From sequence record DRR723986_7384: a DNA stretch of 64,000 nt; one strand, given 5' to 3'. Positions within the stretch are counted from its first letter, which is position 1; each line of letters begins with the position of its first letter. Shown piece after piece: positions 1 to 64,000 of this stretch. Position numbers and translations under genes: made by a program. Below the pieces are notes generated by a model that did not search any database, was not told where the DNA came from, and was given only the letters and a program-made list of their open reading frames with translations.

Positions 1-748
1 ACTGAGAAACGACACCATCTGCTAGCAGATAGACGACTTTCTTACCCGCTGCATTGGCTGCCTCGATGGCTTCTTCGTGCAACTTCGCGCGTTTGCCATG
101 CGCTTGCCCGTTGGGGCCAGCCAGCACAACCATCTGCTCGGTATCGGAGAACGCACTCTTCCAATCTGCACCGCTAATATCGTTGCTCGCTCCAACCTCG
201 ATGATGTGCCTAGCCGTCGCGCCCAGCATTTTGTAAACGTCGCCGATTCCCGGCAATCGAACCAGATCCGTCCGAGGGACCAGGATCTCCTCGACACCAA
301 ACCGCTCTGCGCAAGCCGCTATAGCGGAAGCGGCATCGGTTACCCACGAGACAGACCCCGCCGAAGTACACTCCTTAACAATGACTCGCGCTCGGCTTTC
401 CACCTGGCTTCTCTGCCGGTACGTCGACGCGGCACGCGCGTATGCGAACGCGAGGACACTGGACATCGGCACACCCGACCCATCCTCATGAATCAACTGA
501 CCGCTCGCGTTAAGAATCCCTTTGGCAGCCGTCGATGCCGAATCGGTGGAGACAACGGTATCCAACCACATCCTGGTTTGCTGCCAAGCAGACTGCACTT
601 TCTCAAATGGATGAATGTCTTTTGTGCCGACCTTGCCAATCGCATCCTTTACGTTCTGATACATCTCGGGTTGATGCAGCACGTCTAGGACTTTTTCAAC
701 GGCTGCGGCTGGGAGAAGGTCGTCTAGTCGTTTGGGAATCTTAAACAT
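1..748 (-). CDS. Divergent SelA-like (selenocysteine synthase family, PLP fold type I) protein, 3'-partial
   Basis: Not in the ORF track because it runs off the window. Hand translation from the ATG at 748 is open to the edge: MFKIPKRLDDLLP...GILNASGQLIHEDGSGVPMS...EILVPRTDLVRLPGIGDVYKMLGATARHIIEVGASNDISGADWKSA...VVYLLADG. These blocks are collinear with SelA VINATGVVLHTNLGRAPL / EVIVSRGELVEIGGSF...EVGTTN / DLGSG. Confidence 0.6.
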   Translation of the reverse strand, partial: MFKIPKRLDDLLPAAAVEKVLDVLHQPEMYQNVKDAIGKVGTKDIHPFEKVQSAWQQTRMWLDTVVSTDSASTAAKGILNASGQLIHEDGSGVPMSSVLAFAYARAASTYRQRSQVESRARVIVKECTSAGSVSWVTDAASAIAACAERFGVEEILVPRTDLVRLPGIGDVYKMLGATARHIIEVGASNDISGADWKSAFSDTEQMVVLAGPNGQAHGKRAKLHEEAIEAANAAGKKVVYLLADGVVSQ

Positions 749-898
749 CGTTGTTTTTGCAATCTTCACGCGTGAGGGCTCTAGCGCCACCAAACGGCGG
801 TAGCATCGTGGTCGCTGGTTCGAATGCCGGAGACAGCTCCGATATCCGTGCTGATTGTACCGCCCTAACCGCATTCCGGCAGGCGGTACACAGGTGAC

Positions 899-1939
899 CT
901 ACATTAGCGAGTTGAGCATTCCGACGTACTGCATGCCCATGCGAATCACGATAAACGCCAAGAACATAAGTATGGTGATCCAGATCACGATACCGCATAT
1001 TGCGGCCAGGGCGCTGAGTGCAGACTTGCTTCGTTCTCGATACTGATGCGCTAGATGATCCAGCGATTCGGTCTCAGTACCACTCAGCTCACCAACCTCA
1101 ACCGATTCGATGAACTCATCGGGCAGCACTTCGGAAGCACGAAATGCTTCGCCGAAACTCTTTCCTTTGCCAACCGCTTCGCAAGCCCGATCCATGCCGC
1201 TGATATAGTAATAGTTGCCTGTTGCCAGGAACGACTGCTTCATGCTGCGACGAGCTTCAACGCCGGCGTTTAGCAACATTGAAAGTGTCATGCTAAGTCG
1301 CGCTAGTCCAAGAGTAACCAGGGCGGTACCCAAAGTCGGAATGCGCTGCACCAGAGGCATTAAGGTTCGATGACAGTTGAACCAGTTCTTCCAAAGACCG
1401 TAAGCCACGACGGCGATCGAACCGAAAATCACGGTAACCGTTATGCAATAGCGATAGAAACCGCTAAATCCTTTGAAGCCTAGCGCGGTCGCGTCGTAAG
1501 TGTCTGCACCGGGGGAAATGATGGCTTGGATCAAGATTACCAGTCCGACAATCCCTACTGCCATCACCAGTTGAAAGACGGGCCAGGATATCTTCCCCAG
1601 AAACTCGCCACGCGACTTCTTCAAATCCGAATAGTACTCGCCCATGTATTCGAACATGGATTCAACGCGACCGCCCAACTCACTTGCATGCACCAATTGG
1701 ATCAACAAGGGCGGAAAGTACTTTTTCTCTTCAAGCATCGCTTTGGCAAGCGTATTTCCGCTGCTGACGCGTTCACGGACGCGTTGCATTGCCTCCCGGT
1801 GCTTGGTGTTGGTCGTCTTAGTTTCGTTTTCGAGCAGCTTGAGAATGTCGACACCCGCCTTGAGACCGATGCCCATTCGGCGGCAGAATGCTGCTAGATC
1901 TTTAAGCCTCATTGCCCTAACTCCGAAAACAGCCGGCAA
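899..1939 (-). CDS. Type II secretion system F / PilC family inner-membrane platform protein
   Basis: Two T2SSF repeats (FCRRMGIGLKAGV...ASELGG; LSMLLNAGV...VEVGELSG) with TM helices. The start could be the ATG at 1912. Confidence 0.85.
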   Translation of the reverse strand: MPAVFGVRAMRLKDLAAFCRRMGIGLKAGVDILKLLENETKTTNTKHREAMQRVRERVSSGNTLAKAMLEEKKYFPPLLIQLVHASELGGRVESMFEYMGEYYSDLKKSRGEFLGKISWPVFQLVMAVGIVGLVILIQAIISPGADTYDATALGFKGFSGFYRYCITVTVIFGSIAVVAYGLWKNWFNCHRTLMPLVQRIPTLGTALVTLGLARLSMTLSMLLNAGVEARRSMKQSFLATGNYYYISGMDRACEAVGKGKSFGEAFRASEVLPDEFIESVEVGELSGTETESLDHLAHQYRERSKSALSALAAICGIVIWITILMFLAFIVIRMGMQYVGMLNSLM

Positions 1940-2030
1940 ATACTAGTTCTCACGCTCGTGCAGTCTTTCACAAAGTTGCCAGTGAATTTCTTTGCAATTG
2001 CCCGTGCCTTTAGCTCTAATCGACCTGTAA

Positions 2031-2216
2031 GTGATTCAGAAGGCGGAGGACTATTCTATGATTCGTGGATGCTCAATTACTAGTCGAACCGGAGAGTTTC
2101 GTCAGGAACCGGCACAACGGTTTACGGAAACGATTGCTATTCTTGCTTCTATTGCCGCAGTTGGCTCGATCATCGCCATCATCGTGCTCGCCGCCCGCTC
2201 CATCGGCATCACCTAG
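2031..2216 (+). CDS. Possible small membrane peptide
   Basis: Short ORF ending in one hydrophobic helix (TIAILASIAAVGSIIAIIVLAA), in otherwise empty space. No family recognised. Confidence 0.3.
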   Translation: MIQKAEDYSMIRGCSITSRTGEFRQEPAQRFTETIAILASIAAVGSIIAIIVLAARSIGIT

Positions 2217-2426
2217 GCTTTTGTGGGGCCAAGTCTTGTCGAGGCCGTGGATCTTTTTGCCGAGACGTAATCCGACACGGTGATCGCCGCCTGGCGTGAA
2301 AAGACTTTGTTCATCCGCAGCTACGCAGTGAAACCGTTGTTAACTCTCGCTGAAAGACGCTCCGCGTTTGAGTTCCACAGGAGATGTTCTGTGTAGCTCA
2401 CATCATTCTCTTTAGGAGCAATGCGT

Positions 2427-3830
2427 TCATTTCACACGTTTGCGCCAGTTGCTCCAGGCCTCGCGCTGTTTTTCAAGTACAGCCTTGTACCGTGGATCTG
2501 CGGCAAGGTTGGTCGTCTCGTGGGGATCAACATCCAAGTCATACAATTCCTCCCAGCGGGCTTCTCCACCTTCGATATCATCAGGCTCAAGGTATCGAGC
2601 ATACTTCCAGCGTAGGTCTCGGACTCCTTCACTTGGGGCGATCCTACCTCCTGCTGTAAACCAGTGTTCGTAGAAGAACGACTCGCGCCAGTCATCCGGT
2701 GACTCGCCCTGTGCGATCTCTGCTAGACTTCGGCCCTGCATCCCCGCCGGAGCATCAACTCCCGCTAGCTCGAGAATCGTTGGGGCCATATCAATTCCAA
2801 GCGCCATGTGCTCGGCGCGGCGACCGCCGTTATCAACCCGCGGGTCGTAAATGATCAGCGGCACACGAATCGACACTTCATGCGGCGTCCACTTGCCAGC
2901 GAATCCAAACTCGCCCAAGAAAAATCCGTGATCTGACGTGAAAATGATAATCGTATTCTTCTCAAACCCTTTCTCGCGTAGCGCCTCGCGAATACGGCCT
3001 ACGACAACGTCGACGCCTGTGATCAAACGATAGTAATCCTTTACCGAAAGCTGGAACCTACCGGGGGAGCGAAAACGAACCGCCCATCGATCGCGATTGA
3101 TACTGTCCTTTAGGAAATCCGGCATTCGATCATGATACTGAGCCGCAGACGTGAATGGTTGAGGAATTGTGATATCACTGTAGAGCGACTCGAATGCCTT
3201 ATCCGAAGGAAACTGATCCGAGAGAATGTCCTTGGAGTCCTGACAGTGCGGAGCCTTGAAACTAACGCTAAGATGAAACGGGGTGTTCTTGTCGCAGCCG
3301 TCTAGGAATTCTAACGCTTGATCGCCCATCTTTGCCGTAAGGTGTCGCCCCTTTTTCTTCTTTACGTCGCCTTCAAAATACTCACTCTGTCCTGGAAAAC
3401 CGCGGTTGTAGTCCAGGATTGAATCCGCCTGCTTCGGATTGCCGACGCCCCACTTCCCGATAAATCCGGTTCGATATCCAGCCGAATGCAGGCGTCCGAT
3501 GTAAGTGTTCGCAACTTGCTCGTCCTCGAAGTTGTTGCCAAAGCTCCAAATGCCATGCCGCGCCGCATACTGTCCGGTAAGCACACAAGCGCGGCTGGTC
3601 ATACAGATAGCCGTCGTGACAAACGCATTGTCAAATGAAACCCCCTCACTAGCCAGACTATCCAAGCTTGGCGTCTGGATGATTGGATTCCCATTGCACC
3701 CAAGTGCATCATAGCGTTGATCATCAGTCATCAGGTAGATGATGTTGGGGCGATCTGCAGCTAGCGACTGCGAGGATAAACTCAGCAGGCAAAGTCCCCA
3801 GAGCAGAGTTTTCATTCGAGTGAATAACAT
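2427..3830 (-). CDS. Secreted S1 sulfatase
   Basis: Signal peptide, PNIIYLMTDDQ, ICMTSRACVLTG, GKWG, SDHG, ELYDLDVDPHE. Confidence 0.93.
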   Translation of the reverse strand: MLFTRMKTLLWGLCLLSLSSQSLAADRPNIIYLMTDDQRYDALGCNGNPIIQTPSLDSLASEGVSFDNAFVTTAICMTSRACVLTGQYAARHGIWSFGNNFEDEQVANTYIGRLHSAGYRTGFIGKWGVGNPKQADSILDYNRGFPGQSEYFEGDVKKKKGRHLTAKMGDQALEFLDGCDKNTPFHLSVSFKAPHCQDSKDILSDQFPSDKAFESLYSDITIPQPFTSAAQYHDRMPDFLKDSINRDRWAVRFRSPGRFQLSVKDYYRLITGVDVVVGRIREALREKGFEKNTIIIFTSDHGFFLGEFGFAGKWTPHEVSIRVPLIIYDPRVDNGGRRAEHMALGIDMAPTILELAGVDAPAGMQGRSLAEIAQGESPDDWRESFFYEHWFTAGGRIAPSEGVRDLRWKYARYLEPDDIEGGEARWEELYDLDVDPHETTNLAADPRYKAVLEKQREAWSNWRKRVK

Positions 3831-3884
3831 CTTGATTAACCGTCTTAATACTATTTCCTATCAGGAACACTCGATCGAGTGGAG

Positions 3885-4397
3885 CTACTGCTGCAACGAA
3901 GTGTGATCATGCACGATAACCCACGCTGCGTCTAGTTTTCGCCAAACAAGTGAAAAATTACCTTCGGGCGGCTTTTCACCACCTGTACCATCAAGTCTCC
4001 AGCATCCTAACATGAGGGCAGATCCATCACCCAGCGATTGGACCTCCAAATCCGAGAAAGTCAGCTTGCCCATCTCCGTTGGGGTTGGATACTTCTTTTT
4101 GTACCCATCGCGCGTTGCCTTCCAGCCCCGCCTCACATTACCGCCGGAGCAGAATGTGAGCTTTTCACTTTTCCAATAGGCATCCATGAAGCGGTCGATG
4201 TTTCCAGCGTTCCAAGCTTTGGCTTGACGCTGAACAATTTCGAATAGCTCCCGCTCTAGCGCGGTAGACTCTGGCTGGCCCGTGCTTGCTGATGGCTCAT
4301 CAACAGCGACTGCTACATTCCGGGGCACCGACGCAAGCGTGCCCAGCAGCGTGACGAGCCCAATCGCTACGACGGGGCCTTTAAGTGTTTTGAGCAT
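3885..4397 (-). CDS. NTF2/SnoaL-like (DUF4440/YybH) exported protein
   Basis: QAKAWNAGNIDRFMDAY...FSLVWRK...WVIVHDHTS, with an N-terminal signal. Confidence 0.85.
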   Translation of the reverse strand: MLKTLKGPVVAIGLVTLLGTLASVPRNVAVAVDEPSASTGQPESTALERELFEIVQRQAKAWNAGNIDRFMDAYWKSEKLTFCSGGNVRRGWKATRDGYKKKYPTPTEMGKLTFSDLEVQSLGDGSALMLGCWRLDGTGGEKPPEGNFSLVWRKLDAAWVIVHDHTSLQQ

Positions 4398-4629
4398 AAC
4401 GCCGACGTGATCAACAATTGAAGATGTGCTGGTTAAGGTTCGAGAAGAGACGCATTATAACCAGGCTGGCGTCTTCGGCGTCTGGGGCAGAACATTTCGC
4501 CACAATTGCCATCTGCAAGCAGGCGGCCGCCCAACATGCTGGCATTCTTGCCGCTGAAGCGCTACAGGTGACTCGCTCCTACTATTTGAAAGTGACGCTC
4601 GTTTTCGTCCCCGACACCTGGAGAACAAA

Positions 4630-5418
4630 TTGCCAGAAGGGCACACCATCCACCGAATTGCTCGCGATCACCAAAAGTGGTTTGCTGGTCAGAAACTCGG
4701 CGTCCTATCACCACAGGGACGATTCGAATCCGAAGCCGAAGAGCTATCGGGCAACAAGCTCCTTTCGGTTGATGCCCATGGGAAGCACCTGTTCTATCAC
4801 TGGACGCGTCAGCGAACCGTCCACGTGCACCTCGGGCTATACGGGAAGTTCCGCCTTCACAAGAACCCGCCGCCAGAACCACGCGGCGCGGTGCGAGTCA
4901 GGATACTCGGCAAAGATCGCTCGTTTGATTTGAATGGCCCAAACTGTTGCGAACTAATAGATGCTTCGAAACTATCGTCCATCACCAAACGACTGGGCGA
5001 AGATCCGCTTCGCACCGACGCAAACCCAGGGCGACTTTGGGAACGCATTCAAAAGACGCGTTCGGCGATCGGTTCGGTACTGTTGAATCAGTCGATCATC
5101 GCTGGCGTTGGAAACATCTATCGAAGTGAACTGCTATTCTTACTTGGAATTCATCCCGAGCGGCCAGCCAACGAACTGGACGAGGAAACCTACAATCGCC
5201 TGTGGCAACTAACCACCGAGCTGCTGAGCATCGGCGTCAAGTACAACCGCATTATCACCCGATTTCCCCCAAACCAAACAAAGCCGCTTAGTCGCCTCGG
5301 CTCTGGCGAACGACTGAATATCTACAAGAAGTCCCATTGCCTACAATGCGACAGCCCAATAAAAACCTGGGAACTGGCAAACCGGAAAATATATGCTTGC
5401 CTGAGCTGCCAAACCTAG
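4630..5418 (+). CDS. nei: Fpg/Nei family DNA glycosylase (Nei-like)
   Basis: N-terminal MPEG, HGKHL, HLGLYG, H2TH motif LLNQSIIAGVGNIYRSE, C-terminal CxxC...CxxCQ zinc finger. Confidence 0.92.
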   Translation: MPEGHTIHRIARDHQKWFAGQKLGVLSPQGRFESEAEELSGNKLLSVDAHGKHLFYHWTRQRTVHVHLGLYGKFRLHKNPPPEPRGAVRVRILGKDRSFDLNGPNCCELIDASKLSSITKRLGEDPLRTDANPGRLWERIQKTRSAIGSVLLNQSIIAGVGNIYRSELLFLLGIHPERPANELDEETYNRLWQLTTELLSIGVKYNRIITRFPPNQTKPLSRLGSGERLNIYKKSHCLQCDSPIKTWELANRKIYACLSCQT

Positions 5419-5474
5419 CCGCCCGAACAAAATAACGAACACTTTCATCGCCATACAACCTAGGTCGTTTAAAT

Positions 5475-6029
5475 ATGGAAAACACGCCACTTTCAACTCG
5501 ACTGAGCGGACGCCGCATCCTTTCGTTTGTCGGCGATATCTACGAAGACTTAGAGCTGTGGTATCCCAAACTGCGGTTGATCGAAGAAGGAGCCGAGGTT
5601 GTAGTCGCCGGTCCCGATGCCAAGCAGGTCTACGCCGGCAAGAACGGCTATCCATGCCAATCGGACACTGCATTCTCGCAGTGCGAAGCTAGCAACTTCG
5701 ATGCGCTGCTCGTCCCGGGTGGTTTCATGCCGGACAAGCTGCGTCGCGATCCGAAAGTCTTAGAATTGGTCAAGGAATTCGATGCCAACAAGAAACCGAT
5801 TGCATCGATTTGCCATGGTGGTTGGATTCCGATTTCCGCGGGAGTCTATCGCGGCGTCCGTGTGACAGGCTCACCAGGAATCAAGGACGATTTAGTGAAT
5901 GCAGGTGGCCTGTACGAAGATTCTGCTGTAGTTGTCGACGGACACCACATTAGCAGTCGTCGACCGGATGACTTGCCTCAGTTTAGTCGGGCTTTCATCG
6001 AGGCGATCGCTTCAGCAGCGAAGTCTTAG
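5475..6029 (+). CDS. PfpI/DJ-1 family protein (type 1 glutamine amidotransferase-like)
   Basis: YEDLEL, LLVPGGFMPD, ASICHGG nucleophile elbow, SSRRPDDL. Confidence 0.92.
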   Translation: MENTPLSTRLSGRRILSFVGDIYEDLELWYPKLRLIEEGAEVVVAGPDAKQVYAGKNGYPCQSDTAFSQCEASNFDALLVPGGFMPDKLRRDPKVLELVKEFDANKKPIASICHGGWIPISAGVYRGVRVTGSPGIKDDLVNAGGLYEDSAVVVDGHHISSRRPDDLPQFSRAFIEAIASAAKS

Positions 6030-6043
6030 ACCACCAATACACT

Positions 6044-7255
6044 TTACAGGTTCAACGCGTCGCGAATCACTGGCTCAAAAGCGTCCGCTTGACGGAAGAA
6101 GCCCAAATCGCTCGCGTGCGAACCATCCGTTGCACCATCGCCGTCCTCGCCGTACAAACCGTCGCCAGAAATATAGAACAAATCTTCAATCCCCTCTGCG
6201 GTTAACTGTTCAAAGGCGTTCTTAAGCGCCTGATGATTCGCCGTATGATGAGCTTCCCTGGCCGGCAAAATCCAGCTATTCGTGTTGCGACGGTCTTCCA
6301 CTAAGACGATTGGCACGCTTGGCTTTGCACCTCGAATCTGACGAACAAGCGGAACGCATTTGGCACGCACCATTGTTGCATTCATATTCGGAAGGCAATC
6401 AATGACGTAGGCCGACGCATCAACTTGCACCAGGTAGTCCCCAACAGCCTTGTCCATTCTGCCGTTGCCTGAGAACCCAAGATTAACAACTGGCATGTCG
6501 AATCTGCGGCCTAGAATTGCTGTGTGAACCATCCCAGGCCGACTGGCGCAAGCTCCGTGCGTGATGCTTGTCCCATAGAAGACGATTGGTCGCTCGCGTG
6601 GCGGAAGGAACGCAATCGACTTTCCCTTCTCGACACCAAGGTGCATGAACTCAACACCATTATACAGCGGTAGATAAGCAGCAAACTCCCTTTTGCCCAG
6701 CGCGAGATTGGCCTCCGCAAGATTGCCCGCCAGCTCTACCTTCATTTCCTGTTCAGTCGGCCGCGTAACCTGGACCCACCGCCACTTGCCTTGCGAATCG
6801 CGAGCGTACAAATCGACGCCGCTAACACCGGTGGCTGGCATGTGCGGAAGTGCGAGAGATTTCTTCCTTAGCTTGTAGTGAATATGGATCGCAGTGGCAT
6901 CGGTCATGAATCTGACCATCATTCCGGCGGAGTCGCGACTGAGGGACCAAACGTTCTTCGTCACGTGCCCTTCAGCGGCTTGTGGTAGACGATCAAACCA
7001 GCGATCTCGCGTTGCATTGGGTAGTATCCGGCCTTCGATTTGAGCAGCCGACACGTCGTACCAAGTCAGACCGTCATCAACCTCAGCGTCCTCAGTAGCC
7101 CCTGCATCCTCGTTAGACTCAGGCGCTTCAACGCGTTCACTCGACTGCTGCACAACTGGCGGTGACGCAACAGGAGTTTCCTGCGTCTCGTCCTGTGCAG
7201 TTGCAAGACATGATGTGGAAATCGCGATCAGGAAAAAGAGAGCTTTGGTGTTCAT
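6044..7255 (-). CDS. Secreted SGNH/GDSL hydrolase with GxDLY N-terminal domain
   Basis: GVSGVDLY, FYGTSITHG, NLGFSGNG, DCLPN, DGSHASDLG. The signal peptide begins at ATG 7255 (MNTKALFFL). Confidence 0.88.
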   Translation of the reverse strand: MNTKALFFLIAISTSCLATAQDETQETPVASPPVVQQSSERVEAPESNEDAGATEDAEVDDGLTWYDVSAAQIEGRILPNATRDRWFDRLPQAAEGHVTKNVWSLSRDSAGMMVRFMTDATAIHIHYKLRKKSLALPHMPATGVSGVDLYARDSQGKWRWVQVTRPTEQEMKVELAGNLAEANLALGKREFAAYLPLYNGVEFMHLGVEKGKSIAFLPPRERPIVFYGTSITHGACASRPGMVHTAILGRRFDMPVVNLGFSGNGRMDKAVGDYLVQVDASAYVIDCLPNMNATMVRAKCVPLVRQIRGAKPSVPIVLVEDRRNTNSWILPAREAHHTANHQALKNAFEQLTAEGIEDLFYISGDGLYGEDGDGATDGSHASDLGFFRQADAFEPVIRDALNL

Positions 7256-7282
7256 CGACGTCGATTCTGGCTGTTGGTTGCG

Positions 7283-7312
7283 GTATTGCTCTAAATCGTA
7301 TTGCTCTAAATC
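7283..7312. repeat. Perfect 15-bp tandem direct repeat (GTATTGCTCTAAATC x2)
   Basis: Read directly at 7283-7297 and 7298-7312. Confidence 0.9.
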
Positions 7313-7429
7313 AGTGTCCACGATAACGAAAGACGCCTCGCATGTCAGAAAAAACCAACATGGAGGCGTCATAAATTTCGCTCAACTCGCCCTCCAGTAG
7401 CTACTGCTCTTGGACGGCTACCGTTAAAG

Positions 7430-9154
7430 CTACTTAGACATCTTAGGACGTTGGGGACGATCGGGCTTCTCCGATTGAGCTCGGCCGCCATAGCCGCGTC
7501 CCGCCCCGCCGCCAGAGCCGCCTCGACCACCTCGGCTGAAGAGCGATGCTATTCCCGTCGTGAACTCGGTCTTGGAGATGGCTTCGTCTCCGTCCTTGTC
7601 GAGCGTCTTTAGCTGATCAGCCATTCTGTTGCCGTCTAGCTCGTCGCTGGTCACTTTGCCGTCTTTGTTCCGATCCATGCCATCGAACATGGCGGCTGGG
7701 TCAAAGCGTCCACGACCTCCGCCCGCACCACCGGCACCTCTTCCTCCTGTGCCGCGTCCACCTGCGGCCCCTTGATTTCCGGCAGCTCCAGCGCCACCCT
7801 CAGTCGGTTCAGCCTTGGCAAGCAAGCTAGCGTCTTGCGAAACAGTTTCGTTCTTGTCCTTGATGGCGTACAAGTACTTCTGGCTACGAACCAGCAGTTG
7901 ATTATCGCTAACTGCCGGCGTTCCCCAGAAGATTTCCTTCTCCGACGTAAATCGGTTCAAAGCGATCTGCACAGTCTTCTCACCGAGAGAAAAGACAAAC
8001 ATCTGGCCGCTGCCATTGAGATAGAACAGCCGATCTCCAACCACAATTGGTGACGGGTAATCCAGTGAGCCAAATCGGCCTCCTGTTGCTTCCACGCCCT
8101 TGAGCCGAAGCTGCTCGACTTTCTTGCCCGTTTCAGCGTCAACGACGGTGAGTACATTGCGACTAATGACGTAAAGCTTTTCTTTATGTCGCACCGGTGA
8201 GGCGAAGCTAGCCGAATCGCGACCAGTCCAAACCGTATTTGACTCGCTAACATCCCCCGTCCCGCCAACTTCCAACGCGATGCTCCCACCGCCTCGACCG
8301 GTAAATGCGTAGACTTTCCCTGAGTCTTGCACGACGCTGGCATACGATTGTTCAGCGCCGGTAGCATTGGCATACCAAAGCAATGCACCTGTTTTCGGAT
8401 CCAGCCCCCAAAGCTCCTTAGCGACGCACAAGACTAGCTCTGTTCGGTCACCGGTTTTTACCAGCGATGGCGTGCCCCACATGCCGTCTAGGCCCTTGGC
8501 TTCTTGTCGCCAGATCTCTTCGCCAGAATCCCTGTCAAACCCAATAATCGATTGACTCTCCGCCGACGCGGTGACAATAACAACGTCCTCAAAGACGACT
8601 GGACTTGAGGAGGATCCCCAACGATTCGGATCAGACTCCTTGCCAACGTCAGCTTGCCAAAGCGGCGTGCCATCCATAGCAAATGCGTGAACCCCGCCCT
8701 TGCCAAAGAAGGCGTAAACATTCTTTCCATCCGAGACTGGCGTGTGGGACGCGTAGCCGTGTGCGGTAACGCCGATGCCAGTGTATGGATCCTCTGGCAG
8801 CGACACTGGTACATCTCGTTGCCACAACTTTTTACCACTCGCCGCGTCAACGCAAACCAGATGCCTGACCAGATCTTCAAGCTTCCCAGGATTTTCTTGC
8901 GTGAGGCCGTAACCTGAATAGCAAGTCACGAAAACCTTACCACCAACGACGATAGGACTGGAAGCTCCTGGGCCAGGCAACTCCGTCTTCCATGCCAAGT
9001 TCGCATCAGGGGACCATGTGGACGGTATCATCGAATTCGGTGCTGAAGCATTGCCCAACGGCCCCCGGAATCGCGGCCAATCTTCGCCGCGAGCACCCGA
9101 GAGAATGAGAGCGACGAGCGGTACCGCAGCAACCAAACAAGCCAGACGTTTCAT
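7430..9154 (-). CDS. PQQ-like/BamB-type beta-propeller protein with C-terminal EF-hand pair and Gly/Arg-rich tail
   Basis: EDWPRFRGP, WKTELPGPGASSPI, SHTPVSDG repeats; DRNKDGKVTSDE and DKDGDEAISKTE EF-hands. Start taken at MKRLACL. Confidence 0.88.
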   Translation of the reverse strand: MKRLACLVAAVPLVALILSGARGEDWPRFRGPLGNASAPNSMIPSTWSPDANLAWKTELPGPGASSPIVVGGKVFVTCYSGYGLTQENPGKLEDLVRHLVCVDAASGKKLWQRDVPVSLPEDPYTGIGVTAHGYASHTPVSDGKNVYAFFGKGGVHAFAMDGTPLWQADVGKESDPNRWGSSSSPVVFEDVVIVTASAESQSIIGFDRDSGEEIWRQEAKGLDGMWGTPSLVKTGDRTELVLCVAKELWGLDPKTGALLWYANATGAEQSYASVVQDSGKVYAFTGRGGGSIALEVGGTGDVSESNTVWTGRDSASFASPVRHKEKLYVISRNVLTVVDAETGKKVEQLRLKGVEATGGRFGSLDYPSPIVVGDRLFYLNGSGQMFVFSLGEKTVQIALNRFTSEKEIFWGTPAVSDNQLLVRSQKYLYAIKDKNETVSQDASLLAKAEPTEGGAGAAGNQGAAGGRGTGGRGAGGAGGGRGRFDPAAMFDGMDRNKDGKVTSDELDGNRMADQLKTLDKDGDEAISKTEFTTGIASLFSRGGRGGSGGGAGRGYGGRAQSEKPDRPQRPKMSK

Positions 9155-9505
9155 TTTACAAACCCGTAATTCTGTGGGAAAAAGCGAGCGCCTCGAAAGA
9201 GTCGGACACTCAGTAGGCAAGAACAGTTGTACCAGCGGGCAGGATCTACGCTCCGGGCGGACTGTTCAACCGCGCTCTAGCAGCGCGACGCCACAGAGTA
9301 TACACGTTTTCCGCTTGCTTCTATCTTGGGCTGTGACACCAGCCCCAATAACGCTTCACGCTAGCCATGGCAGATCCATCGAGCCCCCCGCTAGCATTGT
9401 CGCCTCACTGTTTCCGCAGCGCTATACTTCCGCTGTGCAGATTCAGCTCAAAACACAGCATTGGAGCTTGCTTCGTGAGCTAAGCACGTAACCTGCGAGT
9501 ATTCA

Positions 9506-9661
9506 ATGCCTCGAGCGACTCCCACGACGAAGAAAGCAAACCTACCGCAAAAGTCTTGCGCTCGATGCGGTCGAAACTTTTCATGGCGGAAGAAATGGGC
9601 ACGGCATTGGGACGACGTGAAGTACTGTAGCCGACGCTGTAGCGGCCAACGCAAGAAATAA
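9506..9661 (+). CDS. DUF2256 family small Cys-motif protein (51 aa)
   Basis: Below the ORF-track cutoff. Hand translation gives MPRATPTTKKANLPQKSCARCGRNFSWRKKWARHWDDVKYCSRRCSGQRKK, matching LPxKxCxxCGRxFxWRKKW...V.YCSxRC. Confidence 0.9.
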   Translation: MPRATPTTKKANLPQKSCARCGRNFSWRKKWARHWDDVKYCSRRCSGQRKK

Positions 9662-9681
9662 CACGGACTTGGGAAAGAACG

Positions 9682-9942
9682 GTGAGCATAGCCAAACACG
9701 AATTGACACCCAGCGAGGTCGACCGCGTAATCCAAATGGCCTGGGAGGATCGGACCGCGTTTGAGTCCATCCGAGCTCAATTCGGTTTAACGCCTGGGTC
9801 GGTGATCAAACTAATGCGTCGAGAACTCAAGCCATCCTCCTTCAAGTTATGGAGAAAGCGGACCAGCGGTCGTAAGACGAAACACATGAAGCTGAGAGGC
9901 TTTGAAGTAGGACGTTTCCGCTGCCCAACACAGCGCACCTAG
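9682..9942 (+). CDS. TIGR03643 / DUF2805 family protein
   Basis: DRVIQMAWEDRTAFESI...VIKLMRRELKPSSFKLWRKR.SGRKTKH signature. Confidence 0.9.
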   Translation: MSIAKHELTPSEVDRVIQMAWEDRTAFESIRAQFGLTPGSVIKLMRRELKPSSFKLWRKRTSGRKTKHMKLRGFEVGRFRCPTQRT

Positions 9943-9962
9943 ATCAAGAACGCCGGCGAACC

Positions 9963-10406
9963 ATGACTCCCAACTCGTGCCTCCTCATAAACCTTGCTTC
10001 AACCTGGGCGATGGTCGGACTCATCTGGACAATCCAACTGGTGCACTATCCGATGTTTTCGAGCTTGGACGCTGAGCAATTCCCGAAACACATGGATGAA
10101 CACCAACGCTTGATCAGCTTCCTCGTACTGCCGCTAATGATGTCGGAATTGCTCTCGAGTTTGGCACTCTGGAACTTCCGCCCGGAAGCCATTTCGAATA
10201 CCGCCGTAATCGTGGGACTAGCTCTCTTGGCCGTCACCTGGGGGTCAACGTTTCTCATTCAGGTTCCGCAGCACACCAAATTATTGTCAGGCTACGATGC
10301 GGCAGTTTGCCAGCAATTGGTAACCTGGAACTGGCTTCGAACCGCCGCCTGGACCGCTCGCGGTATCCTGACCGCTGCGATGATGCTGTCCGTACTGGGG
10401 AAGTAG
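9963..10406 (+). CDS. Conserved four-TM membrane protein
   Basis: MVGLIWTIQLVHYP...STFLIQVPQH...NWLRT; four hydrophobic segments; 20 nt downstream of the previous gene. Confidence 0.75.
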   Translation: MTPNSCLLINLASTWAMVGLIWTIQLVHYPMFSSLDAEQFPKHMDEHQRLISFLVLPLMMSELLSSLALWNFRPEAISNTAVIVGLALLAVTWGSTFLIQVPQHTKLLSGYDAAVCQQLVTWNWLRTAAWTARGILTAAMMLSVLGK

Positions 10407-10600
10407 CAAGAGCTGGGCGAAGAACCCATGAAAGCTCGTGCGGCGCTCCGCTCAGCCATCGAGCAGCCATATTGAGCTTGTTCGCCACTGCTGCTCGAAC
10501 GTCATGGGCGGAGCGTGTATCATAGTGGACTTGGTTAGGAACTCCTGAGCCCGCCTTGGACGACTATTACCCGCCTGCCTCTCGCCCTCGGAATAGCCCT

Positions 10601-13135
10601 ATGTCTTTCCCCAATGCTTCTCTCGTTTTGGCCTGCTTGTTCAGTGTTGCTGGTCTAGCCGGAAGCTCACAAGCAGCCACGGATTCGCGAGAGATAACCG
10701 TCCTCCCTAAAAACGTGCAGCTCTCTGCGCTGTCGCCCGAATCTGGATTGCTGGTCCAGTGGGCGCGTGGTGATTCAATGGAGGAAATGGTTGAGGCGTT
10801 TGAAGTTCAGTCGACAGATCCGGAAGTCGCCGTTTTCGAAAATGGCAAAATCATGGGCCGCGGAAACGGTGAGTGCACGCTTCGGGTCATGGCAGCGAAC
10901 GGCAAGACTAAATCTGTAGCGGTCGTCGTGAGCGGGTTCGACCGACAACCCCAGTGGCAGTTCGATGCTCACGTGCAGTCTGTGCTTTCGAAGCAGGGCT
11001 GCAACAGTGGAGCTTGCCATGGTGCTTTGGCTGGAAAGGGAGGTTTTCGTCTTTCGCTACGCGCCTACGATTCTTCGGCGGATCACTTCACCATCACGCA
11101 GCAAGACAAAGGCCGCCGGATTGAACCAGCCGACCCAGGCCGCAGTCTCTTGTTGTCCAAACCCACCTTGGCTGTCCCGCACAAAGGAGGCCAACGACTG
11201 AAGGCCCAGTCGCCAGATTACAAAGTTCTAGCTGAATGGATCAGCCAAGGCGCTCCGAAGCCAGCGGCCAGCAATGCCGCCCTGGAGCAAGTCGAGGTAC
11301 TGCCGAAAACGCTAAGCCTTAAACCGGGCGACCGACAACAGATACTTGTCAGAGCTCATTACGCAGACGGTCGCATCGAAGACGTAACACGTTGGGCGAA
11401 GTTTAGTTCATCCAATGAAGTTGTGGCACGCGTCGACGAATCTGGCCAAGCAGCAATCCTGGCTAGCGGCAAAGGGACCATCGTAGTTTGGTTTGCGAGT
11501 CAGATTAACACGTGCTCCATGATGGTTCCGTTTCACGGGAGCCTTGCCCAGAACGCTGCCGAAAAGAGCTACGACAGCTTCCAAACGAAAAATCTGATTG
11601 ACGAAATCCTGCTCGAAGAATGGAAGGCACTGGGCTTAACTCCATCGAGCACCTGTGACGACGCAACCTTCCTCAGACGTGCCTACTTAGACACGACTGG
11701 CTCGCTCCCGTCGCCTGAAAAAGTTCTGGAGTTCATTGCAAGTGATGCTCCAAACAAGCGCGATCAAGTCGTCGATCAACTGCTGCAGAGCAACGCATTC
11801 GTCGACTACTGGAGTTATCAATGGTCTGACCTTCTGTTGGTCAACGGAACACTTCTTCGGCCCGACGCGGTGGCGGCCTTTTATGGGTGGATTCGCGAAC
11901 AGGTCGAGAAAAACACACCGTGGGACAACTTTGCCAAAGAAATCGTTCTGGCTAAGGGCTCAAGCATCGATCAAGGTGCAACCAACTTCTACGCGATTCA
12001 CCAAGACCCCGAGAGTCTGACCGAGAATACATGCCAGGCGTTCATGGGCCTGTCCATCGGTTGCGCCAAATGCCACAACCACCCACTGGAGAAGTGGACC
12101 AACGACCAATACTACGCCATGGCGAATCTATATGCCAGAGTCCGAGCAAAGGGTTGGGGCGGAGATTCTCGCAATGGTGACGGACGACGAACGCTAATCG
12201 TTCTCAATCGGGGCGACCTCATTCAGCCGTCAACCGGCAAACCACAGCCCCCAGCGCCGCTGGATAGCGACCCGATCGACATTGATGATTCCGGAGACCG
12301 CCGCGAGGTGCTAGCCCGATGGTTGGTCAGCGACGAGAACACCTACTTTAGTCGATCGATTGCCAACCGGATCTGGGCCAACTTTATGGGCGTTGGGCTA
12401 GTTGAATCCGTTGACGACCTACGCGTCAGCAATCCGGCCTCAAGTGACCGGCTCCTGAATGCACTCGCCGAACACCTGATTGCCAATGACTATGACCTGA
12501 AATCCCTGATGCGTCTCATACTTACGTCCAACGCGTACGGGCTTAGCAGCGAGGCAACCGATGGAAATCGCGACGACAATCGGTTCTTCTGTCGATACTA
12601 CCCAAAGCGGCTGATGGCCGAAGTGCTACATGATTCCATTGTTTCAGTCACTGGTGTGCCGACAAAGTTTGACACGATCGAATTCCCCGGTGCCGACACC
12701 AAAGCGACTGACTTCTACGATGATGGCACGCGGTCGATCGAACTGTACGATTCAGCGGTTGCAAACTACTTCCTCAAGACCTTCGGACGCCACCAGCGGC
12801 GAATCACCTGCGTCTGCGAGCGGAGCGATCAGCCGACCGTTGTCCAAGCCTTGCACCTGAATAACGGCGACACGATCAATGAGAAGCTGAGCGAAGAGTC
12901 GAGCATTGTTCAGCAGTGGATCGACGACAAGGTTTCGCCCACGGAGATCATTCGATCCGCTTATCTAAGGACCCTATCAAGGTTACCGACAGAGTCGGAA
13001 ACGAATCAACTGGCTACTATCTTGGCCGAAGTCGACGTGGATGAAGAGCAGGAGGCCTCGACCGCTCGCCGAGAGCTATACGAAGACTTGCTTTGGAGTC
13101 TCATGACTAGCAAAGAGTTCCTGTTCGCACACTAA
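10601..13135 (+). CDS. DUF1549/DUF1553 (PSCyt2/PSD1) protein with Ig-like (Big_2) domains
   Basis: GCNSGACHG, FLRRAYLD, IGCAKCHNHP, ANRIWANFMGVGL, CVCERS, WSLMTSKEFLFAH. Confidence 0.9.
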   Translation: MSFPNASLVLACLFSVAGLAGSSQAATDSREITVLPKNVQLSALSPESGLLVQWARGDSMEEMVEAFEVQSTDPEVAVFENGKIMGRGNGECTLRVMAANGKTKSVAVVVSGFDRQPQWQFDAHVQSVLSKQGCNSGACHGALAGKGGFRLSLRAYDSSADHFTITQQDKGRRIEPADPGRSLLLSKPTLAVPHKGGQRLKAQSPDYKVLAEWISQGAPKPAASNAALEQVEVLPKTLSLKPGDRQQILVRAHYADGRIEDVTRWAKFSSSNEVVARVDESGQAAILASGKGTIVVWFASQINTCSMMVPFHGSLAQNAAEKSYDSFQTKNLIDEILLEEWKALGLTPSSTCDDATFLRRAYLDTTGSLPSPEKVLEFIASDAPNKRDQVVDQLLQSNAFVDYWSYQWSDLLLVNGTLLRPDAVAAFYGWIREQVEKNTPWDNFAKEIVLAKGSSIDQGATNFYAIHQDPESLTENTCQAFMGLSIGCAKCHNHPLEKWTNDQYYAMANLYARVRAKGWGGDSRNGDGRRTLIVLNRGDLIQPSTGKPQPPAPLDSDPIDIDDSGDRREVLARWLVSDENTYFSRSIANRIWANFMGVGLVESVDDLRVSNPASSDRLLNALAEHLIANDYDLKSLMRLILTSNAYGLSSEATDGNRDDNRFFCRYYPKRLMAEVLHDSIVSVTGVPTKFDTIEFPGADTKATDFYDDGTRSIELYDSAVANYFLKTFGRHQRRITCVCERSDQPTVVQALHLNNGDTINEKLSEESSIVQQWIDDKVSPTEIIRSAYLRTLSRLPTESETNQLATILAEVDVDEEQEASTARRELYEDLLWSLMTSKEFLFAH

Positions 13136-13218
13136 CGAGAGCTGCTCACGGCTGCCGGCAAAGCTACCCTCAGGGCAACTTCGGTACTTCAGTCACAGGT
13201 TCACCGATAGGTCATAAT

Positions 13219-14616
13219 ATGTGTTCACTAACCGCCCGCAGACGCAGCCCACTAGCATTGACTCTGTCCAGTTGTGCAATGCTTTGGCAGCTTGCTTGTT
13301 GTGTCGCGTTCGCTGAAGCGGCCTTAGGTGACGACTCGGGTGACTCTCGACAATGGCAAGTCCCGCTAGCCGGAAATGCTTACACGCCGAACACTTCGGT
13401 GCGGCTTCCAGTCCAGCGTGACTCGACAGTTCTGCTTGGCAGTGGCAACGCGGCCGAAGACGGGAATCGACGTGCCTCGCAGCGATCTGCTGCGGAAGTA
13501 GACATTTACTTTTATCTCGACCGAGGCGCAAAGATTCAGGCTTCATTGCTGGCTGAAGCGCGGAAGCCTTCCGCAGAATCAACCGCTCCGTGCGAAATGA
13601 AGCTGACGCTCGGAAAGCAGTCTGCAACTGGCCAGTACGATTCGAAAGCAGGCAAGGTCGAGTTCGGAGAGTTCAAAGTCGATCGTGCCGGCTACGTGAA
13701 AGCAACACTAAGCATCATAAAGGGGCAAGTTGCTGCATCGGACTTGGTCCTCCGTTCGAACGCAGGCGATGTTCGACTGAACTGTGTCGCGACAAACAAA
13801 GGCAACATGTTCTACTGGGGTCGACGAGGACCATCCGTTCACCTGACCTACGCCGTTCCCAAGGGACACGAATTGGAATACGCCTATAGCGAGATCACCG
13901 TCCCAGAAGGACAGGACAGAATTGGCTCGTACTTCATGGCCAATGGCTTCGGAGAAGGTTACTTTGGATTCCAAGTGAATAGCCCCACGGAACGTCGCGT
14001 TCTATTCTCCGTGTGGAGTCCTTTCAATACGCAAGATCCATCAAAGATCCCGCCTGATCAGCGTATTCAGCGATTGGCGTCCGGTGAAAAAGTGCACGTT
14101 GGCAAGTTTGGCAACGAAGGATCCGGCGGGCAGAGCTACTTGAAATACCCCTGGGTGGCTGGCCGAACCTATCGTTTCCTAACTCGTGTTCAGCCGATGC
14201 AGGACAACAAAACGGTTTACACCTGCTGGTTTGGCGACAAAGAGAAAGACGAGTGGCTGCTGATTGCAAGTTTTGCACGCCCCAAGACCCAAACGCACCT
14301 TCGCCGCTTCCATTCCTTCCTAGAAAACTTTGCTCCGAACACGGGTGGGCTCGGACGTTGGGCACGCTACGATAATATCTGGGTCGTTGATACCGACGGA
14401 AAGTGGTTTGAGTGCACTGAGGCCAGGTTCTCCAAGGATGCGACAGGTTCGGGCGGTCATCGACTCGATTACGAAGGTGGCGTAAAAGATAGCTCGTTCT
14501 ATTTGAAGAATTGCGGCTTCTTCAATCCGAGTAGCAAACAAGCCGACCGGCTAGTTCGTGAGCCCAATGGTTCGCCCCCTAAGATTCAGTTCGAGCAACT
14601 TCCTGGTTGGAAATAG
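13219..14616 (+). CDS. DUF3472 (with DUF5077-like N-terminus) secreted protein
   Basis: FYWGRRGPSVHL, YFMANGFGEGYFGFQVNS, VLFSVWSP, FGNEGSGGQS, HSFLENF. Confidence 0.82.
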   Translation: MCSLTARRRSPLALTLSSCAMLWQLACCVAFAEAALGDDSGDSRQWQVPLAGNAYTPNTSVRLPVQRDSTVLLGSGNAAEDGNRRASQRSAAEVDIYFYLDRGAKIQASLLAEARKPSAESTAPCEMKLTLGKQSATGQYDSKAGKVEFGEFKVDRAGYVKATLSIIKGQVAASDLVLRSNAGDVRLNCVATNKGNMFYWGRRGPSVHLTYAVPKGHELEYAYSEITVPEGQDRIGSYFMANGFGEGYFGFQVNSPTERRVLFSVWSPFNTQDPSKIPPDQRIQRLASGEKVHVGKFGNEGSGGQSYLKYPWVAGRTYRFLTRVQPMQDNKTVYTCWFGDKEKDEWLLIASFARPKTQTHLRRFHSFLENFAPNTGGLGRWARYDNIWVVDTDGKWFECTEARFSKDATGSGGHRLDYEGGVKDSSFYLKNCGFFNPSSKQADRLVREPNGSPPKIQFEQLPGWK

Positions 14617-14696
14617 CTCGTCGCCGCAAGATACGATTAGCTTTCTCATTTGCAATAACGGCGTCGCAATCAGCGCCAACGGAATACTGGGACAAC

Positions 14697-17600
14697 ATGG
14701 CGCAAGCGAGGCGGGCAGTTCTAAAGGTTCGAAAGGGAGCCGAAAAGCAAGATTCGAAAGAGCTAGCGCTTCCTGGCGTCGTCACGCACATTGCTGGTCT
14801 ACAGTTTCTGAAAGAACTAACAACCAGCCTCGACGTCTCAGGGCGAGCATGTCTTGAAGGCGTATGGAGTGGCGCGCTGTCGCCCACTGCTGCGGCGATC
14901 GCTGAAGCCTCCAAGGCCCCGGTGCTTCTGTTAGTTCCTCACGTAGCTGATGCCGAAAATGCGGCTGGTGAGATGAGCGAACTCTTGCAGCGCAACGCTC
15001 TGTATTTTCCACCGGGCAGCGAAGAAACCGAACTTGAGTCGCTCGCCCAGCAGGAAACGGCTCAGCGGTTACAAGTCCTGAGTGGTCTTTATCGTTTTCT
15101 GTCGTCTCCCAAAGACTTCCCGCCACCAGTACTCGCGACGACGCTTCCCGCATTGATGCAAAGTGTCCCCAGTCCGGATTCCTTAGAGGGCGACAAACGA
15201 GTCCTCAAGGCTGGCAAGCAAATCAATGTTCGCGATCTCAAGAAGTGGCTCGTCGATGCCGGTTACCACTCCACGAATAGCGTGCAACTGCCGGGTGAGT
15301 TCGCGATGCGTGGTGGCATCCTGGATATCTTCCCGCCGGACGAGTCAGTACCGGTTCGAATCGAATTGTTCGACAATGAAATTGAATCCCTACGGACCTT
15401 CGATGTCGTGTCCCAACGCAGCATCGAAAAGCTAAAGACGATCGAGCTACTTGCTGCATCAGGTAGCGTTGCCGTTGATGGAAACCTGCTTGACTTCCTG
15501 CCTCCCGAGACAACGGTCATTCTGCACGAGTTAAGGGCAATCACATCCGCGGCTGAAGCTTACCTGGCCAGGGTCCCGTTCCCAGATCGTTTCGAATCGC
15601 ACACGACTATTCTCGCGAACCTCTCAAAGCACAACCAGATTCACTCGTGCCAACTGGCTGACGAAGGGTACCTAGGTGAGCTAGTCCGCTGTCCGCTTCG
15701 AAGCGTTGAAAGGATCGGTGGCGACCTTGAGAAGCTAGCCCAGGATATCGATGCAGAAACCAATCGGTGCGATACCGCTGTCGTCGCTATCAACGAAGGT
15801 GAAAAACAGCGTCTGGCTGAACTGCTGGGCGAATCCGACGCCGCGAAAGCGAACCGTCTAACCATTCTGATCAGCCAACTTCAACAGGGATTTGAGATTC
15901 CCGCCGAAGGCAAGCAGAAAGGAATGTTCTTGCTAACCGCGGCGGGATTGCTGCGCCGACGTCACGTCCGTCGCATCACGAAACGGACCAAGAGCAAAGC
16001 AATCGATACGTTCTCCGACCTCCGGATGGGCGACTTGGTTGTACATCTGTCCCATGGAATCGGCGTTTACCGTGGCACAGAACTGCTGGAAAAGCATGGC
16101 CAGCGTTTCGAGCATCTGGTTCTCGAGTTCGACGGTGGCACAAAGATCTTTGTCCCTAGCTCTAAAATTGAGTTAGTACAGCGATACGTCGGTGGCACCA
16201 AGAGCAGGCCTAAACTTGCCAAGATTGGCGGTCAGGCCTGGGCTAGGCAGAAGAAAGCCGCCGAGCGGGCAGTCCAGGACATGGCTGTCGAGCTCTTGGA
16301 ATTGCAAGCTCGCCGAAATAGCCAACCAGGAATCGCCTTTGCTCAAGATAGCGTTTGGCAGAATCAATTCGATGCATCATTCTCCTACATTGAAACGCCT
16401 GACCAACTTACGGCAATCGATGCTGTCAAAGGGGACATGATTCGCTCTCGGCCAATGGACCGCCTAATTTGTGGTGACGTTGGATTTGGAAAAACGGAAG
16501 TCTCGATGCGAGCGGCTTTCAAGGCCATCGACAGCGGCTACCAAGTTGCCGTGTTGGTGCCGACTACCGTACTGGCGGAGCAACACTACAAAACGTTCCG
16601 TGACCGGATGGCGGAGTTCCCTTTTGACATCGAGAAACTAAGCCGCTTTGCTACGACGAAAGAGCAGAAAGAAACGATGAAGGGCATCGCCAGCGGGCGA
16701 GTCGACATCGTTGTGGGAACACACCGCATTGCATCTAAGGACTTGAAGTTCTACAACCTCGGCCTCTTGATCATCGACGAAGAGCAGCGATTTGGTGTGG
16801 AGATCAAAGAACGACTTAAGCATCTCCGCAGCAACGTCGACGTCCTGACACTTTCCGCGACGCCGATTCCTAGAACTCTACACATGTCGCTCGTCGGTGT
16901 TCGTGACATTTCGAACTTAGAAACGCCTCCCGAAGACCGCTTGAGTGTTGAAACACGTTCAATCCGATACAACGAAGAATTGATTCGAAACGCAATCCTG
17001 CGTGAATTGAATCGCGACGGTCAAGTTTACTTTGTCCACAACCGAGTCCAAGACATCGAGGAGTTTGCCGCCAAGATTCAACAGATCGTCCCCGAAGCAA
17101 GCATTGTGATCGGCCACGGGCAAATGGCTGAAGGCGAACTGGAAAAGGTCATGGTCGACTTCATCGAACATCGCTACGACATTCTGCTGGCAACAACGAT
17201 CATTGAATCTGGCCTCGACATCCCGAACGCCAACACGATTTTCATCGACGAAGCCTATCGTTATGGGCTGGCTGAACTTCACCAACTGCGTGGCCGCGTT
17301 GGCCGCTACAAGAATCAAGCCTACTGCTATTTGCTGGTCGACAAACACAAGCACCTTTCGCCAGATGCCGCGCGTCGTTTACACGCCATCGAAGAGTACA
17401 GCGAGATCGGCGCTGGTTTTGGCATCGCCATGCGTGACCTGGAAATACGTGGGGCTGGGAACCTGCTCGGAACTCAACAAAGCGGCCACATCGCCGCGAT
17501 TGGCTACGAGCTATACTGCCAACTGCTCGGTAGCGCCGTCAGAGAACTGACACACAAGACTCCTGAGCTGGCCGTCGAGGTGGAGGTTGACTTGCCTGTT

Positions 17601-17999
17601 CAGGCGTTTCTGCCGATCGACTACGTTCCAGAATTGCGACAGAGAATTGACATTTACCGACGACTCTCACGCATCGCCGACATCCGGGAACTCGAAGACA
17701 TGCGTGACGAGATTCACGACCGCTTCGGCAAACTCCCTCGACCGGTCAAGATGTTGCTAAAGGTTGCTGAGGTCAAGATTGATGCATCAATTTGGTTTGT
17801 TAAATCGCTGACCGTTGAGGACAGTTACTTGGTGATGACCTACGCCAATCGCAGTCGCATCGAGCATCTGGCCAAGCTGCACGACGGTCGTCTCAGAATT
17901 GTCGACAAGCAAAAGGCATACTGGGTTGCCGATCCTGAATCGACGGGAAGACGCATTAACTGGATCGAACAAGCACAGATAGCATTCCGATCCGCATAA
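14697..17999 (+). CDS. mfd: Transcription-repair coupling factor Mfd
   Basis: GEFAMRGGILDIF, CarD-like VVHLSHGIG, CGDVGFGKTEV, DEEQRFGV, SATPIPRTL, QLRGRVGR, DLEIRGAGNLLG, TRCF domain. Start uncertain. Confidence 0.97.
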   Translation: MAQARRAVLKVRKGAEKQDSKELALPGVVTHIAGLQFLKELTTSLDVSGRACLEGVWSGALSPTAAAIAEASKAPVLLLVPHVADAENAAGEMSELLQRNALYFPPGSEETELESLAQQETAQRLQVLSGLYRFLSSPKDFPPPVLATTLPALMQSVPSPDSLEGDKRVLKAGKQINVRDLKKWLVDAGYHSTNSVQLPGEFAMRGGILDIFPPDESVPVRIELFDNEIESLRTFDVVSQRSIEKLKTIELLAASGSVAVDGNLLDFLPPETTVILHELRAITSAAEAYLARVPFPDRFESHTTILANLSKHNQIHSCQLADEGYLGELVRCPLRSVERIGGDLEKLAQDIDAETNRCDTAVVAINEGEKQRLAELLGESDAAKANRLTILISQLQQGFEIPAEGKQKGMFLLTAAGLLRRRHVRRITKRTKSKAIDTFSDLRMGDLVVHLSHGIGVYRGTELLEKHGQRFEHLVLEFDGGTKIFVPSSKIELVQRYVGGTKSRPKLAKIGGQAWARQKKAAERAVQDMAVELLELQARRNSQPGIAFAQDSVWQNQFDASFSYIETPDQLTAIDAVKGDMIRSRPMDRLICGDVGFGKTEVSMRAAFKAIDSGYQVAVLVPTTVLAEQHYKTFRDRMAEFPFDIEKLSRFATTKEQKETMKGIASGRVDIVVGTHRIASKDLKFYNLGLLIIDEEQRFGVEIKERLKHLRSNVDVLTLSATPIPRTLHMSLVGVRDISNLETPPEDRLSVETRSIRYNEELIRNAILRELNRDGQVYFVHNRVQDIEEFAAKIQQIVPEASIVIGHGQMAEGELEKVMVDFIEHRYDILLATTIIESGLDIPNANTIFIDEAYRYGLAELHQLRGRVGRYKNQAYCYLLVDKHKHLSPDAARRLHAIEEYSEIGAGFGIAMRDLEIRGAGNLLGTQQSGHIAAIGYELYCQLLGSAVRELTHKTPELAVEVEVDLPVQAFLPIDYVPELRQRIDIYRRLSRIADIRELEDMRDEIHDRFGKLPRPVKMLLKVAEVKIDASIWFVKSLTVEDSYLVMTYANRSRIEHLAKLHDGRLRIVDKQKAYWVADPESTGRRINWIEQAQIAFRSA

Positions 18000-18072
18000 G
18001 TCACTTTGCTTCTGAGACCATGGCCTTGCACCGGATTGTGTGGCGGTAGCACACCTGTATTGATCACCACCC

Positions 18073-19191
18073 ATGAATTCTCCACAAGTGCCATCGCAAC
18101 TCGCTCCCCCACATCTTGCGAGCATGTACGACGCGGAAGGCGTTGAACAGTTACGAAGAACGCATCGGCTGGACCCTGCAGTCGTGCGCGGATTCAGAAA
18201 TCATCTGTGCAAGCACTTCCGCCCGACTCGCGATTCCAACTCTACGCTCGCAGATCACACCGCTATCCACTCGCTCCAACTCCACGAGCGCTGCGACTCT
18301 GAGATCGACGGGGCTTCCAAGCTACTGTTTCGTAACCGGGATGGACTTCTTCTAGAGTCTGTGATCCTCAGATTCGAATCTGGCAGAACGTCATTGTGTG
18401 TCTCCAGCCAAGTTGGCTGCGCGGCCGCCTGCAGTTTCTGCGCGACAGGAAAGATGGGCATTGCTCGCAATTTGACTACTGACGAGATACTTGATCAAGT
18501 CCTTCAGGCAGGCCAATTGCTCCGCGCGGAGGAGCGGCAGCTCCGGAATGTCGTGTTCATGGGAATGGGAGAGCCTTTTCACAACGAAGCATCGCTACAC
18601 ACCGCAATTGAAACACTCTGTAGCCCGGATTTCTTTGACTTTGCGCAGAGCAAAATACTGGTATCGAGCGTCGGGGTTTGCGATGCAATGCTCCGATTGG
18701 CGGAGAAATTTCCTCGCATTCACCAGGCATTGAGTCTACATAGCGTGCGACAAGACGTACGCGCGAAGCTGATCCCCTTGGCCAAGCGCGCTCCGGTTGA
18801 CGTTCTGCGTCAGACGATTCAACGTCTAAATGAGATGCAGTCCTGCCCGGTGCTGTTAGAGTACCTCATGCTAGATGAAATCAACGATACTGAAGAGGAC
18901 GCCGGCTTGCTCATCGACTGGATCGGAGACGCGAATGTCCACGTGAATCTGATTCCGTATAACGCGATTGACAACGCGGAGCACCTTCGCCGCAGCCACA
19001 GACAGAACGCATTTTCTGAACAGTTGAAAAACTCGGGCCTCAAAGTCACCACCCGACATTCCCTTGGTCACGACATTGCAGCAGCTTGCGGACAACTAGT
19101 TCAATCAGAGAATCGCAAAATCGCCAAGTCACTCCACAGCATCGATTCTGCCCTCAAGCCCAACGCCTCGCCCCAAACGCCGCACTCATAA
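18073..19191 (+). CDS. rlmN: RlmN/Cfr family radical SAM RNA methyltransferase
   Basis: CVSSQVGCAAACSFC, VFMGMGEP, SLH, EY, NLIPYN, IAAACGQL. The N-terminus is divergent, so it may be a paralog. Confidence 0.85.
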   Translation: MNSPQVPSQLAPPHLASMYDAEGVEQLRRTHRLDPAVVRGFRNHLCKHFRPTRDSNSTLADHTAIHSLQLHERCDSEIDGASKLLFRNRDGLLLESVILRFESGRTSLCVSSQVGCAAACSFCATGKMGIARNLTTDEILDQVLQAGQLLRAEERQLRNVVFMGMGEPFHNEASLHTAIETLCSPDFFDFAQSKILVSSVGVCDAMLRLAEKFPRIHQALSLHSVRQDVRAKLIPLAKRAPVDVLRQTIQRLNEMQSCPVLLEYLMLDEINDTEEDAGLLIDWIGDANVHVNLIPYNAIDNAEHLRRSHRQNAFSEQLKNSGLKVTTRHSLGHDIAAACGQLVQSENRKIAKSLHSIDSALKPNASPQTPHS

Positions 19192-19208
19192 GAACGAGAC
19201 AACTCGAT

Positions 19209-20123
19209 TCATCGCTTTCGCAGACGGTGCTGCAGCTCGGATAACAATGCAGCAAGACCATCTTTGCCCAACGCAATCAACTCGTTTCGGCTTGTCGGCG
19301 CGGACTCAAGGAGCTCTTCCAGCATCTGGACTTTTCCGACAAGCTCTCCCTCTTCACGCCCTTCTTCACGCCCCTGTTGGTGCCCCTCCTGGCGTGCTGC
19401 CAGTAATCGAGCCTCTTCGTCGCGTAAAAATTTCTGACGTGCTTCGTAGTAACGACGATCCTCAGGACTGCGTGAAATCATTTCTAATACTCCAACAGCT
19501 TCCGTAAAGGCCGGGTGGGAAAGCCGGCTCGACAGTTCGGCCGCCTCCATGTGTTCAGCGTGTCGCAAAAAGTAAAGCCACTTCTCAATGGCTGGCAAGC
19601 TATCAATATTATCGCTCGCTGGACGGAATTTGGGCAGCTCGAGCGTGTGAAATTCCAGAACATCACTAAAAACTAGTGACTCCTGGTCGCAACGAAGCCG
19701 GAAACTCAAGTGAAATGGCTGGACATCTGGGAACAATTGTCGATCGAGGACGCAGATACTGATTGATGGGCGGATCTCATTATATCCATCGCCCTCTCCG
19801 AGTTGCCGGACCAAATTGAGACAACCGTAGTAGGCAAGCCTCTTTGGCAGCTCTAAGGGAAGCGTCGTTTGCATTTCGATGTTGAACTTGCGACCAGACT
19901 TGTCTCGGGCCAGCACATCCAGAATGACTAGCTTGTCTTCAGTGCGATCCTTTCCTTGGATCGGATTCAGGATTTCAACTTCCGCGATTGGCTCGGGCAA
20001 ATCGAGAACTGCATTCAAAAAATGGATCGTCACCGCAGAATGGTCTGGGCTTCCAAAAACTAGTTTGAATGCGAAATCAACTTTGGGGTCAATACCGATA
20101 GGCATTTGGGTGGTCACCATCAA
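19209..20123 (-). CDS. Rpn family PD-(D/E)XK nuclease (putative transposase, TIGR01784-like)
   Basis: DPKVDFAFKLVFG, LDVLARD...NIEMQ, LELPKF, WLYFL, C-terminal GREEGREEG repeats. Confidence 0.9.
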   Translation of the reverse strand: MMVTTQMPIGIDPKVDFAFKLVFGSPDHSAVTIHFLNAVLDLPEPIAEVEILNPIQGKDRTEDKLVILDVLARDKSGRKFNIEMQTTLPLELPKRLAYYGCLNLVRQLGEGDGYNEIRPSISICVLDRQLFPDVQPFHLSFRLRCDQESLVFSDVLEFHTLELPKFRPASDNIDSLPAIEKWLYFLRHAEHMEAAELSSRLSHPAFTEAVGVLEMISRSPEDRRYYEARQKFLRDEEARLLAARQEGHQQGREEGREEGELVGKVQMLEELLESAPTSRNELIALGKDGLAALLSELQHRLRKR

Positions 20124-20303
20124 AGTAAGTGAGTTGCACGAGCCCTTAGTTATATCATCTCTGATGCCAATCGTTTTCCACCCACTTCAGAAGCAACGGT
20201 TTGGAATTTCTGCAAGCTGGTGAGAGGCTCGCGTGCATACAGATGAATGCAGTGTTACAATCAACTGGGAGGCCTTGAGAATACTGCGGCGAGCGAGGGG
20301 ACG

Positions 20304-21011
20304 ATGCAAGTTGAACTGCAGGGCGTGGGCAAGACGTTTGGGATTAAGTCGATCTCATTGCAGATCGCCAGCGGTCAGTTGGTAGCTCTTGTTGGAACCA
20401 ATGGTGCTGGCAAATCAACACTCTTGCGGTGCATTGCCAGCCTCTACCAGCCCACCGTCGGACGGATTCTACTCAACGATGAGCCCTTCGACAGAAGGAA
20501 TATCGAACTGCACAAACGGTTGCACTACGTTTCAGATTCACCGCCTGTAGTTGAAAACCAAACGATTCTTGGCCACATCGCTGAGTACTTCGCTGCCTAC
20601 GAGCACTCACCGCACAATTACCAACAACGAGTGCTCGAGCTCCTTGACGAATTCGATCTGTCAGAGCAGCGATACTATCCTCTGAGTCACCTTTCTCGTG
20701 GCCAGCGTTACAAAGCATCTCTGGTCATACAAATTGCTCTCGACCGAGAATTGTGGTTATGCGACGAACCGTTTGCTTCCGGGATTGACGGAGTCGGAAT
20801 GGAAAGGTTTAAGCAGCATGCGCGTGCCGCTAGCCAACGCGGAAGAACGATTATCTACACCACTCAAATCCTCGAGATTGCGGAGTCGTTTTCGGATCAA
20901 ATCTGCATTCTGCACAAGGGAGAGTTGGCTCACTCGCTAACAACTAGTGACTTAGAGCTTGTTTCCGAGAAACAACCAGGCCTGTTAGAGATACTGCAGG
21001 AACTTTCGTAG
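20304..21011 (+). CDS. ABC transporter ATP-binding protein
   Basis: Walker A GTNGAGKS, LSRGQ, Walker B LWLCDEP; GAGGGG RBS before ATG 20304. Confidence 0.9.
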   Translation: MQVELQGVGKTFGIKSISLQIASGQLVALVGTNGAGKSTLLRCIASLYQPTVGRILLNDEPFDRRNIELHKRLHYVSDSPPVVENQTILGHIAEYFAAYEHSPHNYQQRVLELLDEFDLSEQRYYPLSHLSRGQRYKASLVIQIALDRELWLCDEPFASGIDGVGMERFKQHARAASQRGRTIIYTTQILEIAESFSDQICILHKGELAHSLTTSDLELVSEKQPGLLEILQELS

Positions 21012-22814
21012 ATGCAAGCAAGTCCACCAGAGTCTGCACGTCGGATTGAAAGATCACTGCGGAAAGCGAGCGCACAGGATTCCACTTTCCAACAGCGTCT
21101 CTATTTTTGGTCGCAGCGTACCTACTTCTGGGGACTCCGCGTTCGGGGAGCGGTAATGTCATGCTTTGGGCTTGCCTTGCTTTACGTCTTGTGGGGCAAC
21201 GCAGTTCGGTCGTTGGCTTCGGCCCAATCAATGGCTGTCCTCACGGCGTGGGCATCAGCAACACTGGCATCCTTGCAAATCATTAAGCACGAAGGGTCGA
21301 ATTCGATCCTGATCCCTGGAAGTCTAGCCTACTTGCCGGTTCCTGACGCCAGGGTTTGGCGGCGGTATCTCTTCGCATCATCGACCGAGTCGCTCGTTAT
21401 GCTGCCTGCACTCCTGATCTCGTGCGGCTGTCTTGCCGAGCAAATTAATGCACCACTGCACGTGAAGATCAGTCTCTTTTTCGTAATGTCCTTCCTGCAA
21501 CTTGTTTTGACCCTCTTGATAGTGGAGATAGCGCTACGTTTCCGTCGAGTCGCAAACTGGGATGGCTGGGTACACATTCTCCTGGGATCGTTGTTTGGCC
21601 TGATAATGCTGATTTTCAACCTACAGGTATTTGAGCAACTCGTCGACGCAATAGCGCTCAAGGTATCGTGGTTCTGGCCTGCAGCGTGGCCGGCTTTGAT
21701 CGTCGCCAAACCACCACAGGGCTGGAGTGTATTGGATTGCGGCCTGGTGTTTGCAGTCTTATCGGTGCTCTTAGCACTGCTATTCCTGCTGCTGACAATT
21801 CGCGGAGCGCGGCGGTACCGAATCGGAGAAGTGCTCCCTTGGGATGAACAAACTTATGCCTACGGGTTCTCTCCCTGGTTCCACACTCAAGCGAACCTTA
21901 TTGCGTACGAAGCTTGGTGCGACGACTTGCTATACGAGAACACGTTGGCTGCGGACAATGGCGACACAGATGGTCAACAGGCTACTGTAGGCAGCGCTGC
22001 GTCAACGCTCGATAGCGTGACCGACGATACCGACGAAGAGAATTTGGAAGGAATCGGCACAAGCGAAGATTGGCTAGCTGCCGAGCATGAGTTGGATGAA
22101 GATCGATGGCGCAAGGCAAGGAGTACATACCCGCTGAAGTATCTAAGCGAACGCGAGCGAGACATTATTCGAGTTCGGTGCATCAACGCAGATAATGTTC
22201 ACCAACCACGTTGGACTGAAGTGCTTTGGAAGGCGCTCGTGCTTTCAGTCTTCTTGGCTCTTATGCCGCAGATGGCCCAGCCCTATGCAGGCCCATTTCT
22301 AGCTTGGCTACTATTTGGCCAAACGCTTTCTTCAGTCTTTGCACAGGGCTTTATTCGCATTCGCCAGCTACCTTACACGGCCGAACACATAATCGCCGCT
22401 GAGATGAAGTATCGACTGCTGGTAGCCGCTTCACTTGCGGTTCCGATCGTGCCAGCAACGATATTGGTTGGCCAGCACTTTGGCTTGAGTGTACTACAGT
22501 GTATTGATATGAGTGTTCGCGTCGCTCTCGTGCTCGCACTTGCAATCGTTCTATTTCTGTTCGTCTCGCTCATAGAGAGGACCCAGCCGAGATTGATTCA
22601 CTTGCGTTCGCTTTTTAGGTCGCTATGGCTAATCGCAACTGCCGTAGTGGCTGCAGTAGGTGCAATCGTCACACTTGTCGAATTTGGCTGGGTGGCCTAT
22701 GCCGGCGCAGTTGCGGCGCTGATCGGAACCAAGATGTTTTATCACGCGATACTGAATTTGTACTACGCGCGTGAACTTGATTTCGTTGAACAGCAGCTAG
22801 ACCGGAACGCCTAA
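21012..22814 (+). CDS. Polytopic membrane protein, probable ABC exporter permease
   Basis: Abuts the ATPase stop codon. Two blocks of about 5-6 TM helices are separated by an acidic loop. Confidence 0.65.
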   Translation: MQASPPESARRIERSLRKASAQDSTFQQRLYFWSQRTYFWGLRVRGAVMSCFGLALLYVLWGNAVRSLASAQSMAVLTAWASATLASLQIIKHEGSNSILIPGSLAYLPVPDARVWRRYLFASSTESLVMLPALLISCGCLAEQINAPLHVKISLFFVMSFLQLVLTLLIVEIALRFRRVANWDGWVHILLGSLFGLIMLIFNLQVFEQLVDAIALKVSWFWPAAWPALIVAKPPQGWSVLDCGLVFAVLSVLLALLFLLLTIRGARRYRIGEVLPWDEQTYAYGFSPWFHTQANLIAYEAWCDDLLYENTLAADNGDTDGQQATVGSAASTLDSVTDDTDEENLEGIGTSEDWLAAEHELDEDRWRKARSTYPLKYLSERERDIIRVRCINADNVHQPRWTEVLWKALVLSVFLALMPQMAQPYAGPFLAWLLFGQTLSSVFAQGFIRIRQLPYTAEHIIAAEMKYRLLVAASLAVPIVPATILVGQHFGLSVLQCIDMSVRVALVLALAIVLFLFVSLIERTQPRLIHLRSLFRSLWLIATAVVAAVGAIVTLVEFGWVAYAGAVAALIGTKMFYHAILNLYYARELDFVEQQLDRNA

Positions 22815-23137
22815 CCCGCTTTTGCCCAAGCGATTTCGCGAAGTCCCTCTTCCACTCGAGAGACGACGGTCGATTCCATCTTTCGACGGAACGGCGCTGC
22901 TGAGTCGGGAATCTCGCCATGTAGCTGCACAACATCGTCGAAGACTTCGGCCGTCCAGCGAATGTTGTAGCCGTAGGCGGCGAAACCTACATCCATTCGG
23001 TGATCGGTTAGATGCATCGTGACCTGGTGCACTTGCTCCGGAAACCGCTGCGATAAATTCGCCAACAGCGACTGCATGCGTCCAACTGCTGCCTGTTGGC
23101 CGAGGCTGTGTTGAACTTCAGAATTGATTTGTATCAT
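22811..23137 (-). CDS. Polyhydroxyalkanoic acid system (PHA_gran_rgn)-like protein
   Basis: VQHSLGQQAAVGR...FAAYGYNI...V.LHGEIP..AAPFRRKMESTV pattern. Confidence 0.65.
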   Translation of the reverse strand: MIQINSEVQHSLGQQAAVGRMQSLLANLSQRFPEQVHQVTMHLTDHRMDVGFAAYGYNIRWTAEVFDDVVQLHGEIPDSAAPFRRKMESTVVSRVEEGLREIAWAKAG

Positions 23138-23522
23138 TGCTTCCCCCAAATTCTTGTCGCGGGACTCTCCCTTAAAAGCTTGGCAAACTGCCAGAGCGCA
23201 ACATCATGCCCGCGAGCTGCGCTGGTTAAACGCGCCGAGGGCACTTTGGTCGTAGCAAGAATCTGGCCGCCGCATCTAGGGCGATTCTGACGGTCAAAGA
23301 CAGCAATTCCTAACCATTGCTGGCCTCGACTGGACCGAAATAGCCTGTCCAGGAAGACGCCATCGCCGTGCTAGTGAACGGGCGTCCCCCGGGGGTAAAG
23401 TTCGATACTATACGATTCGATTAGTTTCTCAGGTTGTAATCCTTTATGATAAGTATTCGGAAGGCCCGATTTGAGGGCTTCCACGTCGCCTTCTCATGCG
23501 TTTCATTTTGCGGTAGTCCAAT

Positions 23523-25187
23523 ATGCGTAGAGAACTTGTTCGCCTTTGTTTTGCGTGCCTCCTGAGCGTGTTTTGCTTGCACGTAATCGGAGTAGCCCAG
23601 GAACCGAACACCTCTCGGGGCCCAAGAACGTCCGAGGAAATGTCGGCCCGCGTCGACGAGATTCTGCTGACTTCGATGAAAGAGCGAGGCTGGGCGCCGG
23701 CTGTAGCATGCGACGATGCAGAGTTTTTGAGGCGGGCGTACCTGGACCTTGCCGGCAGACCGCCGACTGGGCGAAGGACGCTCGATTTTCTCGAGCAATC
23801 AAGTTCTGACAAAGACGCAGAACTAATCGACGAACTGCTCACTTCACGCGAGGGGGCGAAACACCTGGCGAGCATCTGGTCCGGCTGGCTCTTACCGGAG
23901 GAGAACGCAGGCAATCCGTTTGTACAACGGAACGCTGGCTTGCCAACCTGGCTCGAAGAACGCTTTTCCCGCAATCTACGATACGATCGACTTGTGGCTG
24001 ATCTAATGGTTGCCACTGGGACACCCGATGGCGGTCCTGCAGGCTTTTTCGTAGCCCTGGGCGCTGAACCGAAACGTATCGCCGCCAAGACCGCACGAGT
24101 GTTCATGGGTGTCCAACTTGATTGTGCTGAGTGCCATGACCACCCGTTCGATCGCTGGAGCCAACGCGACTTCTGGGGATACGCCGCATACTTTGCGCAA
24201 ATTTCCGCGGCGGACTCGGCTCCTGGGATGATGGCTCAATCCATTGGCGACCGAAGTGAGGGCGATGTTACGCTGCCGGAGACCGACGAGATCGTCCCAC
24301 CAAAACCGCTTGTCGATACGGGATTTTCTGGAAGCCAACTTGGAACGCGACGCCAACAGTTAACGCTGTGGCTTACCGCCCGCGAGAACCCGTTCTTGGC
24401 ACGTGCAACCGTCAATCGCGTTTGGGCAATCTTGTTCGGACGTGGCCTGATTGAACCTATCGACGACATGCGTTCCATTGACATGGCGTCGCACCCAGAA
24501 TTGCTCGTTGAACTGTCAGAATACTTCGCAGCAACAAATTACGACCTGCGAAAACTTTTTCGAACGCTAGCCAACACGCAAGCCTACCGGCGAGCAACGT
24601 TGCACCCCAACGGTGAGCCACCGGAAGACAGTTTTGCGGTGATGGTCAACAAACCGCTGACCGAACAGCAAATGGCGGCGAGTATTGCACAAGCTGCGGG
24701 CCAAGTTACTGGGCAGCAGAGCGATGCGTTACGTCGCTCCATCGAAACACAGCTTGGCAAACTTCGCGGAGATGCAAGCGCTGCGAAGCTGGGGATTGTA
24801 AGTGCACTGGTTACGCTGCATGGCACTTCGGTTGATGGTGTTTCACGCGAACAGTCGAGCCGGCTTATCAAGGCTCTGGAAGCCCCATTTATGGACGACA
24901 GCAAACGTATACGCTGGCTCTTCCTGGCAACACTCAGCCGACTTCCGACCGAACAAGAGCATGACGCACTTCTCTCAATCGCCAAGCGTGAACGGGCGGC
25001 TGCCGAGAAAGCAGTTAATGACAACTCAGAAAAGGCTCCGGATCTTGCTGAGGCAGACGCCTCCGACGACACCGCGGTTTCGGCGGAATCAGGCGATCTC
25101 CCCAGCAGCTCAAAGGGCCAAGTCCAGTGGCAAAGCGATTTGCTTTGGGCATTGCTCAACTCGACAGAGTTTGCGATGACGCCTTAA
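23523..25187 (+). CDS. DUF1549/DUF1553 planctomycete protein
   Basis: FLRRAYLDLAGRPPT, LDCAECHDHP, VNRVWAILFGRGL, LLWALLNSTEF. Confidence 0.9.
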   Translation: MRRELVRLCFACLLSVFCLHVIGVAQEPNTSRGPRTSEEMSARVDEILLTSMKERGWAPAVACDDAEFLRRAYLDLAGRPPTGRRTLDFLEQSSSDKDAELIDELLTSREGAKHLASIWSGWLLPEENAGNPFVQRNAGLPTWLEERFSRNLRYDRLVADLMVATGTPDGGPAGFFVALGAEPKRIAAKTARVFMGVQLDCAECHDHPFDRWSQRDFWGYAAYFAQISAADSAPGMMAQSIGDRSEGDVTLPETDEIVPPKPLVDTGFSGSQLGTRRQQLTLWLTARENPFLARATVNRVWAILFGRGLIEPIDDMRSIDMASHPELLVELSEYFAATNYDLRKLFRTLANTQAYRRATLHPNGEPPEDSFAVMVNKPLTEQQMAASIAQAAGQVTGQQSDALRRSIETQLGKLRGDASAAKLGIVSALVTLHGTSVDGVSREQSSRLIKALEAPFMDDSKRIRWLFLATLSRLPTEQEHDALLSIAKRERAAAEKAVNDNSEKAPDLAEADASDDTAVSAESGDLPSSSKGQVQWQSDLLWALLNSTEFAMTP

Positions 25188-25209
25188 CGGGCCATACGCT
25201 CCGCGGCGA

Positions 25210-28200
25210 TCAAAACTCGATGCTCTGCGGATCTAACACGACGTGCTTAACGCGTTCCCGCTTGTGTGTGTAGGTGATGTGGACCAGGCCATCGTCCGAT
25301 TGGATGATCGCCGGATAGCTGAACTCTGCACCTTTTTCGTTCTCTAGCTCACCTACCTGTTCCCATTTCCTGCCATCTTTGGAGATAGCAAGATTCAACA
25401 ATCCTCTGCGGCCCCAGCCAGTCTTGCCTGAAGAGAGGTGGTTATAAACGAGAAGATGCCGACCATCGGACAGAGTCACCGCCTCGATACCAGAATTGGG
25501 ATTCGGCAAATCTGTTGCTTCCAGTTTGGACCAAGAATGGCCAAGATCGCTGGAAAAGCTTGTGGCTATAACACCTTCCTTGGTGCGGCATAAGGCTTGC
25601 AATTGAGTGGCGCCTTCACTGCGATGCACCAGTAGAGTTGGCTGAATCGCATTAAACTCACTTGCATCATTGATCGGACCAACGCGTTTCCAAACACCCG
25701 CTGGCTGACCATCGGAAAGTTTGGTGATTTCGAAGTGGACCGTCCAGCCGTCGTACTCGGTTGAAGATCCGCACAGCAGCGTCTCCCCACCCAACAACAC
25801 TGGCTTACATCGCACAGGGCCGTCAATTCCCTCTGGAAGCCTGCGGCGATCGCGAAATGTTCGGCCCCGATCGTACGAAACCATCATTTCCCCCCACCAC
25901 TGGCGCGGGTTTGGACCGACTTTGAAGAACAGAAGAGTTGGCGCGTCACCGGGCGGTTGGTACAGCACAGGATTCCAGCACGGGTACCGAAGTCCATCGT
26001 GCTGCACGCCGTTTGCCACCTCAAGCGGGCGACTCCATTTGAGCCCGTCATGATAGCTCACCCAGATGCCAACATCCTCTTTGCCCTCTTTCTCTCCGCC
26101 GAACCATGAGGCTACTAGTCCTCGCGAGGTTTCACAAATCGTTGAAGCATGACACTCCTGAAACGGAGCCTTCTCAAACACAAACGATTCACTGACAAGG
26201 CCTGGCAAACGCTGAGAATCACGCTCGACGGCTTCGCGGGCTGAAGTCTCGCTAGGCGAATAGGTAACGCAGTCTTGATGTGAGACATAGTAGATTCGCC
26301 CGTTTTCGCTCCCAACCAGCAGATCCGGTTTTCCATCTTGATCAAAGTCGCAACTAGCGGGGCTCGACGTATGGCCAGCTACGTTGCGATCGGCGAGGTT
26401 CCCCACACGTTTCAGAACAACTTTTCCCTTGCGAGTTTCGCAGTTGCGGTACCACGTCGCGTTCTCCGAGTTCACCAGTATGTCAAGTCTGCCGTCTTGA
26501 TCCCAATCGACAACAGCCAGTTTGACGCGGCCAGAACGCCCGCAAGAACCGGCGTTTAGGCGAAGAGCCCGATTGTCTTCGTCGACGAAAACCCGCTCAG
26601 CCGCTCCCGCCCCCGAGCGCAGCGTGAGGTATCCTTCTTGGTCGAGCATCACTAGGTCCAGACGATCGTCCGCGTCAAAGTCAATCGCAACCGGCGTCGT
26701 TCGCCACTGTGTGAGGGTCGATGTCGATGGCGTCTGCCACCAAGCCCACTTGGGTGGCAGTTCGCGAACACCAAAGTCGACTTTCTGCCGCACAAACACA
26801 TCGTCGTCGTTGATTAGCATTCCAACGCGACCGAGGATCGAGTTGTACACGATATCGCCATCGCCGTCGTTATCCCAGTCAGCGACCGAAAGAGTCGTGT
26901 AACCCCACTTAGCTTCGCAGGGGCCTTGAATCGAGCCGTTGGTTCCCGCCATGATTCGAAACGGACGAATACTCCCATCCGCCCGCCTTTCGCGAAGCAG
27001 CTTCGGCGCATCCCACTGATTCTGTCCCGATTCGATTTGCCCAAGATTCTCGAACCAGCCAATTGAGCCTGCGGTGTTCCCGCACACGATGTCTTGATCA
27101 CCATCGCCGTCCCAATCGTATGCGTAAGGAGTGGCCAGTGCACCAAACTTGAGCTCATCGGCCTTCTGCTGAAAGTACTTGGGTGATTCGAAGACCGGCA
27201 CACCGGCGTCGAGCGCCCCCGAGTTCTCGACTAAGGCAACACGGCCATCTTCATCACCAACGACCAAATCAAAGTCTCCGTCCTGATCCCAGTCGACGGC
27301 TGTCGGTGTAATCATCTGTAAATGCATGGAAAGCAGATCGCCAGAACGATCACGCAGCTTCTGACCGACCGCATACTTGGGCCTTTCGCGTGAACCGATG
27401 TTCTGAAAGTAGGTAAAGCCATCGAGAAACTCACCACAAAGTAGATCGAGATCGCCGTCACCATCAAAGTCAACAAAGTTAGGCGAAGGCCATCCGTAGA
27501 CGTCTACTTCGCTCCCTCCAGCCTGAAGCCGAAACGGAGTTTGGCTAAATTGCGGCGACGCATCAGTGCCTTCATTCAAGACAATGTAAACGTAACCGTG
27601 CAGCGGCCCATTCTGCCAACGCCCTTGGTTATCGTATGCATGGTCCCAACCAAGATCAGACCAGTCACCGATACCGATCGCCAGATCATGATCGCCATCG
27701 GAGTCGTAGTCCACATACCGCCACATATTGGCTCGGATTCGACCTTTTGTTGCATGCGGGTTTGCGGCTGAGTCGATGCTCGCGGGCTTGGAGAAGTCAA
27801 AACGGCCAGAGGTGGAGTCCCTTCGATACTCTTTGCCAGGTCGCAAGACAACGGACTCATCGCCCTTCTGGCTCAGCATCATGTAATGGTAGCCGTTGCC
27901 GATTCGTACTCCGGGAAGGAATACTGGCATCACTACACTGGGATCCTGCGTTGGATTCTCAAAGAAGTAAGTCCCTAACGAAGGCTTATCAGGACAACTT
28001 ACCAGCAGATCCATATCCCCGTCTTGGTCGTAGTCGATCGGTAACGGGTAGGCCCAAAGTCCCACACCTAGATCGACGACCAGACCGGGATTGTTGTATT
28101 TCAGCGGCACCAACTTGGGCTCCGCTGCGCAGCACGAATTCGCAAGCTGCATAACTCCGACAAGCACCAGAGCGAGCCATACAAAAGGCTTCCGAACAAT

Positions 28201-28218
28201 CGACACTAAATGATACAT
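25210..28218 (-). CDS. Secreted FG-GAP/VCBS repeat protein fused to a BNR (sialidase-like) domain
   Basis: Many DxDxDGDxDL repeats, then ECHASTI, WNPVL, Asp-boxes SYDRGRTF / SSDLGHSW / SKDGRKW, PNPNSG, FSYP. Start taken at MYHLVS. Confidence 0.88.
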   Translation of the reverse strand: MYHLVSIVRKPFVWLALVLVGVMQLANSCCAAEPKLVPLKYNNPGLVVDLGVGLWAYPLPIDYDQDGDMDLLVSCPDKPSLGTYFFENPTQDPSVVMPVFLPGVRIGNGYHYMMLSQKGDESVVLRPGKEYRRDSTSGRFDFSKPASIDSAANPHATKGRIRANMWRYVDYDSDGDHDLAIGIGDWSDLGWDHAYDNQGRWQNGPLHGYVYIVLNEGTDASPQFSQTPFRLQAGGSEVDVYGWPSPNFVDFDGDGDLDLLCGEFLDGFTYFQNIGSRERPKYAVGQKLRDRSGDLLSMHLQMITPTAVDWDQDGDFDLVVGDEDGRVALVENSGALDAGVPVFESPKYFQQKADELKFGALATPYAYDWDGDGDQDIVCGNTAGSIGWFENLGQIESGQNQWDAPKLLRERRADGSIRPFRIMAGTNGSIQGPCEAKWGYTTLSVADWDNDGDGDIVYNSILGRVGMLINDDDVFVRQKVDFGVRELPPKWAWWQTPSTSTLTQWRTTPVAIDFDADDRLDLVMLDQEGYLTLRSGAGAAERVFVDEDNRALRLNAGSCGRSGRVKLAVVDWDQDGRLDILVNSENATWYRNCETRKGKVVLKRVGNLADRNVAGHTSSPASCDFDQDGKPDLLVGSENGRIYYVSHQDCVTYSPSETSAREAVERDSQRLPGLVSESFVFEKAPFQECHASTICETSRGLVASWFGGEKEGKEDVGIWVSYHDGLKWSRPLEVANGVQHDGLRYPCWNPVLYQPPGDAPTLLFFKVGPNPRQWWGEMMVSYDRGRTFRDRRRLPEGIDGPVRCKPVLLGGETLLCGSSTEYDGWTVHFEITKLSDGQPAGVWKRVGPINDASEFNAIQPTLLVHRSEGATQLQALCRTKEGVIATSFSSDLGHSWSKLEATDLPNPNSGIEAVTLSDGRHLLVYNHLSSGKTGWGRRGLLNLAISKDGRKWEQVGELENEKGAEFSYPAIIQSDDGLVHITYTHKRERVKHVVLDPQSIEF

Positions 28219-28431
28219 CGGCACACCACTTAAATAATGAATTAGCTGAGCCGACAGTATACCCATCTCGCCAACCGCACGCGCGCCAGCTTGTAGTGCC
28301 TGGGGCAAAGATTCACGACGCAGAGTCTTCCGTTGCCGCCGCGCGATTCGCTCGCTGCGAATAATTGTCAATGAAGTCGCGACGCCCCCGCTAGTTCATT
28401 TAATGCCAAACTCAGCCTCGAACGAATGGGC

Positions 28432-29919
28432 TCACCTAGGTTGAGCGCGTCGCGCCCCGATACTATCGAGACGGCTGTTCAGCTCTGACAAAAGGTCAGT
28501 GGCCAACTTACTGTCTGTCCGACTGAGATCGTTCTGCTCGGAAACATCGGCTCGCAAATCATACAGCTCCGAATGCTCAGTCTCCGCAAAATGCAATAAC
28601 TTGTACCTACCGCGGCGAATCGCGGACTGAGGTTTCGTCTTGCTGGTTGCAAAATCGCCGACGCCAATTCTATCGATTGCCTTCGAATAGGTGCTTTCGG
28701 GATGGTAGTAGGGGAAATGCCAGATCAGGCTTCGAGCTGACTCTTCTGGTGCATTCCGAAGTTCCGAAACCAGGCTAACACCATCTAGATCGACCGGAAA
28801 ATCCGATTTCTGCACGCCAGCAATTTCGGCAAAGGTCGGCAAGAGATCGTAGCCAATCGTCGGTACCTGCGATGTCCGACCTCGCGCGACTACGCCAGGC
28901 CAGCGTGCGATCATTGGAACGCGAATCCCTCCTTCGTAGAGATTCCATTTCGAACCTCTGAGCGGCGCGTTGTTTGAAAACTCTGGATGCCCACCATTGT
29001 CACTCATGAAAAACACAAGTGTTTCGTCGGCTAATTGGGAATTCTCAATTGCGTCGAGTATCGTGCCAACGTGATGATCAAGTGTCTCAACAAACGCGGC
29101 ATACTCCAATCGTTGCTCGCGGTTGGTCGAACCAGCGGGCAGCCTATCTTCATACTTCTCGACCAACCAGCGACAACGATTTTTCACGGGTGTGTGTACG
29201 TAGAACGACGAAACCATCAAGAAGAACGGGATATCCGATTCTGCACTTTTCCCGATGTGTTCAACAACACTGTTGATCATCGTGTCTTCGGGAAACTTCC
29301 CAGGCGGAAGATCGGGTTGCTTGTCCTTCTTCTTCCAGGAGTACGGATGATCGCCAAAGTCCTCGACAGCGAACTCGAATCCCTGCTTCCGCGGTCCGAA
29401 CTGCGGATCCCAAGCGAGGTATCGCCCTTGGTAGTGCCGATTCAGGTGCCACTTTCCGAAAAACGCCGTTGCGTAGCCAGTTTGCTTGAGCAGTTCCGCC
29501 AGGGTGACTTCAGACAGCGGTAGGTTGAGCGTGTATGGCGGCGTGTCCAACGCCACAGGTGCATCGATACGCTGTCGCCCAGGCTTTCCTTTGGTCACGA
29601 ATTCGAAATGGAGTCGGGCCGGACTCTTGCCAGTCAGGATGCTTGCTCGCGAGGCCGAGCAAATCGGCGCGGGTGCATAACCGTCGGTGAACCGCAAACC
29701 CTGCGAAGCAAGCCTGTCAATATTCGGAGTGCGATGGTATTGATGCCCGTAACAGGCCAAGTCAGACCAACCCAAATCGTCAACGAGAATGAAGACGATG
29801 TTTGGACGCGAGCCATCGGCAAGCAACGATGCCTGGCTACAGCACAAGACGATCACCCCGAAAGCGATCCGACCAAACTGCCGAATCCTCAGGTTGAATA
29901 TACGCTCACGTTCGATCAA
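28432..29919 (-). CDS. S1 sulfatase
   Basis: [50 protein letters not shown]. Confidence 0.93.
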
Positions 29920-31208
29920 ACCAATCCATCCATTGTGGACTTGCCTGTCGCGAAGCTGTCGGTCTCGATCCCCATCTCCTGAATAATGTTCACGAACATG
30001 TTCGGAAGCGGGTAATTATTCTTCCGATCAAAGGCCAAGTGTTGCCCGTGACGGAACTCTCCTCCAGCCAACAACACCGGCATGTTGCGGTTGTCGTGGT
30101 TGGACGCGTTGCCCAGATTGCTGGTCAGGAGCACTGTCGTGTTATCGAGCAAGTTGCCGTGCTCATCTTCCGTCTTGGAGAGCGAACGGACGAACTCACC
30201 CCATTGGCGAATGATCGCAAGTTCAACCAAGGCCAACTGTGCGAGCTTTTCTTCGTCCAGCCCGTGGTGGCTGAGCGCGTGGTAGCCCTCGTTGACACCT
30301 TCGATCGGCAGAACGCCGCCAGCGCCAGGAATGTGCAACGTGATGAACCGGCTGGAATCTGTCTCAAGTGCCAGCTTAACAACATCTAACATCATTTTCT
30401 GTCGACCGACCAAGTCGCTTCCGTCACGAATGTCCACTGGCGGAGCCGCAGCAACTTTGGGCTTCGGTCGCATCGACCAAGCATGCGACTTGGCCATTCG
30501 TTTCTCGAGATGCCGTACACTCGTGAAGTATTCATCCAGCCGATCGCGGTCAGCAGCCCCCAACTCACGCTGCAGCGAACGCGCATCGTCGCCAACGAGG
30601 TCCATGATGGACCGCCCTTGCTTGATGCGGCCCGCTTGTTGCTCTTGCTTGGACGCCGATTCGTTGATGAACAACTTCGTAAATAGTCGCCGTGGCGAAT
30701 CTTCTGGCGAAATCATCGCACCGCTTTCGGTGTAGCACGGGCTTGTGCTACCGCCAGTATTGAGGACCAACGAGGCGAAACGCGTAGCGTCACCAAGATG
30801 CTTTGCCAAATACTGATCAAGCGATATTGAGTTCTTGGCTCGACCGCTGGTGCCCATGGCGGTTGCGGTCAGAATGCTCGCCTCAGCGCGGTGTCCACCT
30901 TTAACGCCTGGGTGCGACACTCCCGACACTACTGTTACTCGATCGCGGATATCCTGAAGTGGCTGCAGGTAGCGCGAGGGCTCGTAGTCCTTGCCCTTGG
31001 TAGCCGGAACCAAGTTGTCAGCCACGAGACCTAGGCCAAGTGTGGTCGCAACAAAACGTTTCGCCTTGGGCGCATCGTTTGAAGCATTGGCGAACTTCAT
31101 CGCACCAAGCCACGGCAGGCTCATCGAGACGCCTAGTCCACGGAGTACCGTTCGTCGGCTGATAAAACGTCCAAAACTAAATGAAACACGCTTATTCTGA
31201 ATTGTCAT
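29916..31208 (-). CDS. DUF1552 family Tat-exported protein
   Basis: SRRTVLRG twin-arginine motif, [37 protein letters not shown]. Confidence 0.9.
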
Positions 31209-31217
31209 CGTCTTCCG

Positions 31218-33725
31218 CTACTTGTTGAGGAAAATTCGACTGTCGAGGGCGGCATGCAACAACGACTTGAGTCCGTAGTCTTGCTGCTTGGTAGAAGCAA
31301 CAATTTCATCGATAATCTCTCGATCGGCAAAAGCAATTTCTGAGCCGGTTGCATACTTCAGCAGATGCTCAACGAAACATCGCGCGATGGGCTCGGGCGA
31401 GTCATTCCAAAGCTGCTGGAACTCTTGGAAAGATCCGAAGCTTCGCCCATCGGGCAATGTATCGCTCGAATCAATCGGTTGTCCTGATCGAGTCTTGCCC
31501 CTGGAAACCGCAACATACTTTTCTCGCCATCGGCCAGCAGCGTCGAAATTCTCAAGGGCATTGCCAGGCGGATCAATCTTCTGGTGGCAACTTGCGCAAG
31601 CCGAATCTGATTTATGTTTGGCCAACATCTCACGAATGGTCGTTGCGCCGCGAATATCTGGTTCGATCGCAGGCACGTTTTCAGGTGGAGGAGCAATGGG
31701 CTGCCCCAAAATCCGCTGCGACACCCAAACACCTCGGAGGACCGGAGAAGTATTCGTGCCATTGGCGGTCACCTTGAGAATAGCGCCATGAGCTAGCAGG
31801 CCACCGCGAACGCTATCTTCGGGCAATTCAACGCGACGCATTTCCTGCCCTTCGACACCTTCGATCCCATAGTACTCAGCCAGCCGACCATTCAGGAAGG
31901 TATAGTCAGCAGTAACCAGCTCGTTTGCAGGCCGATTGTTCCGCAGAGCATAATCAACGGCCATGCGAGTCTCACCAAGCATCGCATTCTGAACGACCAA
32001 GTCGAAATTGCGGTAGAGTTTTCGATCCGGCTCGGTGAAGTCGATATTTGCCAAATCGAGCCAGCTATCTGCGAAACGCTCAACAAAGTCTGCTCCACGT
32101 GTATCGTCTAGCATGCGTTCAGTCTGCCGCCTGACTTCTCCAGGCTGAAGCAGCTTGCCACTGGCGGCAACCTCCCAAAGTTGATCGTCGGGCATTGAGC
32201 CCCAGAGCAAATAGCTAAGCCGGTTTGCAACCGCGAAACCATCCAATTGGCCTGCAGGCTCTGAAAAGTAAATAAAACGCGGGGAACACAAGATCGCTCT
32301 GTAGACACCACGCAGTGCGCCTATGGGTGCAACTCCCTGCTCAAGCTGTGCGTGGAGCATCTCCTGATAAAGGGCAACCGCATCTTCGCTGAGCCTGCGC
32401 CGGGCAGCTCGCTCTGCAAACCGATGCACTTGCTCGCTTAGCGAACGCTCCAACCGCTCACCTTTGGCGGTTAAGACCAGACCGCGTTTCTTGGCGTTGA
32501 CGGGGACATTGCCGAAAAGTCGCTGCCGCGTAAGGTCCGGCGTACCGCCCGGGTAAAGCCGCTCGATAGTCATATCATGCAAGGCGACACCAGCAATATC
32601 CTGCGGCTCGCCTTCGCCCGCGCCAACTTGACCTCCGCGAAAACGCCCTGTCTTCAAGGTCGCATCCGCCGGACGAATCTCAAGCATATGGTCTTTTGGA
32701 ACCCAGGCGATATAGGTGTGCTCGGTGGGAGTTTCCGTGGCTTCGAAGGTCCCGATGGAGGTCATCAGAGGTGCACCAGAATTACAGCGACCGCTACGAA
32801 TGGTGCACCAAACGCCGCGGTCCTCCGGAGGTCTAACACTGGAAGCTCGAAACCGGACCTTGTACCAGCCACCCTCGCGCATCGTGGTGCTAGTGATCCG
32901 GCCATAGAAGATCATCGTGCTGCTCCACACGACAGCAAGTCCATCACGCATCTCCGGGTCGCGACATCTGCGTTTTGGATTCGAGCGAGCCAACCGACGC
33001 GCGTCGTACTCCATCACTCGATCGTCGACCTCCGCTTCACCGGCGCGTTCAAATGCAGCATCCAGAGCTGCATCGACCACTGAAAGGTGGTCCTCAAGCT
33101 GGAAGTGCGACATGGATTGTGCCGCAGCAATATTGGTGACCCCTTCATGCCGAACCTCCTCTGGCAACAGACCAGCAAGTGGTACGTCGATTGCCAGGAG
33201 ATCATGCAGTGTCGATTCCAATTCTTGATTTGTCAGCCGACGGCCTCGAGTCCTTCCGAACTGCTCAAGCTGCTTTTCCTGCGTATGCTTAAGCCAGTGA
33301 TGCGTCTGGGACTCGAACTCTTGCCGGGCAGGAAAGTCAGGTGAGTCCTTATCGATTGTCCCATAGTCCTCCGGCGGCATCTCTCCGTCGCGAACGCGTT
33401 CGAATACACGAACCCATTTGGCGAACGCTTCGTGATCCGCCAGAATATTTGTGTCCGATTTTGTTCGGTCCAAGAGCTGCTCCAAATCGGCGCCACCTTC
33501 CGCTCCATCACCACTGTGACAATCCAGGCAATGTTCGCTTAAAAAAGCCTCTCCAGCACCAGGAAACGGATGCAAAGCTTTAGTCTCGCCGACGCTGTCT
33601 TTGGACTCAGCAGCGCCGTCGGCGGCCAACGCCGCGCTGGAACACAGATCGCCCACGTGCACCAGAGTGGCGGTGACTAGAGCAAGTGCAAATGAGAGAC
33701 TGACGGTTCCGTTGGTTTTCATCAT
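31218..33725 (-). CDS. DUF1592/DUF1588/DUF1585/DUF1587/DUF1595 protein with planctomycete cytochrome c domain
   Basis: CLDCH, RRLTNQE, ANRLSYLLWGSMPD, TSPVLRGVW, CASCHQKIDPPG, FDAAGRWR. Confidence 0.9.
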   Translation of the reverse strand: MMKTNGTVSLSFALALVTATLVHVGDLCSSAALAADGAAESKDSVGETKALHPFPGAGEAFLSEHCLDCHSGDGAEGGADLEQLLDRTKSDTNILADHEAFAKWVRVFERVRDGEMPPEDYGTIDKDSPDFPARQEFESQTHHWLKHTQEKQLEQFGRTRGRRLTNQELESTLHDLLAIDVPLAGLLPEEVRHEGVTNIAAAQSMSHFQLEDHLSVVDAALDAAFERAGEAEVDDRVMEYDARRLARSNPKRRCRDPEMRDGLAVVWSSTMIFYGRITSTTMREGGWYKVRFRASSVRPPEDRGVWCTIRSGRCNSGAPLMTSIGTFEATETPTEHTYIAWVPKDHMLEIRPADATLKTGRFRGGQVGAGEGEPQDIAGVALHDMTIERLYPGGTPDLTRQRLFGNVPVNAKKRGLVLTAKGERLERSLSEQVHRFAERAARRRLSEDAVALYQEMLHAQLEQGVAPIGALRGVYRAILCSPRFIYFSEPAGQLDGFAVANRLSYLLWGSMPDDQLWEVAASGKLLQPGEVRRQTERMLDDTRGADFVERFADSWLDLANIDFTEPDRKLYRNFDLVVQNAMLGETRMAVDYALRNNRPANELVTADYTFLNGRLAEYYGIEGVEGQEMRRVELPEDSVRGGLLAHGAILKVTANGTNTSPVLRGVWVSQRILGQPIAPPPENVPAIEPDIRGATTIREMLAKHKSDSACASCHQKIDPPGNALENFDAAGRWREKYVAVSRGKTRSGQPIDSSDTLPDGRSFGSFQEFQQLWNDSPEPIARCFVEHLLKYATGSEIAFADREIIDEIVASTKQQDYGLKSLLHAALDSRIFLNK

Positions 33726-34024
33726 AGCTTCGGCGCAATGCCAACTTGCTCTCGTAAGCGAAAGCCGGATCGCAAAGGTTGGCTTCAGCGTCAGTGGTTT
33801 CCTAGCGTGAAACTAGCAAAACTTGACCTGGAGAGCTGACGGGGAGGGATTCAAGGTAGGTGGGGAGTGATGCTTATACCGCGCGAAGCAGCACTTCAGC
33901 TAACTCAGGGGACATCACTGGTGGGCCCATGATTATACACCAATCTGGGACCTATCGCGACGCAGAACCCTCAAGCGGCTAAGTGCAGTATCGAAAGGGA
34001 GTTACCACGCGACTACAGACAACA

Positions 34025-34753
34025 TTATCGACGTTTTTTACCGATTCGCGACAATAATCGCCGCAACTTCTTCACTGCTTTCCAGTGTTCGCGCGGGTGC
34101 CCCTGAATGGAAACCTGCCAAGTCTCCAGTGAGTCAACATCAAGGGCACTCAACCAACTGCCCCCAACACACCCCGTATCCAGGCAGGTGAAGTGGCCGA
34201 ACCACCCAATTTCGCCGCGATTCTGTGGGGTGTGGCCGAGCACGACATGCTTCCCGGAGCAGTGCGGCTGTGGAACATAGTCGGTCAAGTGATCCCAAAA
34301 CAAAGCGGACTCCGATTGCTGACCCATCGGAACATCCGCTTGGTAGTTGGCGTGAACGAAGATGTGGGTCTCCGTCTCGTAGTAATGCAAGCAACTGCGA
34401 AGGAACTGCAGGTGTGTCTCGCTAATATTCTCAAGCCGTCCGCCGTAGCTGGTGACCGTTTGCTGACCGCCAACCTTCAACCAAAGATCTGCTGGCAGAC
34501 CTCGCAACGCACCAAGCAGCATCACTTCGTGGTTCCCCAGCAAGAACACTGCATTGCATCGCTTCTGCACTTCCAACAGGGCCTCAACGACACCACGGCT
34601 ATCGGGACCGCGGTCGATGTAGTCTCCCAGGAAGACCAAACGATCGTCGGGCTGCGGATCGATCTCGGCGATTAACCCGTGAAGCGCCTTGGAGCAGCCG
34701 TGGATGTCACCAATAGCAATGGTCCGCATGCCGGCTGCAGGCTCCTGTTTCAA
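34025..34753 (-). CDS. Metallophosphoesterase (PPP/PrpA-like Ser/Thr phosphatase)
   Basis: GDIHG, GDYIDRG, GNHE, FVHA, GHTP, DTG. Confidence 0.92.
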   Translation of the reverse strand: MKQEPAAGMRTIAIGDIHGCSKALHGLIAEIDPQPDDRLVFLGDYIDRGPDSRGVVEALLEVQKRCNAVFLLGNHEVMLLGALRGLPADLWLKVGGQQTVTSYGGRLENISETHLQFLRSCLHYYETETHIFVHANYQADVPMGQQSESALFWDHLTDYVPQPHCSGKHVVLGHTPQNRGEIGWFGHFTCLDTGCVGGSWLSALDVDSLETWQVSIQGHPREHWKAVKKLRRLLSRIGKKRR

Positions 34754-34866
34754 TTGAGTGTTTTGTGGGCGATGGGCCGCTAGTGGATGACTAGCTGAAA
34801 GCGCCTAAAGAGTGTTCGCATGATAGCGCATGGGCAGTCCAGCGTGCCTAAGTGGATCACTTTCTC

Positions 34867-35514
34867 TCAATTGCATGCTGGGTCATCCGGCATTTTGGCT
34901 GCGCCAATTCCGACACTCAGGATATCGCGCCCAATCTCTCGGACTGCTCGCTCCCAAACTTCATCAACTGGTGAGAAAACGTCTTGAGGAGAGATATCCC
35001 ACACCAACCAGCCTCCCTGATGCATCTCTCCGTCTAGCTGACCAGCTCCCCAGCCGGAGTATCCGTCGAACAACTTGTAGTTCGCTTCGCTGCTGTCTGA
35101 CTTATTCGCCCCATTCGGCTGGGCACCATCGCCAGGGGCCTGCTCCAGTGGCTCAGTTGTCGATTCGTCCGATGACTGCGCCGCAGCTTCGTCAGCGCAC
35201 AGCTCTAAGATCTTCTCTGGGCTACTATCGACCCTGACGCTCCCTCCATCATCATCACCCTGGAACAGCACGGTTAGTGGTCCGCCAACTGGGCCGCCCC
35301 AGTAGATGGGAGCTTGGTTTCCGCTGCACACCGATGCAATGTCGGACAGAACATCACCGACCGTTTTCTCAGTTGGTCGATTGATTACAACACCAACTGC
35401 CCCTTCGGCGTCATGATGGATAATGTACACAACGGTCCGGAAGAAATTTGGGTCCGCGAGTGCAGGGGCTGCAACTAGCGCTTTGCCTGTGAGAGACTTC
35501 AGGGGCTCATTCAT
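34867..35514 (-). CDS. YqgE/AlgH family protein
   Basis: DPNFFRTVVY, GVVINRP, GGPV, GYSGWGAGQL. Start taken at MNEPLKS. Confidence 0.9.
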   Translation of the reverse strand: MNEPLKSLTGKALVAAPALADPNFFRTVVYIIHHDAEGAVGVVINRPTEKTVGDVLSDIASVCSGNQAPIYWGGPVGGPLTVLFQGDDDGGSVRVDSSPEKILELCADEAAAQSSDESTTEPLEQAPGDGAQPNGANKSDSSEANYKLFDGYSGWGAGQLDGEMHQGGWLVWDISPQDVFSPVDEVWERAVREIGRDILSVGIGAAKMPDDPACN

Positions 35515-35631
35515 CGTTTGCGCTGGCGGTAGGTTTCTAGGAGCAGTAAATTCGTACGGGCAGTAAATCCCTAAAGGGCAGACCGACAAAACCTCTCCGA
35601 TGCACCAATGCGACAATGATCGACAACGAAG

Positions 35632-36642
35632 CTACTGTTGGTAGGTTTCAGTCCAGGCGCATCCGGCCCACGACCAGCCTACGCCAAATCCGATTAAAAG
35701 GCTACGCTTGCCCGGCGTCAATCTTCCTTCGCGGCGCATGTCGGAAATAAGAATCGGCAGGGTGCTCGACACAGTATTCCCGTACTCGGCCAAGCGAATC
35801 GGCAGCCTGGCGTCGTCGACGCCGATGCGGGTTTGCAACTGCTGAAGCATCTTCCGAGTAGCTTGATGAAGCAAATACAGGTCAACATCGCTTTCAGCCA
35901 TCTTGGCCTGCCCTAGAATTTGCTCAATCAGGTTTGGGACCGCTACGACCGTGAAGCTCATGAGGCTCGGTCCATCCATGTACAAGCGGCTCTTCCAGCG
36001 TTTGCGATGGCGAGGGCGAATCGCATCGCACTCTGCCCGAGCGCCGCCATCACCAACCAAGAGCGTGTCCGCTCCGCTGCCGTCGGTTCCAAACTGAAAT
36101 GCGGTTAGGGGTGGAGCAGGTGAGTCGGTGGCGCGGACCAAGGTCGCGGCAGCCGCATCACCAAAGATGGTCCGCAGGCTGCGATCTTCGTCATCGATGT
36201 ATTTTGAGTACGTTTCACTTGTTACAAGCAAGACATTCTTCGCTGCGCCACTACGAATGAGCCCGTCAGCCATCGCCAAGCCGTAGACGAAGCCCGAGCA
36301 ACCAAGGTTAAAATCTAAAGCGCCGCAGCCGGTCGGCAGGTTGAGACGATCTTGAAGCAAGCATGCCGTCGTTGGGAGCGGATAGTCGGGCGTCTGCGTG
36401 CAAAGAAGAAGGAAATCAATCTCTTCGCGATCGATCTGATGCTCGGCGAAGAGCTTTTCACACGCGCTGACGGCCAAGTCCGAAGCGGTTTCGTTCTCTT
36501 CGGCAATGAAGCGGCTCTCGATGCCAGTCTTCTGGCCAATTAGCTCGAGATCCCAATTGGGAAACTGAGCTTGGAGCTCCGCGTTGGTTTCTGCACGTGC
36601 AGGAAAATGGACCGCGATGGGGCCGATTTCGGCGAACGGCAC
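35632..36642 (-). CDS. fabH: 3-oxoacyl-ACP synthase III family protein
   Basis: KTGIESR, NLGCSGFVYGL, FGDAAAA, HQA, GNTVSS, GFGVGWSW; Cys-His-Asn triad. GTG start. Confidence 0.9.
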   Translation of the reverse strand: MPFAEIGPIAVHFPARAETNAELQAQFPNWDLELIGQKTGIESRFIAEENETASDLAVSACEKLFAEHQIDREEIDFLLLCTQTPDYPLPTTACLLQDRLNLPTGCGALDFNLGCSGFVYGLAMADGLIRSGAAKNVLLVTSETYSKYIDDEDRSLRTIFGDAAAATLVRATDSPAPPLTAFQFGTDGSGADTLLVGDGGARAECDAIRPRHRKRWKSRLYMDGPSLMSFTVVAVPNLIEQILGQAKMAESDVDLYLLHQATRKMLQQLQTRIGVDDARLPIRLAEYGNTVSSTLPILISDMRREGRLTPGKRSLLIGFGVGWSWAGCAWTETYQQ

Positions 36643-37098
36643 ACTCTACTCCTTGAAAAGCACGCTGCGAAGCTTCAGTTGTCAATTTCGGTCGCGAACC
36701 GTTTTGAAGCTGTCCGGTGGACGGTTACTAGGGCTAACCGCTTCGGAAGTGTCAATGATTGGCCGGCGACATAGGATACCAGTGCAACTGGCCCCCTAAA
36801 TAGGATATCGGTGCCAGCCCTTCGCGGAAGGCGACATGCGAGCTTGCTGGCCCCAATTCTGCCTAGTTTTTGACGCTGTGGTGGCAACTTGTGTGGGTTT
36901 ATCGACTCCCCAATTGGCCCACGTTTTCGAGCAGTCAGCATACTGGTCTTTTAGGAATTAATCGCTAGGCTAAGAGCTCGCGCAGGCGATGACCTCATGC
37001 CGACAAGGTGCACTGAAGTGCCCTCAGAGACAGCTAAGGGGACCGCTGACGCCCGGCCAAGACAACCGCTTACCCTTCCTGCCAAGGAGATTCCCGAA

Positions 37099-38094
37099 AT
37101 GGCTCGCCCCGTAACTCTTTTCACCGGCCAGTGGGCCGATCTGCCGATCGATCACATGGCGAAGCTGACCAGCCAATTCGGATACGATGGAATCGAACTT
37201 GCCTGCTGGGGTGACCACTTCGAAGTCGACAAAGCGATCAGTGAAGACGATTACTGCACCAAAAAACGTGAACTACTGGAGTCCAACAATCTGCAGTGTC
37301 ACGCCATCAGTGCTCACTTAGTCGGGCAAGCGGTTCTCGACACAATTGACGAACGCCACAAAGCGATCTTGCCAGACTACATCTGGGGTGACGGCGATCC
37401 AGCGGGTGTCAACGAGCGAGCGTCGAAAGAACTGATGGACACCGCCCGAGCGGCGCAGAAGTTTGGTGTTGGTGTCGTCAACGGCTTCACAGGTTCTAGC
37501 ATTTGGCCTCTTCTGTACTCGTTTCCACCAGTACCAGAGTCGATGATCCAAGCTGGTTTTGACCTGTTGGCTGAACGTTTCAATCCAATCTTGGACGTTT
37601 TCGGTGAATGCGGTGTTAAGTTCGCATTGGAAGTTCACCCAACCGAAATCGCGTTCGACATCTACACCGCAGAGCGAGCCCTGGAAGCTCTTGGACACCG
37701 CGAAGAGTTCGGTTTCAACTTCGACCCAAGCCACTTGATCTGGCAAGGCGTTGACCCTGTAGAATTTATCCGTGCGTTCCCGGATCGCATCTACCACGTC
37801 CACATCAAGGATGCCATCCAAACGCTCAACGGCAAGTCTGGCATCCTCGCAAGCCACCTGAACTTCGGCGACGCCCGACGAGGTTGGGACTTCCGCAGCC
37901 CTGGTCGCGGTGGAGTCAACTTTGAAGAGATCATTCGTGCTCTCAACGAAATCAACTACCAAGGACCGCTCAGCATCGAGTGGGAAGACAGCGGGATGGA
38001 GCGGGAATTCGGCGCTGCCGAGGCTTGCCGATTCACCAAGTCGCTCGACTTTAGCCCGAGCAATCGTGCGTTTGATTCCGCTTTCGATGAGTAG
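37099..38094 (+). CDS. Sugar phosphate isomerase/epimerase (xylose isomerase-like TIM barrel)
   Basis: [41 protein letters not shown]. Confidence 0.9.
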
Positions 38095-38100
38095 GCTCTG

Positions 38101-38319
38101 ATGGCTGACGACTCAACCATTGCTATCACCTTCAACGGAGATCCGCTGAACGTACCAAGTGGGACGACGGTGGAATCACTCCTGGAGATCGCCCAGATGC
38201 AAAAGGGTGTCGTCGCCGTTGAGGTTAACCTTGAGGTCGTTCCACGCGAGCAGCATGCGACCAAGCAACTGACCAGCGATGATAAGATCGAAGCAGTTAC
38301 GCTAGTGGGCGGTGGGTAA
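38101..38319 (+). CDS. thiS: Sulfur carrier protein ThiS
   Basis: [13 protein letters not shown]-terminal VGGG, directly before thiG. Confidence 0.95.
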
Positions 38320-38324
38320 GCTTA

Positions 38325-39281
38325 ATGGCCACAAGAAGTAGCACTCCCAGCGAATCTACGGGTTCCCAGACGAGCGACAAAGACTCTCTCGTAGCGGCTA
38401 GCCACTTCAACGATCCGCCCCTTCGCATCGGTGAGATCGAACTGAAGAGTCGGCTGATCGTTGGAACCGGCAAGTACGAAACGCTGGAGATGATGCGTGA
38501 CTCTCTGGCGGCCTCTGGTTCTGATGCCGTGACGGTTGCCGTCCGGCGAGAGAAGATGTACGCCCCAAGTGGTCAGAACATCTTGGATTACATCGACCCC
38601 AACAAGTACCTGCTCCTGCCGAACACGGCCGGTTGCTTCAATGCACCAGATGCTGTTCGAGTCGCAAAGCTAGGACGCGAAATCCTCCGCGCTTTGGAGA
38701 ACCCAGGAGCCAATTGGGTCAAACTTGAGGTACTTGGCGATAGCAAAACGTTGCTTCCCGATCCGGTTGCGACGCTCGACGCCTGCCAACAGTTGGTGGC
38801 CGATGGCTTCCAGGTTCTATGTTACACAAGCGATGACCCTATCATCGCAAAACGGCTGAAGGACGCTGGCGCAGCTAGCGTCATGCCCGCAGGTAGCCCG
38901 ATCGGCAGCGGTCAAGGAATCTTGAATCCGAACAATCTTCAAATCATCCTCGAGTACTTGAAAGAGGATGATCCAGACTATCCCGTAATCGTCGACGCGG
39001 GTGTAGGGACCGCTAGCGACGTTTCCGTTGCATTTGAACTTGGAGCCGATGGCGTTCTGCTCAACTCCGCCATCGCTCACGCTCGTGATCCGATTGGCAT
39101 GAGCATTGCGATGCACCATGCAGCCGTCGCAGGCCGAACAGCCTATTTGTCTGGACGCATCCCCAAACGGCTCTACGCCACTGCCAGCAGCCCGGAAGAA
39201 GGCGTCATCACGACTCGGCCCTACGGCAACACTGCCAAAGCCGTAACTTCAGAGAAGCGTTCCGACGACTCCAGCACTTAG
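38325..39281 (+). CDS. thiG: Thiazole synthase ThiG
   Basis: [44 protein letters not shown]. Confidence 0.97.
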
Positions 39282-39289
39282 TCGTCTAA

Positions 39290-39577
39290 CTACAGATGCA
39301 CGGGGATTAGAAACTGCTGCTCATCTGCCTGCTTCTCAGGATACTGCTGTAGAGTCTGAAAGGACGGATCCGCCTCGTAGGCTGCTTTGATTGCGACCTT
39401 CGCCTTGTCCGTAACACTAGCAATTGCATCTCGAAGCGACCCGCCATCCCCAGTCACACCGTCAAGATTCGCAATGTTGGCGGCGAATCGATTCTCGGCC
39501 TTCTTTATTCGAACCACCAAGTTGAACACCGGTGGTGTATCCGCGGTAGTTACATGCAAATGTGGCTTGCCTGACAT
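39290..39577 (-). CDS. Small HicB-fold-like protein
   Basis: AAGGA RBS; beta-beta-beta-alpha pattern FAANIANLDGVTGDGGSLRDAIASV resembles the HicB N-terminal domain. Confidence 0.5.
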   Translation of the reverse strand: MSGKPHLHVTTADTPPVFNLVVRIKKAENRFAANIANLDGVTGDGGSLRDAIASVTDKAKVAIKAAYEADPSFQTLQQYPEKQADEQQFLIPVHL

Positions 39578-39960
39578 TGCCGTTTCCTTGTGCTAGTTGC
39601 ATTGATCGAGTGCTGCCATCTACTGGAATACCCTTTTACTCGAGAACAGTAAATGATCGTCTGAGGCGTCCACGACTGAATTTGGCGGAAAGTCGCAATG
39701 ACATCTTGGGGTTGTGTGACCAAGCATTTAGAGAAGCCGACGGACCGGCAACATTCTTCTTGGCATCCGAAAGACGTCCACAGCGCGGCTTATTTCAGTA
39801 TTCGTACCGATCAAGACTAGCAAATCAACTTGGCTGGCGCTTCAAACACCATAGCTCCGGTGCATTCTATCGACAGTAAGGATTATTCCGGATGCGCCGC
39901 CCTCAACAGGGCCCAACATCGTGCCGGTGATATTCTCCGTTCTTTACTTACCGGCAAAGT

Positions 39961-39988
39961 TTGACAAGTGCTAAAGCTGGCATAGGTT
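39961..39988 (+). promoter_or_regulatory. Putative sigma70 promoter of flp
   Basis: TTGACA (39961-39966), 16-nt spacer, TAGGTT. The -10 box is imperfect. Confidence 0.4.
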
Positions 39989-40153
39989 TTCAGTGCATAC
40001 CCTCAGTGGCTCGAATGTTCGAGTCGCAGGGATGCCACTGTTGTGTGTTGGTCGTGAGTATCGGTGGCGAAGATACGAGCTGCCCATCACACATTTACAA
40101 TCACATTGCCGCGATTATCCCTTCGCGGCACCCCGCATTCCTGGAGAGATGCA

Positions 40154-40333
40154 ATGAAGAATTTTGCAGCTAAAGTACAACGTTTTCTTAAGTCTGAAGA
40201 CGGCCCAACTGCTGTTGAATACGCAGTAATGTTGGCTCTTATCGTTGTTGTTTGCTTGGGTGCAATCACATCCATCGGTAGCAACGCGAACAGCACATTC
40301 CAAGGTGTTGCTGACCAACTCGGCACTCCTTAA
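40154..40333 (+). CDS. flp: Flp family type IVb/c pilin
   Basis: MKNFAAKVQRFLKSEDG/PTAVEYAVMLALIVVVCL; GGAG upstream of ATG 40154. Confidence 0.95.
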   Translation: MKNFAAKVQRFLKSEDGPTAVEYAVMLALIVVVCLGAITSIGSNANSTFQGVADQLGTP

Positions 40334-40496
40334 ATCGCGTATGCCTGACAACTTCACGAGAGGTTGTCACATGACGAGATTCAAGGCTTCAGCGGCGAGC
40401 CGCCTTTTCCAGGTGCGACTCATTGATTGAGGCCTCTACGATTCTGTCACGCGTCTTGCGTCGCGTGTCAAGAAGAATATCGATCCGCGGTTTTCT

Positions 40497-40524
40497 GGCG
40501 ATCCGCCTGCTTGGGCGGATCGCC
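40497..40524. other. Strong inverted repeat / hairpin between flp and cpaA
   Basis: GGCGATCCGCC-TGCTTG-GGCGGATCGCC, perfect 11-bp stem, no U-tract on the + strand. Confidence 0.7.
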
Positions 40525-40883
40525 TGAATTGCGTACAGAACCTTGCCCTTGGCCTGGTTCACCAAATCACTTGAGCCCCTAACTGGCTCCTGTTTCCATG
40601 TGCCTTACTCCCGAAAGGAGATATCAGAATGATGCCTCACCTGATGCCTACCGAATCGATTGCAGGCCTGTGGGAACTTGCTTGCTGCGCAGGAACGCTC
40701 CTGACCACGCTGTTCGTTTGGTTGGTCAGCCTCCGGTAATTTGCTTGCGATAGGACACGAGGTCAAGCGATTACCAGCAAACGACGCAAACACACGATTC
40801 AAAATTAATGGCCAAGTTGCCCGAGCAGCACAGAGCCGCTCGAAACGCCTTCGCCGGCGTGCCATTTACACACGGGGTTCGAC

Positions 40884-41441
40884 ATGGAAAACATTATCGC
40901 GAACATCACTGAGAACTGGGCCATGTGGGCCGTCTCGGTAACACTTGTTGTGGCTGCTGTCATTGACGGACTTTATTTGAAAGTCCCCAACAAAATCACT
41001 TATCCGCTGATCGTTGCGGGCTGGGTCTACAGCTTTGCCGTCGGCGGTTGGGCAGGACTTGGGTGGAGCTTTGCCGCGACATTCTTCGGCCTAGCCCTTT
41101 TGTTCGGACTTCACCTAATTGGTGGAATGGGTGCCGGCGACGTCAAGCTACTTGCTGGCATTGCGGCGTTCGTCCACATCGAACACACCTGGTACATTTT
41201 TGTGGCGACGACAATCGTGGGAGCGATCATGGCCATTGGCCAAATTGCACTCAGCGGCCAGTGGCTGAAGCACTGGACACAGGCTCAGGCGATCCTGCAG
41301 GAGATTGTGACCGTTCGCGACGCGGACAAACTGTATGAGATGTCTCAGGAGCGCAAGCCGCAGATGCGATTGCTGCCATACGGCATTCCAATGACGGTTG
41401 CCGCAATTGGCTACTTCGCATTCTCGGGAATGCTCTACTAG
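40884..41441 (+). CDS. cpaA: A24 family prepilin peptidase CpaA/TadV
   Basis: AAVID..LKVPN, GGMGAGDVKL, LPYGIP. Confidence 0.93.
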   Translation: MENIIANITENWAMWAVSVTLVVAAVIDGLYLKVPNKITYPLIVAGWVYSFAVGGWAGLGWSFAATFFGLALLFGLHLIGGMGAGDVKLLAGIAAFVHIEHTWYIFVATTIVGAIMAIGQIALSGQWLKHWTQAQAILQEIVTVRDADKLYEMSQERKPQMRLLPYGIPMTVAAIGYFAFSGMLY

Positions 41442-41909
41442 AACAACGCTTCTAGTTACATCAGTGAATACTGCCCCTGACGACTACGCGTTAGTACTTC
41501 AGGACGGGCAGGAGCTAGCAGAGCAAAGTGCATTCGGGTGTTCTACCCTGATTTGCTAGCTACCTGCACCAGCCCCTTTTTGGGTGACTGTGCCGATTGG
41601 CGCATTTTGTCTGGTTGTAATGATTGTCTGCCGCTTCTAATGCCGATTGGTGACAGAGAGCGCTCAATAGTCACGCCCGACCTTGCCCCGGTGGTGCGCA
41701 CCCTGTTGCTGCTAGGCAAGATAGTCCATCTTCGAAACATACACTGAAGCCGTGTACGTCGTTATGCCAATGATAGCTTTACCAACTGCGCTGTCACCGG
41801 CGCATGCCCGCGAATTGGACTCAACGGCCAAGCAAGAATAGCTGACTCTGCCAAGTTAAAGGATTTGTTTGGCGAGTTACGAAATCAACGTTTAAGGCAG
41901 CCGAAGTCG

Positions 41910-42971
41910 ATGCGTGGAAAACCAATTTTACTTCTAGTAGTAGCCCTCGGTTGTGGCATGGTCGCAGCCGTTGCAGCTAGTAAAGCTGTCGTGGGTGGTG
42001 GAAACGGGCAGGCTGCTGAGGAGATGGTTGAGATCTTCGTGGCGGTAAAGGATCTTCCGCATGCGCAGAAGGTCACAGCCGAGAATATTAGGCTGGAAAA
42101 GTGGCCTAGGAAACGCCTTCCCGAAGGCGCGCTCGTCAATCTCGAACAACTCGAAGGCAAGTTTACCAATCAAGGTATCTTCGCCGGTGAACCCATCCTG
42201 GAACGAAAACTGAGCGAATCACGCGACAGTCTTTCGACGGGCATGCCCGAAGGCCATCGCATCTTCGACTTTGCTGGCGGTGTGACCGGTTACATCAAAC
42301 CCGGTGACCACGTTGATATATATGGCACCTTCCAACTTGGTGGTCGCAACAGCACACTTGAAAGTCGCATGGTGATGGAAGACGTCTCTGTGCACGCGAT
42401 AAACGGAATCACCATTCGGGATTCTGACGATCTCGCCAGCTCGCGGAAACTGACGTTTCAACTACTTGTGCGAGAGTCACAGTTGGAAGCGTTGACGCTA
42501 GCAAACAGAATGGGCGAACTAGACCTTCACCTGCGGCCAATGGGTGAATCCCAGGGCGACACAGAAACCGACAACGGCGAAGCGTTCTTGCAATGGGTCG
42601 AAGATTCGCGAGCACCCGAGCCAACGCTCCTAACTTCGACGGAGACCGCGCAACCGGTCGAGCAGGAACAACCTGCTGCAACGAACGAAGTTGCTCACGA
42701 AATGCTAGTTATGACTCCCAAAGGCATTCGACGCTATCAATGGGATGATAAGAATTCACTTCCGAAGCTGATGGAAGATAGCTCGCAAGGGGAGGGGGCA
42801 AACGGCTCTCGCGGTGAAACGCAAAATTCATCTCAGAATGTTCCTGAAGGTTATGGTGGTTATACGCCGACATATCCTAACAGCGACGAGATTGAACAGT
42901 TCCTGCAGGGGGAAGGCTCTCTCCCTCCAGAAGCAGACGAGCCGAGTGTGCTTCAGCGTCGTCGAAACTAA
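41910..42971 (+). CDS. cpaB: Flp pilus assembly protein CpaB/RcpC
   Basis: N-terminal TM, SAF domain (VAVKDLP...GEPILERKL), GYIKPGDHVD. Confidence 0.9.
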   Translation: MRGKPILLLVVALGCGMVAAVAASKAVVGGGNGQAAEEMVEIFVAVKDLPHAQKVTAENIRLEKWPRKRLPEGALVNLEQLEGKFTNQGIFAGEPILERKLSESRDSLSTGMPEGHRIFDFAGGVTGYIKPGDHVDIYGTFQLGGRNSTLESRMVMEDVSVHAINGITIRDSDDLASSRKLTFQLLVRESQLEALTLANRMGELDLHLRPMGESQGDTETDNGEAFLQWVEDSRAPEPTLLTSTETAQPVEQEQPAATNEVAHEMLVMTPKGIRRYQWDDKNSLPKLMEDSSQGEGANGSRGETQNSSQNVPEGYGGYTPTYPNSDEIEQFLQGEGSLPPEADEPSVLQRRRN

Positions 42972-43090
42972 AGTCGCTGCGAACGGGAAACTGTTCTAAG
43001 CGACTGCGCATCTGTGATGGATGCCAACAACCGTGGGTAGGGTTGATTCGCAATCAGGGAAGATTGTGAGCCTATTCCGCAGAAACAAGG

Positions 43091-44794
43091 ATGTTTTGCA
43101 TGGCTGCCTCGAAATTACGCCAACGCGTGTCTCACAAGCTGCGTGGGTTGCTGCGTTCCGCGCTATGCGCGTCAGCCCTCTACGCCGCCACGCAGTCCTC
43201 TGTGCTGGGACAGCAGACGAGCCAATGGGAACTCGCCAACTCGAACGTTGCCGTCGACTCCCGTCAACCCGGCCGTCAAGCGATCCGCATGGTGATCAAC
43301 ACCTCTCGCGAGATCACCGCAACGGAAGACTTCAAGCAGGTCAAGATCGAGAACGATACTGTTTTGACTGCTCAGCCGATTGGACCCAATCGGCTGCAAG
43401 TCTACGCGATGCAGGCTGGTATTACGCAAATTGACCTCGAATCGGCCGACGGTGATGTGCACCAGATCGAGGTGATGGTCGTTAGTGATGCGCGTGTCCT
43501 CGAGCGAACGCTGCAGGATGTTTTCCCCGACGCGAACCTTACCGTTTATCCGGTACAGCAGGGATGCATTATCAACGGCAGTGTGACCAACGCGAACCAA
43601 GTCGAGATGGTTTCGCAGATCGCCGAGCTGCACTTTCCAACCGTAATCAATAACGTCGAAGTCTCAGGCGTGTTTACGGTTCAACTAGAAGTACAAATCC
43701 TGGAAGTGTCTCGCACGAAGCTCCGTGAACTCGGAGTCGACTGGGCATTTTCCAACGGCGACGATGTCATCGCCCAGACCGTTGGCGGGCTAGTAAGTGC
43801 TACCGGAGCTGCTTTCACGGGCACCGGTCAAGAAACCGTCAGGTTGGGTGTTATCGAGAATAGCACATCATTCTTCAGCGGAGTCCGAGCGCTTCGCCGC
43901 AATAACCTCGTCAAAGTCCTTGCCGAACCGAAGTTGGTCGCCGTCGATGGGCGTCCCGCCAGCTTCAACAGTGGTGGTGAAGTACCGATTCTGATCCCGG
44001 CAGGCCTGGGCCAAGTTGGTGTTCAGTTCCGCGAGTTTGGCACGCGCCTTGACTACGTCGCCAAGGTGCTTGGCAACGGCCGGATTTGGCTTGAAGTGCG
44101 ACCGTATGTTAGCGAAGTGGATCCGAGTCGGTCCGTCAGTGCTAGCGGTATTAGCGTCCCTGGTTTCCGCAGTCGTTATCTCGAGACTGGCGTCGAATTG
44201 GGTGCCGGCCAGACGCTGGCCCTTGCTGGACTGTTGCAGGTCAAGAGCGAAACGATCAACCTGGGACTCCCTGTACTTAGCGACATGCCGTACTTGGGTG
44301 TCTTGTTCCGGAGCACTCGAGAGGAACAGAACGAAATCGAACTGCTCATCACGGTCACGCCTAACTTCGCCGCTGGACTGGATCCTCACCAAGTCCCTTG
44401 TGCACTTCCTGGTCTTGGCTCACAGTCGCCAACGGACAAGGAACTGTACCTCCGCGGTTATATGGAATCACCTGCACCGGATGGATGCGGGCCGAACTGC
44501 CAACCAGGCGGGCTTCTGCCACCGCCACACTCCGCGCAGTTCGAGCCAGCTCAAGTTTATGAGGGCGGAATCATCATGCCCCAAGGAACCCAGCCGGTGC
44601 AAAACATGGGACCGCAGGTTGCACCACAACCCGTCCCAGCCCCGCCAGCAATGAGCGTCGCGCCCCACGCGCCGAGACTTGCTACTCGCCCCCAAGGAGA
44701 ATTCTCCCCGTACTATAACGGTACCGATGGGGCGGCAGGCAGCAATTCCGCAACGGGTGCGAGTCAGTATCCGACCGGCGGCGTCATGCGATAA
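43091..44794 (+). CDS. cpaC: Tad secretin CpaC/RcpA
   Basis: VQILEVSRTKLRELGVDW, LAEPKL, ASFNSGGEVP, FREFGTRL, GQTLALAGL, ELLITVTP. The start may be 43100. Confidence 0.93.
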   Translation: MFCMAASKLRQRVSHKLRGLLRSALCASALYAATQSSVLGQQTSQWELANSNVAVDSRQPGRQAIRMVINTSREITATEDFKQVKIENDTVLTAQPIGPNRLQVYAMQAGITQIDLESADGDVHQIEVMVVSDARVLERTLQDVFPDANLTVYPVQQGCIINGSVTNANQVEMVSQIAELHFPTVINNVEVSGVFTVQLEVQILEVSRTKLRELGVDWAFSNGDDVIAQTVGGLVSATGAAFTGTGQETVRLGVIENSTSFFSGVRALRRNNLVKVLAEPKLVAVDGRPASFNSGGEVPILIPAGLGQVGVQFREFGTRLDYVAKVLGNGRIWLEVRPYVSEVDPSRSVSASGISVPGFRSRYLETGVELGAGQTLALAGLLQVKSETINLGLPVLSDMPYLGVLFRSTREEQNEIELLITVTPNFAAGLDPHQVPCALPGLGSQSPTDKELYLRGYMESPAPDGCGPNCQPGGLLPPPHSAQFEPAQVYEGGIIMPQGTQPVQNMGPQVAPQPVPAPPAMSVAPHAPRLATRPQGEFSPYYNGTDGAAGSNSATGASQYPTGGVMR

Positions 44795-44862
44795 CTAGAC
44801 GATAGAAACACGGTGGTGGCGTTTGACGCTCCGACGATCGAAATAGTAAAAGGCCAGCGTGT

Positions 44863-46089
44863 ATGAGCAACGTTTTACGAATAGCATTGGTTGATCCGGA
44901 TGATCAATCACGAGAGTCGCTGAAGAACACTCTTCTGGGCATGGACGTCGTATGGCTTGAGGCCGAATGCTCGCGATACGAGTTCTTTCCGGACGTCGTT
45001 TCACAGTCGACTCCCGATGTTGGAATCGTCAATCTTGATGGCGATCAGGAAAAGGCAATTTCGCTGCTTTCGCGCATGCGCGCCGACCATCCAGACTGCG
45101 CATTGTTAGCGGTTAGCTCAGGGTCCGACGGCCAACTCATCTTGCAAGCCATGCGTGCTGGAGCCAGAGAGTTCCTAACCCTTCCAGCGAACCTAGACGA
45201 AATCCTGGCGGCCTTGGGCCGTATTGGCGAACAGAAATACGGCACTGCAGGTGCAGCAAGTCGTTCGACGAAGATCATTGCCGTTGCCGGCGCTTCTGGC
45301 GGTGTTGGCTGCACGAGCGTGGCCGTAAATCTGGGCTGCGTACTAGCCTCGCAACCAAACAACAGTGTCGCTTTGGTCGACCTAGACATGGCAATCGGCG
45401 ATGCAGATGTATTTCTGGACACGATCCCCGACTACACACTGATCGACGTTACGCAGGAAATATCGCGTCTCGACTTTCAGATGTTGAAGCGATCGCTCAC
45501 CAAGCACAGTTCGGGACTTTATCTATTGCCGCGCCCAGTGCAACTCCAAGACTCGAGCATGATTACGCCCGAGTCCTTGCGCCGCGTGTTCGGCTTGCTG
45601 AAAGCGACGTTTACTCACATTGTGATTGACGTATCGAAATCTTTCTCCGACACCGACATCGCCGCTTTGGAATTTGCCGACGATGTGTTGATGGTCGTAC
45701 AGCTAGACCTGCCGACCCTTCGCAACTTAGTGCGATTGCAAGCGTCATTCGATGAGATCGAACAACTTCGCGACAAGCTGAAGATTGTTGTGAACCGCGT
45801 CGGTCTGGAGAGTGGCCAGATCAAGCTCAAGAAGGCGAAAGAGACGATCGGACGCGACGTCTACTTCCAAATCCCCAACGACTACCGAACGATGATCGAA
45901 GTTCGCAACAACGGGGTTCCGCTGCTCGAGCAGGCTCCCAAAGCGCCGATCACGCTCGCGATGCAGGAACTTGCGCATCGACTGTGTGGCAATGGTGAAG
46001 AAGACGTGGAGGCGGATGACAAGCCGACGTCGAACGTTTCTTCAAGCTGGCTGAACTTCTGGCCAGGTAAGTCGAAGGCCAAGAGCTAG
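44863..46089 (+). CDS. cpaE: CpaE/TadZ (pseudo-receiver plus MinD/ParA-like ATPase)
   Basis: Receiver with AMRAGAREFL, deviant Walker A GASGGVGCTS, LVDLD, IVVNR, IPND. Confidence 0.9.
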   Translation: MSNVLRIALVDPDDQSRESLKNTLLGMDVVWLEAECSRYEFFPDVVSQSTPDVGIVNLDGDQEKAISLLSRMRADHPDCALLAVSSGSDGQLILQAMRAGAREFLTLPANLDEILAALGRIGEQKYGTAGAASRSTKIIAVAGASGGVGCTSVAVNLGCVLASQPNNSVALVDLDMAIGDADVFLDTIPDYTLIDVTQEISRLDFQMLKRSLTKHSSGLYLLPRPVQLQDSSMITPESLRRVFGLLKATFTHIVIDVSKSFSDTDIAALEFADDVLMVVQLDLPTLRNLVRLQASFDEIEQLRDKLKIVVNRVGLESGQIKLKKAKETIGRDVYFQIPNDYRTMIEVRNNGVPLLEQAPKAPITLAMQELAHRLCGNGEEDVEADDKPTSNVSSSWLNFWPGKSKAKS

Positions 46090-46171
46090 CGGAATTTCAC
46101 TTCCAACTCCAAGATGCCTATAATGGTTACTCATCGTGGTATCCACACTTCTGATTTGATGGGCGTCTCCC

Positions 46172-46555
46172 ATGCCAAAGTTAGTCACTGTCGAACAATA
46201 TTCCCTGGTCGGTAGCGCGAAACTCGCCCAGCAATATCTTGAGCAACACGAAGTTCAGGCATTCCTGGCTGATGACCAAATCATCGACATGGATTGGATG
46301 TTGGGAGCCGCAGTTGGTGGTGTTAAGGTTCAGGTCGAAGAATCTGACGTACCGCGAGCCAAAGAGCTTCTGGATGAACTGCGGGAGAAGCGCAACGGTC
46401 CAGACGACCTAGAGCCCGTAGATTTCAAGTGCGATGAGTGCTACGGAATTCTGTCGTTTCCGGGCAATCGCCGTGGCGGTGTAGAAACGTGTAAACACTG
46501 CGGTTGCTACGTCGACGTTCCCTCAGGTGAACCAGAGGACGAGTACTGGAAATAG
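46172..46555 (+). CDS. DUF2007-like (putative signal transducing) protein with C-terminal zinc ribbon
   Basis: LEQHEVQAFLADD...GGVKVQV..SD; CDEC...CKHC. Confidence 0.75.
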   Translation: MPKLVTVEQYSLVGSAKLAQQYLEQHEVQAFLADDQIIDMDWMLGAAVGGVKVQVEESDVPRAKELLDELREKRNGPDDLEPVDFKCDECYGILSFPGNRRGGVETCKHCGCYVDVPSGEPEDEYWK

Positions 46556-46572
46556 CGCTCGCTAGGCTCGAA

Positions 46573-47616
46573 CTAGTCTTCCGTGTTCACTAAGACGCTC
46601 TTGGCGATTCGCCCAGAGTGCATCTCTTCGAAAGCATCGTGCCAGTCGTCAAGCTGCCACGTCCCACCAACGATTTTCGATACATCCAGGTCACCGCTGG
46701 CCAGCAGCACGAGCACGCGTTCCCAAGTCGACCAGGTGTGCGAAAAACTCCCCTGCAATTGCACATTCTTCTGCACCAGCGGGTCAAGCGAGAAACCGAG
46801 CGGATCGCGGCCCCAACCAACTTTGCTAATCCAGCCCGCAGGGCGAACTGCCTTGACGGCAAGCTCAAGGGTTGCAGAAATGCCCGCAGCATCGACAACG
46901 CCGTCTGCGCCCAAACCGTCTCGCTCGAGAGCCCAGTCAAGCGCTTGGTCAGCGCTTTCGATTGTGTGACACCCAAAGCCTTTTGCGATATCAAGCCGAG
47001 CCGCGTCACTGGGTAGGCCAACCACGGCCACGTGCGCACCTCGTAGGCGAGCCATTGCAGCCGAGAGCAAGCCAATGGGGCCAGGTCCAATCACCATCAC
47101 TCGATCGCCCGGCAGGATATCAACGTTCGTTACCACAGCGCTAAATGCAACGCAGCAAGGCTCTGTTAGCGCCGCGACATCCAACGGCAATGATTCGGGA
47201 ACCTTGTGAAGACATCGGGCAGGCACACGCACGAACCGGGTCATGGCTCCGTCAACACCATAGCCGAACCCCTTTCGGTTCGGATCGAGATTGTACCGTC
47301 CAATCCGGGTCATCGGACTGTTCGCATCAATAACTGCAGCAGTTTCGCTGCAGGCACGATCCCCTTCGCTGAACCCAACTACCGATGCACCGACTCGCTC
47401 AATCACACCAGCGAACTCATGCCCAAGTGTGACAGGGTAATTCACCGGCCAACTGTGCTGAGCGGTCCACTGGTGAAGATCACTTCCGCAAACGCCGACT
47501 GCCGCGACTTTTAACAGGACGTCATCATCGCCAATCTCCGGAATCGGAATCTCCCGTAGTTCTACGCTTCCAGGTTCCGGAGCAAAATTCACGATGGCCG
47601 GCTGGTTTGGAGGCAT
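46573..47616 (-). CDS. Zinc-binding alcohol/sugar dehydrogenase (MDR family)
   Basis: GVCGSDLH, GHEFAG, LTEP, GPGPIG. Confidence 0.92.
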   Translation of the reverse strand: MPPNQPAIVNFAPEPGSVELREIPIPEIGDDDVLLKVAAVGVCGSDLHQWTAQHSWPVNYPVTLGHEFAGVIERVGASVVGFSEGDRACSETAAVIDANSPMTRIGRYNLDPNRKGFGYGVDGAMTRFVRVPARCLHKVPESLPLDVAALTEPCCVAFSAVVTNVDILPGDRVMVIGPGPIGLLSAAMARLRGAHVAVVGLPSDAARLDIAKGFGCHTIESADQALDWALERDGLGADGVVDAAGISATLELAVKAVRPAGWISKVGWGRDPLGFSLDPLVQKNVQLQGSFSHTWSTWERVLVLLASGDLDVSKIVGGTWQLDDWHDAFEEMHSGRIAKSVLVNTED

Positions 47617-47689
47617 AGTTTCTTGATCTGTATGGATTGGAATGGCAGGGAGTTAGCACGCAGAATCCGTGCGCATTCTAGAGATTTCC

Positions 47690-47717
47690 TTGACAGGCCA
47701 CTAGTTGTTTGTACTCT
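47690..47717 (+). promoter_or_regulatory. Sigma70 promoter for the riboswitch leader
   Basis: TTGACA (47690-47695), 16 nt, TACTCT (47712-47717), about 11 nt before riboswitch P1. Confidence 0.65.
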
Positions 47718-47728
47718 AGTGGGCAGAT

Positions 47729-47942
47729 CGTGGTGGTGAGTGCCTGATGCTTCAGGGCTCACGAACAGGGAACTCCGGTGAAATTCCGGGACGGACCGGC
47801 CGCTGTGATTTGCCGCACGTTGCTCTTTGTTTAATTGAGCATCGTTGTTCACGCTCCTTCTGGATGAAGTGTCATTGCCCCAAACACTTGGGGTGAGAAG
47901 ACGTCGAGTGTGAATAGGCAAAGAGTCAGAAGACCTACCACG
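47729..47942 (+). ncRNA. Cobalamin (AdoCbl class) riboswitch
   Basis: P1 CGTGGT...ACCACG; GGTG; AACAGGGAA-CTCCGGTGAAATTCCGG-GACGGACCGGCCGCTGTGA; GTCATTG...GAGAAGAC; B12 box GAGTCAGAAGACCTAC. Confidence 0.92.
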
Positions 47943-48052
47943 CGTTTAGAGCATCTGCCCTCCTGGATTTTGGGGCTTGCGCTTGAGGGGTAATTCAATG
48001 TCGAATTGCCTTCACCTCTAAAGCACTTTGGCACATCCTGGAACACGGCGTC

Positions 48053-48841
48053 ATGCGCTCACGGTCCGCATTTACCCTTGTGGAATTGCTCGTTGTCATT
48101 GCGATCATTGGCATTCTTGTCGGCTTGTTACTGCCAGCGGTGCAGGCGGCTCGAGAAGCTGCTCGCAAGGTATCTTGCAAAAACAATCTTCGGCAAATGG
48201 GAATCGCCCTCCACAACTATGAATCTGCCCACCGTTGCATGCCGACGGGATGCATTCAGTGGCGGCCCTTTGGCGGAAGCCCTTCACGCAAGCAATTTGC
48301 GTGGTCAGCCCTTATCCTGCCGTTTCTCGAGCAAGGAAACCTACACGCCCAAATTAATTTCGGCGTTCCCTTTGATGCACCGGAGAACGCTGAGTCCGCA
48401 GCAAGACGGTTGCAAGTCTACGAATGCCCAACTGCCGAAGACCGCGAGATGATTCGTGGAAGAACCGATTATGGAGGGCTGTTCGGCGAACGGATGCAGG
48501 ACAACAAGCCCGACGACGGAACCTTCCTCTACGAGACCAAGATCGAGTTCCGTGACATTCGCGACGGCCTCTCTCAGACTGCGTGCATTTCCGAGGACGT
48601 CGGTGGACCGAGCAGTGAGTGGATTAACGGTGCCAACGTCTTCGTTCAATCTGGCTCAATCAACGATCCAAACGTTTGGATTGGCGACAACGAAATTCGC
48701 TCCAAACACACTGGAGGCGCGATGATTCTGTTCGCGGACAGCCACGTGCACTTCATCTCCCAACACGTTGATCAACAGGTCTTAGGGGCCATCATTACTC
48801 GCGCCAGCGGTGAAGTTGTTAATGAGTCCGACTACAGATAA
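48053..48841 (+). CDS. DUF1559 family type IV prepilin-like protein
   Basis: [58 protein letters not shown]-terminal H-X9-D(S) motif [12 protein letters not shown]. Confidence 0.95.
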
Positions 48842-48893
48842 CAAAACCCTACACGCGAACAACACAAGACATCACACCAAGAAGACTACCAAC

Positions 48894-49787
48894 ATGAGAA
48901 CCTCAATGCCTCGAACCACCTTCAGTCAAAGCTTGTGCAGCGGTTTAAGAGCCTGTTGCGCGATCGTCTTTTCCGCGTACCTTCTACCAGTCTGCAGCCA
49001 GGCGGCGGTAATTGACTTCGAAGATCTCACGGTCTTCAGCGGCACCAGCGGAACAAGCGACAATCAACCTGGCGGACAGTTTTACAACGGGGACACCGGT
49101 GCAACGAACACCGATGGTTTCTCCAGCGGTGGGATGTTCTTCAGCAATTCGTTTACTCAAACTGATACGTTTTCGTTTTGGAGTGGTTTTGCTTACTCCA
49201 ACGTCGTCAACAGCGTGACCTCTGGCTTCGGAAATCAATACGCTTCCGTGGCTGGTGGAGGAGCTGACGGGTCTGGCGGTGCATCAGCGGGCACAAACTA
49301 CGGCTTGCTTTTTGGCGGTGGATTCCTGAATGTGCCTGTAAACCAAGAGCTCGCGTCGATGGAGATCACAAACACCACCTATGCTCACAATTCAATGCGC
49401 GATGGCGACGGATTCGCGAAGCAGTTTGGTGGTCCAACCGGCTCCGACCCAGACTTCTTCCGACTCAACATCGTTGGCTTCAACGCTGAAGCCGGCGGTG
49501 GCGACATGGTCGGAAGCCTGCAAGTCTCACTGGCGGATTACACCTTCACGGACGACTCTCAAGACTTCATTCTCGATTCATGGACGAACGTCGACCTAAC
49601 CAGCCTTGCCGGCGCACGCAGCCTGACGTTCTCGTTTGAGTCGAGCGATGTTGGCAACTTTGGAATCAACACGCCAAGATACTTTGCCGTCGACAACATC
49701 GCATTGACGGCCGTGCCAGAGCCCACGTCAATCTTTATGTTGGCATTCGCGTGTGCGACAACAGCCACGCGGCGAAGGAAAAGCTAG
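48894..49787 (+). CDS. DUF4465 domain protein with PEP-CTERM sorting signal (BtuJ-like putative B12-binding surface protein)
   Basis: Signal peptide; WSGFAYSN, NQYAS, ITNTTYA..SMRDGDGFAKQFGG, LADY, W..VDLTSL, ESSDVG..GINTP.YFAVDN; C-terminal VPEPTS + hydrophobic stretch + RRRK. Confidence 0.85.
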   Translation: MRTSMPRTTFSQSLCSGLRACCAIVFSAYLLPVCSQAAVIDFEDLTVFSGTSGTSDNQPGGQFYNGDTGATNTDGFSSGGMFFSNSFTQTDTFSFWSGFAYSNVVNSVTSGFGNQYASVAGGGADGSGGASAGTNYGLLFGGGFLNVPVNQELASMEITNTTYAHNSMRDGDGFAKQFGGPTGSDPDFFRLNIVGFNAEAGGGDMVGSLQVSLADYTFTDDSQDFILDSWTNVDLTSLAGARSLTFSFESSDVGNFGINTPRYFAVDNIALTAVPEPTSIFMLAFACATTATRRRKS

Positions 49788-49801
49788 TTCTGAAAAGCAG
49801 A

Positions 49802-51175
49802 CTACGCGGCGGAGCGATCCGCTGCTTTCGTAGCCGATAAACTGCCGCAGATGTTCAGCACCTGCTCAGCCGACTGCTTCCAGCTCGTCAACCTGCGCTG
49901 GGCAATCCTGGTCGGAGCCCCGGAGGATTTGGCGTCCTCCCACTGAACAAGTTGTTCAACCAGACTTTGCGGACCATCAAGAGCAAAGTAGGTGCAGTCC
50001 TGTTGCCCGACTTCGCGATGGATTTTTGTGTCGCTGGCAAAGGTCTTCTGACCAAACCACAGCGATTCCACAATGGGCAATCCAAAGCCTTCAACGATTG
50101 ATGGGAAGATTACACCGCCAGCGTTGCGGTAGCAGTACTGCAGCTCTGCGTCGTCAAGATCGTTGAACAGAAACAGCTTCCGCCCGAATTCTTCATGCGC
50201 CCGGATTCGCTGGACGGTTGCGTCAGCTTTAGCGCCTAACCTACCGACCAACACAAGCTTTGCACCGGAGCCTTGCGTCCAGTGCTTTTCCATGGCGTCG
50301 AGCAGATACTCGTGATTCTTTCGTGGATCAAACGAGGAAACGGTCAGGTACGGCGCGTCTCCCGTGAACACTTCCTGAACGTGCGAGCGGACTTCGCCAT
50401 CGCAGTTGCTGAGTTCGCAACCAAGCTCAAATGGCTCGACGGCGGAACATAGCGTGGGATCGTTCTGCCCACGCAGAAACTCCACCAGATCATCTCGGAC
50501 GGTCTTGGAGATCGTGAGCAGCAGGTCGGTACTACGAGCGCACTCGACTAGATATTTCTTAAAAGCGGTTGAGCGTTCTTTGCCGACGAACTGTGGGTGT
50601 GTCAGCGGGATTAGATCGTAGATCACGCATGCAACGGTTGCTCCAGCGGCACGAGCGTCTTGAGCGGCTGGCCACACGGTGTCCTGAAGCTTGCTCACCC
50701 AGTAAGCGTCAGGCAGCAAGAACAGATCCCCAGGACCTGGCTGTACCGATTGACCGCTGGTCGCAATCTTTCTCTGCAGTCGACTTGCTTTGAAACTGTA
50801 GGGCAGCTTAAAAATGCCGAGATGCCCAGGTTCAGGCAACAGCCATTTCTGAAGTGCTTTGGAGCGGACCACCGAACACGCACTTGAAGCGAACGCCCGA
50901 TACGCAAGAGATTGCTCTCGCAACACATCGTGCCGCAGGCTACCAAACCTTGCCAGGCTCTGACACTGCGCTGCAGTCAGTGAGACGAACTTCCCGTCGC
51001 TACTGATGACTTGAGAATACTCAAACCGCTGACCTTCGGCGCTGAGCTGTTCAGTTTGCGCGGACAGATTGCGAACGACACGTTCGATTCCGGAATTTCG
51101 GCCAGAACCAAGCGTGTACGAAGCATCAACGAAGATGCGGTTGGTATTTTGGGCGTGAATTTTGGACCTGAGCAT
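49802..51175 (-). CDS. GT4 glycosyltransferase
   Basis: SGIERVVRN, YDLIPLTHP, PRKNH, FPSIVEGFGLPIVE. Confidence 0.9.
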   Translation of the reverse strand: MLRSKIHAQNTNRIFVDASYTLGSGRNSGIERVVRNLSAQTEQLSAEGQRFEYSQVISSDGKFVSLTAAQCQSLARFGSLRHDVLREQSLAYRAFASSACSVVRSKALQKWLLPEPGHLGIFKLPYSFKASRLQRKIATSGQSVQPGPGDLFLLPDAYWVSKLQDTVWPAAQDARAAGATVACVIYDLIPLTHPQFVGKERSTAFKKYLVECARSTDLLLTISKTVRDDLVEFLRGQNDPTLCSAVEPFELGCELSNCDGEVRSHVQEVFTGDAPYLTVSSFDPRKNHEYLLDAMEKHWTQGSGAKLVLVGRLGAKADATVQRIRAHEEFGRKLFLFNDLDDAELQYCYRNAGGVIFPSIVEGFGLPIVESLWFGQKTFASDTKIHREVGQQDCTYFALDGPQSLVEQLVQWEDAKSSGAPTRIAQRRLTSWKQSAEQVLNICGSLSATKAADRSAA

Positions 51176-51524
51176 CTGCTCTGTATGTTGATTCTTAAGA
51201 AGGGTTCGCCGGGCATATTGTCGACGCCGGATTGAACTTGTCTGCTGTCATCCGTACGCGGAGAGTGCCCGAACTAGGATCGTTGGATAGCAGATTCATC
51301 GATTCAATCAAAGGGCAGCCTGCACCAAAATCGAAGCGTCAACACAAATCCGCTATGCCTGCATTCGACCGCCGCGGATCCCATGTCCGGCATTGGCCAC
51401 TTCACCTCGTCTCCGATATAACCTATCTAGGCTAGCTTGCGTGTTTTTGCATTCAGCTCCCGCGTGAGCCCTTGGACTGTGCAGACGTCTCCCAGTATTC
51501 GAAGCGTGCAAAGGCAACTGCTCT

Positions 51525-52586
51525 ATGGATCGTATCGGCGTACTCTTACCCACTTGGATCGGTGATACGTGCATGGCAACGCCGATGATCCGCGCGCTCA
51601 GGAAGACTTTCCCAGACAGCCATTTGACGATTATTGGGCGGCCCATCCTTATCGAACTGCTTGCTGGAGCGACAGGGCCCAATGGCGGCAACCTGTTCGA
51701 CGCCGCAATTTCGTACAACAAGCGAGCTTCGTTTTCAAAGTTCAGCCTAGCGTTGCAGATGCGAAAACGACGTTTTGATTGCCTGCTGCTCGCCCCCAAT
51801 GCTTTCTGGGCCGCCGCGGCAGCCAAGATCTCACTAGCACGCCGCACAGTGGGTTACGGTCGAGACGGTCGCTCATGGCTACTGACTGATCCCGTTCCAG
51901 TTGGCCAGAGTAAGTCACAACCTCAGATCCAGGCATACCTTGGCCTGTCGCACTGGCTCGGTTGCGATCAACATGACAAGGAAATGCTTCTGGGTATTAC
52001 GCCGGATGAATTCGATTTAGCTGCACGGCTCTGGGAAAAGCTGGCATGGCGTGACGACTGCCCAACACTCGTGATCAACAACAACACAGCACTGGATCGG
52101 AGAAGAGTCTGGCCAGCAGACCGAGTCGAGGCATTGGCCAGGCATGCGGAAGAAAAGGGCTGGCAGGTGCTACTGCATTGCGGTCCAGGCGAACGAAACG
52201 CGGCCGACGCAATTGCGGGCAGAATAGGAAATGAGCGTGTCGCAAGCATGGGTGCAGCGGGAGAGCTGCCGATCGGATTGACCAAGGCAGTGTTGGATCG
52301 TGCTAACCTGGTCCTCACCTCCGACAGTGGGCCTCGACATATCGCCGCCGCGCTGGGACGTCCAGTAGTTAGCCTGTTCGGACCGACAGAACCGGTCGCC
52401 ACACAGACCTTCAATGCTCCCGAGACCCTGCTCCGACCCGAGGATGGGTCGGACAGTATGCAAGATATTTCGCTAGAGCGCGTCCTGGAAACGTTTGATC
52501 AGATCGCTCCTGGAATTTCGACGGACCCAACCGTCAAGCCTGATGGGCATCCCCAGCCTGACGGCCCAGAATTGAGAGCTTCTTAG
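51525..52586 (+). CDS. GT9 glycosyltransferase (WaaF-like heptosyltransferase)
   Basis: PTWIGD..MATP, DGRSWLLT, WP, TSDSGPRHIAAALGRPVVSLFGPT. Confidence 0.9.
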   Translation: MDRIGVLLPTWIGDTCMATPMIRALRKTFPDSHLTIIGRPILIELLAGATGPNGGNLFDAAISYNKRASFSKFSLALQMRKRRFDCLLLAPNAFWAAAAAKISLARRTVGYGRDGRSWLLTDPVPVGQSKSQPQIQAYLGLSHWLGCDQHDKEMLLGITPDEFDLAARLWEKLAWRDDCPTLVINNNTALDRRRVWPADRVEALARHAEEKGWQVLLHCGPGERNAADAIAGRIGNERVASMGAAGELPIGLTKAVLDRANLVLTSDSGPRHIAAALGRPVVSLFGPTEPVATQTFNAPETLLRPEDGSDSMQDISLERVLETFDQIAPGISTDPTVKPDGHPQPDGPELRAS

Positions 52587-52594
52587 GCCTGCCT

Positions 52595-53887
52595 CTAGGC
52601 GAGAATTTCCTTGATGGGCGTACCATCGTTGCAAATCCGGAAAGGTCTGCCATTGGGCGCATAAAACTCTTCGTCGAGTGGAAGCCCCATTGCGGTCGCA
52701 ATCGTCGCGTTTAGATCTTGCGGGTACACCGGATCGTCTTCTACACCATGCCCCTTGGCGTCACTGCTACCGTAGACGCTTCCGCCCTTGATGCCCGCGC
52801 CACACATCATGGCAGAGAACACGCCTGGGTGATGGTCACGCCCCGCGTTTTCGTTGATCTTTGGGGTTCGTCCAAATTCAGTTGTCAGCACAACCAAGAC
52901 CTCATCTAACAATCCCTTGCTGTGCAGGTCTTTGATCAAAGCTCCAACGGCGTTGTCTACATTGGATACCATGCCCGGCAAGCGTCCGTAGAGATTGTCA
53001 TGGTGATCCCACCCGCCATACTCAACCTCAACGAATCGCACACCCTTTTGCACCAAACGCCGCGCGAGCAGGCACCCCTGACCAATACGGTTCTCTCCGT
53101 AAAACTCTCTAACCGCGGGCTTTTCCTGCTTGATGTCAAACACTTTCAGCTCCGACGAACTCATCAGGCGGACAGCCTCCTTGTAGGTCTCGTCATACGC
53201 ATCGATCAAACTGGATTCGGTACTCGTTCGAAACTTTGCATCGAACTGCCGCGTGAGTGCCATTCGTTTGCGAAACTGATCTTCGGCAAGGTAGCTGGGG
53301 CCGGTTGTATTCTGCAAACCGCTGGCAGGGTTGCTGACCGGTACGGGAGAAATCGATGCTGGCAGGAATCCCGCTCCAGGATGCTGTGCCCCACCTCCGA
53401 CGGTAACGTTACCCGGCAAATTCCGATTGGCCTTGCCCAACACATGATTACTCCAAGCACCCATGCCGGGGTGGCGGATCGAGTTGAGCGGTTTATAACT
53501 CGTCCGCATCATGTATTCACCTTGCTCATGCGCACCGGTCTCGGTGGTCATGGAGCGGATTAGAGCAAGGCCGTTCATCAAATAAGCCAGCTTGGGCATC
53601 TTGTCGTTGATCGCTACGCCGGACAGACGAGTCTTGCCGGGCTGAGTTTCCCCCTGCGATTCGGTTCCCGGCTTGGGGTCGAAAGTGTCCAGGTGGCTCA
53701 TCGCGCCAGTCATGTACAGGTAAATGACGCTCTTAGCTTTACCCGGTGAAACGCCGTTGGCCGCCATCGCAACGGGCTCGAGGGCGCGTCCTGTGAGTGT
53801 CCCCGCGCATCCAACTCCGAGAAGAGTCTTGGCCGCATGCGCCATGAAGTTTCGGCGTGTCGGTTCTTGATGGTGCATCAGATGCAT
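52595..53887 (-). CDS. DUF1501 family Tat-exported protein
   Basis: TRRNFM, GAMSHLDTFDPKP, LARRLVQKGVRFVEV, GWDHH, EFGRTP, GRDH. Confidence 0.93.
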   Translation of the reverse strand: MHLMHHQEPTRRNFMAHAAKTLLGVGCAGTLTGRALEPVAMAANGVSPGKAKSVIYLYMTGAMSHLDTFDPKPGTESQGETQPGKTRLSGVAINDKMPKLAYLMNGLALIRSMTTETGAHEQGEYMMRTSYKPLNSIRHPGMGAWSNHVLGKANRNLPGNVTVGGGAQHPGAGFLPASISPVPVSNPASGLQNTTGPSYLAEDQFRKRMALTRQFDAKFRTSTESSLIDAYDETYKEAVRLMSSSELKVFDIKQEKPAVREFYGENRIGQGCLLARRLVQKGVRFVEVEYGGWDHHDNLYGRLPGMVSNVDNAVGALIKDLHSKGLLDEVLVVLTTEFGRTPKINENAGRDHHPGVFSAMMCGAGIKGGSVYGSSDAKGHGVEDDPVYPQDLNATIATAMGLPLDEEFYAPNGRPFRICNDGTPIKEILA

Positions 53888-53945
53888 CCTCGTTGTTCTT
53901 GTTTAGCGGACGGTCGTTTTCAAGCGGACAGAACGACGGTTTCAG

Positions 53946-55910
53946 TTACTGAATGAATAAGAATTCTCGGGTATTGATCAACGCCCAGACCACGTTGCCA
54001 TAGCCCATTGCGGTGTCGCCACGCCCCAATTCCTTCAGCCCGATTTCACGATCACGATTCGTGGGCTGACGATTTAGAATGGACAAGAACATGACGTCCA
54101 GCGCGCCTCGTGACGTTCTGGCTCGCAGCAAGTTGTCGTAAATCACCGACCCCTTCTCGAGCATCATGTGTGTAAACGGCCCATTGAACATCGTCAAGAT
54201 TTGTGGAACCGTTGGGTCTGTGCTATCACCTTCGATCGTCTCGCGGTCGCCTTGTCCAAACTGGCGGAGAAAGTGATCGGGAGGAAGCGGCGACGGGAGC
54301 TCTGATGCACGAATCAGTGCTTGGCGACGATACCCGACTGCTTTGTTCAGTAGTTTATTTCTAGCACCGGGGCTCACCTTTTCGTCAAACGTCTCCTTCT
54401 TCGCCTCAAGCTCGGAAGCAGAAACCTTGGCAAGATCAACATCGACGACTGAAGCCATCTCGTCGGTACTCGGCAACTCGGCTGCCATCGGGTTGTAGAT
54501 CGCAATCGTCAGCACAGAATCCCAGACTTGTTCCGCAGTCATCCGGCGAAGCCGTGGGCCTGGGTAGTAATAAAACTCGGACTCAGATGGATCGAAATCA
54601 CTCGACTTCCGATGATACGTTTTGGTGAAGTAAAGTGTCCTCAGGAATTCTCGCTGGTTGAACTTCAGCCGAATCATTTCCTTGGTCAGGAAGTCGAGAA
54701 GTTCGGGATTCTGGCATGGGGAATCGTCCTTGATATCGTCAATTGGCTCAATCAGACCAACACCGAACACCTTCTTAAACAACCGATTGGCAATAGTCTT
54801 CGCGAACAACGGATTGTTCGGAGCGGTCAGCCAGGCGGCATAGGCCTCGCGAGGCGATTTGTCTGCGGCTGCCTTAGGGATTTCACTCCACAGCACTTTA
54901 GCCTTCACTTTTTCGTTTGGCTTTCCATCACTGTACTGGTAATCATGCGGCAGCTTGAGAACACGCTTGGCATTGAACGAAACGTTATGCAAATTAGCTT
55001 GTGCAAGCAGATTCGCCGAACCGGGGAGCCGAGACTCGCCGGACATGTCCTTGAATTCCTTCTTAAGCCGTTCGATGGGGTTGCCGTCTTTAAAAGCCGG
55101 CGTTCCACCTCCGTCACGTGTTCGCGTTCCATGAGTGAATGCCGCCAACTGGTAGAACTCTTTCTGAGTCCACTTGTCAAAGGGATGATCGTGACACTGA
55201 GCACATCCAATCTGGGTGCCTAGGAATACTCGCACGGTGTTATCGACGTGCACTAGAGGCATTCCATTGTCACGCATCGTGTAGCCAACCGCGGGCGACT
55301 CCCAGACTTTCCCTTCCGCGGTAAGCATCTCGTAAACCCATTTATCGTAGGGCCGATTCACGCGGATCTGATCCTTGACCCAATCCTTATACGGATAGGC
55401 AAGAATGTTGTTGGACGGACGATCCTTGATGCGAAGAATCGACGCCCAGTAGTTGTACATATGGCTAACGTGACCATAGCTACTAAGAAGAGTGTCGATC
55501 AGCCGCTCGCGTTTGTCGGACGCTTTGTCGGCTTTGAAAGCAAGCGTTTGCTGGAGCGTCGGAATGGTTCCTGCGATATCCAGGTAAGCTCGACGCACAA
55601 AAGTAAAGTCGTCGGCCATCGCGTTCGGCGCACCGCCTTGCTCGGAGAGCTTTGCTTCGATCAGAGCATCGATACGCTGCGCGGCCGATTTGCGATCAGC
55701 CGTACTACCAGACTCAACAGGAGTCACACGCGGCTTCCCTTGCGGAGCCGTCTTTACAGCTTCAGGCAAACCGTAGCCCTTGAACTTCTGACTTGGCAGC
55801 TTCTTTTTCTTCCCTTTCTGAGCCAATACGGGAGCCGCGGGAACAGCAAATAGAGCGATCAAGATGATTCGCAGGATCCTGGAGCCTTGTAAAATCTCAA
55901 GGAAGTTCAT
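53946..55910 (-). CDS. DUF1549/DUF1553 planctomycete protein
   Basis: FVRRAYLDIAGTIPT, IGCAQCHDHP, ANRLFKKVFGVGL, WALINTREF; canonical pairing with the downstream DUF1501 gene. Confidence 0.92.
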   Translation of the reverse strand: MNFLEILQGSRILRIILIALFAVPAAPVLAQKGKKKKLPSQKFKGYGLPEAVKTAPQGKPRVTPVESGSTADRKSAAQRIDALIEAKLSEQGGAPNAMADDFTFVRRAYLDIAGTIPTLQQTLAFKADKASDKRERLIDTLLSSYGHVSHMYNYWASILRIKDRPSNNILAYPYKDWVKDQIRVNRPYDKWVYEMLTAEGKVWESPAVGYTMRDNGMPLVHVDNTVRVFLGTQIGCAQCHDHPFDKWTQKEFYQLAAFTHGTRTRDGGGTPAFKDGNPIERLKKEFKDMSGESRLPGSANLLAQANLHNVSFNAKRVLKLPHDYQYSDGKPNEKVKAKVLWSEIPKAAADKSPREAYAAWLTAPNNPLFAKTIANRLFKKVFGVGLIEPIDDIKDDSPCQNPELLDFLTKEMIRLKFNQREFLRTLYFTKTYHRKSSDFDPSESEFYYYPGPRLRRMTAEQVWDSVLTIAIYNPMAAELPSTDEMASVVDVDLAKVSASELEAKKETFDEKVSPGARNKLLNKAVGYRRQALIRASELPSPLPPDHFLRQFGQGDRETIEGDSTDPTVPQILTMFNGPFTHMMLEKGSVIYDNLLRARTSRGALDVMFLSILNRQPTNRDREIGLKELGRGDTAMGYGNVVWALINTREFLFIQ

Positions 55911-56277
55911 GCATTAGTCCTCGCCGGAAAAGCCATCGAACGCGTTTCACCCACCGAACTGGAGTTCAGCAAGCACGCAGTCGCTTCTCGCCCTTGGCCC
56001 TGCCAAGTAACGAGCAGACACAACTCAGCCAGTGAATTTGAAGAAAAGAGATAAGCGAAAGTTTGGAAAAGACGGTCGAAAGCATCAACCGCGGCGACGT
56101 CGCGTGCCAAGGCCGCGCGTATCCCGCCTATCATAAAGCGTAACCGCCAAGTGCAATGTACTCAACGTTCATACGCTCTTTACGCGCATTCTGACGCCAA
56201 TGACATGCAACTTAAGGTCAAAATCCCAACCATTGTGGTTTCCCCATGCCCAATTCCTAACACGCTGAGAGCTCAAC

Positions 56278-56991
56278 ATGAAGCCCGTCGTGCAGATTTC
56301 ACTTGACGTAACAACGCTCAAAGAGGCGATCGAGACTGCAGAGCTCGCACTACGAGCTGGAGTCGATTGGCTCGAAGCCGGAACGCCGCTCATTTTGGCA
56401 GAAGGGCTGCACTGCGTCCGCGAGCTTCGAGCGCGATTCCCGGACACACCAATCGTGGCCGATCTGAAAACCATGGACGGCGGATACTTAGAAGCCGAAA
56501 TGATGGCCAAGGCTGGTGCCAATTATGTCGTCGTGATGGCACGTGCTCACGCCGAGACCATCAAAGTCGTCTGTAAAGCCGGCCGGGACTATGGCATTGG
56601 AGTCATGGGCGACAACTTGGGCTGCCCGAACATGGTCGACGGCGCCAAGCTACTGGAGGAGCACGGCTGTGACTTCATCATTCACCACATCGGCTACGAC
56701 GAACGACGAGGAATCGCTGCATTGGGGAAAGTCGCCCCGAGTCCGCTCGACCAACTGAAACAAGTCGTCGATTCGGTGAGCATACCAGTACAAGCCGTTG
56801 GCGGGTTGAGTATCGAACAAGCGATTGAATCACCCAAGTTCGGAGCACCCTCCGTAGTCATTGGAGCTCCCCTGGCGATCAATCCAGATCGCTTCGAAGC
56901 AGCAGGCGGAGACCTTGAACAAGTGCTTCGAACGATTTGCGACGAAGTTCATGCCCATGGGGACGTCCCCGTTGCCCCTGCGACGAGCTAG
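56278..56991 (+). CDS. HUMPS/KGPDC family (OMP decarboxylase suprafamily) enzyme
   Basis: VQISLD, WLEAGTPL, VADLKTMDGG, HIGYD, AVGG. Confidence 0.88.
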   Translation: MKPVVQISLDVTTLKEAIETAELALRAGVDWLEAGTPLILAEGLHCVRELRARFPDTPIVADLKTMDGGYLEAEMMAKAGANYVVVMARAHAETIKVVCKAGRDYGIGVMGDNLGCPNMVDGAKLLEEHGCDFIIHHIGYDERRGIAALGKVAPSPLDQLKQVVDSVSIPVQAVGGLSIEQAIESPKFGAPSVVIGAPLAINPDRFEAAGGDLEQVLRTICDEVHAHGDVPVAPATS

Positions 56992-57023
56992 CATGAGTCG
57001 CGCACGGCTTCTCGGGTTTCCGG

Positions 57024-57671
57024 CTATACGGGCAGTGCTGGTTCAGTACGGATTTCCCCACCCCTTAGATGAAAACACTTGTCAGCCAACAGTTTCGCTT
57101 CAGCGGCCGAGTGTGTCACGTGCAAAACCGTTCTATCATCTCGTTTCAGATTCCGTAGCAGTTCTGATATCTCTTCACGAGTCGCCTCATCAAGAGCGCT
57201 TAGCGGCTCATCCAACAGCAATACACTCGGTTCAAAAGCAAGCGCCCGCCCAAGTGCAACCCTTTGCTTCTCACCACCACTTAACGCCGACGGCCCACGC
57301 TTGAGCAAATGCTCAAGGCCAAGCTGATCGGCAAGCTGTGCAACACGATCGTCAATTTCGGAGCGCCGCAGTTTGCGCAGTCGCAGCGCGAAAGCAAGGT
57401 GTTCACGAACACTCAATCCCGGGAAAAGAGCCAGGTCTTGCGGAACGTAGCCGATACCACGCCCTGAAACAGGCGTCCCTGTAACGTCTTCCTGATCGAG
57501 TACAACGCGACCACTATTTGGTCGCCTCAACCCACAAATCGTCTCCAGGATCGTCGTCTTTCCGCTACCCGTCTTGCCCATCAGCACGGCATAGGAGCCT
57601 GACGGCACCTCGAACGAAACGTTCAGTTTCGTACTTCCAGCCTGAATCGACAACGCCTCTAACTGGATCAT
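57024..57671 (-). CDS. modC: ABC ATP-binding protein, molybdate/tungstate type
   Basis: GKTGSGKT, GYVPQDLALFP, LSGGEKQRVALGRAL, LDEP, VTH; overlaps the modB stop. Confidence 0.8.
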   Translation of the reverse strand: MIQLEALSIQAGSTKLNVSFEVPSGSYAVLMGKTGSGKTTILETICGLRRPNSGRVVLDQEDVTGTPVSGRGIGYVPQDLALFPGLSVREHLAFALRLRKLRRSEIDDRVAQLADQLGLEHLLKRGPSALSGGEKQRVALGRALAFEPSVLLLDEPLSALDEATREEISELLRNLKRDDRTVLHVTHSAAEAKLLADKCFHLRGGEIRTEPALPV

Positions 57672-58492
57672 GCCTGCCCCCTTACCCAGTGACCGACAAG
57701 CCGAAGAAAGAGCAAGACCACTGCTGCCAGAACAACCATTAACATCGCAACCGCCACCGCAGCTTGCAGGTTTCCAACGCTCAGTTCAAGGTACACACTC
57801 GTAGATAGAACCTCAGTTCTCATTCGTGTCGAACCTGCAAAGACTAAGATCGGCCCAAATTCTCCCAAAGACCTAGCCCACGCAAGTGCACCTGCGGCGA
57901 CAACCGCCCGCCAAGCCTGAGGTAGTGCGACTCTTGCGAAAGCTTGCCCACGGGAGCATCCCAGCGTTCTCGCGATCGCTTCCGGCCGAGCGTCAATCTG
58001 CTCAAACGCAACCCGCATTGTCCGAACAGCAAAAGCACAGGCTACGCTGAATTGTGCGAGCACCACCGCAGGCCAGTGATAAGTAATACGGATGCTGAGC
58101 ACGCCACTGATCCACTGTTCCACTCGCCACTCGCCAACACGAATGTGAAACAGAATCAACAGACTCAGCCCAATCACCAGGGGCGGCAGGACAATTGGAA
58201 TGTCGACCAGGAAATCAACGACGCGAAATCCAGGAAAGCGAAACCGTGCCAGAAGGTAGCCTAGCGGGACCGCGACCCACAGAGACAAAATGGCCGACAC
58301 TGTGCAAGACAGAAGGGTGAGGCGAATGGATGCACGAATCTCAGGCCTTGAGATCGCGTCACGCAGCGCGTCAATACTCAGCAGCGAGACATCTGCAACC
58401 AGCAGCAGCAGCACCAAGCCGACAAAGCAGGACGAAAGTCCGCCTGCGATCAGGAAGAATATCGCATCCCCGGGTGCTTTGTGCTTCGGCAT
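57668..58492 (-). CDS. modB: Molybdate ABC permease
   Basis: DIPIVLPPLVIG, ARTLG, AWARSLGEFG. Confidence 0.85.
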   Translation of the reverse strand: MPKHKAPGDAIFFLIAGGLSSCFVGLVLLLLVADVSLLSIDALRDAISRPEIRASIRLTLLSCTVSAILSLWVAVPLGYLLARFRFPGFRVVDFLVDIPIVLPPLVIGLSLLILFHIRVGEWRVEQWISGVLSIRITYHWPAVVLAQFSVACAFAVRTMRVAFEQIDARPEAIARTLGCSRGQAFARVALPQAWRAVVAAGALAWARSLGEFGPILVFAGSTRMRTEVLSTSVYLELSVGNLQAAVAVAMLMVVLAAVVLLFLRLVGHWVRGQA

Positions 58493-58769
58493 TAATGGTC
58501 TGTACGTTCAACGAGTCACCAAGCAGTTCAGCAAAAGGGCAATCCCACGATCATGGATCAAACCTTCTGCTACACACAACAGTCTGCATTGTAGCAGGGC
58601 GTGCGATGTTGCCGGGGCGCTACAGCTCCCACGATAGAAAAGCACCGCCGCATGCACACCCCACAAGGCACAACAAACAACTGCACTCAACCCATGCTTT
58701 CCGCAGAAGACTGATTGTGGGGCGCTGCGTCCCGGCCAGCAATCGCTCTTCTCCGCGCCTACCGAGCCA

Positions 58770-60353
58770 CTAGGCCTTGGAGTCTTCGTAAGTGCGACTG
58801 CCGTCACCAGCTTCACCACGGGCGCCGAGGGCGATGCTGTAAAGCTGCTGACCATGCTCGGTTGGATAGTCTCCAGTGATGCAGGCCTGGCAGAGTTGGT
58901 TGTCGCTCAAGCCTATCGCTCGCGAAATTGAATCGATCGGGAGATACCGCAATGAATCGCAGCCAAGCGTTGAGGCCATCCGGCGTTGGCTCTCGTCGGT
59001 CAGCTTGCCGTCATCCAAGAACTTTGGCGCGAACAATTCGTCGATCGTCGACATGTCAATTCCGTAAAAACACGGAGCGACAATTGGTGGGCAAGCGACG
59101 CGAACATGGATTTCTTTGGCGCCACCAAGTTCCCGGATTCGGCCTAACAGCACCTTCATGGTTGTGCTTCGGACAATTGAATCCTCGACCAAGAACACTC
59201 GCTTGCCTTCGAGTACTTCACGCAGCGGAGTGTATTTGCTGGACGCTTTCGCTTTCCTTGCTCGCCCGCCTTCGATAAAGGTTCGACCGCTATAACGATT
59301 ACGGATTAGTCCCTCACGACTTGGAATCCCCAATTCGTACGCCATCGCGTCAGCAGCCGCCTTGCTTGTATCCGGAACTGGCACAACGATCGTATCGTTA
59401 TCCAGCGGAACGCTGCCGTCGGCGATCTCCATACGAGCGAGCTCTTCACCCAGTCGCGTTCGCGACAGGTACACGCTCTTTTCATCGAGAGTACTGGCTA
59501 CATTGGCAAAGTAAACCCACTCAAAGAAGCAGTGGGCTGTTCGATTGAGCTTTGCAAACTCCTTCACCTTCACGCCGTCGGGACGGACAACAATCAAGTG
59601 CCCAGGCAGCAATGAACGAATACTCTCGGGCTGAAAACCGAGATTAAGAAGCGCGACGGACTCACTCGCGGCTGCAAACATCTGGCCCTCGAGGGCGTAG
59701 CACATCGGCTTGATACCCAACGGATCTCTGGCAAGCAGCAGCTCACCTCGGGCGTTCAAGAACGCGAGGCTGTAAGCCCCGTCGAACTGGCTGGCCACCT
59801 TCGTGAAGACTTCGGCGATGTCTCGGCCCTTGCCCGTCGAGAGTTCACGACCGAGTTCATGCATGATTATTTCGGTGTCGGTGTCTCGTGCTAAGTGGTG
59901 CTCCCCTTCGCGGAGCAGCTTCGATCGCAAGCTCGAGTAGTTGGCTAGCTGGCCGTTGAAGCAGAAGCTAAACCATTTGTGTTTGTGGATGTGCTCGCGC
60001 TCAAACGGCTGGGCGTAGTTTCGATCGTCCTTGCCACAAGTCGCGTATCGAACATGCCCAATCGCAGCTCGACCGGCATAGTCGTTCATGAGTGCTGCGT
60101 ATTTTCCGCGATGCGACATCCGGAAGACTTCCGCAACCGTCCCGATATCCTTCATGGTATCGAGCAGGTTCGATCGCTCTGACGAAAAAGTCGTCATGCC
60201 AGCGGAGAGCTGGCCGCGATTCTGAATGTCCTGCAGCATCCGCGGCAGCAGCCGAGAAACTTCCGTTGGTCCTTCATCAGTGCAAAGCGGACTTGCGTCA
60301 CCATTTAAGTGGTAGATCGCCGCCACACCACATTCGTGATGCAATTCACTCAT
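58770..60353 (-). CDS. purF: Amidophosphoribosyltransferase
   Basis: Propeptide [58 protein letters not shown] (Fe-S type). Confidence 0.96.
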
Positions 60354-60757
60354 AAGATAGGAGTTCCCTTGATCAGCTTCGCCATTTCGGCATCGAAGCA
60401 GGGCTTTGAGATGTGCGAGAGTTCCTCTGCCAGAGTCCTTCACCGACTCTTCACAAACAGTGTAGCTAGCCAACATGTTTGAGCAAACGACCAATCGTGA
60501 TGATTCTCACGAACAGACGTAATTCTCTCGCAGGTTGCCGGTTTCATCCGTCTTTCGAGCCACCCGGTCGATTGGCACCACTTTTTCGAGCTGCCGTTTC
60601 CGGCTCAATGGCTGCTCGACCAGGCAGCTAGGGTCGCCCAGGCGGCGTTCGTTCGTACAATCGTGCATCACTTCGGTAGAGGCTCCTGTGGTAATTGCGG
60701 TGCCCGCACGCTGCAGGCACCTGGCGTGGATTTCTCGGATTGAAAGTAAATTGCCCG

Positions 60758-61894
60758 ATGTCGCAAGAATCTCGTAAAAGCTTGCTGGGCGTGGACACTG
60801 TCGTGGTCAAGATCGGCTCACGTGTCCTGACAGGTCCCGACGGAACCCTCGATGTCGAACAAGTCGGCAGTTTCTCGCGGCAGATTGCCCGCTTGGCCAA
60901 GACCGGCAAACAGGTCGTTTTAGTAAGTAGTGGTGCAGTAGCTGCAGGCATGGGACAACTGGGCCTGGCCGCCCGCCCGAAATCACTCGCTCAGTTGCAA
61001 GCGGTTGCTGCAGTGGGCCAGGCGCTGCTCATTCAGTTCTATGAAAGCTTCCTTTCCTCCCACGGATTTCACGCCGCTCAAATTCTACTGACGGCAGACG
61101 ACCTGGATGACCGCCGCCGGTATTTGAACGTCCGCAACACGCTTCGCGAATCACTGCGACTTGGCGTGGTGCCAATTATCAACGAAAACGATTCAGTGGC
61201 TGTTGACGAATTGCAAACGACTTTCGGTGACAACGACCGACTGGCCGCAAGCGTTGCAGGTGTGATCGGAAAGGGCGCGCTGTTGATACTAAGTGACGTG
61301 GAAGGAGTCTACGATCGCGATCCACGCCAACCAGATGCGACGATCATTTCACAGATTGCACACGTCGACTCAACCACATTAGAGCTGGCCTCCGGTGGAA
61401 CATCCAGTGTCGGCAAGGGCGGGATGGAAAGCAAACTGCGAGCGGCCAGCATTGCATCGCGTAGCGGAATACCAGCCGTCATCGCCGGCGGTCGTGTTGA
61501 CGATGCGATTGTTCGCATCATGACCAATGGTGAACCCTTAGGAACCTACTTCCCGCCTGACAAGCAAAGCCTCGCGCCACGAAAACGATGGATTGAAGCT
61601 TCCCAGGCCTTTGGCACTATCCAAGTCGACGCCGGTGCCGCCCGGGCGCTTGGCAACGAAGGCTCCAGCTTGCTGGCCATCGGAATCACCGGTGTAACTG
61701 GCAGCTTCGCATGTGGAGATGTAGTCGCAATCACGGGACCAGGTGGAGTCGAAGTTGGACGCGGTCTGACGAATTTCAGCTCCGACGAAGTAGGCAGAAT
61801 CTGCGGATTACAATCTTCCGAGATTGAACAAGAACTGGGCCACAGCACATACGACGAAGTCATTCATCGGGACAACATGTCCGTTTCTCAGTGA
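60758..61894 (+). CDS. proB: Glutamate 5-kinase with PUA domain
   Basis: VVKIGS, VSSGAVAAG, INENDSV, FGDND, GGMESK, VIHRDN. Confidence 0.96.
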   Translation: MSQESRKSLLGVDTVVVKIGSRVLTGPDGTLDVEQVGSFSRQIARLAKTGKQVVLVSSGAVAAGMGQLGLAARPKSLAQLQAVAAVGQALLIQFYESFLSSHGFHAAQILLTADDLDDRRRYLNVRNTLRESLRLGVVPIINENDSVAVDELQTTFGDNDRLAASVAGVIGKGALLILSDVEGVYDRDPRQPDATIISQIAHVDSTTLELASGGTSSVGKGGMESKLRAASIASRSGIPAVIAGGRVDDAIVRIMTNGEPLGTYFPPDKQSLAPRKRWIEASQAFGTIQVDAGAARALGNEGSSLLAIGITGVTGSFACGDVVAITGPGGVEVGRGLTNFSSDEVGRICGLQSSEIEQELGHSTYDEVIHRDNMSVSQ

Positions 61895-61921
61895 CATTCC
61901 TGCAAAGCAGCGACCACATAT

Positions 61922-61966
61922 TACGAGACCGTATACTACGAGACCGTATGCTACGAAACCGTGACA
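61922..61966. repeat. 15-bp tandem repeat, about 3 copies
   Basis: TACGAGACCGTATAC / TACGAGACCGTATGC / TACGAAACCGTGACA. The third copy is the 3' end of the minus-strand enolase-family gene. Confidence 0.85.
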
Positions 61967-63054
61967 ACGGGCTCGCCCAGCACTTCCAATTTCGGTTCTA
62001 CTCCCAGTCCCGGAGCAGTTGATGCTGCCATCCGGCCGTTGTCGCGTTTGGGAGCGCCATCAGCAATGTCGACCGTTCCGTAGCTATTGAAGTCCGTCGA
62101 CGTGAACTGCAGTTCGGCTGGACATCCGGCAGCCAAGTGGGCAATGGCTGCGGTAATAATATCGCCACCCCAGCTATCTTCGATGGTCATCGCCATCCCG
62201 AGAGTCGCACACAAGTCTCGCGCCTGCGACGCCTTGGTTAAACCTCCGAACTTACTGATCTTGATATTGATTACGTCCGCTGCCAAATCGCTGGCCGCCC
62301 TCATGATCATACTTGCCGAGTCGATCACTTCGTCCATAACAAACGGAAGCGTTGTCTGTCGGCGGACACTCAAACATTCCTCGTAGCTGCGGCATGGTTG
62401 TTCAATGTATAGGTCGAGATCCTGAACGGCATTGACGACCCGAACTGCCTCATGCATGCTCCAGCCCGTGTTCGCATCAGCAACCAATTTATCGTCAGCA
62501 TCAAGCACTTCGCGAACCGCTCGAATTCGCCGAATATCTTCATTCGGATCACCGCCAACCTTGAGCTGAAAACGGCGATAACCTTCCGCTCGGTAATCAG
62601 CAACGTTTTGGGCCATCTCCGCAGCAGGCCTTTGCGATATGGCGCGGTACAGCGTTACAGAATCCTGGAATCGTCCGCCCAGTAACTCGGCGACGGGCAG
62701 GCCCGCGTGCTTGCCAATAATGTCCCAGCAGGCCATGTCGATGGCGCTTTTAACGTATGCATGCCCCTTGAGTTCGAGGTCCATCAGGGCGTTCAAGGGG
62801 ACTGGCCGTGTGGGGTCCTGCCCGAGCAAACTTGGGCCAAGCTCCTCTATTCCCATCCGCACACCACGGGCATAAGCGGGCAGGTAGGCTGGACCAAGCG
62901 GGCAGACTTCTCCCCAACCTTCAATTCCCGAGTCAGTCGCAACACACACGACGGTCGAGTCGAAAACCGAGACACTCTTGCCTTCAGACCAACTGTATTT
63001 CCCTTCGACCAACGGCAAGTCGACCTGATAGGCTTTGATTGAATTGATTTTCAT
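61951..63054 (-). CDS. Mandelate racemase/enolase superfamily enzyme (cis-3-hydroxyproline dehydratase / HpbD-like)
   Basis: GEVCPLG.AYLPAY, FQLKVG, ADANTGW, EQP, MDE, KISKFGG, EDSWGG. Confidence 0.85.
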
Positions 63055-64000
63055 TCTTTGCGATTCTCTTTGCGAGTGAATACGTCGGCGAATTGCCGAT
63101 AGTTGTGGTAGGGGGCGGCGTGATCCCGCCAATGCTCTACAGCCGCATCGTAGTGCTCTCTCAACTGCACCAGCCGATCTGACGCCATGGAGTCACCAGC
63201 AAGGTTGGTTAACTCAAGTGGATCCTCAGCAATGTTGTACAGTTCTTCCGCGGGTTTCATGCCGTCGCCGGAGTAAGGCCAGTAGATGAATTTCCACTGC
63301 CCCAGCATCACACTCAAGCTGTGAACAGAACGCGGCCCCCAGACGTTCAATAGTGTAATATTGTCACGAACCGAATCGGAGGCATCTCTCAAGAGGGGCA
63401 CCAAGCTGACTCCGTCAATTGCGGTGTCGGGATTCAAACCGGCGAGGCGCAAGATTGTGGGCGCAAGGTCAATACTACCGGTCAGGGCTTGGGTGCGTAG
63501 ACCGCGCGTGCTATCGAGTCGCGGGTCGTGAATAATCAGCGGCACTCGCGACGCCTCTTCATAGGGCAAAACTTTGCTGCCATAACCGTGACTACCACAC
63601 ATGAACCCGTTGTCCGATGTGTAGATAACGACCGTGTTATCCGAACAGCCATGCTTCTCGAGGCTTTGGCGGATCCGGCCAACTGCAACGTCAATGCCGT
63701 GTATCTGCTGGTGATACTTTGCCATGACGGCATCGTAATCGTCGCTGTAGCCCCATTCTTCGAACCTAACAAATTGCCTCCCACCACGACTCTGCTGCGC
63801 AAAGTGCTCACCATATCTCCGTCCATAGTTTGCGGGCTTTGTAAACGTCGCCCCCGCATAAACGGCATCGAATCGCGGGTCAGGCTGAACGGGGCGGTGG
63901 GGTGCCTTGAAACTAATTGAAAGGCAAAACGGTTGCTTCTTGCGGGCACTCTCGGCAATAAAGTCCTCGGCGAAAGCTGCGTAGGCAAGCGTTGAGTGCG
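63051..64000 (-). CDS. S1 sulfatase, 5'-partial
   Basis: The frame is open to the window edge: [44 protein letters not shown]. Confidence 0.9.

Follow-up and report, generated by a model that had tools for sequence, protein, structure and literature searches.

We describe a two-gene unit of a planctomycete in which a cobalamin riboswitch precedes a gene for a prepilin-type DUF1559 protein (P0001) and a gene for an exported protein of the B12-binding DUF4465 family (P0002). Both genes, we consider highly probable, serve corrinoid acquisition. We propose that the unit forms a self-contained cassette for B12 starvation, whose pilin-like protein would take the step after B12 capture that BtuB serves elsewhere. 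This reading is drawn from gene context and we give it a probability of roughly 0.45, a figure that applies to the post-capture step, the weakest link of the cassette reading. B12 binding by DUF4465 proteins is already known (PMC13398666); what is new is the DUF1559 partner. No paper linking DUF1559, a prepilin or a pilin to cobalamin or to DUF4465 was found in the literature searched, and the words "pilin", "DUF1559" and "PEP-CTERM" are absent from PMC13398666, as is "pilin" from PMC13616437.

The riboswitch unit and its surroundings

The unit lies in a stretch of 64,000 nucleotides, here called the window. Its features and its two flanking genes are the following:

46573-47616, minus strand: Zn-dependent alcohol dehydrogenase gene, flanking the unit (Pfam scan)
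47690-47717, plus strand: possible promoter, with TTGACA at 47690-47695, a 16-nt spacer and TACTCT at 47712-47717 (read from the sequence)
47714-47956, plus strand: cobalamin riboswitch aptamer, RF00174 (Rfam covariance-model match)
47957-47976, plus strand: conserved element GCCCTCCTGGATTTTGGGGC, directly 3' of the aptamer (leader comparison)
48053-48841, plus strand: gene for P0001, a prepilin-type DUF1559/HX9DG protein of 262 aa (Pfam, NCBIfam)
48894-49787, plus strand: gene for P0002, a predicted secreted DUF4465 (BtuJ-family) jellyroll protein of 297 aa with a C-terminal PEP-CTERM signal (Pfam, NCBIfam)
49802-51175, minus strand: GT4 glycosyltransferase gene, flanking the unit (Pfam scan)

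The original prediction had read a complete cobalamin riboswitch at the head of the unit, and the Rfam search bears this out: RF00174 is matched over its full length (model positions 1-189 of 189) with 62.4 bits (gathering score 31.5; E 4.7e-13), and it is the sole match at gathering level in the whole 64-kb window. The sigma70 promoter placed in front of the riboswitch fared less well. Its -35 element is perfect, but its -10 element (TACTCT) agrees with the consensus at only three of six positions, and a consensus scan of 47500-50000 returned no promoter-like site. It is plausible that a promoter lies upstream of the riboswitch, with 47690-47717 as the candidate.

A sequence similar to the 47957-47976 element follows the aptamer in all five related leaders that span this region (L001, L003, L004, L006 and L009; a sixth, L013, ends upstream of the equivalent position and is outside this count). 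This element may be part of the expression platform. A terminator scan found no intrinsic terminator between the aptamer and the ATG, and the fold of 47900-48075 was not more stable than those of shuffled sequences (z -0.10).

As predicted, the two genes are co-oriented between opposite-strand neighbours (coordinates and Pfam scan), with a gap of 52 nt between the stop codon of the first, ending at 48841, and the ATG of the second at 48894. The claim that the unit lacks btuB, btuFCD and cob genes also held, as none of these was found among the 44 window ORFs scanned against Pfam and no window ORF matched the TonB-dependent-receptor profile. As neither the unit nor the window encodes a Plug or barrel protein, the unit is not a classical BtuB-dependent uptake locus, in which a TonB-dependent receptor stands under the riboswitch. 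An exosortase gene was likewise not seen among the 44 ORFs.

The Tad/Flp pilus genes of the window (40064-46089) were considered as an assembly machine for the unit and rejected, because the three Tad proteins tested (RcpC/CpaB, the secretin and TadZ) have no relative in any of the 80 related loci described below. Flp pili use a different pilin class and a different peptidase.

The two encoded proteins

DUF4465 is a jellyroll family of B12-binding proteins that includes BtuJ1 and BtuJ2 (PMC13398666; PMC13616437), so that DUF4465 is indeed the domain of Bacteroides BtuJ, as the original prediction had it. B12 binding has been demonstrated for eight members, one of them from the planctomycete Mucisphaera (PMC13398666). 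P0002 matches the Pfam family (PF14717) with 155.6 bits against a cut-off of 25, its residues 92-269 covering profile positions 2-176 of 176. Sequence searches of the PDB matched 9hmu (1.1e-18), 4jqr, 9i2l and 4e9k. The structure model of P0002 (pLDDT 83.4) has the jellyroll fold and matches 9hmu chain A with an E-value of 4.6e-17 and a TM-score (target) of 0.77; the corresponding TM-scores are 0.80 for 9qpm, 0.83 for 4jqr and 0.77 for 9fct. Three of these fold matches, 9hmu, 9qpm and 9fct, are B12-bound structures.

The tyrosines that contact B12 in DUF4465 proteins lie in the HI loop (GTPAYF or NTPAY) and in the helix of the DE loop (PMC13398666). Both are kept in P0002, in the motifs INTPRYF (residues 258-264) and TNTTYA (159-164), and both motifs align with 9hmu. 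Across 24 relatives of P0002, N259, T260, P261 and Y163 do not vary, and Y263 hardly does.

The N-terminus of P0002, read by eye, is of the Sec type and has no canonical lipobox. Its C-terminus (VPEPTSIFMLAFACATTATRRRKS) consists of a PEP motif, a transmembrane stretch and a basic tail, and scores 24.8 bits against the NCBIfam PEP-CTERM model (TIGR02595; cut-off 16). Bacteroides BtuJ is a surface lipoprotein with a Bacteroidota lipoprotein export signal (PMC13616437); P0002 is not such a lipoprotein; it belongs to the family but takes another sorting route. Because it belongs by family and by fold to proteins whose members were shown to bind B12, it is very likely that P0002 is exported, sorted through its PEP-CTERM signal and able to bind B12. 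Of the idea that it acts as an exosortase-anchored surface trap, B12 binding and PEP-CTERM sorting are thus probable, and anchoring at the surface is a putative further step.

P0001 is assigned to DUF1559/SBP_bac_10 (PF07596) with 176.2 bits (cut-off 23.3), to N_methyl (PF07963) with 29.9 bits (cut-off 21.2), to the HX9DG domain (TIGR04294) with 30.8 (cut-off 19) and to IV_pilin_GFxxxE (TIGR02532) with 24.7 (cut-off 16.3). It shares with type IV pilins and type II pseudopilins a prepilin leader (MRSRSA), followed by FTLVELL with a glutamate at +5 (the FTLxE pattern), and a long hydrophobic N-terminal helix; this glutamate, E11, is invariant in 38 sequences. The residue at -1 of the predicted cleavage site is alanine where the canonical residue is glycine. 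Prepilin peptidases can tolerate alanine at this position. Glycine is the consensus among the orthologues of P0001, and several others likewise have alanine.

One difference from pilins and pseudopilins lies in the head. The model (pLDDT 92.8) shows a 52-residue N-terminal helix (residues 9-60) and then an alpha/beta head with five strands, which at about 200 residues is large for a pilin. We found no PDB fold match to P0001 at E <= 0.001; the matches obtained are confined to the N-terminal pilin helix (1ay2, E 0.32, 58 columns). The head therefore has no PDB relative from which a function could be read. The score against the GspG equivalog model (TIGR01710), 34.3 bits over residues 6-64 only, is below the cut-off of 88.85. 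In a search of the ESM Atlas with DUF1559 clusters excluded, glycine-radical proteins came out with best scores of 0.76 and 0.75, below the level of a lead.

DUF1559 is represented by 239,683 cluster representatives at E <= 0.001. Among the 11 long matches scanned out of the 150 best cluster representatives, no fusion of DUF1559 to DUF4465 was found; one protein, P0158, seems to be a PEP-CTERM protein and a DUF1559 protein run together in gene calling. Co-folding of P0002 residues 36-272 with P0001 residues 29-262 scored 0.00 in two runs made without controls or supplied alignments, and is evidence neither way.

Conservation of the unit in related loci

Gene order was surveyed in 80 loci around relatives of the DUF4465 protein, with up to 8 kb inspected on each side of the DUF4465 gene; these loci are phylogenetically related, and the counts given here are not counts of independent events. 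Of the 80, 68 have an upstream riboswitch on the same strand, 63 found with a DNA profile (nhmmer) and five more with Rfam. Among the 12 loci with no upstream match, 8 are truncated at the 5' end. The Rfam check recovered a riboswitch in five of nine loci missed by the DNA profile, indicating that the profile is less sensitive for non-planctomycete sequences. Homologous cobalamin riboswitches precede the same gene pair in all 13 loci tested with Rfam.

In 38 of 49 Planctomycetota-labelled loci, the DUF4465 gene has near it, on its own strand, a close orthologue of P0001 (profile E < 1e-30); in 36 of these 38 the orthologue lies directly upstream. Complete genomes with the cassette include CP197412.1 (Pirellulaceae SH467, locus L021) and those of Aureliella helgolandensis and Rhodopirellula. 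Its gene usually sits between the riboswitch and the DUF4465 gene, and is therefore co-regulated by construction. The orthologues are 39-66% identical to P0001 (37 other sequences, 36 loci). For none of the seven proteins that flank the unit in the window do the 80 loci contain a relative at E <= 1e-10, and conservation is thus limited to the cassette.

Counting any prepilin-like gene, the partner is present in 43 of 49 Planctomycetota-labelled, 5 of 5 Phycisphaerae and 6 of 8 Verrucomicrobiota loci, and in none of the 10 loci from Beta- and Deltaproteobacteria, Myxococcota, a spirochaete and Flavobacteriia. TonB-dependent receptor genes show the complementary distribution within the same distance of up to 8 kb on either side of DUF4465 (0/49, 0/5 and 1/8 in the three groups, and 9/10 in the others). 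These genomes may still have a BtuB gene farther away. The prepilin-like proteins of Phycisphaerae and Verrucomicrobiota resemble P0001 in the first ~50 residues only; the pilin-like partner across the PVC group therefore spans at least two head families.

The receptor operons of Aquabacterium, Myxococcota, deltaproteobacteria and a spirochaete (L049, L051, L027, L078, L045 and L016) resemble the unit in having a cobalamin riboswitch upstream and a DUF4465 protein of the same subfamily (36-47% identity in the best segment) with a PEP-CTERM tail. They carry a Plug and beta-barrel receptor gene downstream and no prepilin-like gene, whereas the window has the reverse. Of eight receptor-linked DUF4465 proteins scanned for PEP-CTERM, four score above the Pfam cut-off and three below it, and the eighth has a T9SS tail.

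Several loci depart from the common layout. Two (L010 and L032) have the riboswitch and DUF4465 with no adjacent pilin-like gene, and in L054 a second riboswitch precedes a DUF1559 gene that is not followed by a DUF4465 gene. The prepilin-like gene of L068 stands between DUF4465 genes and genes for BtuF-like and BtuD-like proteins; this operon and that of L008 encode a BtuF-like periplasmic binding protein as well as the pilin-like protein. Giant partner proteins with three DUF4465 stretches and a dockerin domain also occur.

A possible role for the pilin-like protein

The cassette can be compared with the Btu relay of Bacteroides thetaiotaomicron, which runs from BtuJ1/BtuJ2 through BtuH/BtuK/BtuG and BtuB to BtuFCD (PMC13616437). 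Both are riboswitch-controlled operons whose first component is an exported DUF4465 jellyroll for extracellular capture of cobamides, and many loci related to the window have two DUF4465 paralogues, as B. thetaiotaomicron has BtuJ1 and BtuJ2. Unlike the relay, the window operon has no BtuB, BtuG, BtuH or BtuFCD genes, its trap has a PEP-CTERM and not a lipoprotein signal, and a prepilin-type DUF1559 protein would be co-transcribed with it.

We propose the following sequence of events. Low intracellular cobalamin would let the riboswitch permit expression of the two exported proteins. The DUF4465 protein would leave by the Sec route, be sorted by its PEP-CTERM signal and capture corrinoids with high affinity outside the cell, as BtuJ does in Bacteroides. 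The DUF1559 prepilin would be cut by prepilin peptidase, stay anchored in the inner membrane through the long helix at its N-terminus and then be built into a fibre resembling a type II secretion pseudopilus or a type IV pilus. Its head would act after capture, moving B12 or the loaded trap across the outer membrane into the periplasm, the step performed by TonB-dependent BtuB in other phyla, and an inner-membrane transporter encoded elsewhere would complete uptake. That fibres of this kind can carry a substrate inward is known from DNA-uptake competence pili; a vitamin as the cargo of a pilin or pseudopilin fibre was not found described in the literature searched. Unlike type IV pilus and type II secretion systems, the two-gene unit contains no gene for an assembly ATPase, a platform protein or a secretin.

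The claim that the DUF1559 protein is a cargo-specific minor pilin that retrieves the corrinoid survives at a more general level. Since its gene is kept between the riboswitch and DUF4465 across Planctomycetota, and since a prepilin-like gene occurs in the corresponding operons of Phycisphaerae and Verrucomicrobiota and is missing where a TonB-dependent receptor is found, we infer from gene context that the protein is involved in B12 acquisition. That it has come to replace the TonB-dependent transporter, passing B12 from the trap to the periplasm in Planctomycetota and doing so with another head in Phycisphaerae and Verrucomicrobiota, is a tentative extension that we regard as rather doubtful.

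Three other explanations of the DUF1559 gene have to be weighed. Pseudopilins normally work in secretion, and P0001 might be a cargo-specific pseudopilin of a type II secretion-like machine that drives the DUF4465 trap out across the outer membrane or keeps it attached to the cell surface, with B12 entering in some other way. The partner is indeed always an exported protein, of the PEP-CTERM type or of the giant dockerin-bearing type. Nevertheless, the same PEP-CTERM DUF4465 proteins are encoded in the Aquabacterium, spirochaete, deltaproteobacterial and myxococcal operons, where export of the trap therefore needs no pilin; what those operons carry instead is an importer, the TonB-dependent receptor. 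Together with the DUF1559 gene of L054, which follows a riboswitch and has no DUF4465 gene after it, this makes a helper in export or display unlikely. A passenger gene with no specific role in B12, present through the sheer number of DUF1559 genes, would fit the size of the family (68 paralogues in Planctopirus limnophila; PMC10632474) and the two loci that keep the riboswitch and DUF4465 and dispense with DUF1559. We find this very hard to reconcile with a close orthologue recurring in the same operon while the surrounding genes all differ, with its usual place behind the riboswitch, and with the fact that it is the sole DUF1559 gene in the 64-kb window.

The third explanation does without a fibre: the N-terminal helix would be an inner-membrane anchor, and the head would bind B12 in the large planctomycete periplasm and hand it to a transporter. 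Some archaeal sugar-binding proteins carry pilin-type signal peptides, and such a shuttle would resemble them; the size of the head and the Pfam family name, SBP_bac_10, point the same way. In Tuwongella immobilis, proteins with N_methyl and SBP_bac_10 domains were found in detergent-soluble membrane fractions (PMC8567305). The PDB fold search did not recover the head as a solute-binding fold, its matches being to the pilin helix only, with no solute-binding protein among the 50 ranks inspected. Moreover, the L008 and L068 operons already encode a BtuF-like protein, and, set against the operons of other phyla, it is the outer-membrane transporter that is lacking and not BtuF. We therefore consider a periplasmic shuttle improbable, and prefer the post-capture role set out above.

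Planctomycete genomes contain no larger paralogous family than DUF1559, which has no known function; P. limnophila has 68 copies, two of them essential (PMC10632474), and T. immobilis has 91 (PMC8567305). The riboswitch ahead of one conserved subfamily senses a ligand and so points to a candidate substrate, which makes the question of DUF1559 function directly testable. If the post-capture role is correct, there would be a pilus- or pseudopilus-driven route of vitamin import, and the B12-linked subfamily would be the first with an assigned ligand in a family of about 240,000 clusters and 68-91 paralogues per genome. The family might then be a set of substrate-specific uptake pilins. This generalisation echoes the "fishing rod" hypothesis, by which dedicated pilin-like proteins of planctomycetes attach to a substrate and draw it into the enlarged periplasm (PMC12078418, citing Boedeker et al. 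2017). As summarised there, that hypothesis concerns polysaccharides and names neither a gene family nor a regulator, whereas in the window a DUF1559 subfamily is tied to a small ligand via a riboswitch.

The cassette also bears on how large nutrients pass the outer membrane in the PVC group, whose operons of this kind have no TonB-dependent receptor apart from the single verrucomicrobial case, and it carries the newly described DUF4465 B12 traps over to another kind of cell envelope and another partner downstream. A DUF6580 membrane protein, a name of which we found no mention in the literature searched, is a possible further part of B12 uptake.

The riboswitch-led gene pair and its products

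The unit lies on the plus strand, with a pilus cluster just upstream of it:

40064-46089: Tad/Flp pilus cluster
47690-47717, plus strand: promoter-like TTGACA, 16-nt spacer, TACTCT, read from the sequence
47714-47956, plus strand: Cobalamin riboswitch RF00174 (Rfam, full model, 62.4 bits against a gathering threshold of 31.5, E 4.7e-13)
48053-48841, plus strand: DUF1559 gene, the next plus-strand ORF after the riboswitch, encoding P0001 (262 aa)
48894-49787, plus strand: DUF4465 gene (Pfam and NCBIfam matches), encoding P0002 (297 aa)

The riboswitch, the only gathering-level Rfam match in the whole 64-kb window, confirms the original prediction of a cobalamin riboswitch. Also as predicted, the two co-oriented genes are separated by 52 nt and flanked by minus-strand genes (a Zn-dependent dehydrogenase and a GT4 glycosyltransferase), and the unit is free of btuB, btuFCD and cob genes; a Pfam scan of 44 window ORFs turned up no Btu, Cob or TonB-dependent protein. 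The predicted sigma70 promoter stood only in part: both hexamers and the spacer can be read, but the -10 has 3/6 consensus matches and a consensus promoter scan found no site at 47690-47717. Elsewhere, the window carries planctomycete-type gene pairs (PSCyt/PSD DUF1549-DUF1553, DUF1501, DUF1552, DUF1585-1595) at 10556-13135, 23523-25187, 29916-33725 and 52595-55910, as well as several sulfatases, at a G+C content of 54.5%; a Pirellulales-like origin fits these pairs and sulfatases.

P0002 matches Pfam DUF4465 (155.6 bits) and ends in a PEP-CTERM tail (NCBIfam). The closest PDB entry by sequence is 9hmu (E 1.1e-18); 4jqr, 9i2l (BtuJ2) and 4e9k come next. The fold of its model (pLDDT 83.4) resembles 9hmu, 9qpm, 4jqr and 9fct (target TM-scores 0.77-0.83). 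According to PMC13398666, eight DUF4465 proteins whose identity drops to 16% bind B12, including 'Pan' of the planctomycete Mucisphaera calidilacus; the paper also presents the structure of Coraliomargarita D5EK51 with B12 (9HMU) and identifies conserved tyrosines in the HI loop (GTPAYF/NTPAY) and the DE-loop helix. The two tyrosine sites of P0002, INTPRYF and TNTTYA, are invariant or nearly so across 24 relatives. Sequence matches, predicted fold and both sites fit membership of P0002 in the B12-binding DUF4465 family, and the earlier identification of DUF4465 as the BtuJ domain proved correct (PMC13398666, PMC13616437). PMC13616437 describes BtuJ1 and BtuJ2 as lipoproteins of the cell surface whose captured cobamides are handed on towards BtuG-BtuB; P0002 differs in sorting, having a Sec-type N-terminus (judged by eye) and a PEP-CTERM tail in place of the lipoprotein signal.

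P0001, the product of the single DUF1559 gene in the window, has the anticipated type IV pilin N-terminus: it matches DUF1559/SBP_bac_10 (176.2 bits) and the prepilin N_methyl motif in Pfam, and the HX9DG C-terminal and IV_pilin_GFxxxE domains in NCBIfam. The model (pLDDT 92.8, pTM 0.88) has a helix at residues 9-60, then a five-stranded alpha/beta head. By sequence, PDB matches are restricted to the N-terminal helix of pilins, and a PDB fold search gave no match at E <= 0.001 (top, gonococcal pilin 1ay2 over 58 columns); by sequence and model, P0001 is therefore pilin-like at its N-terminus, with a head that has no solved relative. A GspG assignment was rejected, as the score of 34.3 bits falls below the cut-off (88.85). 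Ala precedes the predicted cleavage site, where the orthologue consensus is Gly. At E <= 0.001 a full search of the superfamily recovered 239,683 cluster representatives, of which 1,731 reach E <= 1e-30.

Conservation and architectures

A search of the genome collection with P0002 aligned to 23 relatives yielded 606 relatives; the analysis continued with the best 80 loci. All 13 loci tested with Rfam had a same-strand upstream riboswitch, and a DNA profile made from these 13 riboswitches and that of the window detected it in 63 of the 80. Rfam rescued five of the nine non-truncated loci missed by the profile, giving 68/80 (best 80 of 606), with 8 further loci 5'-truncated; neither method found a riboswitch in L018, L055, L056 and L073. 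A callable DUF4465 ORF was present in 78 loci, 49 of them labelled Planctomycetota (not Phycisphaerae; labels as given in the records). The predicted synteny recurs in these: a close same-strand P0001 orthologue (39-66% identity) accompanies DUF4465 in 38/49, immediately ahead of it in 36 and behind it in L011 and L062, these counts being drawn from related genomes rather than independent events. Any prepilin-like gene was seen in 43; four of the other six loci stop at a contig edge, and the gene is truly absent from L010 and L032. One locus labelled Alcaligenaceae, L041, is arranged as in planctomycetes and is perhaps mis-binned.

Relatives of seven window flanking proteins occurred in 0/80 loci, so only the cassette travels together. 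The Tad/Flp cluster includes a Flp-type pilin ORF (40064-40333), an A24 prepilin peptidase (40884-41441), RcpC/CpaB, a secretin and TadZ/CpaE; relatives of three Tad proteins tested (RcpC/CpaB, secretin, TadZ) adjoined the cassette in none of the 80 loci.

Three architectures were distinguished. In A (Planctomycetia), the riboswitch is followed by DUF1559 and then DUF4465, the latter a ~290-aa PEP-CTERM protein or a ~2000-aa giant. In B (Phycisphaerae, most Verrucomicrobiota, some unclassified Planctomycetota), it precedes one or two DUF4465-like genes, sometimes a 380-420-aa gene, and then a prepilin-like gene whose product has only its first ~50 residues in common with P0001; in L068, BtuF-like and BtuD-like genes follow. 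In C (Aquabacterium, deltaproteobacteria, Myxococcota, a spirochaete, a flavobacterium and the verrucomicrobium Lentimonas, in whose locus L056 Rfam found no riboswitch), the riboswitch leads into DUF4465, often with a second DUF4465-like gene, and a TonB-dependent receptor comes next.

Prepilin-like genes and TonB-dependent receptors within up to 8 kb each side of DUF4465 (btuB may lie elsewhere)
Group; loci; prepilin-like; TonB-dependent receptor
Planctomycetota-labelled; 49; 43; 0
Phycisphaerae; 5; 5; 0
Verrucomicrobiota; 8; 6 (5 by motif, L040 by Pfam); 1
Non-PVC, non-cyanobacterial; 10; 0; 9
Cyanobacteria; 3; 0; 0

One cyanobacterial locus carries a HEARO RNA unrelated to the cassette (RF02033, 120.1 bits; L055 16250-16483, minus strand).

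Role of the prepilin-type protein

The cassette is most probably a B12-starvation unit, and its riboswitch and DUF4465 B12 trap are of already known kinds. Its first step would be capture of B12 by the trap, for which the family evidence is strong. For the DUF1559 protein we favour a later step than capture, located at the outer membrane or across it. This reading rests on gene context: co-regulation by a B12 sensor, long evolutionary retention while the surrounding genes changed, and a distribution complementary to the outer-membrane importer's. It resembles the 'fishing rod' hypothesis for pilin-like proteins of planctomycetes (PMC12078418).

The heaviest of three open rivals is that the protein helps in export or display. 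However, receptor-bearing organisms export a PEP-CTERM trap without a pilin, which argues against a pure export role. Of the receptor-linked DUF4465 proteins, those of L049, L051, L016 and L078 carry a PEP-CTERM tail that exceeds the Pfam cut-off, those of L045, L056 and L027 one that falls short of it, and that of L072 a T9SS tail instead. A non-polymerising periplasmic shuttle comes second in weight, and a gene that is a mere passenger third.

In our literature searches we found no published description of a conserved riboswitch-controlled pairing with a prepilin-type protein, nor of complementarity between such a gene and a TonB-dependent receptor; the DUF4465 neighbourhoods analysed in PMC13398666 comprise ABC transporters, TonB-dependent barrels, plug domains and beta-propellers, while pilins are absent from its list. 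There is a real chance that the pairing points to a new uptake route.

Variants at related loci

A second Cobalamin-riboswitch-like element lies directly ahead of another DUF1559 gene in L054 (9947-11260), with no DUF4465 behind it. Three P0001 orthologues (L002 1554-2522, L008 6932-7900, L021 6680-7900) and protein P0123 show an upstream ORF extension of ~50-75 residues before the prepilin cleavage motif, containing a four-cysteine segment (in P0123, Pfam DUF1289, 40.3 bits). If the extension is real, the cleaved leader would bear a small Cys-rich domain, which is unusual.

A 381-422-aa family between DUF4465 and the prepilin-like gene (L017 8049-9194, L048 3518-4696, L052 8837-10045, L069 8870-10138) had no Pfam match; two members weakly matched a Leptospira lipoprotein family in NCBIfam. 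Giant ~1700-2030-aa proteins replace the single DUF4465 gene in L057 (4287-10388) and L032 (5352-11249), with similar genes in L035, L058, L060, L065, L074, L076 and L080. The two giants scanned (L057, from Rhodopirellula, and L032) contain three DUF4465 stretches, a dockerin type I domain and a 'Planctomycete extracellular' N-terminal motif, and may be multivalent B12 traps.

Eight planctomycete loci encode a DUF6580-type membrane protein of ~190 aa 3' of DUF4465 (Pfam DUF6580, 169 bits on L008), with no copy in the window and no published mention found in our literature search:

L002 3369-3731
L008 8729-9316
L023 10340-10948
L032 11356-11940
L057 10688-11257
L060 13369-13962
L065 10393-11031
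L066 5511-6254

These proteins, with several hydrophobic segments and a conserved RLxPHPPNF motif, may be inner-membrane corrinoid transporters. The riboswitch-led string at L008 5525-14679, with which the shorter contig L002 is listed, runs through a PEP-CTERM DUF4465-like gene, DUF1559, DUF4465, DUF6580, the large and small subunits of a class I ribonucleotide reductase and a BtuF-like binding protein, thus placing a B12-independent ribonucleotide reductase under the same B12 switch.
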